Source: Candidatus Woesearchaeota archaeon (lineage in GTDB: Archaea > Nanobdellota > Nanobdellia > Woesearchaeales > WJIZ01). Taken from it: a stretch of 34,603 nucleotides of DNA. Positions 1-34,603 of the stretch are shown here, in pieces (positions within the stretch are counted from its first letter, which is position 1; each line of letters starts with the position of its first letter). The position numbers and the translations under genes were made by a program. Below the pieces are notes generated by a model that saw only the letters and a program-made list of their open reading frames with translations, searched no databases and was not told the origin of the DNA. The stretch covers positions 1 to 34,603 of the forward strand of contig JAAOYF010000005.1 of the NCBI GenBank assembly GCA_018221205.1. The letters are read 5' to 3'.

Positions 1-1
1 A

Positions 2-364
2 GCTAAAAAGGCCCTATTGGGAGAGAAAGTCGATGTTGTCAACTGCGAACAAGCCATCATGACCGGAAGGAAGCAGTTCGTCTATGATGATTATAACATC
101 AAAAGAAACAGGGGAACATTCAAAGGACCGTTCATCCCTCGGATGCCTGATAGATTCGTCAGAAGGATCATCAGGGGAATGCTGCCGCACAAGCAGGATA
201 AGGGGCGGGAAGCTTTAGAGAGAATCATGTGCCATCTCGGCGTACCTTCTGAGTTCGAAGGCAAGGAGCTTGTCCAGATAAAAGAAGCGCACAGATCAAA
301 GCTGAAGAATCTTAAATATGTGACGATCAAAGATATCTGCAAAAAATTGGGGCATAAACAATGA
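2..364 (+). CDS. rpl13: 50S ribosomal protein uL13 (5'-partial, starts before window)
   Basis: Frame open from base 2 (AKKALLGEKVDVVNCE); archaeal uL13 motifs GPFIPRMPDRFVRRIIRGMLPHK; precedes uS9-rpoN. Confidence 0.96.
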   Translation, partial: AKKALLGEKVDVVNCEQAIMTGRKQFVYDDYNIKRNRGTFKGPFIPRMPDRFVRRIIRGMLPHKQDKGREALERIMCHLGVPSEFEGKELVQIKEAHRSKLKNLKYVTIKDICKKLGHKQ

Positions 365-759
365 AAGTGATCCATAGTTCAGGAAAAAGGAAAAAGGCCA
401 TTGCACGAGCTACCTTGAGGGATGGTGATGGTAAAGTAAGGATAAATAAAATCTCTTTAGATGATTTCGCACCGAAGATGCTCCAGATGAGATTAAGGGA
501 GCCTTTGCTCTTGGCAGGAGATATGGCTAAAAAAGTGGATATCGATGTCAAGATAGAGGGTGGAGGCATCACCGGCCAGGCAGATGCTGGTAGATTGGCT
601 ATCGCACGATCATTGGTCGACTATGCTAAAGGAGACAAACTGAAGAAAGTGTTTTTGGAATATGACAGGATGCTATTGGTTGCGGATGTGAGGCAGAATG
701 AGACTTCCAAGCCAAATGATTCAAAGCCGCGTGCTAAAAGACAAAAATCATACAGGTGA
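361..759 (+). CDS. rps9: 30S ribosomal protein uS9
   Basis: GKRKKAIARA, GGGITGQADA, archaeal C-terminus RAKRQKSYR. Confidence 0.97.
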   Translation: MKVIHSSGKRKKAIARATLRDGDGKVRINKISLDDFAPKMLQMRLREPLLLAGDMAKKVDIDVKIEGGGITGQADAGRLAIARSLVDYAKGDKLKKVFLEYDRMLLVADVRQNETSKPNDSKPRAKRQKSYR

Positions 760-765
760 GAAAAC

Positions 766-963
766 ATGATTATACCCATTCGATGTTGGAGCTGTGGAAA
801 ACCAGTAGGCCACCTCTGGGAGCAATTCCTTGAGAGAGTGAAAGGTGGAGAAGACAGGAAGAAGATTATGGATGATATGGAATTAGAGAGATATTGCTGC
901 AGAGCAATGTTCTTGGGCCATGTCGACCTGATCGATACGGCTGCAAGCTTCAAGAAGGTTTAA
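766..963 (+). CDS. rpoN: RNA polymerase subunit N (Rpo10)
   Basis: MIIPIRCWSCGK...RYCCR zinc motif; SD-like AGGTGA upstream. Confidence 0.97.
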   Translation: MIIPIRCWSCGKPVGHLWEQFLERVKGGEDRKKIMDDMELERYCCRAMFLGHVDLIDTAASFKKV

Positions 964-966
964 ATA
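959..966 (+). promoter_or_regulatory. Putative archaeal TATA box (TTTAAATA) for a leaderless leuS transcript
   Basis: TTTAAATA overlaps the rpoN stop codon, has purine-rich BRE-like AAGAAGG upstream, ends 22 nt before the leuS ATG; no SD before leuS. Confidence 0.55.
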
Positions 967-988
967 TCTCTTTCTTTTTCTGCACGTC

Positions 989-3634
989 ATGGTCGAATTT
1001 AATGATATTGCCAAGAAATGGCAGGAACGCTGGGCAAAAAAAGACATCTTCAAAGTAAAAGAAGGTGGAAAGAAATTCTATGTCCTTGAGATGTATCCTT
1101 ATCCTTCTGGTTCTGGCTTGCATATGGGACATGCACGGAATTATTGCATCGGGGATGTGTTTGCCCGCTTCAAAAGGATGCATGGATTGAATGTTCTCTA
1201 TCCTATGGGGTATGACAGCTTTGGATTGCCGGCAGAGAATGCTGCTATAAAAGCGAAAAGCCACCCTAAGGTCTTCACTGAGAAAGCTATCGCTACGTTT
1301 ATCCAGCAGCAGAAAGGCCTTGGCTTGAGCTATGATTGGTCGAGAATGGTAGAGACGCACAAGCCCGACTATTATAGATGGGACCAATGGATCTTCTTAA
1401 AGATGTACGAAAAGGGTCTTGCGTATAAGAAAAACAATCCTGTCAATTGGTGCCCTGAATGCAATACGGTTTTAGCAAACGAGCAGGTGCACGACGGCAA
1501 ATGCTGGCGGCATACTGAAACAGATGTCGAGCCAAAGGAACTTGAGCAGTGGTATTTCAAGACCACTGCCTATGCTGAGGAGCTCTATGATGATATTGAA
1601 AAGTTAAAGAATTGGTCTGAGGATGTAAAACTTATGCAGAAAAACTGGATCAATAAGAAAGAATGGATCGATATTGAATATGCTGTTGATGGTACTGACA
1701 AAAAACTGACTGTCTCAACAACCAGGCCTGATACTAATTTTGGTGCTACCTTTATCGTGATAGCACCTGAACACGAGTTGCTCACCTCTGATTTGATCCC
1801 AGAAGATAAAAGAGAGGCTGTGAAAGCATATATTGAGGAAGCCAAGAAAAAGACCGATGAAGAACGGATTGAAGAAAGCGGAAAGAAAACAGGTGTATTC
1901 ACTGGCCTCTACTGCATCAACCAATTAACAAACAAGAAAATGCCGATCTGGGTCAGTGATTTTGTTCTGATGAATGTAGGCACGGGGGTTGTTGTGGGAG
2001 TGCCTGGACATGATATGAGGGATTTTAAATTTGCTAAAGAGTATGGTCTAGAGATTGTCAGAGTCGTTGTTGGAAAAGATGGAGATACATCAGAAATCAC
2101 CAGAAAAGAACAGGTCCAAGAAGAGGAGGGAGTGATGATCAATTCCGGATTCCTCGATGGAATGGATATCCGTGCTGCTACGAAAAAGATCATGGACCAT
2201 ATGGAAGAGAAAGGATATGGAAAAAGGACCATAAGATATAGATTAAGAGACTGGCTGATCTCTCGCCAGCGGTTCTGGGGAACCCCTATCCCTATCATCT
2301 ACTGCGATGATTGCGGTATTGTTCCTGTTCCTGAAAAAGATTTGCCAGTAACATTGCCTGATGATATTAAATTCAGCTCTGCTTCAAATCCTTTGGTGGA
2401 TCATGAGCCTTTTGTCAAGGCTGCCTGTCCGAAATGTGGGAAGGAAGGCAGGAGAGAAACAGATACGATGGATACGTTTGTCAATAGTTCCTGGTATTTC
2501 TTGAGATATTGCGATTCAAAAAATGATAAGGAGATATTTGACCCGAAGAAAGCGAACTACTGGGTGCCTATCGATCAATATATAGGCGGAAAAGAACATG
2601 CATGCATGCACCTGATCTACTTCAGATTCTATACAAAATTCCTTAGGGATATTGGATTATTAAAAATTGATGAACCTACACTTAATCTTTTCAACCAAGG
2701 TATGCTGCATGGCAGCGATGGGTATGTGATGAGCAAATCCCGAGGAAACGTCGTCTTGCCAGAAGAAGTTTCGAAAAAATATGGCATCGATACTGCCCGA
2801 TGGTTCTTGATGTTCGTGGCCGGGCCTGATAAAGACATGGAATGGAGCGATAAAGGGGCAGAGGGAAGTTTCAGATTCCTGAAGAAATTCTATACTCTCT
2901 TAGAGAAGAGTTTTATCGATAAAGATGCAAAGCAGGAGAGCAAGATCAACAAGACTATCAAGAATGTTTCAGAGTATATCGAGAATTTCAAGTTCAATAT
3001 GGCCACTATCGGCCTGATGGAGATGGCAAATTATCTGCACAGCAAAGAAGAGATCCAAAAATCTGTTCTGGAACGGCTTGTTGTGATGATGAGTGCCTTT
3101 GCTCCCCATATCAGTGAGGAGATGTGGGAAACTCTTGGACATAAGGAATTTGTTTCACTGGCAAAATGGCCTTCTTTTGATGAAAAGAAGATAGATCATG
3201 CTGCTGAAGCTCTTGAAGATGCTGTAGGGCAGCTGACATTAGACATCAAGAGGGTGCTTGACCTCATCAAGAAAGAAGCAAAGGAGATAAAGCTTATCAC
3301 CAGTCCAGAATGGAAATATGCCTTCTTTTCAACACTTAAGAAAGAGATGGAAAAGACGAGAGATATGAAAGACATCATGGGAACATGTATGCAGGGTGAG
3401 CTGAAGAAGCACGGCCAGGACATCTCTAGATTAGTCCCTGCTATCCTTAAAGACCCTAAAAAGATGCCTGCTGTTATCTTATCTTCAGATGAGGAATTCA
3501 AGAACCTCCAGGAAGCTGCTCCGTTGTTGAAGGGGCATTTCAAAGCAGAGATCATCGTCGAGAAAGGGGATGACAGCAAGGAAGAGAAAGCGAAGAATGC
3601 CAGCCCTGGAAAGCCTTCTATCGTCATAAAATGA
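989..3634 (+). CDS. leuS: Leucine--tRNA ligase, bacterial-type core with archaeal-type C-terminal domain
   Basis: YPYPSG-LHMGH, GYDSFGLPAENAA, CP1 editing TTRPDT and GTG...PGHD-RD, RDWLISRQRFWG, RETDTMDTF, VMSKS; ends KNASPGKPSIVIK. Confidence 0.96.
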   Translation: MVEFNDIAKKWQERWAKKDIFKVKEGGKKFYVLEMYPYPSGSGLHMGHARNYCIGDVFARFKRMHGLNVLYPMGYDSFGLPAENAAIKAKSHPKVFTEKAIATFIQQQKGLGLSYDWSRMVETHKPDYYRWDQWIFLKMYEKGLAYKKNNPVNWCPECNTVLANEQVHDGKCWRHTETDVEPKELEQWYFKTTAYAEELYDDIEKLKNWSEDVKLMQKNWINKKEWIDIEYAVDGTDKKLTVSTTRPDTNFGATFIVIAPEHELLTSDLIPEDKREAVKAYIEEAKKKTDEERIEESGKKTGVFTGLYCINQLTNKKMPIWVSDFVLMNVGTGVVVGVPGHDMRDFKFAKEYGLEIVRVVVGKDGDTSEITRKEQVQEEEGVMINSGFLDGMDIRAATKKIMDHMEEKGYGKRTIRYRLRDWLISRQRFWGTPIPIIYCDDCGIVPVPEKDLPVTLPDDIKFSSASNPLVDHEPFVKAACPKCGKEGRRETDTMDTFVNSSWYFLRYCDSKNDKEIFDPKKANYWVPIDQYIGGKEHACMHLIYFRFYTKFLRDIGLLKIDEPTLNLFNQGMLHGSDGYVMSKSRGNVVLPEEVSKKYGIDTARWFLMFVAGPDKDMEWSDKGAEGSFRFLKKFYTLLEKSFIDKDAKQESKINKTIKNVSEYIENFKFNMATIGLMEMANYLHSKEEIQKSVLERLVVMMSAFAPHISEEMWETLGHKEFVSLAKWPSFDEKKIDHAAEALEDAVGQLTLDIKRVLDLIKKEAKEIKLITSPEWKYAFFSTLKKEMEKTRDMKDIMGTCMQGELKKHGQDISRLVPAILKDPKKMPAVILSSDEEFKNLQEAAPLLKGHFKAEIIVEKGDDSKEEKAKNASPGKPSIVIK

Positions 3635-4449
3635 TTGTTGTCCTTGGTGCGGGAGCTATCGGTCGTTTTTTTGGTGAAAAACTTAAGCAGGTTGGCGAGG
3701 TTGTTTCTTTTATCGGACGAAAAGATCCTATCGACACTCAACAAACTGATTTTGTTCTTGTCGCGACTAAAGCCTATGATACTGAAGAAGCGATAAAGCG
3801 ATGCAAAGACCTCATTTCTGATGATACTGTTGTGATTTCATTGCAGAATGGGCTTGGCAATGAAGAAATCATCTCTCAGTATGCTCAGCATGTCATCGGT
3901 GGAGTCACTTCTACTGGAGTCATGCTTGTTGATGGAGAAGTGGAGCTCAAAGGTATAGGGGAAACTGTCATCGGGGATTTCAAAGGAACTGGAGCGGAGA
4001 AATTTCTTGCATTGTTGAAGAAAACTGATCTTCCCGTCAGGCTCTCTGAGGATATCGGAAAAGATATCTATCATAAGTTCCTTATCAATGTCGGCTTGAA
4101 TGCATTGGGTGCAGTTGCTGGAGCTGAAAATGGGAAGATGGCTGAAAACGAATACTTGCGAAATATCGCTCAGCATTTGATCTCTGAGGGCATCACTATT
4201 GGCAAAGCTGAAGGATTTACATTTGAAAATGTGTTTGAAGGGCTGATGGATGTGTGTAAGAAGACTTCTGGCAATAGGAATTCGATGTATCAGGATGTCT
4301 TGAATGGAAAAAAGACTGAAATTGACTTTCTGAACGGGAAGATTGTGGAATTGGGGAAGAAACACCAGATTAATGTGCCTTATAATGAGGCGATTTCTTC
4401 TTTAGTTAGGGCTAGGGCAGGTCTTAATTCTTGGTCGAAAGCTTTATAA
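3631..4449 (+). CDS. panE: Ketopantoate reductase (PanE/ApbA family)
   Basis: GAGAIG Rossmann motif, TKAYD, LQNGLG, HKFLINVGLN (catalytic Lys), SMYQD, TEIDFLNG. Confidence 0.88.
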   Translation: MIVVLGAGAIGRFFGEKLKQVGEVVSFIGRKDPIDTQQTDFVLVATKAYDTEEAIKRCKDLISDDTVVISLQNGLGNEEIISQYAQHVIGGVTSTGVMLVDGEVELKGIGETVIGDFKGTGAEKFLALLKKTDLPVRLSEDIGKDIYHKFLINVGLNALGAVAGAENGKMAENEYLRNIAQHLISEGITIGKAEGFTFENVFEGLMDVCKKTSGNRNSMYQDVLNGKKTEIDFLNGKIVELGKKHQINVPYNEAISSLVRARAGLNSWSKAL

Positions 4450-4450
4450 A
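4436..4450 (+). promoter_or_regulatory. Putative BRE-TATA promoter of the rpl3 superoperon
   Basis: CGAAA-gc-TTTATAAA (TATA 4443-4450) overlapping the panE stop codon. Confidence 0.6.
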
Positions 4451-4474
4451 CGGCCATAGATTCCAAAAAGCACT

Positions 4475-4611
4475 CAAAAAGGGTGTTTACGGACACTTAA
4501 ACACCAGTAAGCAAGCCTGAAAAGGAGCCTTTTCAGTACAGTTATAGACTGTTTTCTCTAAGGGCGCCAACAAAAGGTTTATTTTGCGTTATAGCTAATA
4601 GGGAGCTATCT
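4475..4611 (+). promoter_or_regulatory. Structured 5' leader of rpl3 (candidate ribosomal protein leader)
   Basis: Consecutive inverted repeats at 4482-4505, 4517-4536, 4538-4552, 4571-4586 and 4591-4609; the last covers the SD GGGAG. Confidence 0.5.
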
Positions 4612-5580
4612 ATGAAAAAGCGAAATCCACGACACGGAAGCATGCAGTTCTGGCCTAGAGTAAGGGCTAAACGGGAGCATGCCCGAGTGAGAAGGTGGAA
4701 CGGCTCCACAAGCATACTGGGATTTGCCGGCTACAAGGTTGGCATGACCCACCTGATGATCACTGATAATAAATCAACATCAAAAACAAAGGGCCAAGAC
4801 ATCTTTTGTCCGGCAACCATCATCGAGTGCCCGCCACTGAAGACGGCTGCCATCCGATTCTACAAAAAAACATCCTACGGCCCAAAAGCTCTTTCTCATG
4901 TTTTCGCTGACACACTCGACAAGGACCTTGCGAAGAGACTGTCGCTCCCTAAGAAACAGACCAAAAAAGCAGATGATATCAAGAATTTTGATGATATACG
5001 ATTAATCGTCCATACTCAGCCAAAGCTCACTGGCATCGGAAAGAAAAAGCCAGAGGTCTTTGAAATCGCTTTGGGTGGCAAGAAAGAAGAGAAATTAGCC
5101 TATGCAAAAGAAAAATTAGGAAAAGATATCTCTCTTGCTGATGTATTCAAGGAAGGAGAGCAGCTCGACATCCATGCAGTTACCAAAGGAAAAGGATTCC
5201 AGGGGCCGGTGAAGAGATTCGGTGTAACGTTACGATCACACAAATCAGAAAAAGTAAGACGGGGGCCCGGAAGCCTGGGTGGCTGGAAGGGACAGGGACA
5301 TGTCATGTACAGGGTAGCTCATGCCGGCCAGACAGGATACCATCAGCGGACAGAATATAATAAATGGCTCCTGAAAATCGGTGCTGCCCCTAAAGAAGTC
5401 CATCAGGATGGGGGTTTCATCAGATATGGTGTCATAAAAAATACTTATCTTATCGTCAAAGGAAGTGTGGCAGGATCTAAAAAACGACTTATCAAATTCA
5501 GCCATGCCATCCGGCCCGATCATACCCTCCCTAAAGATGCTCCTGCTATCGCTTATATCAGCACAAGGTCAAAACAATGA
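4612..5580 (+). CDS. rpl3: 50S ribosomal protein uL3
   Basis: PRHGSMQFWPR, FAGYKVGMTH, TKGKGFQGPVKRFG, AGQTGYHQRTEYNK. Confidence 0.98.
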   Translation: MKKRNPRHGSMQFWPRVRAKREHARVRRWNGSTSILGFAGYKVGMTHLMITDNKSTSKTKGQDIFCPATIIECPPLKTAAIRFYKKTSYGPKALSHVFADTLDKDLAKRLSLPKKQTKKADDIKNFDDIRLIVHTQPKLTGIGKKKPEVFEIALGGKKEEKLAYAKEKLGKDISLADVFKEGEQLDIHAVTKGKGFQGPVKRFGVTLRSHKSEKVRRGPGSLGGWKGQGHVMYRVAHAGQTGYHQRTEYNKWLLKIGAAPKEVHQDGGFIRYGVIKNTYLIVKGSVAGSKKRLIKFSHAIRPDHTLPKDAPAIAYISTRSKQ

Positions 5581-6383
5581 AACTGAATATCGTTGCACAA
5601 GGATTAGAGAACAAAGGCAATGTAGAGATGCCTGTGCAATTCAGTGAAGATGTCAGGCTGGAGATCATCAAAAGAGCTGTCGAGGCTGAGCAGAGCTCAA
5701 AAAGACAGCCTTATGGCGCTGCTCCTCTAGCTGGAAAGAAACATTCAGCATACGTCTCAAAACGAAGGAATGATTTCAAATCAACGTACGGCATAGGCCA
5801 ATCACGAACACCGCGAAAGGTTGTCAGCAGAAGTGGCAGCCGGCATAATTGGGTAGGTGCTGTTGCGCCGATGACTGTTGGAGGAAGAAGGGCGCACCCT
5901 CCTAAAGCTGAAAAGAACTGGCTGAGGAAAGTCAACAATAAAGAAAGAAACTTTGCTCTCAGGAGTGCTATTACAGCCACCTTATCGAATGATCTGGCAA
6001 CAAAGCGTGGCCATGTTGTCCCTAAAGAATATCCATTTGTCGTTGAAGGTGGAGTTGAGAAACTCGGCAAGACAAAGGATGTCAAGAAGTTCCTTGAGAG
6101 CATCGGCATCAAGGGTGATCTTGAAAGGGCATCTATCAGAAAAGTACGGGCAGGAAAAGGGAAGGCCCGTGGAAGAAAGTATAAGAAAAGGAAAAGTGCT
6201 TTGATTGTCACTCAAGCAGATTGTGCATTGTCAAAAGCTGCACGTAATATCCCGGGCATAGATGTTGTGCAAGCCAAAGATCTTACTGTCGAGATGCTCG
6301 CACCCGGGGCAGTTCCGGGAAGATTAACCTTGTGGACGAACAAGGCAATAGAAAAAATCGGCAAGGAGAAGATGTTCATATAA
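5577..6383 (+). CDS. rpl4: 50S ribosomal protein uL4
   Basis: VGGRRAHPPK, RKVRAGKGKARGR, LAPGAVPGRLTLWT. Confidence 0.97.
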   Translation: MKLNIVAQGLENKGNVEMPVQFSEDVRLEIIKRAVEAEQSSKRQPYGAAPLAGKKHSAYVSKRRNDFKSTYGIGQSRTPRKVVSRSGSRHNWVGAVAPMTVGGRRAHPPKAEKNWLRKVNNKERNFALRSAITATLSNDLATKRGHVVPKEYPFVVEGGVEKLGKTKDVKKFLESIGIKGDLERASIRKVRAGKGKARGRKYKKRKSALIVTQADCALSKAARNIPGIDVVQAKDLTVEMLAPGAVPGRLTLWTNKAIEKIGKEKMFI

Positions 6384-6384
6384 C

Positions 6385-6636
6385 ATGGAAATCATCAAAT
6401 ATCCCCTATCGACGGAAAAATCCATCAGATTGATGGAATCAGAGAACAAATTGATCTTTGCAGTAGATAGGAAAGCAAAAAGAGCGGATATAAAGAAAGC
6501 GATCGAGGAGATGTTCAAGGCCAAGGTCATCAAGGTAAACGTCTTCAATAATATCAAAGGAGAGAAAAGAGCTTATATCAAATTCAGCGATGAAACTCCT
6601 GCAATAGATATCGCAACACAACTCGGGTTGATGTAA
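6385..6636 (+). CDS. rpl23: 50S ribosomal protein uL23
   Basis: YPLSTEKS...ENKLIFAVD...AIDIATQLG; operon position. Confidence 0.97.
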   Translation: MEIIKYPLSTEKSIRLMESENKLIFAVDRKAKRADIKKAIEEMFKAKVIKVNVFNNIKGEKRAYIKFSDETPAIDIATQLGLM

Positions 6637-6637
6637 A

Positions 6638-7336
6638 ATGGGAAAAAGACTTATTCAGCAGAGGAGAGGGAGAGGAACTCCAACATATAGGGCGCCGAGC
6701 TTTAGGTATGCCGGCAAAGCGACTCACCCCAAGAAAGAAGGTGAAGGCATCATCAAAGAATTCGTCCATAGTCAAGGACATTCTGCACCGTTGATGGTTG
6801 TGCAGTACGGAAACGATTATAATCTGAACCTTGCCCCTGAAGGAGTACGTATCGGGGATTCGGTCAGTTGCAGCAATAATGAAGTCCATCCAGGCAATAC
6901 TGTTGTATTGCAAGAGATTCCTGAAGGGACATTAATCTATAATATTGAGCATAAGCCTGGAGATGGAGGCAAATTTGTCAGAAGCTCCGGAGTTGCTGCC
7001 CGTGTAGTATCAAAATCAAAAGACAGGGTTGTCATCAGGCTTCCTTCGAAGAAGCAGAAAGAGTTTCCAGGACAATGCAGAGCGACGATCGGAACTGTCT
7101 CCGGTTCGGGAAGGACAGAGAAGCCTTTCCTGAAAGCAGGCACGAAATACCATAAGATGCGGGCCAAGAACAAGCTCTATCCGAGCGTCTCGGGAACAAG
7201 CATGAACTCTGTCGATCATCCGTTCGGTGGAACGACCTCCAGCAATGTAGGAAAGCCTACACAGTCCGGAAGGAATGCTCCACCAGGAAGAAAAGTAGGA
7301 AAGATAGCACCAAGAAGGACGGGGTATAAGAGGTAA
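6638..7336 (+). CDS. rpl2: 50S ribosomal protein uL2
   Basis: [42 protein letters not shown]. Confidence 0.98.
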
Positions 7337-7338
7337 TC

Positions 7339-7722
7339 ATGGCAAAGAAAGAATTTTCCTATCGGGGCAAGAGGCTTGAGGAATTGCAGGCGATGACCCA
7401 TAATGAGATTGCGGAACTATTGCCATCACGAGCAAGACGATCATTGAAAAGGGGGCTTTCGGATTCAGAGAAAATTGTCCTGAAAAAAGCAAAGGCCGGA
7501 GACAAAAACCTCAAAACACATTGCAGGGACCTGATCATCCTACCAGAACTGGTCGGTGCAAACATCAGGATCCACAACGGCAAAGAGTTTGTCCAGGTGA
7601 TAATCCTGCCCGAGATGATCGGACATTTCCTTGGAGAGTTTGCTCTCACCAGAAAAGGAGTCTCGCACAGTTCGCCAGGTATAGGCGCAACACGATCAAG
7701 TTCAAACGTTTCAGTGAAATAA
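7339..7722 (+). CDS. rps19: 30S ribosomal protein uS19
   Basis: [32 protein letters not shown]. Confidence 0.97.
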
Positions 7723-7723
7723 G

Positions 7724-8413
7724 ATGAAAAAATACTCAGCACCGTACAGCAAAGAGCACCATGCCAAAGCGCAAGGAGTAGCTATGCCTATCTCGACCAA
7801 AGCATCTATCGAGATCTGCAATACTCTGAGGCGTAAGACTGTCGGCAGGGCAAAAGTCATCCTGGAGAATGTCCTGGCTATGAAAGACCCTATCTCATTC
7901 AAGCGGTTCACTGGCGGAGCTGGCCATAAAAAAGGAATGGGGCCTGGAAAATACCCCCTGAAAGCTGCCGAGCACATCTTATCAGTATTGAAAGATGTCG
8001 AGGCTAATGCACAGTTCAAAGGATTAAATACGGGAAACCTCATCCTCATACATATTGCTGCCCATAATGCAGGGAATGTCTGGAGATATGGGAGACATAG
8101 AAGAAGAAAGATGAAGCGTACTCATATCGAGGTTATTGTCGAAGAAGGTAAAGTCGAGAAGAGGGCTGCTCCAGTGAAGAAGGAAGCACCCAAAGCCCAG
8201 CCGAAACCTGTTGAGAAGGTTGAGACAAAACCAGTTGTGAATCCTGTGGTCAAAAAAGCAGAACCAAAGGCAAAAAAAGTCGAAGCAAAACCAGCCGTTG
8301 AAAAGAAAACAGAGCCTCTAGCTGCTCCGGCTGAACAAAAGAAAGAAGCTCCGAAGGAAAAACCAGCAGAGCAGACACCGAAGGTCAAGGAACCGGAGCA
8401 AAAGACAAAATGA
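7724..8413 (+). CDS. rpl22: 50S ribosomal protein uL22 with about 88-aa K/E/P/A-rich C-terminal extension
   Basis: PISTKASIEIC, GKYPLKAA, ANAQFKGL, THIEVIVEE, then low-complexity tail. Confidence 0.95.
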   Translation: MKKYSAPYSKEHHAKAQGVAMPISTKASIEICNTLRRKTVGRAKVILENVLAMKDPISFKRFTGGAGHKKGMGPGKYPLKAAEHILSVLKDVEANAQFKGLNTGNLILIHIAAHNAGNVWRYGRHRRRKMKRTHIEVIVEEGKVEKRAAPVKKEAPKAQPKPVEKVETKPVVNPVVKKAEPKAKKVEAKPAVEKKTEPLAAPAEQKKEAPKEKPAEQTPKVKEPEQKTK

Positions 8414-9141
8414 TCGAAAGAAAATTCGTCGCAAGCAACATGAAGGAATTCATGGTACAGGAATTCATCTCAAATACCTTGAAAGGCGCTGAGCATAGCC
8501 ATACGAAGATCCAAAGAACCCCTTTAGGAGAGAAGGTCGTCATCTATTCATCCAGGCCAGGATTGGTTGTGGGCAGGAAAGGCCAGAACATCAAACAGCT
8601 CACCAAAGCATTGAAGAAGAACTTCAACCTTGAGAATCCGCAGATTGAGATCAGTGAAGTTGCAATTCCATTCCTTGACTCCCAGATCATGGCTGAAAAA
8701 ATCGTCAACTATCTCGAGAGATTCGGGACAAGTAAATTCAAAGGAATAGGCCATAAGATCATGTCAGAAGTGATGAAAGCACAGGCGATGGGTATTGAGA
8801 TACTGATTTCAGGAAAAATTCCGAGCAGCAGGTCCAAGACCTGGCGATTCTACCAGGGCTACCTGAAGAAATGCGGTGACATTGCATTGACCGGTGTAGA
8901 TACTGCACATGCTGTCGCAAAATTGAAAACTGGTGTTATAGGCATCAAAGTGAGCATCATGCCTCCAGGCACCAAATTACCTGACCATATTGAACTGCTC
9001 GATGAAAAGCAGGAAATCGTCGAAGAAGTGAAGGAAGAAGCTGCTGAAGAAGTAAAGGAAAAGCCAAAGAAGGAAGAAGCTAAAGAGAAACCAAAAAAGG
9101 CCAAGAAAGATGAAAAAGCACGAACTAAGAAAGATGAGTAA
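8410..9141 (+). CDS. rps3: 30S ribosomal protein uS3
   Basis: RTPLG, RPGLVVGRKG (KH domain), GIEILISGK, GVIGIKVSIMPP; charged tail. Confidence 0.97.
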   Translation: MIERKFVASNMKEFMVQEFISNTLKGAEHSHTKIQRTPLGEKVVIYSSRPGLVVGRKGQNIKQLTKALKKNFNLENPQIEISEVAIPFLDSQIMAEKIVNYLERFGTSKFKGIGHKIMSEVMKAQAMGIEILISGKIPSSRSKTWRFYQGYLKKCGDIALTGVDTAHAVAKLKTGVIGIKVSIMPPGTKLPDHIELLDEKQEIVEEVKEEAAEEVKEKPKKEEAKEKPKKAKKDEKARTKKDE

Positions 9142-9310
9142 AGGGGAAAGAGAGAAACAGCTCCAGGAGCTTAGAATGGAACTCATCAAATCCAACTCAC
9201 AAGTCAAATCAGGTAGTGCTCCGAAGAATCCCGGAAAAGTGAGGGAGATCAAGAAGAGCATTGCAAGACTATTAACTATAAGTAAGGAGGTATTCAAAAA
9301 GCATGAGTGA
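9110..9310 (+). CDS. rpl29: 50S ribosomal protein uL29
   Basis: ELRKMS...NPGKVREIKKSIARLLT. Confidence 0.95.
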   Translation: MKKHELRKMSKGEREKQLQELRMELIKSNSQVKSGSAPKNPGKVREIKKSIARLLTISKEVFKKHE

Positions 9311-9611
9311 GATTTGCTCTACGTGTGGACTGCCCAAAGAGCTTTGTGTATGCGAAACCATCGCCAAAGAGAGCCAGGAGATAACCATAGGCCTGGAAAA
9401 GAAAAAGTTCGGCAAGACCTACACGGTTGTAAGGGGCGTTGATGGAAAAGAAATCGACATCAATGACTTGACGAAGAAGCTTAAGTCCAAGTTGGCGTGC
9501 GGAGGCACTACCAAAGAAGGCAGAATTGAGCTTCAAGGCAACCACGCGCAGAAGACCAAAGAAATGCTGTTGGAATTGGGTTTTTCACCCGGCACCGTCA
9601 TCATCAGATGA
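9303..9611 (+). CDS. sui1: Translation initiation factor SUI1/aIF1
   Basis: CSTCGLPKELCVC, KLKSKLACGGT, IELQGNH; canonical archaeal position after uL29. Confidence 0.95.
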   Translation: MSEICSTCGLPKELCVCETIAKESQEITIGLEKKKFGKTYTVVRGVDGKEIDINDLTKKLKSKLACGGTTKEGRIELQGNHAQKTKEMLLELGFSPGTVIIR

Positions 9612-9850
9612 ACCCTTTACAGGCCGAGTACATCGGCAGTAAAGTAGATGTGTCCGGTGTACAAGGCACAATAGTGGATGAAACCAAGCATATGCTTATG
9701 GTGAAGGATACGAAGGGAGACATCAAGAAGTTCATGAAGAATGCTCACACATTCATCATTACCATCGACAATAAAAAACATGAAATTAAGGGAAAGGAAA
9801 TCATGATGAGACCAGAAGAACGGATTATGGTGAAAGGATGGAAAAAATAA
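9608..9850 (+). CDS. rnp1: Ribonuclease P protein subunit Rpp29/Pop4
   Basis: EYIG...GTIVDETKHML...RPEERI; position between SUI1 and uS17. Confidence 0.9.
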   Translation: MNPLQAEYIGSKVDVSGVQGTIVDETKHMLMVKDTKGDIKKFMKNAHTFIITIDNKKHEIKGKEIMMRPEERIMVKGWKK

Positions 9851-10215
9851 CCTCAATAGACGGCATTCCTCTCAGAGGAAGGACCTTTACCGGCACAGTG
9901 ATCTCTGCAAAGATGCAGAAGACTGCCACGGTAGAGTGGATCAGGAGAATCAAATTACAGAAATATGAGCGATTCATGAAGAAAAGAACAAGAGTAAAAG
10001 CGCATAATCCTGATTCGATCAAAGCTGTTGAAGGAGATGTTGTCAAGATCATGGAATCACGACCATTGAGCAAGACCAAACATTTTGTCATTGTCGAGAA
10101 GATGGGTAAAGAAAAGGGTTTCCAGCAACGAATGGATGCCTTAGAAGATTCCAAAGTAAAAGAAGAAAGGAAAGAAGATGCAAGCAATCCAAGCACGAAT
10201 AACGAAGGGAATTAA
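9838..10215 (+). CDS. rps17: 30S ribosomal protein uS17
   Basis: RGRTFTGTVISAKMQKT, KYERF, RPLSKTKHF. Confidence 0.96.
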   Translation: MEKITSIDGIPLRGRTFTGTVISAKMQKTATVEWIRRIKLQKYERFMKKRTRVKAHNPDSIKAVEGDVVKIMESRPLSKTKHFVIVEKMGKEKGFQQRMDALEDSKVKEERKEDASNPSTNNEGN

Positions 10216-10579
10216 CTTCGGCGCACGAATACCTACCTGCGATAACTCAGGTGCGAAAGTCATCAAAGTATTCGGAGCTAAAGGCGTCAAGACCGTCAAA
10301 GGAAGGATGGGCAGGTGCGGTGTAGGAGACTTAGTCATAGCTTCTGTTGTGAAAGGAAAGCCTGAAATGAGAAAGCAGACTGTCATGGCCGTCATTGTCA
10401 GGCAGAAAAAAGAATATCGAAGATTGGACGGAACCAGAATCAAATTTGAGGATAATGCTGCTGTCATCGTAAAGGATGACAAAGGAAGCCCGAAGGGAAC
10501 TATCCTTAAGGGAGCTATTGCCAAAGAAGCAGCTGCCCGCTGGGGCAACATCTCAAAGATCGCGAGGATAGTCGTATGA
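10178..10579 (+). CDS. rpl14: 50S ribosomal protein uL14
   Basis: CDNSGAK, AVIVRQKKEYRR, FEDNAAVIV, PKGT. Confidence 0.97.
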   Translation: MQAIQARITKGINFGARIPTCDNSGAKVIKVFGAKGVKTVKGRMGRCGVGDLVIASVVKGKPEMRKQTVMAVIVRQKKEYRRLDGTRIKFEDNAAVIVKDDKGSPKGTILKGAIAKEAAARWGNISKIARIVV

Positions 10580-10971
10580 AATCATGGAGCATTGCGTGGA
10601 AGGCAAGTACTAAGCCAAGGAAGCAACGTAAATATAGATATCTTGCCCCTACACATATCAAAAAGAGATTCTTCTCTGCCCATCTGTCAAAGGAATTACG
10701 GGAGAAGCATAATAAACGAAACATGGTTGTCAAAACCGGAGACAAAGTCAAAGTGATGAGAGGACAGTTCAAAGGCCATACCGGTAAGGTAGATAAGGTC
10801 GATATGAAACGGATGAAGGTCTTTGTGTCTGGAATTGAGCTGCAGAAAAAGGATGGCAGCAAATTGAATCTGGGCGTCGCCCCATCAAATATCATGATCA
10901 CTGAACTGAAGATTGATGATAAGAAAAGAAGTAATATCTTGGAGAGGAAGAATGGTAAAAAATCACCTTAA
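10576..10971 (+). CDS. rpl24: 50S ribosomal protein uL24
   Basis: KPRKQRK, LSKELR, KOW motif GDKVKVMRGQFKG. Confidence 0.96.
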   Translation: MKSWSIAWKASTKPRKQRKYRYLAPTHIKKRFFSAHLSKELREKHNKRNMVVKTGDKVKVMRGQFKGHTGKVDKVDMKRMKVFVSGIELQKKDGSKLNLGVAPSNIMITELKIDDKKRSNILERKNGKKSP

Positions 10972-11632
10972 GACCATAGCTGCGCCGAAAAGTTGGCCAG
11001 TGCAGAGGAAATCACGGAAATTCATCATGAGGCCGAATGCCGGTCCGCATAGTCTTACCCATGCTGTTTCATTGAATTTCCTCATTATCGAGATGCTGCA
11101 TCTCGCACAAAAGCGCAAGGAAGTCGTCACACTGCTCCATAACAAAGAAGTGAGGGTAGAGGGTGTGAGAAGGAAGGATCCTGCGTTTCCGGTCGGGCTT
11201 TTTGATGTCATCAGCATCAAGGATATCAAGAAGAGTTTCAGGATCATCCTTGACGGAAAAGGACGATTCAAAGCGATCGAAGAGAAAGGTGCGCAAGCCA
11301 GCCCTAAGAAAATCATGGGTAAGGCCCTCTATAGAGGTAAATTCCAGCTACGCATGCATGATGGAAGGACTATCCTGACAGACAAGAAAGACATCAAGGT
11401 AGGAGATAGCATCATCGTCGAAAAGAATAAGGTCAAAGAACATTTCAAGCTCCAGAAAGGCAGCCCAGTATTCTTGACAGGTGGAAGGCACCTTGGTGAG
11501 ATGGGGGCTGTCGAAGATATTGTGGGAAGAAAGATCATCTATAAAATCGGCAAGAACATCGTCCATGAAACATTACGGAGATATGCTTTTGTGACAGGAA
11601 AGGATAAGCCTGTCTTGAAGATTGAACAATGA
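10952..11632 (+). CDS. rps4e: 30S ribosomal protein eS4
   Basis: HLKTIAAPKSW, GPH, FPVGLFDVI, GGRHLG; start placed at ATG 10952 behind SD GGAGAGG. Confidence 0.95.
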   Translation: MVKNHLKTIAAPKSWPVQRKSRKFIMRPNAGPHSLTHAVSLNFLIIEMLHLAQKRKEVVTLLHNKEVRVEGVRRKDPAFPVGLFDVISIKDIKKSFRIILDGKGRFKAIEEKGAQASPKKIMGKALYRGKFQLRMHDGRTILTDKKDIKVGDSIIVEKNKVKEHFKLQKGSPVFLTGGRHLGEMGAVEDIVGRKIIYKIGKNIVHETLRRYAFVTGKDKPVLKIEQ

Positions 11633-12144
11633 ACCCGATGAGAAACGCCCGGATAGAGAAGATCACCTTGAACATAGGTGCAGGTAAAGACCAGAATAAA
11701 CTGGACAAAGCACAGCTGCTGCTCAAGCACATCAGCGGGATCGATCCGGTGAAAACCTTTACCAACAAGAGGATCCCTAGCTGGGGACTGCGGCCTGGGC
11801 TGCCTATCGGGTGCAAACTTACGTTAAGAAAGGAGGTTGCCTTTGAACTCTTGAAAAGGCTGCTTGAAGCAAAGGACCATGTGCTCCGTGAATCCCAATT
11901 TGACGGGACAGGAAACATCTCTTTCGGCATCCCTGAATATATCGACATTCCTGGTGTAAAATACGATCCTAAAATAGGGATCATCGGCCTGCAGGTCTGT
12001 GTTACCTTAGAGAGACCGGGCTTCAGAGTGAAAAGAAGAAGCCTGAAACGGAAGAAACTAGGAAAGAAACATGATCTGACCAAAGAAGAGGCAATGGAAT
12101 TCATGAAAAAGAGCTTTAATGTAAAGATTGGTGAATCAGGATGA
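11629..12144 (+). CDS. rpl5: 50S ribosomal protein uL5
   Basis: [37 protein letters not shown]. Confidence 0.97.
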
Positions 12145-12371
12145 CCTACAGCAACCATAAGAAAGTATTCAAACAGTTGAAAGCAAAACCGGTAAAACTG
12201 AAGAAATTTGTCAAACATAACTCTCCCAAAGAACGAAGCTGCGGCAGATCATTGAAGACCTGCCAGCGATGTGGGCGCATTAGGGGGCATATCGACAAGT
12301 ATGGCCTTGATGTCTGCAGGCAATGTTTCAGGGAAATCGCAACAAAAATAGGGTTTAAAAAATACTCATAG
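12141..12371 (+). CDS. rps14: 30S ribosomal protein uS14 (zinc type, N-terminally extended)
   Basis: CQRCG...[13 protein letters not shown]...GFKKY. Confidence 0.95.
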
Positions 12372-12378
12372 GTGAAAA

Positions 12379-12771
12379 ATGGTTTTAAACGATCCTTTAG
12401 CAAACGCGTTGTCGAAAATCGGCCAGTATGAACATCTGGGTAAGGCCGAATGTATCATCGAGCCAAGCTCAACCATCATCTCACACTGCCTGGGCCTCTT
12501 GAAGAAGTTCGGCTATATCAAAGGATATAATAAAGTGAAAGATGGAAGGAAAGAGCATCTTATCGTCAAGCTGCATGGAAAGATCAACTCCTGCGGCGTC
12601 ATCAAGCCACGATTTGCGATCAAGAAAGATAATTTCGAGAAATATGAGCAGAGGTACCTTCCTGCAAAAGATATGGGCATCATGATCGTGTCCACTGTCG
12701 AAGGGATGGTCGACCATAGTACCGCTAAACAGAAAAAACTAGGAGGAAGGCTCATAGCATACTGCTATTAA
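12379..12771 (+). CDS. rps8: 30S ribosomal protein uS8
   Basis: DPLANAL, INSCGVIKPRF, YLPA, GGRLIAYCY. Confidence 0.97.
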   Translation: MVLNDPLANALSKIGQYEHLGKAECIIEPSSTIISHCLGLLKKFGYIKGYNKVKDGRKEHLIVKLHGKINSCGVIKPRFAIKKDNFEKYEQRYLPAKDMGIMIVSTVEGMVDHSTAKQKKLGGRLIAYCY

Positions 12772-12772
12772 G

Positions 12773-13321
12773 ATGGCTGATAAAATTTTTACTGGGGAAG
12801 TCGCAATGCCAGAAGGCATTGAAGCCAGGCTAGAAGGCATGACCCTTATAATCAAGGGAGCAAAAGGAGAGGCTAAAAAGAATATCGAGAATCCTATCCT
12901 AAATTTCTCTATCAAGGAGAAGAATGTCTCCATCACGACTATCAGGGCCACCAAGAGGGAAAAGAAGCTCCTGCACACCTATAAAGCACATGTCAAGAAC
13001 ATGATCAAAGGATGTTCAGAAGGCCATCATTACCTCCTGAAGATCTGCTCAAGCCATTTTCCGATGAATGTGGCTGTCGCCAACAATCAATTTGTCATCA
13101 AGAACTTCCTAGGGGAGAAACACCCCAGGACATTGGCCATAAAAGAAGGCGTCACGGTTAAGGTCGAAGGCGATATGATCCGTGTCGAAAGCGTCTCAAA
13201 GGATCTGGCAGGAACAACTGCTTCTGATATAGAGAAGCTTACCAGAAGGCCAAATTTCGATACACGAATATTCCAAGATGGGATCTATCTCATCGAGAAG
13301 GATGGAAAAGTGCTAAAATGA
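12773..13321 (+). CDS. rpl6: 50S ribosomal protein uL6
   Basis: HFPMNV, NFLGEK, DTRIFQDGIYLIEK. Confidence 0.97.
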   Translation: MADKIFTGEVAMPEGIEARLEGMTLIIKGAKGEAKKNIENPILNFSIKEKNVSITTIRATKREKKLLHTYKAHVKNMIKGCSEGHHYLLKICSSHFPMNVAVANNQFVIKNFLGEKHPRTLAIKEGVTVKVEGDMIRVESVSKDLAGTTASDIEKLTRRPNFDTRIFQDGIYLIEKDGKVLK

Positions 13322-13890
13322 AGGACCTGCTAGAGAAAAGGAAGGAGCAGAAAAAGAAGAAGCCTCGTTTCATCATGCAGAGTGCCCATAAGCTGAAGCG
13401 ATTGAAGCAGAGATGGAAAAGGCCCAAAGGTATCGATTCCAAGATGCGATTGGGACTGAGAGGGTATGCAAAGATCATCAAAGTGGGTTATAAGAGCCCT
13501 GCAAAAGTCCGTGGACTGGATAAATCAGGATTATTGCCTATCCAGGTGCACACTGAAAAAGAATTACGCTCCTTAGACAAGACAAAGCATAGCGCGATCA
13601 TCGGCTCAACAGTCAGCCAGAAGAACAAAGTGAAGCTATTGGTGAAAGCCAAAGAATTGGGGCTGCATATTGGCAATGTCCGAGATGCTGAGGCGTTCTT
13701 CAAAAGCGTCGAAGAGGATATGAAAGAGCGCAAAGAAGCGCGGAAAAAACGCAAGGCTAAGAAGGAAGAAAAGAAAGAGAAGAAGGAGAAGAAAGACAAG
13801 CTTGCGGATAAGGTGCTGAGCGAAGAAGAGAAGGCTGAGGCCGATAAGAAAGAGAAGGATAAATTATTGACGAAGAAAGAGGCATTATGA
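13318..13890 (+). CDS. rpl32e: 50S ribosomal protein eL32 with charged C-terminal extension
   Basis: KPRF, WKRPKGIDSKMR, GYKSP...RGL; about 70-aa K/E tail. Confidence 0.94.
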   Translation: MKDLLEKRKEQKKKKPRFIMQSAHKLKRLKQRWKRPKGIDSKMRLGLRGYAKIIKVGYKSPAKVRGLDKSGLLPIQVHTEKELRSLDKTKHSAIIGSTVSQKNKVKLLVKAKELGLHIGNVRDAEAFFKSVEEDMKERKEARKKRKAKKEEKKEKKEKKDKLADKVLSEEEKAEADKKEKDKLLTKKEAL

Positions 13891-14333
13891 AACTCAAAGC
13901 TCAACGAAGGATAGCATCGGTCATCCTAAAATGCTCACCGAAGAAGGTGTGGATAGATTCCAGAAGAGATGAGGATATCAAAGAGGCCATCACCAAACGG
14001 GACATCCGTGGGTTGATCAAAGAGAGTGCCATCAAGAAAAGAAAAACCAACTTACAATCACGAGTCCGTGCCCGGAAGATGCAGAAGCAGAAGAGCAAAG
14101 GAAAAAGAAAGGGCCCTGGAAGCAGGAAAGGCAGCATCAATGCACGGGTGAGCAAGAAGGAGAGGTGGATGAAGCGCATCAGAGCGCAACGATCATTCCT
14201 GAAAGAGCTCAAGCAGAAAAAGAGCATCACCACAAGAACATTCAATGACCTATACAAGAAATCGAAAGGCGGCTTTTTCAGAAGCAGACGCCACATCACT
14301 ATCTATATTGACGAGCATAACCTGACAAAATGA
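13887..14333 (+). CDS. rpl19e: 50S ribosomal protein eL19
   Basis: QRRIAS, AITKRDIR, GPGSRKG, WMKRIRAQR, KGGFFRS. Confidence 0.97.
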   Translation: MKLKAQRRIASVILKCSPKKVWIDSRRDEDIKEAITKRDIRGLIKESAIKKRKTNLQSRVRARKMQKQKSKGKRKGPGSRKGSINARVSKKERWMKRIRAQRSFLKELKQKKSITTRTFNDLYKKSKGGFFRSRRHITIYIDEHNLTK

Positions 14334-14908
14334 GAAATCACAAAACCCGCACTGTTGCACACCGTAGGAAGAGAGAAGGTAAGACTGATTACCGCAGAAG
14401 GCTAAAGATATTGCTCTCTGGGAAGCCCCGGTTAGTCATCAGAAAAAGCCTCAAGGAAATAACTGCGCAGCTTATCACCTATGTCGACAAGGGAGACAAA
14501 GTCTTAACTACTGTGAGAAGCGGCTCGTTGAAGAAATATGGATGGCTGTATAATTACCGGAACCTGTCCAGTGCCTATCTTTTGGGGATGCTTATCGCGA
14601 AAAAAGCAAAAGAGCTTAAGATCAATGAAGCCATCTTGGACATCGGCCTGCATAAATCTGTTCCGGGATCACGAATCTATGCTGTCTTAAAAGGTGCAGT
14701 GGATAATGGACTGAAGATACCTCATTCAAAGGATGTTCTGCCTGTTGAAGAACGGATTACAGGAAAGCACATCGAGGAATATGCAAAGAAACTCAGCCCC
14801 GAGGATCTGCAGAAGAGATTTGGCGATTGTATGAAAAAGGGAGCAGATCCCCTGAAGATAAGTTCAACTTTCAATGATATAAAAAATAAAATCAGTGGTG
14901 CAGCATGA
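14330..14908 (+). CDS. rpl18: 50S ribosomal protein uL18
   Basis: RRKREGKTDYRRRL, AILDIGL, GAVDNGLKIPH. Confidence 0.97.
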   Translation: MRNHKTRTVAHRRKREGKTDYRRRLKILLSGKPRLVIRKSLKEITAQLITYVDKGDKVLTTVRSGSLKKYGWLYNYRNLSSAYLLGMLIAKKAKELKINEAILDIGLHKSVPGSRIYAVLKGAVDNGLKIPHSKDVLPVEERITGKHIEEYAKKLSPEDLQKRFGDCMKKGADPLKISSTFNDIKNKISGAA

Positions 14909-15675
14909 GCAATGTAAGAAAAGAACCTAAGAGATCTGAGGAGAGAGAAAAGGAGAAGTTGGAAGGGTGGAAGCCCAAGACGAGCCTCGGCAAGAAGGTA
15001 AAGGAAGGAAAAATAACCAGCTTAGATGAGATTCTCGATACAGGGCAGAAGATCCTAGAGCCTCAGATTGTCGAGATGCTCTTGGCTGACATGGAATCTG
15101 AACTATTGCTCATCGGCCAGTCCAAAGGAAAATTCGGCGGCGGCCAAAGAAGAGTCTTCAAACAGACGCAGAAAAAGACCTGTGAAGGCAACAGGCCGAA
15201 ATTCACCACCATAGTGGTTATGGGGAATAAGGACGGTTATGTGGGAATTGGCTACGGAAAATCCCGAGAGACTGTTCCGGCACGAGAGAAGGCCATCAGA
15301 AATGCAAAATTGAATGTTTTCAAGATCCGTAGGGGAAGCGGAAGCTGGCAGGATGATTCAAGCGAGCCACACAGCATCCCGTTCATGGTCGAGGGAAAGA
15401 GCGGCTCTGTCAGATTGAAATTGATGCCTGCACCCCCAGGAACCGGATTGTGTGCACATAAGGAAGTGCAGAAGATATTGAAACTGGCTGGAGTGCAGAA
15501 CATCTGGAGCAAGACCTCTGGACACAGAAATACAACCACTAACCTTATCATGGCCTGTGAGAGGGCATTGAAGAGATTGATGATTGTCAAAGTAGAGGAT
15601 CCCTCAATCGTCGAAGGGACCTATAAGGAGAACATCAAGAAAGAATTTGAAGCAGTATCAGAGGCAGAATCATGA
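14905..15675 (+). CDS. rps5: 30S ribosomal protein uS5
   Basis: WKPKTSLGKKV, GNKDGYVGIG, PHSIPF, PAPPGTGL. Confidence 0.97.
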   Translation: MSNVRKEPKRSEEREKEKLEGWKPKTSLGKKVKEGKITSLDEILDTGQKILEPQIVEMLLADMESELLLIGQSKGKFGGGQRRVFKQTQKKTCEGNRPKFTTIVVMGNKDGYVGIGYGKSRETVPAREKAIRNAKLNVFKIRRGSGSWQDDSSEPHSIPFMVEGKSGSVRLKLMPAPPGTGLCAHKEVQKILKLAGVQNIWSKTSGHRNTTTNLIMACERALKRLMIVKVEDPSIVEGTYKENIKKEFEAVSEAES

Positions 15676-16094
15676 AGATAGCTGTTGTAAGAGTAAGGGG
15701 AATGATAAATATCCGGAAGGAGATCCGGGATACCCTAGCTATGCTCAGATTGTACAACAAGAACTATTGCACTGTCATCGAAGATACTCCTCAGAACAAA
15801 GGCATGCTCAAGAAAGCGAAGGATTTTGTCACCTACGGACCGATCAGTGAAGAAGTCTTTAAGGAAATTGTCGAGAAGAGGGGCGAAGAGTATACTGGCA
15901 GAGACAAGACAAAGAAAATAGACTACAGCAGAAGATACTTTGAGTCTGACGGCAAGAAATACAAGAAATATTTCAGACTGCATCCTCCAAAGAAAGGATT
16001 TGGCAGGAAAGGCATCAAAGTCCCTTTCTCAAAATCGGGAGCGCTCGGTGACCGAAAGGAGAAAATCAATGACCTATTGAAAAGGATGATCTAA
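15672..16094 (+). CDS. rpl30: 50S ribosomal protein uL30
   Basis: AVVRVRG, TLAMLRL, FRLHPPKKGF, INDLLKRMI. Confidence 0.96.
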   Translation: MKIAVVRVRGMINIRKEIRDTLAMLRLYNKNYCTVIEDTPQNKGMLKKAKDFVTYGPISEEVFKEIVEKRGEEYTGRDKTKKIDYSRRYFESDGKKYKKYFRLHPPKKGFGRKGIKVPFSKSGALGDRKEKINDLLKRMI

Positions 16095-16520
16095 ATGAAG
16101 CGAAAGAAGAATAGCAGGCAGAGAGGGACCAAGACCCATGGCTGGGGCAGCATGAAGAAGCACCGCGGTAAAGGAAACAAAGGCGGAGCAGGAAAAGCTG
16201 GTACAGGCAAGCGTGGAGATGCGAAGAAGCCGAGCTATTGGAAAGAAAAATATTTCGGGAAATTTGGATTCACTAGTATCAAGAAGAAGATTTCCAGCAT
16301 CAACCTTGATGATCTTCAACAACAGCTCGAGAAGCTGGTGCAATTGAAAAAAGTCAGCAAAGAGGCAGAAACCTTTATAATTGACCTTGCCCAGGTCGGA
16401 TATGGAAAGTTATTGGGTAGGGGAAAAGTGTTGCATACTATGAAGATAACAGTCCAGGCAACATCTGAAAAAGCAATTGTACGAGTCAAAGAGCATGGTG
16501 GGGAAGTAATCGTCAAGTAA
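16095..16520 (+). CDS. rpl15: 50S ribosomal protein uL15
   Basis: RGTKTHGWG...HRGKGNKGGAGKAG, FGKFGF, KLLGRG. Confidence 0.97.
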   Translation: MKRKKNSRQRGTKTHGWGSMKKHRGKGNKGGAGKAGTGKRGDAKKPSYWKEKYFGKFGFTSIKKKISSINLDDLQQQLEKLVQLKKVSKEAETFIIDLAQVGYGKLLGRGKVLHTMKITVQATSEKAIVRVKEHGGEVIVK

Positions 16521-16521
16521 A

Positions 16522-17940
16522 ATGGGACTCTTGAAAAACATCATCTTCAACCTTCCTGAGGTCGCACCGCCGACCCAAAAGAAACTTTCTTTCAAGGAAA
16601 AATTAAAGTGGACCTTGATTGCTTTAGTGCTCTATTTCATCCTTGGTATGATGCCCCTGTTCGGATTAGGGCAGAACTCCCTTTCTAATTTTGAGTTTTT
16701 ATCCATTGTCTTAGCTTCTCCTTTTGGAAGCATCATTTCTTTGGGTATCGGGCCTATCGTCACTGCTTCTATTGTCCTGCAGTTATTGAACGGTTCTGGT
16801 ATTGTGAAATTTGATCTTCAAAGCCCTGACGGAAAAAGATTATTCCAGGGAGTGCAGAAATTGCTTGCTTTATTCTTCATCATCTTTGAAGCTATCATCT
16901 ATGTCATCATGGGCGGCTTGGCGCCTGCCCCTGAACTTGTGGGGACTGCCCTTTTCGGACAAATACAGATCATCCTCATCATCCAATTGATTTTAGGAGG
17001 TATCCTCATCCTTTTCATGGATGAAGTTGTCTCGAAATGGGGTTTCGGCTCTGGTATCAGCCTATTCATTGCAGCAGGTGTATCTCAAAGCATCTTTGTC
17101 CAGGCTTTCAGCTGGCTCCCTGGCCCTACTGGAGCTGCCGGTGTTACGTATTCTGTGGGAGCGATCCCTTCACTCATCCAGGCCCTTTCAGCCGGTGATC
17201 CTACCACTGCCCTATTGAGGGTGGCTAGCTTAGTGAGCACTGTTCTTGTGTTCATGATCGTCGTCTATGTCCAGGCGATGAAAGTAGAGATACCTCTCAG
17301 TTTTGGAAGGGTGCGGGGGCATGGAGTGAGATGGCCTTTGAGCTTCATCTATACATCGAATATTCCTGTTATTCTCGTTGCAGCGTTGCTCGCTAATCTC
17401 CAGTTATGGGGAAGGTTGCTGCAGAACTGGATCGGACCGAATATCTTTGGACGATTCTCAGAAGCAACTGGACAAGCTATCGGTGGATTCGTCTTCTGGG
17501 TGCAGAGTCCTAATGTTGTCCGTACCATCATTGAGCAACGGACATTGTTCTTCGGCAGCACTGTCTATATCCAAGCAATAGTGTATATGCTCTTCATGAT
17601 TGTGGGAGCAGTCATCTTCTCTGCTTTTTGGGTCCAGACAGCAGGCATGGATGCACGCAGCCAGGCTAAGCAGATGATGTCTTCGGGACTGCAGATCCCT
17701 GGATTCAGACGGGATCAGCGAGTATTGGAAAGTTTGCTCAACAGATATATCTGGCCTTTGACCATCATGGGAGGAGCGACTGTCGGGTTCTTAGCGTCTT
17801 TTGCGGACCTTACTGGTGCTTTGTCTAGAGGAACAGGTATTTTACTTGCAGTCATGATTGTCTATAAATTATATGAAGAGATCGCGAAGCAGCATATGAT
17901 GGATATGAATCCTATGATGCGGAAGTTTATGGGTGGATAA
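16522..17940 (+). CDS. secY: Preprotein translocase subunit SecY (archaeal Sec61-alpha type)
   Basis: KLKWT, LGIGPIVTASI, KWGFGSGISLFIAAG, YTSNIPVIL, IPGFRRD, GTGILLAV; multiple hydrophobic segments. Confidence 0.98.
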   Translation: MGLLKNIIFNLPEVAPPTQKKLSFKEKLKWTLIALVLYFILGMMPLFGLGQNSLSNFEFLSIVLASPFGSIISLGIGPIVTASIVLQLLNGSGIVKFDLQSPDGKRLFQGVQKLLALFFIIFEAIIYVIMGGLAPAPELVGTALFGQIQIILIIQLILGGILILFMDEVVSKWGFGSGISLFIAAGVSQSIFVQAFSWLPGPTGAAGVTYSVGAIPSLIQALSAGDPTTALLRVASLVSTVLVFMIVVYVQAMKVEIPLSFGRVRGHGVRWPLSFIYTSNIPVILVAALLANLQLWGRLLQNWIGPNIFGRFSEATGQAIGGFVFWVQSPNVVRTIIEQRTLFFGSTVYIQAIVYMLFMIVGAVIFSAFWVQTAGMDARSQAKQMMSSGLQIPGFRRDQRVLESLLNRYIWPLTIMGGATVGFLASFADLTGALSRGTGILLAVMIVYKLYEEIAKQHMMDMNPMMRKFMGG

Positions 17941-18695
17941 TGGTCTTTGAAAATCTTTTAGATCCGGTATTTCGTCCTTTATTGAGTCTTCATCCTCTTC
18001 TTGCTGTGGCCTTGGTTGCACTTCTCGTTACAGTCATCATCACCTTTGTCTATAAATTTACGACGAATCAGGATCTGATGAAGCGATTGAAGACAGAGAT
18101 GAAAGAGATGCAGAAGCAGATGAAAGAATTGCGGCAGCATCCTGAAGAAATGATGAAAGTGCAGAAGAAAGCTATGCAAAGTAACATGAAATACATGGGC
18201 CAGAGCTTCAAGAGCACGTTCTATACCATATTGCCCATCATTATCATCTTTTCATGGATGAGCGCTCATTTTGCGTTTGATCCTCTCTTGCCTGAAGAGC
18301 AATTCCAAGTCACTTTGGATTTTGCCAAAGGCACTAGTGGGAGCGTCATTATCGAAGCCCCTCAAGGTGTTGAGATCGTCGGAGATTCGTATCAGGAGAT
18401 TACGAATAATCGTGCCGTCTTCACACTCAGAGGAGAGGAAGGCAGCTATATCGAAGGCGAGAGCCTGAAATTCGAGTATGAAGGGAAGATCTTCTTCAAA
18501 GATGTCATCATCAGCAACTCTCAAGATTATGCTCCTAAAGAGGAGCGTATCAAGAATAGTGCCCTGAAGACCATCTCATTGAGCAATCAAAAGAAAATCA
18601 TCCTGCCTATCTTGGGATGGGGTTGGTTAGGGGCGTATATCATCTTCTCTATCGTATTCAGCATGGGTTTACGAAAAATGCTGAAGGTCTATTAG
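17940..18695 (+). CDS. DUF106 / EMC3-TMCO1 (Oxa1 superfamily) membrane protein with a large extracytoplasmic insert
   Basis: TM1, Met-rich coiled coil, TM2 (FYTILPIIIIFSW), long loop, TM3 (WLGAYIIFSIVFS...RK); conserved position after secY. Confidence 0.85.
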   Translation: MVFENLLDPVFRPLLSLHPLLAVALVALLVTVIITFVYKFTTNQDLMKRLKTEMKEMQKQMKELRQHPEEMMKVQKKAMQSNMKYMGQSFKSTFYTILPIIIIFSWMSAHFAFDPLLPEEQFQVTLDFAKGTSGSVIIEAPQGVEIVGDSYQEITNNRAVFTLRGEEGSYIEGESLKFEYEGKIFFKDVIISNSQDYAPKEERIKNSALKTISLSNQKKIILPILGWGWLGAYIIFSIVFSMGLRKMLKVY

Positions 18696-18696
18696 C

Positions 18697-19059
18697 ATGC
18701 GGAAAAAGAAGTTGAGTAAAGAGGAGCACCATATTCTTCGTGAAAAAGGGACTGAAGCTCCCTATACCGGCAAATACTATATGCATGATGAGAAAGGAGT
18801 CTATGTGTGTGCTGGATGCGGTAAGCCTTTGTTTTCAAGTGAGATGAAACTTGATTCTTTGTCAGGGTGGCCGAGCTTTTTTGATGCTCAGAAAGGAAGT
18901 GTTGAGATGAAGAAGGATAAAAGCCATCTGATAAGCAGGACTGAAATATTATGCAAGAATTGCGGCGGTCATCTGGGGCATGTGTTCAATGATGGGCCTA
19001 AACCAACTGGAAAACGGTTCTGCGTCAACTCGGGAGCGTTGCATTTCAAGAAGAAATAA
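18697..19059 (+). CDS. msrB: Peptide methionine-(R)-sulfoxide reductase
   Basis: GTEAPYTG, two CxxC zinc pairs, GWPSF, GHLGHVFNDGP, RFCVNS catalytic Cys. Confidence 0.96.
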   Translation: MRKKKLSKEEHHILREKGTEAPYTGKYYMHDEKGVYVCAGCGKPLFSSEMKLDSLSGWPSFFDAQKGSVEMKKDKSHLISRTEILCKNCGGHLGHVFNDGPKPTGKRFCVNSGALHFKKK

Positions 19060-19080
19060 GGGCGTTTCGAAATCGTGACA

Positions 19081-19088
19081 TTTATAAA
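19081..19088 (+). promoter_or_regulatory. Putative TATA box (TTTATAAA) for a leaderless rpl34e-rpl14e transcript
   Basis: TTTATAAA ends 22 nt before ATG 19111 in a 51-nt intergenic gap; short palindrome TAGGAAGTCCTA at 19093-19104. Confidence 0.55.
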
Positions 19089-19110
19089 GAGGTAGGAAGT
19101 CCTAAAAACA

Positions 19111-19383
19111 ATGGTTAGACGAGCATTACGGAGCAGAACTCTACGGAGAGTGAAGGTCAAGACACCTGGCAATAGTGTCAAGACTCACTTCAGGAAGAGA
19201 AAACCTAAGATAGCGCATTGCGGAAAATGTGGTGCAATCCTTAAGGGAATCGCCAGAGAGACTCCCCGGAAGATACAGAACATGCCGAAAACGAGGAAGA
19301 AAGTCATGCGTCCTTTTAGTGGTGTGCTGTGTACGAAATGTTCACGAGCCTTATTCAAAGAAAAAGCGAAATCTCTAAGATAG
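19111..19383 (+). CDS. rpl34e: 50S ribosomal protein eL34
   Basis: RSRTLRRVKVKTPG, CGKCG...RPFSGVLCTKC. Confidence 0.96.
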   Translation: MVRRALRSRTLRRVKVKTPGNSVKTHFRKRKPKIAHCGKCGAILKGIARETPRKIQNMPKTRKKVMRPFSGVLCTKCSRALFKEKAKSLR

Positions 19384-19407
19384 GTGGCGACACTATCGGA
19401 GGCAAAA

Positions 19408-19917
19408 ATGGAGATCGGACAGATATGTATCAAAATTGCAGGCAGAGATGCTGGTAGAGAAGCAGTCATTGTAGATATTCTTGACCATGTGTTTGTTCTT
19501 ATTGATGGGAATGTACGCAGGAGAAAGTGTAATGTCATGCATCTGGAACCTACTGCACAAGTGATCAAGATCAAGAAGAAGGCTTCCCATGAAGAGGTCA
19601 AGGCTGAATTTTCTAAATTGAAGATTGGTGTATGGGAAACTACTCCTAAGAAAGCCGGTAAGAGGCCAATTAAGGTTAGGGGCAAGAAAAAGGCTGAGGT
19701 TGAAGAGAAGTCTAAGAAAGCTGTGAAGAAAAAGGCTGCAAAACCTAAAGAAGCGAAGCCTCAGGCACCAGCTAAAGCTGCTAAGGTTGAAAAACCTGCT
19801 GAAAAGAAGGTTGAAGCAAAGAAAGCCCCTAAACCAGCTGAAAAACCGGCTCCTGCAAAGAAGCCTGAAGCAAAGACAGCTGAGCCTGAACCAGTCGAAA
19901 AGGCAGCAAAAGCTTAA
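19408..19917 (+). CDS. rpl14e: 50S ribosomal protein eL14 with about 96-aa K/A/P/E-rich tail
   Basis: IGQICIKIAGRDAG, VRRRKCNVMHLEP; ATG 19408 follows SD GGAGG (19398-19402). Confidence 0.94.
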   Translation: MEIGQICIKIAGRDAGREAVIVDILDHVFVLIDGNVRRRKCNVMHLEPTAQVIKIKKKASHEEVKAEFSKLKIGVWETTPKKAGKRPIKVRGKKKAEVEEKSKKAVKKKAAKPKEAKPQAPAKAAKVEKPAEKKVEAKKAPKPAEKPAPAKKPEAKTAEPEPVEKAAKA

Positions 19918-19943
19918 AAATCTATTTTCATTCTTCTTCTTTT

Positions 19944-20657
19944 ATGGCTGGCATGAATATGGGTATGAGGTCTGAACATAGATTGGAATTGCAGGTAGAG
20001 ATTACAATAGAACAGATGCAGGCTGTTCTTGCGGAAACTGCTCCGTTCAAGGATAGAAAGTTAAAAACAGAAGATATTGAGGATTATCTTAAAGGAACAA
20101 ATTCTCTATTGGTTGATCGCCGTAATCAGCCTGATGAAGAGCTGCGAAAGAGGTATGTTACTACTGCCGCTATCTATACGTTTGCCTTGCCTGTTCTGGG
20201 AATTGAGATTGATCTTGAAATCAGGACGAATTTTGCGAATATTGTGGGAAAAGGGCCTTATGATATGGGAAATCCCCTTGATGTGTATTTCCAACGACGG
20301 GGGGAACGTTTGCAAGTTGTTGGAGATGCAGAAACACTCACTATTGATCAGAAGACAATAGAGAAAGAGGTTGTTTTTAAGAGGGGTGAGCCTGTCAAGC
20401 AAAAATTGACTGAAGCGTTGCACGCTGTCGCTTCACGTCTCAACGGACAGTATGAAAATGAGGATGATTTTGCCAAGGACCATTTTATGTTTATAGGATT
20501 GCATGATGTCTGTGCGCATCTGTTCGGAGTTAGAGTAAAATACCAGAAAGAAGGTAAAGATAAAGTGAGTGCTGTCTTAGATTTGTATGAAAAATTAAAG
20601 ACTGAATATGGTCAGTTTGTCCTTGAGATTCCGCAACACCTACAGCAAGCCAAATAA
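19944..20657 (+). CDS. Hypothetical protein (orphan)
   Basis: 237-aa ORF filling the gap between rpl14e and convergent pheT; no family recognised; HDVCAH motif. Confidence 0.75.
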   Translation: MAGMNMGMRSEHRLELQVEITIEQMQAVLAETAPFKDRKLKTEDIEDYLKGTNSLLVDRRNQPDEELRKRYVTTAAIYTFALPVLGIEIDLEIRTNFANIVGKGPYDMGNPLDVYFQRRGERLQVVGDAETLTIDQKTIEKEVVFKRGEPVKQKLTEALHAVASRLNGQYENEDDFAKDHFMFIGLHDVCAHLFGVRVKYQKEGKDKVSAVLDLYEKLKTEYGQFVLEIPQHLQQAK

Positions 20658-22286
20658 TTCAGTCAGATTCAATTCAAAAGCAGCTACTGGGAATTCTAAT
20701 TCAAAGTTTTCCAGAACTTCTGGAGAGATCTCTCCTATGAATGCGATCTTTTTTCCTTTTACGATGACTCTTCCTACACGTCCTTTGATGAAACTAGGAT
20801 GCTCTACTGAAATGATCTTGTAATCCAGACCGATCATCCTCAAAAGATAGTCTAGAACCTGTCGGGTTCTGGTGTAATCAGTATGTTCTGAGCACAGTAA
20901 AGATGCCAACCGTTCCTGCTCGAGGACTCCTGTCTCTTCTGATGCGTCTTTCTTGAAGACTGTGCCTAATGAAAAGATGTTCTGAGGATATTCGTGATGT
21001 TTGTTCGCTTTCAGCACGTCTAAAAGCATAGGTATGTTCCACGCTGCCAAGACATCGTACTCCTGGTTGAGTGCATTTGCTAACTCTATAAGATTTAGAT
21101 TGATGTTCATGGCCTTATTCTGAAGATCTTTGTTTGTGAGATGGAATGTCTTACATTCTTGCAGGCCCAATCCCGCCAAAATCTCTGATACTTTTCTCTT
21201 GAAGATGTAAAAAGGGTCTTCAGATCCTATGGTAGCTACTTTTGGAATGACTTCTGGAATATTTTCATATCCATACGCTATGGCGATGTCTTCAATCAAG
21301 TCTATCTGATGGAGAACATCTGCGCGATAAGAAGGAACTAATGCTTTTCCTTTCTCATAACCGTAGCCCATTCTCTCCAGATACTTTTTCAAGTCGGTTT
21401 GGGAGAGTTTCAGGCCGAGTCGCTTATTGACATAATCAAGATCTATCTTCATCTCTTTGGGAGAAAGATCTGGTGAGATGCGCTTCTTTCCGTATAGAGA
21501 AAGATCCATCGAATGAATCTCTCCGCCCATATCCGCTAAGGCAGTCACGATGATATTAAGGCAGATGGCCAATACATCATAATCAAATCCAGAACATTCT
21601 ATGAATACCTCCCTGGTCTTTTCAGTTATCTTTCCGATATCATGAGAGTTGATGATCGGAGGAACTGAAAGGATCTTATCATTTGCATCGATGAAGACAG
21701 GGAAGGTGTCCTTTCCTTCCAGAAGGTGTCCGTATTCCTTTCCAGCAGGATGTTTGCTAAGAATTTCCAAACCATTGATCTCTTTTGGATATTCTAAAGG
21801 CTGGAATCTGATATCTTTGGGCTTCATACCAATGAATCTTATGGGTGTTTTGATCTTTTCAAATGGATAGATGCCGATGGCGACCTTCTTTCGGTTTCTT
21901 CCATAAGTGATATGGAGCTTTTCTTGTATCTGGATGACCTCTCTTATTTTCTCGTCGTCAAAATGGAGCCCTTTCACGATAGCGACTGCTGTGTAAGGCC
22001 TTGCTTTCCTCACTGATTCTTCTACAATGAGCTTATGGGGTGATTTTTTTACATTATATTTTTTCAATCCTGTCTTTTCGCCGATGAATGAAGAGAAAGC
22101 CCTGGAAAATCCCTGTTCTGAGAGCATATCTGGGCGGTTCGGAAAAATCTCTACATTGATCTCCTTGTCGTCGATACTTTCTAAATCGGTGCCTAAGAAA
22201 GAAATCCTTTCCTTGAGCTTATCAGTAGGAAGTCTCTTTCCTACGAGCTTTTCAAAGACCTTTCTGTTCAATGTTATGGTTGGCAT
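20640..22286 (-). CDS. pheT: Phenylalanine--tRNA ligase beta subunit (archaeal type)
   Basis: MPTI, PNRPDMLS, QEKLH...GRNRKKVAIG, PPIINS, YRADVLHQIDLIEDIAIAYGY. Confidence 0.97.
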   Translation of the reverse strand: MPTITLNRKVFEKLVGKRLPTDKLKERISFLGTDLESIDDKEINVEIFPNRPDMLSEQGFSRAFSSFIGEKTGLKKYNVKKSPHKLIVEESVRKARPYTAVAIVKGLHFDDEKIREVIQIQEKLHITYGRNRKKVAIGIYPFEKIKTPIRFIGMKPKDIRFQPLEYPKEINGLEILSKHPAGKEYGHLLEGKDTFPVFIDANDKILSVPPIINSHDIGKITEKTREVFIECSGFDYDVLAICLNIIVTALADMGGEIHSMDLSLYGKKRISPDLSPKEMKIDLDYVNKRLGLKLSQTDLKKYLERMGYGYEKGKALVPSYRADVLHQIDLIEDIAIAYGYENIPEVIPKVATIGSEDPFYIFKRKVSEILAGLGLQECKTFHLTNKDLQNKAMNINLNLIELANALNQEYDVLAAWNIPMLLDVLKANKHHEYPQNIFSLGTVFKKDASEETGVLEQERLASLLCSEHTDYTRTRQVLDYLLRMIGLDYKIISVEHPSFIKGRVGRVIVKGKKIAFIGEISPEVLENFELEFPVAAFELNLTELFGLL

Positions 22287-22287
22287 A

Positions 22288-23817
22288 TTATTTCATCCAA
22301 TATTTCATCTCTCGCATCTGCTTGAGATCATTCTTATACAGCTCTCGAATATCTTTTATCTTCCAATACTCTGAAATTGTCCTTCCCATCCCTAATCCCC
22401 ATGCTAAGACGGGGATTTCTTTGCCGATCAATGGTTTTGTCAGCTCTGGCCTGAATATTCCTGCTCCTCCCAGCTCGACCCATTCCTTATGGATAGGATG
22501 CAGCACTTCTACTTCTGCAGAAGGTTCAGTATAGGGGAAATGTGCTGGTCTTATCCTCACATCCAAAAAGCCCATCTTGGTGAAAAATTCTTTCAAGTAG
22601 CCTTTCAGGTTGGTGAAATCTGCATCCGGATCTACGACTATGCCTTCTACCTGGTAAAATTCAAAGAGATGCTTATAGTCGAGTGCCTCGTTACGGAAGA
22701 CCTTTCCTACAGAGAAGAACTTTGCAGGAAGATCCGATTCCTTTATCTTCGCCAAGGTCTGTGCTGATAAGACTGTTGTATGCGTTCTCAGCAGATTCTC
22801 CTTTGCTATCTCCTCTGACCATTTGCCGCCCCATCCTTTTGAACCGGTATCTGCTCCGTTTTCATGGACGTCTTTTATCTTTTTCCAGATAGGGGGAAGC
22901 TTTCCCTGCTTTGGATCCTTGATATAAAAGGTATCTTGCATCTGCCGTGCAGGATGGTCCTGCGGAACGAATAATGAGTCGAGATCCCAAAAAGATGTCT
23001 GAATCATATTACCGGTCATCTCGGTGAAGCCTAGCTCGAGCCAGATCTTTCTGATGTAATCTACTGATTGGTTGACGAAATGGCGCTTTCCACCATATAC
23101 CTTAGGGACATTGATAGTGACATCATATTCCCGGAATGTCTTTTTCTTCCATGAGCCTGTCTTGAGTATCGAGGGAGTAAGCTTATCCAGGGTGTTTTTC
23201 GAATCGATCTTTATTTTAGTGAGTTCTTTTCCTCTTGCTGTCAATTCAATGGTCTTTATCTTCAGCTTTTTCAGCATGAGGATGTCCTTTCTCTTCTTCA
23301 AAGAATCAAAAGCGAACTTTTCTTCTGCTTTCAGGGTGGTGATGTCTATGGGAAATGGTTTCTTGAGGAATCTTTCCTCCAAAGTCTCTTTTGCAGCGAG
23401 TTTTTTGCCGTTCTCTGCTATTGAGATCATCAATTCTTTCTCTTTCTTGATGTTGATGGCGGCTTTTCCTTTCAATGTTCCCAAGCAGATGTTCACTTCT
23501 GCAGGATCCAATGATGCTTTTCTTGCAAGCTCTGAGAGGGGGATCGGCTTTTCTGAGATGTTCTTGAGGAATCTTCTTTCTGGAAGGCCTTTCTCTTTGT
23601 ACAAGAGGCCGTTCTTGCCTAAGGTGAGAGAATCTTTCTCCTGTTCGTGTATCTTGAGAATGTCTCTGTTCGAGAGCCATTGCAGAGCGCGCATCACTTC
23701 GACTTCCTGCATACCGGTCTTCCCTACCAGATCATTGAAATCATTGGTTGCTTTGAGAAAGGGAACTACTTTTCTCTCTAGAGGATGTAAATTCCTTGCC
23801 AGTGTCTTCAGGTCCAT
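22288..23817 (-). CDS. pheS: Phenylalanine--tRNA ligase alpha subunit (archaeal type, N-terminal wHTH region)
   Basis: PQDHPARQMQDTF, LRTHTT, FRNEALDYKHLFEFYQVEG, FPYTEPS, GAGIFRPE. Confidence 0.97.
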   Translation of the reverse strand: MDLKTLARNLHPLERKVVPFLKATNDFNDLVGKTGMQEVEVMRALQWLSNRDILKIHEQEKDSLTLGKNGLLYKEKGLPERRFLKNISEKPIPLSELARKASLDPAEVNICLGTLKGKAAINIKKEKELMISIAENGKKLAAKETLEERFLKKPFPIDITTLKAEEKFAFDSLKKRKDILMLKKLKIKTIELTARGKELTKIKIDSKNTLDKLTPSILKTGSWKKKTFREYDVTINVPKVYGGKRHFVNQSVDYIRKIWLELGFTEMTGNMIQTSFWDLDSLFVPQDHPARQMQDTFYIKDPKQGKLPPIWKKIKDVHENGADTGSKGWGGKWSEEIAKENLLRTHTTVLSAQTLAKIKESDLPAKFFSVGKVFRNEALDYKHLFEFYQVEGIVVDPDADFTNLKGYLKEFFTKMGFLDVRIRPAHFPYTEPSAEVEVLHPIHKEWVELGGAGIFRPELTKPLIGKEIPVLAWGLGMGRTISEYWKIKDIRELYKNDLKQMREMKYWMK

Positions 23818-23818
23818 T

Positions 23819-24628
23819 CTAGTAGCTCCTGGGATAGGATCCCAGCACCTTCACATAAAACATTTTCCCTATCGCTGAAAGGGCCTCTTCCATCTCTGGA
23901 TTGTCTTTGTGACCTTCCATCTCGATGAAAAAGATGTAATCACCGATTTTGCCCTTTGAAGGCTTGGATTCTATTTTAGTCATATTAATCTTTCTCTTTG
24001 CAAGCTCTCCGATCATGGTATAGAGCAGCCCTGGATGGTCTGTCTGCGGGTAAATGGCGATGCTTGTGCGGTCCTTTCCTGTAGGCGAGGTCTTTTCACT
24101 GCCCACCACCACAAATCTTGTTATGTTATATTTGCTGTCCTGGATATCCTTTGCGATGACAGACAATTTATATTTTTTTATTGCGCCGTGTGAAACTATC
24201 GCCCCATACTCCTTTTCTGGAGTTTTTGTTAACTTTTGTGCTGAGCGTGCGTTGCTGTCAGTGAGCATTATCTCTTCTATCTTAAGAGTGCGTCTGATAT
24301 ACTTCTCGCATTGGACATAGGTAAGGGGATGAGTATAGAGATACTTGATGTCCTTTGTCTTTCCTAAAGATGCAAGGAAATGCCTTACTTCAATGGTCAC
24401 TTCAGAGACAATCGGTATGTCAAATTCAAGCAGTGCGTCAAAGGTCTGGCCGATGCTTCCTGAGACTGAGTTCTCTATCGGGATAACCCCATAATCTGCG
24501 TTGTTTGACTTCAGCTCCTTGAACACTTCCCAGACCGTATTCTTGAATGTGCACTCTGCCTCTGGCTCGTATTTCAGCGCTGCCTCGTGGCTGAACGTCC
24601 TTTCCGGGCCGAGTGTGATAATCTTCAT
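23819..24628 (-). CDS. pheA: Prephenate dehydratase with C-terminal ACT domain (no chorismate mutase domain)
   Basis: LGPERTFSH, PIENSVSG, TRF, ACT PGLLY...INMTKIESKP, LGSYP. Confidence 0.94.
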   Translation of the reverse strand: MKIITLGPERTFSHEAALKYEPEAECTFKNTVWEVFKELKSNNADYGVIPIENSVSGSIGQTFDALLEFDIPIVSEVTIEVRHFLASLGKTKDIKYLYTHPLTYVQCEKYIRRTLKIEEIMLTDSNARSAQKLTKTPEKEYGAIVSHGAIKKYKLSVIAKDIQDSKYNITRFVVVGSEKTSPTGKDRTSIAIYPQTDHPGLLYTMIGELAKRKINMTKIESKPSKGKIGDYIFFIEMEGHKDNPEMEEALSAIGKMFYVKVLGSYPRSY

Positions 24629-25884
24629 TGCTCCTCCATGGTGAGATTTGCTCCTAATGCCTGCATCTTCTGTATGAAACCAGGGAAACTTGCATCCAGG
24701 TTATTGGCATTCATGATTGTGGTGGTGCCTGATGCTGCCATTCCTGCGCAGGCAAGGGCCATGATGACACGGTGATCGTTCTGGCCGTCGACGACAGCTC
24801 CATTAAGATGACAACGTTCGATGACCAATCCGTTTGGTGTTTCCTCTATCAGCGCGCCCATCTTTTTCAATTCTTTGGCCATCGCAGCAATCCTGTCGGA
24901 TTCTTTTATTCTTGCATGGCCGACATTTGATAATGTCGTTGAGCCTTGCGAGAAACAGCCGAGGACAGCCATTATCGGCAACAGGTCAGGAGTATTATTG
25001 AGATCTGCCTTTATCCCTCTCAATTCCTCTGGCTTGATGACTGTCTCTTTTCCAAGCTGAATGTCTGATCCTGTCTCTCTCAGGAAGTCGATTATCCTCT
25101 TATCTCCCTGGATGTCTCCGTAATCTAATCCTAAAAGCGACACTTTTGAGTTTGTTATGGCTGCAGCGACCAATGGAAAGGCTGCTGAGGACCAGTCTGC
25201 AGGTATCCTTTTTGTAAATGCATTATATCTCTGATTGCCTTCGATCAAAAAGCTCCCTGATTTCTCCTTGAATCTGATCTTCTGCTCTGCGAGCCATTTC
25301 AGTGTCATGTCGACATAAGGCTTTTCATTGAGTTCATAGACCTGTAAGGTTGTCTTGCTCTCCAACAAAGGAGCTGCCAACAACATGCTTGTCACATATT
25401 GAGAAGATTTTCCGGAAAGCATGATCGATCCTGCACTTATCGGTCCTTTTATCGAGAGGGGTGCGCATCCTTCTTCTGATTTCACCTCTGCCCCTAAGTT
25501 CTGGAGTGCTTGCAGCAACGGCTGCATCGGCCTGCTCTTGATGGATTCATCACCGTCAAAGGTAATCTCTTTATCCTGCAATGCAGCGATGCTTGCCATC
25601 AGCCTCAATGTTGTTCCTGAATTGCAGACATTGATCTCATCCCTCTTTGCCTTGATCTTTCCATTCCTTCCTTTGATTGTCCATGATCTTTTACGTTCTA
25701 CTTTGGCGCCTAATGCCTCTGCTGCTGTCAGCGCAGCCAAACAGTCTTCAGATTGCAGCGGATTCCTTATTATCGACTGCCCTTTCGCGAGAAGCGCGAT
25801 GACTATTGCCCTGATGGTATGGGATTTTGATGGAGGAATGACTATCTCTCCCTTAAGCCTGCTCTGCTCGACGATGAGTTTCAT
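24625..25884 (-). CDS. aroA: EPSP synthase (3-phosphoshikimate 1-carboxyvinyltransferase)
   Basis: PPSKS, NSGTTLR, SSQY, DWSSA, PDL, RIKESDRI, NDHR. Confidence 0.96.
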   Translation of the reverse strand: MKLIVEQSRLKGEIVIPPSKSHTIRAIVIALLAKGQSIIRNPLQSEDCLAALTAAEALGAKVERKRSWTIKGRNGKIKAKRDEINVCNSGTTLRLMASIAALQDKEITFDGDESIKSRPMQPLLQALQNLGAEVKSEEGCAPLSIKGPISAGSIMLSGKSSQYVTSMLLAAPLLESKTTLQVYELNEKPYVDMTLKWLAEQKIRFKEKSGSFLIEGNQRYNAFTKRIPADWSSAAFPLVAAAITNSKVSLLGLDYGDIQGDKRIIDFLRETGSDIQLGKETVIKPEELRGIKADLNNTPDLLPIMAVLGCFSQGSTTLSNVGHARIKESDRIAAMAKELKKMGALIEETPNGLVIERCHLNGAVVDGQNDHRVIMALACAGMAASGTTTIMNANNLDASFPGFIQKMQALGANLTMEEQ

Positions 25885-26909
25885 TGTGCTCCTGCAAGCA
25901 CCAAGGCAGTCATATGCTCAATCACTGGTGCGATCCTCGGACATAAACAAGGATCGTGCCTGCCTGATACTTTTATTTTCACTTTTTTCCCTTTTTTATC
26001 AATGGTCAATTGCTCTTTTGCTATTGATGAAGGTGGTTTGATGGCAGCCCTGAATATGATATCCTCTCCATTCGAGATTCCTGCCACAATACCCCCTGCA
26101 TTATTGGTACGGGTGCGTATTTTTCCTTTCTTGTATAATTGATCATTATGCTGTGATCCTTTCATCTCTACTGCTTTGAAGCCAGAGCCGAATTCAATGC
26201 CTTTCACAGCGCCGATCGAGAGAACTGCTTTTGCTAAATCAGCGTTGAGCTTGTCAAAGACTGGATTTCCTAAACCCGGAGGGCAATTCTTTATCGTGAC
26301 TTCAACAATCCCTCCTATGGAATCGCCTTGCTTCTTGATCTTAAGTATCTCCCTCTGCATCCTTTTTGCGGCTTCCTTATCTGGGCACCTCAATGGGTTT
26401 TTTTCAATCTCTTTCAGGTCTCTTTTTTTTGCTTTTATAGTTCCGACCTGGATGGTGTACGCAAATATTTTTGCTTTTGTCAGTTTTTTTGCTATTGCGC
26501 CTGCTGCAACTCTCGCCACTGTCTCTCTTCCTGATGCTCTTCCTCCTCCCCTATAATCATGGATGCCGTATCTCTTCAGATAAGTGAAATCAGCATGCCC
26601 TGGCCTGAAAACATCTTTCCATCTTTCATATATCCTGGAATCTGCGTCTTTATTGTAGACTACCAAGCAGATGGGATGGCCTGTTGTCCTTCCCTTGAAT
26701 ATACCAGAAAGGATATGGACCTTATCCTGCTCTTTTCTTTGTGTTGTTACGGTGCTTTGGCCTGGCTTTCTCTTATCAAGCTCCTTTTGGATGTCTTTTT
26801 CCGATATCTTGATATTGGATTTGACTCCGTCGATAACTGCACCTAGAGCCTTGCCATGCGACTCTCCGAAAGTCATTATCTTCAGTTTTTTTCCAAACGT
26901 GTTTCCCAT
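25881..26909 (-). CDS. aroC: Chorismate synthase
   Basis: TFGESHG, RPGHAD, GGRASGRET, NNAGG, GRHDPC. Confidence 0.97.
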   Translation of the reverse strand: MGNTFGKKLKIMTFGESHGKALGAVIDGVKSNIKISEKDIQKELDKRKPGQSTVTTQRKEQDKVHILSGIFKGRTTGHPICLVVYNKDADSRIYERWKDVFRPGHADFTYLKRYGIHDYRGGGRASGRETVARVAAGAIAKKLTKAKIFAYTIQVGTIKAKKRDLKEIEKNPLRCPDKEAAKRMQREILKIKKQGDSIGGIVEVTIKNCPPGLGNPVFDKLNADLAKAVLSIGAVKGIEFGSGFKAVEMKGSQHNDQLYKKGKIRTRTNNAGGIVAGISNGEDIIFRAAIKPPSSIAKEQLTIDKKGKKVKIKVSGRHDPCLCPRIAPVIEHMTALVLAGAQ

Positions 26910-27376
26910 TGTATCTCTTCGCTTATTTTCTCGGGTGTCTTGTTATCGCATCCTATAGTATCATCTGCCATCTGGAATATCTTATCTCGCTTTTCGAATA
27001 TCTCTGGAAAGGAAGATTCGTCCATATAAGGGGGAAAGCCTTGCTTCTTGAGGCGTTCAAGCAAAATATCTTTTGAGAGCTTAAGATATACCATCTTTCC
27101 CAGCTTCTTCAGCTTCATCCTGTTTTCTTCGCTGTCTAATGCGCCTCCTCCGACTGCAATGATGGTGTTGTCTGCTTCAAGAGACATTATCACTTCCTTT
27201 TCTTTTTTTTTGAAATGCTCTTCTCCGTGCTTCTCCATAATCTCCCGACAGGATTCTCCTTTTTCTTCGATCATGTCATCAGTGTCGATGAAGTGTGTAT
27301 CATTCTTTTTTGCGACCATCTTTCCTATTGTCGTCTTGCCTGCTGCTTTGAATCCTATAATGATGAGATTCATCAA
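26882..27376 (-). CDS. aroK: Shikimate kinase, bacterial P-loop (AroK/AroL) type
   Basis: IIGFKAAGKTT Walker A, DTD, GEEHF, AVGGG; aro cluster context. Confidence 0.9.
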   Translation of the reverse strand: MMNLIIIGFKAAGKTTIGKMVAKKNDTHFIDTDDMIEEKGESCREIMEKHGEEHFKKKEKEVIMSLEADNTIIAVGGGALDSEENRMKLKKLGKMVYLKLSKDILLERLKKQGFPPYMDESSFPEIFEKRDKIFQMADDTIGCDNKTPEKISEEIQWETRLEKN

Positions 27377-28812
27377 TGATCCACCACGTATTGCAGAACC
27401 GATTCCTCCATAAGCTCCTTATCTGGCTTCTTCCTTGTCCAGAATTCAAACTGCTGCGCTGCCTGGTTGATGAACATCTTGATTCCGGTCACGATCGGGC
27501 ACCTGTTACGCTCTGCATCATTGAGAAGCTTGGTGATCAATGGATTGTAGATCGTATCGAAGACAACCATGTTCCTCAATACATTTCTCGGCACCGGAGA
27601 GTCATGCACCCTCGGAGCCATGCCGATGGGAGTTGCGTTGATCAGCAGATCGACCTTTTCCCAGTCAATCTCATTGATCTTTTTTAGGGACACATGTAGT
27701 GAAGATGCAAGCTTTTTCCCATTCGCCTCTGTCCTATTGATTATGGTAAGCCTTCCTCGTTTCTTCCAGATGCCGAAGGCAATCGCTTTTGCAGCGCCTC
27801 CTGCCCCTATCAGGACGACATTCTTATCCTGGATCTGAATCTTTTCCTGTATCGTGTCCAAGGCAGCTGTCCAATCAGTATTGTAGCCGAAAAGTTTTCC
27901 CTGCTTTATGACGACTGTATTGACTGCTCCTATCTTTGCTGCACGGTCATCGACATGATCTAAGTAGGTCAAGATGGATTCTTTGAAGGGCATGGTGACA
28001 CTCAGCCCTGAAAAAAGGTGTTTAAGGAGGTCAAGCTCTTTAAGATCTTTCAGCTCTACGTTGATATAGACTGCATTCAACTCATGCTCCTTGAATGCGA
28101 GATTATGGACAATATAACTTCTGCTTGCTGAGATAGGGTTTCCGATGAGGCCATAGATATTCACTCCTGGCTTCAATCGGTCTACCCGATAGACTTTTTT
28201 CAGATAGTCACAGGATATCTGGCCTGGAGCAGTGGGTTGGTTGAGATAGCCATAGGTGAGAAAAGAGCCGAAAGGAACGTTAAGTATCCTTGACAACTGC
28301 CCTTTTGGACCCATACAATGCGCTATCATGTCTATGTTGTCTGCTTTGGATTTCTTTAACAAATCAAGAATGATTATGTTATCGCTCAAAGAAACGGCAG
28401 TACAGGCTATCTTTATGATGTCTGGTTTTAACTTTTTGATCTTCTCATATATCTCCTGTATATTCTCTGGAACGTTTTCGTTGTTATGATAAGAGACTAT
28501 GATCTTAGTGTCTTTTTTCGTTTTGATGAATTCTTTTATGGTCTTTTCTCCGTAATCAAGATCAAGATCGATATATTCTGCGCCTTCTTCCATTCCCTTT
28601 TTGAGCAGCCCTAAGCATATCTTCTTCTCGACTCCTTTGCAGGCGAGAATGACTGGCTTTCTCTTCTTTGCGATGATCTCCTTTATATCCTCTGGCTTGG
28701 CATCCATCAATGAATCCATCCTTACCTCTACCAGAGAAGCATTGAATTTGATATGGCTCATCTCGTCAAGAAGGTGCTCTTTTGTTCTCGCAGCTATGGA
28801 ACAGCATATCAT
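27373..28812 (-). CDS. aroDE: Bifunctional type I 3-dehydroquinate dehydratase / shikimate dehydrogenase (AroD-AroE fusion)
   Basis: N-half EVRMD, IVSYH, KIA (Schiff-base Lys), MG...SR, APGQ; C-half SVTMPFK, GAVNT, NTD, GAGGAA, NRT, NATPIGM. Confidence 0.94.
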   Translation of the reverse strand: MICCSIAARTKEHLLDEMSHIKFNASLVEVRMDSLMDAKPEDIKEIIAKKRKPVILACKGVEKKICLGLLKKGMEEGAEYIDLDLDYGEKTIKEFIKTKKDTKIIVSYHNNENVPENIQEIYEKIKKLKPDIIKIACTAVSLSDNIIILDLLKKSKADNIDMIAHCMGPKGQLSRILNVPFGSFLTYGYLNQPTAPGQISCDYLKKVYRVDRLKPGVNIYGLIGNPISASRSYIVHNLAFKEHELNAVYINVELKDLKELDLLKHLFSGLSVTMPFKESILTYLDHVDDRAAKIGAVNTVVIKQGKLFGYNTDWTAALDTIQEKIQIQDKNVVLIGAGGAAKAIAFGIWKKRGRLTIINRTEANGKKLASSLHVSLKKINEIDWEKVDLLINATPIGMAPRVHDSPVPRNVLRNMVVFDTIYNPLITKLLNDAERNRCPIVTGIKMFINQAAQQFEFWTRKKPDKELMEESVLQYVVDH

Positions 28813-29897
28813 GTCATGTCACCCAAGACTTTTTCAGCGATCTCTTTTCTCACAGTGCAATCCATCTTTGCTTTGCCTATCCTTTCCAATAACACATACC
28901 TGACTTCTGACTGTGATTTTTTCTTGTCATAGTGTGTCGCAAGAAGGATCTCCTCTATGGAGAGCTTCTTTATCCTGGTCTCGAACTTCACTTTTTTCAA
29001 CAGGTCAATGATCTTCTGCGACTCCATAAAATTCAGCAGGCCTTTCTTCTCTGCCATCTTAGCTTCTGCTATCATGCCTAATGCAACTGCCTGTCCATGG
29101 GAAACACGATAATTAGAAACTTGTTCGATCGCATGTCCTATGGTATGGCCGAAATTGAGAATCTTTCTGTAGGAGAGCTCTTTCTCATCCTCTTGCACCA
29201 CCACTTTCTTGATCTTGCAGCTCCATTGGATGAATCTTGCTATCACATCCTCATCTCTTGTAAGCAAAGTGTGCATATAGCCGTCCAGATGAAGGAAGAA
29301 TTTCGCATCAAGTATAACAGCATGCTTTATCATTTCAGCGAGGCCGTTCCTGTATTCTGTATCGGAGAGTGTCTTCAGCACAGAAATGTCTATGAAGACG
29401 CGTTCTGGTTGATAGAATGCTCCGATGAGGTTCTTGCCGAAAGGAGTATCGACAGCTGTCTTTCCCCCTATGCTTGCGTCGACCATCGCCAACAATGTTG
29501 TCGGGATTGATAGGTAGGGTATGCCCCTCATATAGGTCGATGCGACAAAACCTGCAAGATCAAGCACTGCTCCCCCTCCGAGCGCGATAATGACCGAGTT
29601 CTTGGTGAGCTGATATTTCATCAACGCATCTTCAATCCTCTCTTTTGTCTGCCTTGTCTTGCTCTTCTCTCCTGCAGGAAAACTAATCAACACTGCTTTA
29701 AGTCCTTCTTTTTTTAGCATATCTAAAAACGTATTTGCATAGAACTTCTTGACATTAGAATCGGTGATGATTGCTATCTTGTCGAGATTCAATGTCTTGA
29801 GTCCTGCTGCTATCTGTGGAAAAAGGTCCTTCCCTATGATGATATCATAGGAATCGTCCTCTTCTCGCTGGATCTTTACTCTTATCTTCTGCATCAT
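28809..29897 (-). CDS. aroB: 3-dehydroquinate synthase (canonical AroB)
   Basis: GEKSK, LGGGAVLDLAGF, PTTLLAMVDASIGGKT, LNFGHTIGHAIE, HGQAV. Confidence 0.97.
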   Translation of the reverse strand: MMQKIRVKIQREEDDSYDIIIGKDLFPQIAAGLKTLNLDKIAIITDSNVKKFYANTFLDMLKKEGLKAVLISFPAGEKSKTRQTKERIEDALMKYQLTKNSVIIALGGGAVLDLAGFVASTYMRGIPYLSIPTTLLAMVDASIGGKTAVDTPFGKNLIGAFYQPERVFIDISVLKTLSDTEYRNGLAEMIKHAVILDAKFFLHLDGYMHTLLTRDEDVIARFIQWSCKIKKVVVQEDEKELSYRKILNFGHTIGHAIEQVSNYRVSHGQAVALGMIAEAKMAEKKGLLNFMESQKIIDLLKKVKFETRIKKLSIEEILLATHYDKKKSQSEVRYVLLERIGKAKMDCTVRKEIAEKVLGDMT

Positions 29898-30907
29898 ATC
29901 CCTCTCCCACCTATCATCGCGATCTTGCCCAGGTCAACCATGAGCTTTGTGAAGCTGGTTATGTTTATTGTCTGCTCGGCGTCTGAGACTGCTTTTGAGG
30001 GGTCTGTATGCACCTCGATCATCAGTCCGTCTGCTCCTGCTGCTATGGCTGCCTTTGATAATGGTGCAACCAATGATCTTTTTCCAGAGGCATGGCTTGG
30101 ATCGACGATAATCGGCAGATGCGTGAGCTCTTTCAATAAAGGTACGGCACTTATATCCAAGGTGTTTCTTGTTGCTTTCTCGAATGTCCTGATGCCTCGT
30201 TCGCAAAGAATGACTTCTCTATTGCCGCGGCTCATGATATATTCTGCTGACAATAACAATTCATCATAGGTCGAGGACATGCCTCTTTTCAGGAGGACCG
30301 GCTTCTTTGTCTTTCCTACCTCTTTCAACAAAGGATAGTTGCACATGTTCCTTGTGCCTATCTGAAGGATATCAGCATATTTTGCTACAAGTTTTACGTC
30401 TCTTGGATCCAATACTTCTGTCACTGTCTTCAGTCCTGTCTCCTTTCCTGCGGCTTCTAGGAATTTGAGCCCTTTCTCTTCCAATCCCTGGAAATCATAT
30501 GGCCCTGTACGGGGCTTGAAAGCCCCCCCTCTAAGAACTACGGCTCCTGCTTTCTTTGCTGCCCTTGCTATCTTCATGATCTGGCCTTTGCTCTCGACAG
30601 CACACGGCCCTGCGATGATGATTATCTTCTGGCCGCCGAAGATGACGTTTCCTACTCTCACTTTGCTTGGCTGCTTCTTTGCTTCTCTTGAAGCCAATTG
30701 ATATGGTCTATGGATGCGGTGGACCTTTTCCACGCCTGGTAGATTAGCAATGGTGTGCCTGTTGAGCTTCCGTTCATCTCCTACGGCTGCGATGACTGTC
30801 CTTTCTTGCCCATATAACGGCACTGGCTCCAGTTTTGCACGCTCGATTCTAGAAAGAACTTCCTTTACTTCTACACGCTTTGCATTTCTCTTAAGAACAA
30901 TAATCAT
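29894..30907 (-). CDS. aroF: DAHP synthase type I-beta with N-terminal ACT/ferredoxin-like regulatory domain
   Basis: MIIVLK N-domain, IAGPCAVES, RGGAFKPRT, QIGTRNM, LCERGIR, DPSH, EVH. Confidence 0.95.
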   Translation of the reverse strand: MIIVLKRNAKRVEVKEVLSRIERAKLEPVPLYGQERTVIAAVGDERKLNRHTIANLPGVEKVHRIHRPYQLASREAKKQPSKVRVGNVIFGGQKIIIIAGPCAVESKGQIMKIARAAKKAGAVVLRGGAFKPRTGPYDFQGLEEKGLKFLEAAGKETGLKTVTEVLDPRDVKLVAKYADILQIGTRNMCNYPLLKEVGKTKKPVLLKRGMSSTYDELLLSAEYIMSRGNREVILCERGIRTFEKATRNTLDISAVPLLKELTHLPIIVDPSHASGKRSLVAPLSKAAIAAGADGLMIEVHTDPSKAVSDAEQTINITSFTKLMVDLGKIAMIGGRGI

Positions 30908-30910
30908 TGT

Positions 30911-31837
30911 TTAGAGTTTTTTCGCAGTCCTAACGATATTTTCTGCAGTCAATCCGTATTTTTCATACAGATCTTTTGGTGCGCCTGACTCTGCGAATGT
31001 ATCCTGGACGCCTATTCTTGCAAGTTTCGCATCACTGTTTTCAGCGAGCACCTCTGCTACAGCCCCTCCTAAACCACCGATGATGTTGTGGTCTTCTGCT
31101 GTTATGACTTTTCCTGTTTTCTTTGCTGATCTGAGGAGTGTGTCTTTATCCAATGGTTTTATTGTTGACATGTTGATGACTTCTGCGTCGATATCCTCCT
31201 TTTTCAGGAGCTCTGCTGCTTCTAGGGCTATCGGGATTAACGGTCCGCAGGCAACTACCGAAAGATCTTTCCCTTCTTTCAGGATGATTGCCTTGCCGAT
31301 CTCGAATTTGTGATTATCGTCGAATAGAATCGGTGTCTTATCTCGGGTGAGACGCATATATGCTGGTCCATCATATTCGGCTAATGCCAATGTCGCTTTC
31401 TCTGCTTCCATTGAATCTGCCGGACAGATGACAACCATGTTCGGGAGGGAGCGATAGATGGCCATGTCTTCGATTGCTTGTGCTGATGCGCCGTCAGTCC
31501 CTGTCACCAAGCCTGCATGCGAGCCGATGACCTTTACATTCATCTTCGGTCTTGCTACAGCATTCCTTATCTGCTCAAATGCCCTTTCTGAGAAAATGGC
31601 AAAGGTAGAGGCGAAGGGAATCTTTCCTGACCATGCCAATCCTGCTGCTGTCACGATCATGTTCTGTTCTGTTATGCCACAGCTTATCCATCTCTCTGGA
31701 AATTCTGGAATAAGCATCCTGCTTTTGGTTGATTTTCCGAGATCTGCTTCTAGCGAAACAACATCCTTATGCTTTTTGGCTGCTTTCACCAAGCCGCGTC
31801 CATATCCTTCACGAGAGGCTTCTAATTTTTGCGTCAA
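30911..31837 (-). CDS. tktC: Transketolase C-terminal subunit (TTG start)
   Basis: ADL..ST, GITEQNM, RAFEQIR, DGASAQ, TIKPLD, EDHNIIGGLG. Confidence 0.92.
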   Translation of the reverse strand: MTQKLEASREGYGRGLVKAAKKHKDVVSLEADLGKSTKSRMLIPEFPERWISCGITEQNMIVTAAGLAWSGKIPFASTFAIFSERAFEQIRNAVARPKMNVKVIGSHAGLVTGTDGASAQAIEDMAIYRSLPNMVVICPADSMEAEKATLALAEYDGPAYMRLTRDKTPILFDDNHKFEIGKAIILKEGKDLSVVACGPLIPIALEAAELLKKEDIDAEVINMSTIKPLDKDTLLRSAKKTGKVITAEDHNIIGGLGGAVAEVLAENSDAKLARIGVQDTFAESGAPKDLYEKYGLTAENIVRTAKKL

Positions 31838-32630
31838 GTTCTTCCAACCCTTTCTTCAATTCTTCATCATTCGGCGCCTTGCCATGGAATTCTGGATTAT
31901 TTTCCATGAACGAAACACCTTTTCCTTTTATGGTATCAGCGATAATAGCGACGGGTCCTTTGCTCTTTTCTGCTTTCTCGAGCGCTTTGAGAATCTCATC
32001 CATATCATGGCCGTCAATCTCGATGACATCCCAGCCAAAGGCTTTCCATTTATCATCCAATGGATCTATCACCAATGTTTTTTCTACAAAATCATCATTC
32101 TGGATCCTGTTCTTATCTATGATCGTTGTTATCTTGAGCTTGTGGAATGATGTGTTCATCGCCGCCTCCCATATCTGGCCTTCCTGCGTCTCTCCATCTC
32201 CTAGCATGACATAGATATGGTATGATCTATTGTCGAGCTTTCTTGCGAATGCAATGCCGTTGGCATAGCTCACTCCCATGCCTAAACTTCCTGCTGACAT
32301 CTCTACTCCCGGTACCCTGATATCAGTATGGCCCTGCAATAAGGAATCTATCTTTCTGAACTTCATGAGCTCTTCTTTCGGAAAGAACCCTTTCTCTGCA
32401 AGGACTGCATACATCCCTGGAGAAGCATGTCCTTTGCTCAGAATAAATCTATCTCGTTCAGGATCTTTCGGCTTGTTTGGATCGACATTGAGCTTATCGA
32501 AATATAATGCAGTTACGATATCAATCATAGAAAGAGATCCGCCAGGATGTCCAGCTTTCGCTGCATGGGTCATCCTAAGGATGTCTTTTCTCAGTTGATG
32601 AGCTAGTTTTTGGAGCTCTTTCGCTTTCAT
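31809..32630 (-). CDS. tktN: Transketolase N-terminal (TPP-binding) subunit
   Basis: GHPGGSLS, RDRFILSKGH, LQGH, GSLGMG, GDGETQEGQIWEA...N, TIKGKG. Confidence 0.94.
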   Translation of the reverse strand: MKAKELQKLAHQLRKDILRMTHAAKAGHPGGSLSMIDIVTALYFDKLNVDPNKPKDPERDRFILSKGHASPGMYAVLAEKGFFPKEELMKFRKIDSLLQGHTDIRVPGVEMSAGSLGMGVSYANGIAFARKLDNRSYHIYVMLGDGETQEGQIWEAAMNTSFHKLKITTIIDKNRIQNDDFVEKTLVIDPLDDKWKAFGWDVIEIDGHDMDEILKALEKAEKSKGPVAIIADTIKGKGVSFMENNPEFHGKAPNDEELKKGLEELDAKIRSLS

Positions 32631-32649
32631 AGTAAAGGGAAAAAGAAAT

Positions 32650-33459
32650 TTATTTTTTTGCCACGGGCTTCATTTCTTTCCAAGCCAGGTTGAAAAGAGT
32701 GTCCATTGCTGAGGCGAAAAAAGGTGTATTGACCCAGATGCCTACATCATATGTCGGGTGGACATCGCTATCATTCATCACCATAAAGATGATCTCTTTG
32801 CCGTCCACTAAAGCGAACCGTGCATTGACAGTGGCGTTTCTCACTTCAGCAGTGGTTCCTAAGTCTTTGACTGCGGCCATGTTCTCCTTTGTTATCGGAG
32901 CTGCTATCTTCACTTTTACGCCACGTTTCTTTAACTTTTCAAAGGTCGGTTTGAGGCCTTCGATCTTCCTTATGAGGCCTTGGGCAGTAGTCATGATAGA
33001 AACAGATTCTTCTGCATCCCTGATTGTCAATTCGAGGTGGTTATAGAGGTTGTGTCTTCCTCTGATCGAACCAGAAAGGTCAGATGGTTCTACCAATTCA
33101 ACACCTTGCTTATGCAAAGCGTTCAATTCTTTGATAACATCAGTCCCTTTCAGATCTTCAAGGTGCTTCAACTTATCTTTTGCTCCTTTTTGGACGTTTT
33201 TCTTGACCCTCTCAAGGACTTCTGTAGGTTCGACAGCAATATATTTTATAGGCTTGCCTAGCTTCATAACAACAAAGCCTTTTTTCTCTAAAGACTCAAG
33301 AACATCATAGCTTCTTGATCTTGGAACATTTGCGATATCAGATAATTCACCTGCAGTGGAAACTCCTCTTGATAACAATGCAGACCAGATTTTTACTTCA
33401 TAGAGATTCAGACCGAAATACCGTCGTAACTTGCTTAAAAATTCGTCCTTCACTATCAT
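32650..33459 (-). CDS. TrmB-family transcriptional regulator (TrmBL2-like architecture)
   Basis: wHTH FGLNLYE...AGELSDIANVPRSRSYDVLESLEKKG, coiled-coil linker, short C-domain (RGVKVKI...F..AW); 269 aa. Confidence 0.9.
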   Translation of the reverse strand: MIVKDEFLSKLRRYFGLNLYEVKIWSALLSRGVSTAGELSDIANVPRSRSYDVLESLEKKGFVVMKLGKPIKYIAVEPTEVLERVKKNVQKGAKDKLKHLEDLKGTDVIKELNALHKQGVELVEPSDLSGSIRGRHNLYNHLELTIRDAEESVSIMTTAQGLIRKIEGLKPTFEKLKKRGVKVKIAAPITKENMAAVKDLGTTAEVRNATVNARFALVDGKEIIFMVMNDSDVHPTYDVGIWVNTPFFASAMDTLFNLAWKEMKPVAKK

Positions 33460-33589
33460 TTTACCTACCCCCTTTTTCTAACAAGCAATCCTTGTTATAG
33501 AAGGGTAAACATAATGTACTACTATTAATATGTTACTGTTTTTTACCTCGGGACAGTGCTATAACTACCCATTAGGTACATATCGTTTT

Positions 33590-33639
33590 TACTCTGAAGT
33601 TAAAACACTTAGAGTATTTAAACATAGCTTATATTTAAA
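33590..33639 (-). promoter_or_regulatory. Putative trmB promoter (TTTAAATA) and downstream inverted repeat
   Basis: Minus-strand TTTAAATA at 33639-33632 (second copy 33622-33615); inverted repeat TACTCT-g-AAGT-N6-ACTT-AGAGTA at 33590-33616. Confidence 0.45.
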
Positions 33640-33667
33640 GATTTAGGTGGCGTATAATAGAAATTTA

Positions 33668-33679
33668 TAAAGAAAAAAA
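33668..33679 (-). terminator. Putative archaeal oligo-T terminator after hppA
   Basis: Minus strand reads TAA TTTTTTTCTTTA directly after the stop. Confidence 0.45.
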
Positions 33680-34603
33680 TTAAGCAAAGAGGTTTAGATA
33701 ACTCAATGCTATAAATAAAGGCACAAAGACCAAAGCCACGATGGACATCAGCTTAATCAAGATGTTCAAACTGGGGCCGGAGGTGTCTTTGAAGGGATCC
33801 CCTACTGTATCGCCGATAACAGCTGCCTTATGGGCATCTGATCCTTTTCCGCCGAACTTGCCTGCCTCGATCCATTTCTTTGCATTGTCCCATGAGCCGC
33901 CAGCGTTAGCCATCATGATAGCCAACAAGACTCCTGTCACCAGTGACCCGGCCAATAATCCGCCTAAAGCCTCTAAACCGAGGAAGAGTCCTACTGCTAA
34001 AGGAGCTATTATTGCGATAAGGCTTGGCAGGACCATCTGCTTCAATGCGCCTTTTGTTGCGATATCAACGCATCTCCGATAATCTGGCTTGGCTTTTCCT
34101 TGCATCAATCCTTTGATCTTCTTGAATTGCCTTCTCACTTCTTCGATCATACGGAAAGCTGTCCTTCCTACTGCCTTCAAGGTCAAAGAGGTAAACAAGA
34201 AGGGTAATGCGCCTCCAATGAACAAACCGATGATGACCATGGGGTTCATGATGTCGATCGACTGCAGATTAGCCTGTGTCGTGAACGCAGAGAACAATGC
34301 CAATGCTGTCAGGGCAGCTGAGCCGATGGCGAAGCCTTTTCCCATAGCAGCAGTCGTATTGCCGACTGAGTCAAGGGCATCTGTTCTCTTTCTCACTTTT
34401 TTGTCTAATTTAGACATCTCTGCAATCCCGCCTGCATTGTCTGCTACAGGACCATAGGCATCTACTGCTAAGCTTATTCCTAGTGTTGAAAGCATGCCGA
34501 CAGCTGCGATTGCAATTCCGTAAAGGCCTGCAAAGAAGTAGGCTACCCAAATAGCAATGGCAATAAAGATGATAGGCAGGACTGTCGAGCGCATTCCGAG
34601 TGC
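33680..34603 (-). CDS. hppA: Membrane-bound H+/Na+-translocating pyrophosphatase (5'-partial)
   Basis: [49 protein letters not shown]; frame open to the window end. Confidence 0.97.

Follow-up and report, generated by a model that had tools for sequence, protein, structure and literature searches.

Why do genes for aromatic amino acid synthesis run straight into those for phenylalanyl-tRNA synthetase (PheRS) in an archaeon of the Woesearchaeota type, and does this junction reflect a recent event in one genome or an old trait of the lineage? The window, i.e., the whole stretch of 34,603 nucleotides analyzed, carries 11 co-oriented genes on the minus strand at 20640-32630, all of them intact open reading frames, in the order tktN, tktC, DAHP synthase, aroB, aroD-aroE, aroK, aroC, aroA, pheA, pheS and pheT. 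A preliminary description took them for a probably acquired aromatic module fused onto native pheST, leading from 'E4P to Phe-tRNA'. The reading that we prefer, and consider likely as a whole, is that of a recurrent Woesearchaeales block at a fixed site, predicted to form one transcript and largely vertically inherited, whose copy in the window has neither tyrA nor a leader and would serve phenylalanine only.

Gene content and host

Genes were assigned by Pfam and NCBIfam profile matches, with bit scores compared to the family cut-offs. The block is headed by tktN (31809-32630), encoding the N-terminal, ThDP-binding half of transketolase (PF00456, 158 bits; residues 14-282 of 627 in NF004559), and tktC (30911-31837), encoding the pyrimidine-binding and C-terminal half (PF02779 and PF02780; residues 318-623 of 627). 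These adjacent genes together span the NF004559 profile and are predicted to form a split transketolase. The DAHP synthase (29894-30907) is of type I-beta with an N-terminal ferredoxin-like (FXD) domain (PF18152 and PF00793; NF006421, 491.7 bits against a cut-off of 335); in the PDB, 4grs and 1rzm match it best. It is followed by aroB (3-dehydroquinate synthase, 28809-29897; TIGR01357, 394 bits against 305) and by a fusion of type I dehydroquinase and shikimate dehydrogenase, aroD-aroE (27373-28812; PF01487 at residues 3-208, PF08501/PF01488/PF18317 at residues 222-473), which is likewise present in Atlas neighbours. Next are aroK, a P-loop shikimate kinase (26882-27376; PF01202, 113.7 bits), aroC, chorismate synthase (25881-26909; PF01264, 456 bits; NF003793, 466 bits against 321), and aroA, EPSP synthase (24625-25884; TIGR01356, 421 bits against 287). 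All seven shikimate activities score above the Pfam gathering thresholds, giving the gene set of the classical (DAHP) shikimate pathway. DAHP synthase, aroB, aroA, aroC and the aroE domain also exceed the NCBIfam cut-offs for an equivalog or subfamily; aroK (109 against 204) and the aroD domain (137.8 against 139.3) fall under their equivalog cut-offs.

The pheA gene (23819-24628) encodes a prephenate dehydratase that has an ACT domain at its C-terminus and lacks a chorismate mutase domain (PF00800 and PF01842; NF008865, 253 bits against 219; best PDB match 4lub). The block ends with pheS (PheRS alpha, 22288-23817; NF003210, 528.8 bits against 350; 59-69% identity to Woesearchaeota loci) and pheT (PheRS beta, 20640-22286; TIGR00471 pheT_arch, 526.4 bits against 282.65), which is convergent with the r-protein/secY cluster. 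PheT reaches 184.5 bits with the bacterial model pheT_bact, under its cut-off of 402.65. Both subunits thus match archaeal equivalogs and represent an archaeal-type heterotetrameric PheRS, in line with the view that pheST is native.

Consecutive genes are linked by overlaps or by gaps of 1-3 nt. The junctions are -29 (tktN/tktC), +3 (tktC/DAHP synthase), -4 (DAHP synthase/aroB), -4 (aroB/aroD-aroE), -4 (aroD-aroE/aroK), -28 (aroK/aroC), -4 (aroC/aroA), -4 (aroA/pheA), +1 (pheA/pheS) and +1 nt (pheS/pheT). The tight layout given in the preliminary description was therefore recovered for all 11 genes, and so was their near-pathway order, with the exception that aroC precedes aroA.

The host is predicted to be a Woesearchaeota-like DPANN archaeon belonging to the Woesearchaeales, as had been supposed. 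Its PheS is closest to those of Woesearchaeota MAGs (59-62% identity), the combined PheS and PheT tree places the window in a 100/100 clade with three relatives (G001, G004 and G006), SecY is 66-76% identical to that of the relatives' loci, and the AroA sequences of G001 and G006 are NCBI proteins named Candidatus Woesearchaeota archaeon. This placement draws on PheS/PheT, SecY and TrmB neighbours, the small genome (1.28 Mb), kinship codes and MAG names.

Transcription of the block

Upstream of the block lies trmB (32650-33459, minus strand), a TrmB-family regulator with an HTH and a partial effector domain (PF01978 and PF11495). The spacer between hppA and trmB contains BRE/TATA-like boxes (33615-33644, minus strand), which are predicted to act as the trmB promoter and probably drive the whole unit. 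The window contains two copies of AAANNTTTAWAWA, where 0.11 would be expected, and TTTAWATA is found upstream of trmB at 33615-33622 and 33632-33639. These are the only canonical boxes of this kind upstream of the block on the minus strand, and a consensus scan found no TTTAWATA between 20640 and 32650. From its spacing and its lack of internal consensus TATA boxes, we predict that the block is transcribed as a single unit, probably starting at the promoter of trmB. As promoters in archaea do not always follow the scanned consensus, internal ones may exist. Translation would be coupled where stop and start codons overlap, and a single transcript would yield both phenylalanine synthesis and charging of tRNA-Phe.

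The genes could also be adjacent without being coupled. In that case, pheST would be driven by a non-consensus promoter of its own within the 3' end of pheA, with the biosynthetic genes as a separate unit and the close spacing as a reflection of genome compaction. PheRS is essential and the pathway dispensable, as many relatives are without it, and in three loci (L055, L048 and L086) the 187-427 nt before pheS leave room for a promoter. However, only 1 nt separates the pheA stop from the pheS start in the window, no TATA-like box was seen by eye in the 30 nt before pheS, TTTAWATA is lacking throughout the block, and the linkage is kept across distant families. We regard mere adjacency as unlikely and proceed with the single predicted transcript.

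A fixed site with a long history

The pathway is patchily distributed: aroC turned up in 14 of 60 relatives and, in a larger set of 400 other genomes from the order, in 65; this second count takes in three unpublished genomes (62 of 397 without them). Where present, it often stands at the same place. Among the 62 loci mapped, 20 have aro...(tyrA)-pheA running directly into pheS-pheT, and eight show the full order trmB-tktN-tktC-aro-tyrA-pheA-pheST, although one of these (L064) has a 1.8-kb stretch in which aroF and aroB were undetected. Three of five fetched family members have the module at this site, and the contig of a fourth ends inside aroC. In six named Woesearchaeota loci the order is trmB-pheS-pheT without the module, and PF01264 had no match in the five of their genomes that were checked. 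The synteny upstream of pheS, proposed earlier as a check, thus shows that the nine biosynthetic genes sit exactly between two genes that adjoin in module-less relatives, and that trmB is conserved on the upstream side whether or not the module is there (85-89% identity in the family designated f1, 69-79% in other relatives). The block is therefore a recurrent Woesearchaeales arrangement between trmB and the r-protein/secY cluster, common to at least 20 species-level genomes of several families, and represents an old insertion or deletion at one fixed position, with three or more gains or losses.

The distances between aro proteins and those between PheST proteins are correlated, if only moderately (Mantel r 0.562; 0 of 5000 permutations gave so high a value). 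The trees of aro and PheST are compatible, f1 forms a coherent family in each, and the window's aro proteins have their nearest relatives within its own family. Of the module's enzymes, at least the EPSP synthase has bacterial affinities. AroA falls into two deep types with bacterial-labelled sequences interleaved, which makes the module a mosaic and not strictly vertical, and the bacterial-labelled near relatives reach 48-53% identity. The module would have entered the trmB/pheS site, or already stood there, before several Woesearchaeal families diverged, either by one ancient insertion with later losses or by ancestral presence. Later inheritance would have been largely vertical, with repeated loss of the whole module and some in-place gene replacement, as suggested by the two aroA types.

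Alternatively, the cassette may have spread among Woesearchaeales by homologous recombination within its conserved flanks, trmB and pheS, which would account for the patchy distribution better than many independent losses. This would fit with the unusual conservation of trmB (69-89% identity against 40-70% for neighbours), with the occurrence of the module at no fewer than three separate places on the PheST tree, with the two types of AroA, and with the AroC of three genomes (G349, G124 and G262), which is 64-68% identical to that of the window despite PheS/PheT identities of only 40-49%. The overall correlation of aro and pheST distances and the coherence of f1 in both trees speak against such spread, as does, weakly because the loci were mapped with the window's proteins only, the lack of mobile-element genes seen beside the module. 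We find exchange through the flanks doubtful as the main explanation, and retain largely vertical descent.

Recent insertion of a foreign module upstream of pheST in this one genome, as the preliminary description suggested, is very improbable. The observations behind it stand, in that the module lies between trmB and pheS, AroA has near relatives labelled as bacterial, and aroK is of the P-loop type. However, the same module at the same site in relatives' loci, including members of its own family, and the closeness of the aro proteins to those of this family are evidence of an old lineage trait and not of a fresh acquisition, and the tetranucleotide composition of the block is unremarkable (r 0.929 against 0.944 +/- 0.054 for random genome chunks, 15th percentile). 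The fusion is not peculiar to this genome, and the module has diverged together with pheST; the cluster turned out to be common and largely vertically inherited, which the preliminary description itself had named as speaking against its reading. A chimeric assembly, in which a Woesearchaeal contig would have been joined to DNA of another organism with aro genes, has the MAG origin of the contig as its sole argument; it has a negligible probability and is for practical purposes refuted by flanks syntenic with relatives on both sides, identical junctions in independent assemblies, the fitting composition, and an even read depth (4-8) without the coverage break that had been raised as its sign, with one contig (32581-33868) bridging the trmB/tktN junction.

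Phenylalanine as the predicted end product

In 19 of the 20 pheST-linked relatives, the cluster contains tyrA (PF02153 and PF20463). The window's copy has lost it, and the aroA stop overlaps the pheA start exactly where relatives hold tyrA; a deletion would have taken it out. In the window's own genome (1.28 Mb, 94.8% complete), we found no prephenate dehydrogenase (PF02153), no match in tblastn with the relatives' TyrA, no chorismate-binding enzyme (PF00425) and no PF00351. The tyrosine and tryptophan branches thus appear to be missing, with no prephenate/arogenate dehydrogenase and no anthranilate synthase found; as the genome is incomplete, the lack of tyrA or trp genes from the genome as a whole is to be read as 'not found' only. 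Phenylalanine is therefore the only predicted end product.

The phenylalanine branch itself appears to be complete at the level of gene content. In addition to the prephenate dehydratase, the genome encodes a chorismate mutase (CM_2, 88.7 bits) on another contig (G000:C26:6999-7238) and, elsewhere, four PF00155 aminotransferases, which are assigned by family and not by substrate. The mutase and one of the aminotransferases would complete the route to phenylalanine. Rpe, enolase and PEP synthase/PPDK are also encoded, and RpiA (PF06026) was not found in the genome. From these genes, the suggested phenylalanine prototrophy is plausible. The label 'E4P to Phe-tRNA' overstates the cluster, as the mutase and aminotransferases lie outside it.

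A leader region missing from the window

Relatives have 144-388 nt between trmB and tktN, with a leader ORF rich in Phe/Tyr(/Trp) codons and hairpins. Such an ORF was present in 21 of 33 assessable loci, and qualifying small ORFs made up 22 of 132 in the 400 nt upstream of the relatives' operons compared to 34 of 10086 elsewhere. In 16 of 29 leaders, a stable structure begins no more than 3 nt from the stop codon, compared to 106 of 600 control small ORFs, and the mean z is -2.13; RNAalifold on a MAFFT alignment gave no consensus structure. The leader ORF and hairpin are a candidate attenuator. In the window, the trmB stop and the tktN ATG are separated by a T-rich spacer of 19 nt (32631-32649, minus strand), a probable leader relic given what relatives hold there, and the window has no aromatic-rich small ORF. 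A second deletion would have cut the leader region to this length, leaving the operon fused to trmB and presumably expressed without control by a leader. Flux would then be controlled through the allosteric domains, i.e., FXD of the DAHP synthase and ACT of the prephenate dehydratase. The window's copy is derived, and is likely an unregulated phenylalanine-only line.

It is conceivable, though we put it forward only tentatively, that a Phe/Tyr(/Trp) leader peptide of the bacterial kind, translated from a leaderless archaeal mRNA, controls the aro-phe(-pheST) operons of Woesearchaeal genomes, with the window as a natural knockout. If true, DPANN archaea would have ribosome-sensed amino acid control, acting on an operon that includes the cognate tRNA synthetase, and the window would hold a constitutive phenylalanine-only line in which both leader and tyrA were deleted and the operon was fused to trmB.

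Comparison with known systems

Such control would resemble the enterobacterial pheL-pheA and pheM-pheST leader-peptide attenuators, in which phenylalanine supply and PheRS expression are tied to phenylalanine availability. In relatives, the short ORF likewise ends in runs of Phe/Tyr codons with a hairpin directly after it and before the operon. However, their promoter is archaeal and its spacing implies a leaderless mRNA, biosynthesis and pheST are held in one Woesearchaeal operon, and the window itself is without the leader.

For the enzyme that opens the pathway, a close counterpart is the DAH7P synthase of Thermotoga maritima (PDB 1rzm, 3pg9), matched over its full length (residues 1-331, 339.8 bits) with the same two-domain layout. 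The Thermotoga enzyme is allosterically inhibited by Tyr or Phe; in the window's enzyme, such inhibition would follow by analogy. In likeness to the Thermococcales cluster described below, the catalytic part scores slightly higher with the 262-aa chains 1zco and 4c1k (328-330 bits) than with 3pg8 (299 bits).

At the level of gene order, the aromatic supraoperon of Bacillus subtilis (aroF-aroB-aroH-trp-hisC-tyrA-aroE) is similar in chaining several aromatic-pathway units into a long co-directional array of overlapping genes, but it is TRAP-regulated and includes neither an aminoacyl-tRNA synthetase nor a transketolase. In the Thermococcales cluster (tktN-tktC-DAHP synthase-aroB-aroD-aroE-aroK-aroA/aroC-tyrA-pheA), a split transketolase also heads a collinear shikimate cluster ending in tyrA and pheA. 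The Woesearchaeal cluster differs from it in the fusion of aroD and aroE, in the FXD domain of its DAHP synthase, in a kinase of the P-loop AroK type, where archaea usually use a GHMP-type shikimate kinase, and in its continuation into pheS-pheT; the window's copy in addition has no tyrA.

Organization and distribution of the aromatic block

Eleven intact ORFs lie on the minus strand from 32630 down to 20640 of the window. Their Pfam and NCBIfam matches identify them as a split transketolase in two halves (tktN and tktC), a type I-beta DAHP synthase with a ferredoxin-like domain at the N-terminus (aroF), aroB, a fused aroD-aroE, a P-loop type aroK, aroC, aroA, a prephenate dehydratase with an ACT domain and without a chorismate mutase domain (pheA), and archaeal-type pheS and pheT. 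The genes are joined by five 4-nt overlaps, two longer overlaps of 29 and 28 nt, and gaps of 3, 1 and 1 nt. The ORFs, domain matches and junctions therefore confirm the cluster of 11 genes at 20640-32630 reported in the preliminary description. A TrmB-family gene is found 19 nt upstream of tktN, with the 3' part of a membrane pyrophosphatase gene beyond it, and the plus strand from 1 to 20657 carries an archaeal ribosomal-protein/secY cluster convergent with pheT. At 989-4449 (+), the L13/S9 genes and the L3 operon are separated by a LeuRS gene with PF13603 (leucyl-tRNA synthetase editing domain), which we take to be a marker of bacterial-type LeuRS, and by a ketopantoate reductase gene after it; the LeuRS ATG has a TTTAAATA box (959-966) 23 nt ahead of it. 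A 237-aa ORF at 19944-20657 (+) has no Pfam match, and its 3' end overlaps that of pheT on the opposite strand by 18 nt.

DPANN archaea are usually described as being without amino-acid synthesis. According to PMC10936187, most Woesearchaeota MAGs from oxygen-deficient zones are without the shikimate pathway. Matches to the chorismate synthase of the window came from 14 of 60 relatives and, at the level of the order, from 65 of 400 other genomes, among them five of six in the window's own family (f1); roughly one in six Woesearchaeal species has retained the pathway. Across the phylum, aroC was found in 21 of 300 other genomes, all in the same order except for one partial match, and the share of this set outside the order is not given, so these counts have no bearing on other DPANN orders. 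Three of the 65 genomes (G214, G137 and G212) are unpublished and were left out, leaving 62 of 397, and no loci were taken from them.

The flanks of the 62 aroC-bearing genomes were mapped with the proteins of the window and the TyrA of one relative. The aro cluster is directly followed by pheS-pheT in 20 of the 62 mapped loci, and roughly twelve others lie on contigs that stop too early for this linkage to be judged. Two loci are linked in other ways, with a 4-kb gap in G195 and with pheST upstream of aroF in G078. The complete order trmB-tktN-tktC-...-tyrA-pheA-pheS-pheT is present in eight loci (G006, G015, G349, G124, G262, G140, G080 and G270), aroF and aroB being undetected in one stretch of the otherwise complete G124. 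Several relatives' loci run on into L14e/L34e/secY on the opposite strand, like the window. Six named Woesearchaeota loci have a layout without the module, in which trmB is followed after 71-128 nt (0.6-1.2 kb in two) by pheS-pheT, and in five of these six genomes no chorismate synthase match was found anywhere. The pathway is therefore present or absent as a single block at a single site. The preliminary description had read the block as fused onto native pheST in this genome; the same block at the same site in 20 of 62 relatives' loci speaks against such an event of its own. Many species have this block linked physically to the two genes for charging tRNA-Phe, and no paper on aro-pheST linkage was found in the literature searched.

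Origin of the module

Module-bearing loci occupy at least three places on the PheS+PheT tree, with two changes forced by well-supported branches, and the window's family is nested with the module-less loci L004, L015 and L017 (95/96). Concatenated-aro and PheS+PheT distances are correlated over 21 linked loci (Mantel r 0.562, with 0 of 5000 permutations as high), and a tree built from the concatenated aro proteins is compatible with that of PheST. The module also has a mosaic make-up: aroK, aroC and aroA vary in order among the relatives' clusters, aroK is missing from G015-type clusters when mapped with the window's proteins, and the EPSP synthases (AroA) of the linked loci fall into two deep types at the same operon position. 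The type containing the window's AroA is interspersed with sequences that carry the labels Raymondbacteria, Victivallales and Bacteroidales, bearing in mind that MAG labels can err. We read these patterns as an old association that was in place before the split of several families, followed by repeated loss of the whole module and some replacement in place. Cassette exchange among relatives through the conserved flanks is a live alternative. The preliminary description regarded the module as probably acquired; as a recent transfer into this genome this is not supported, since the module has an unremarkable composition (tetranucleotide r 0.929, compared with 0.944 +/- 0.054 for random genome chunks). 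Read as an old association, the block is an operon of long standing, shared among Woesearchaeal relatives, rather than a new fusion.

A differently ordered cluster, pheA-aroF-aroB-aroA-aroK-aroDE-aroC, is found in G002 of family f1 (L052), and its aro proteins group 100/100 with those of G026 (L050) from a distant family, which suggests a separate origin of the G002 cluster. The AroD-AroE fusion is common in Acidobacteriota, Planctomycetota and plants in the protein atlas, and the commonest phylum of the top-ranked atlas cluster is Methanobacteriota; the atlas search with AroD-AroE pointed to no donor. The fusion has been reported for Methanofastidiosa, Methanomassiliicoccales, Planctomycetes and Acidobacteria, and DPANN are unmentioned for it in the text of PMC11237513 available to us.

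The window is contig C18 of a 1.28-Mb genome of 74 contigs with an estimated completeness of 94.8%. Its PheS matches MAGs of Woesearchaeota, Pacearchaeota and Nanoarchaeota (best identity 59-62%), and in the PheS+PheT tree it forms a 100/100 clade with G001, G004 and G006 from its own family. NCBI lists proteins identical to the EPSP synthases of G001 and G006 under the name Candidatus Woesearchaeota archaeon, and it places this phylum in Nanobdellati. The PheS matches, the clade and the identical EPSP synthases bear out the DPANN host that was initially proposed. In the PheS+PheT tree, a Woesearchaeota MAG groups (100/98) with the locus L017 (CAYSWQ010000002.1), which has the same trmB-pheS-pheT-L34e synteny and comes from a MAG labelled 'uncultured Methanosarcinales archaeon', a label that is probably wrong.

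A chimeric assembly, for which a coverage break at the pheA/pheS or trmB/tkt junction had been named as a sign, is opposed by the even depth of 4-8 over 19000-34100 in contigs of the one public run with the stretch, by a contig of the same run that spans the trmB/tktN junction, by the genome-like tetranucleotide profile, and by the same junctions in many independent assemblies. The run's contig pieces hold only 22 nt on one side of the pheA/pheS junction, which was not counted as bridged. This run, stored as contigs, is probably of DNA and so is silent on expression, and a look-up of RNA datasets with the stretch gave none. The open-ended pyrophosphatase fragment starts with 27 residues (34523-34603) that recur unchanged at the end of contig C31 (35832-35912) of the same genome, and the two contigs probably abut.

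Loss of tyrA and the predicted product

A gene of about 285 aa lies between aroA/aroC and pheA in 19 of the 20 linked relatives, and in G006 it is a prephenate dehydrogenase (PF02153 and PF20463). At this position aroA and pheA of the window overlap by 4 nt, so tyrA is gone from its cluster. There is no PF02153 match in the window's genome (94.8% complete), tblastn with relatives' TyrA found nothing there, and neither a chorismate-binding enzyme nor an aromatic amino-acid hydroxylase was found in it, while a stand-alone chorismate mutase and four class I/II aminotransferases are present. Thus, phenylalanine is the only product of chorismate predicted here from the gene content. The genome also has ribulose-phosphate epimerase, enolase and PEP synthase/PPDK-type genes, and RpiA was not found in it. 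Its other amino-acid pathway markers are patchy, with DHDPS present, only a weak His_biosynth match, and KARI not found. The enolase match (contig C63, 4734-5567) holds one in-frame TAG. In G004 (L048) and G108 (L067), tyrA lies directly before pheS and there is no pheA at that place, while the cluster of G351 (L086) has pheA and no tyrA, like the window. Such reciprocal losses, of tyrA in the window, of pheA in G004 and of the whole module in many relatives, are natural variants for testing the need for aromatic amino acids.

Leader ORFs and predicted control

In the relatives, a short ORF ending in aromatic residues is found before the first gene of the aro cluster, with peptide ends ...EFFLNNSFFYFYFW (G349), ...FAFFYYFFE (G174) and ...SFFYFF (G003). 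With a leader defined as an ATG ORF of 8-50 codons with at least five F/Y/W among the last eight residues, the 400 nt upstream yielded 22 qualifying small ORFs out of 132, and the remainder of the same loci 34 out of 10086 (odds ratio 59); the p-value overstates this enrichment because the relatives are not independent. A qualifying ORF is present in 21 of 33 assessable loci, and synonymous differences (TAT/TAC, TTC/TTT) leave the peptide unchanged. Examples of these Phe/Tyr(/Trp)-rich ORFs are L063:16791-16871(-), L054:16208-16291(-), L089:14883-14954(-), L058:1948-2022(+) and L101:2633-2710(+), together with the metagenome loci L111-L114. The leader ATG is preceded in most loci by a TTTAWATA-like box that begins some 30-34 nt away (by eye and in the alignment), a spacing that fits a leaderless mRNA. 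Four metagenome contigs were found by the leader motif, all with tktN about 190 nt downstream, and one of them matches G270.

Of 29 leaders, 17 have a hairpin that begins with the very base after the stop codon and 25 have one beginning within 5 nt of it, with a mean z of -2.13. Stable structure within 3 nt of the stop was found for 16 of 29 leaders versus 106 of 600 control small ORFs. RNAalifold gave no consensus structure for a MAFFT alignment of ten leader-hairpin regions because the hairpin arms are out of register in it, and Rfam gave nothing relevant in eight relatives' loci at gathering score or in two leader regions at E <= 1. T-runs and a CAT(C/T)GTT-like motif were repeatedly seen by eye past the hairpin. 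A second conserved box, AAA(A/G)TTTAAAAA, was seen by eye between the hairpins and tktN, some 33-95 nt ahead of tktN, in the loci of tkt type (L063, L064, L068, L098, L101, L103 and L111-L114), and by eye it is absent from aroF-type loci; the box may serve as a second promoter or belong to an RNA element. The leader ORF and aroF of G106 are separated by a chorismate mutase gene (CM_2, 70.4 bits; L070:10201-10479(-)), and a 101-aa ORF with no Pfam match takes the same place in G070 (L066:15321-15626). In G329, the leader promoter of the aro operon has a 5S rRNA gene (L091:9779-9894 (-)) immediately upstream.

The window itself has no small ORF that qualifies as a leader, and no such ORF with the promoter-plus-hairpin signature was found in its genome. 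Its trmB-tktN spacer is T-rich and only 19 nt long, there is no TTTAWATA within the block, and on the block's strand such boxes occur only upstream of trmB, so we predict that 12 genes form one unit under the trmB promoter. Control of this predicted unit would be left to the FXD and ACT domains. The window's copy is a reduced, leaderless variant without tyrA.

The relatives' leader looks like a candidate leader-peptide sensor of the bacterial kind, and control could act via termination, factor loading or masking of the ribosome-binding site. No paper on leader-peptide attenuation in archaea was found in the literature searched. If functional, the leader ORFs would extend leader-peptide sensing to archaea, and the relatives' leader peptide is a more novel lead than the window's block. 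The closest known arrangements are the tkt-aro clusters of Thermococcales, the aromatic supraoperon of B. subtilis, and the pheL-pheA and pheM-pheST attenuators of E. coli.
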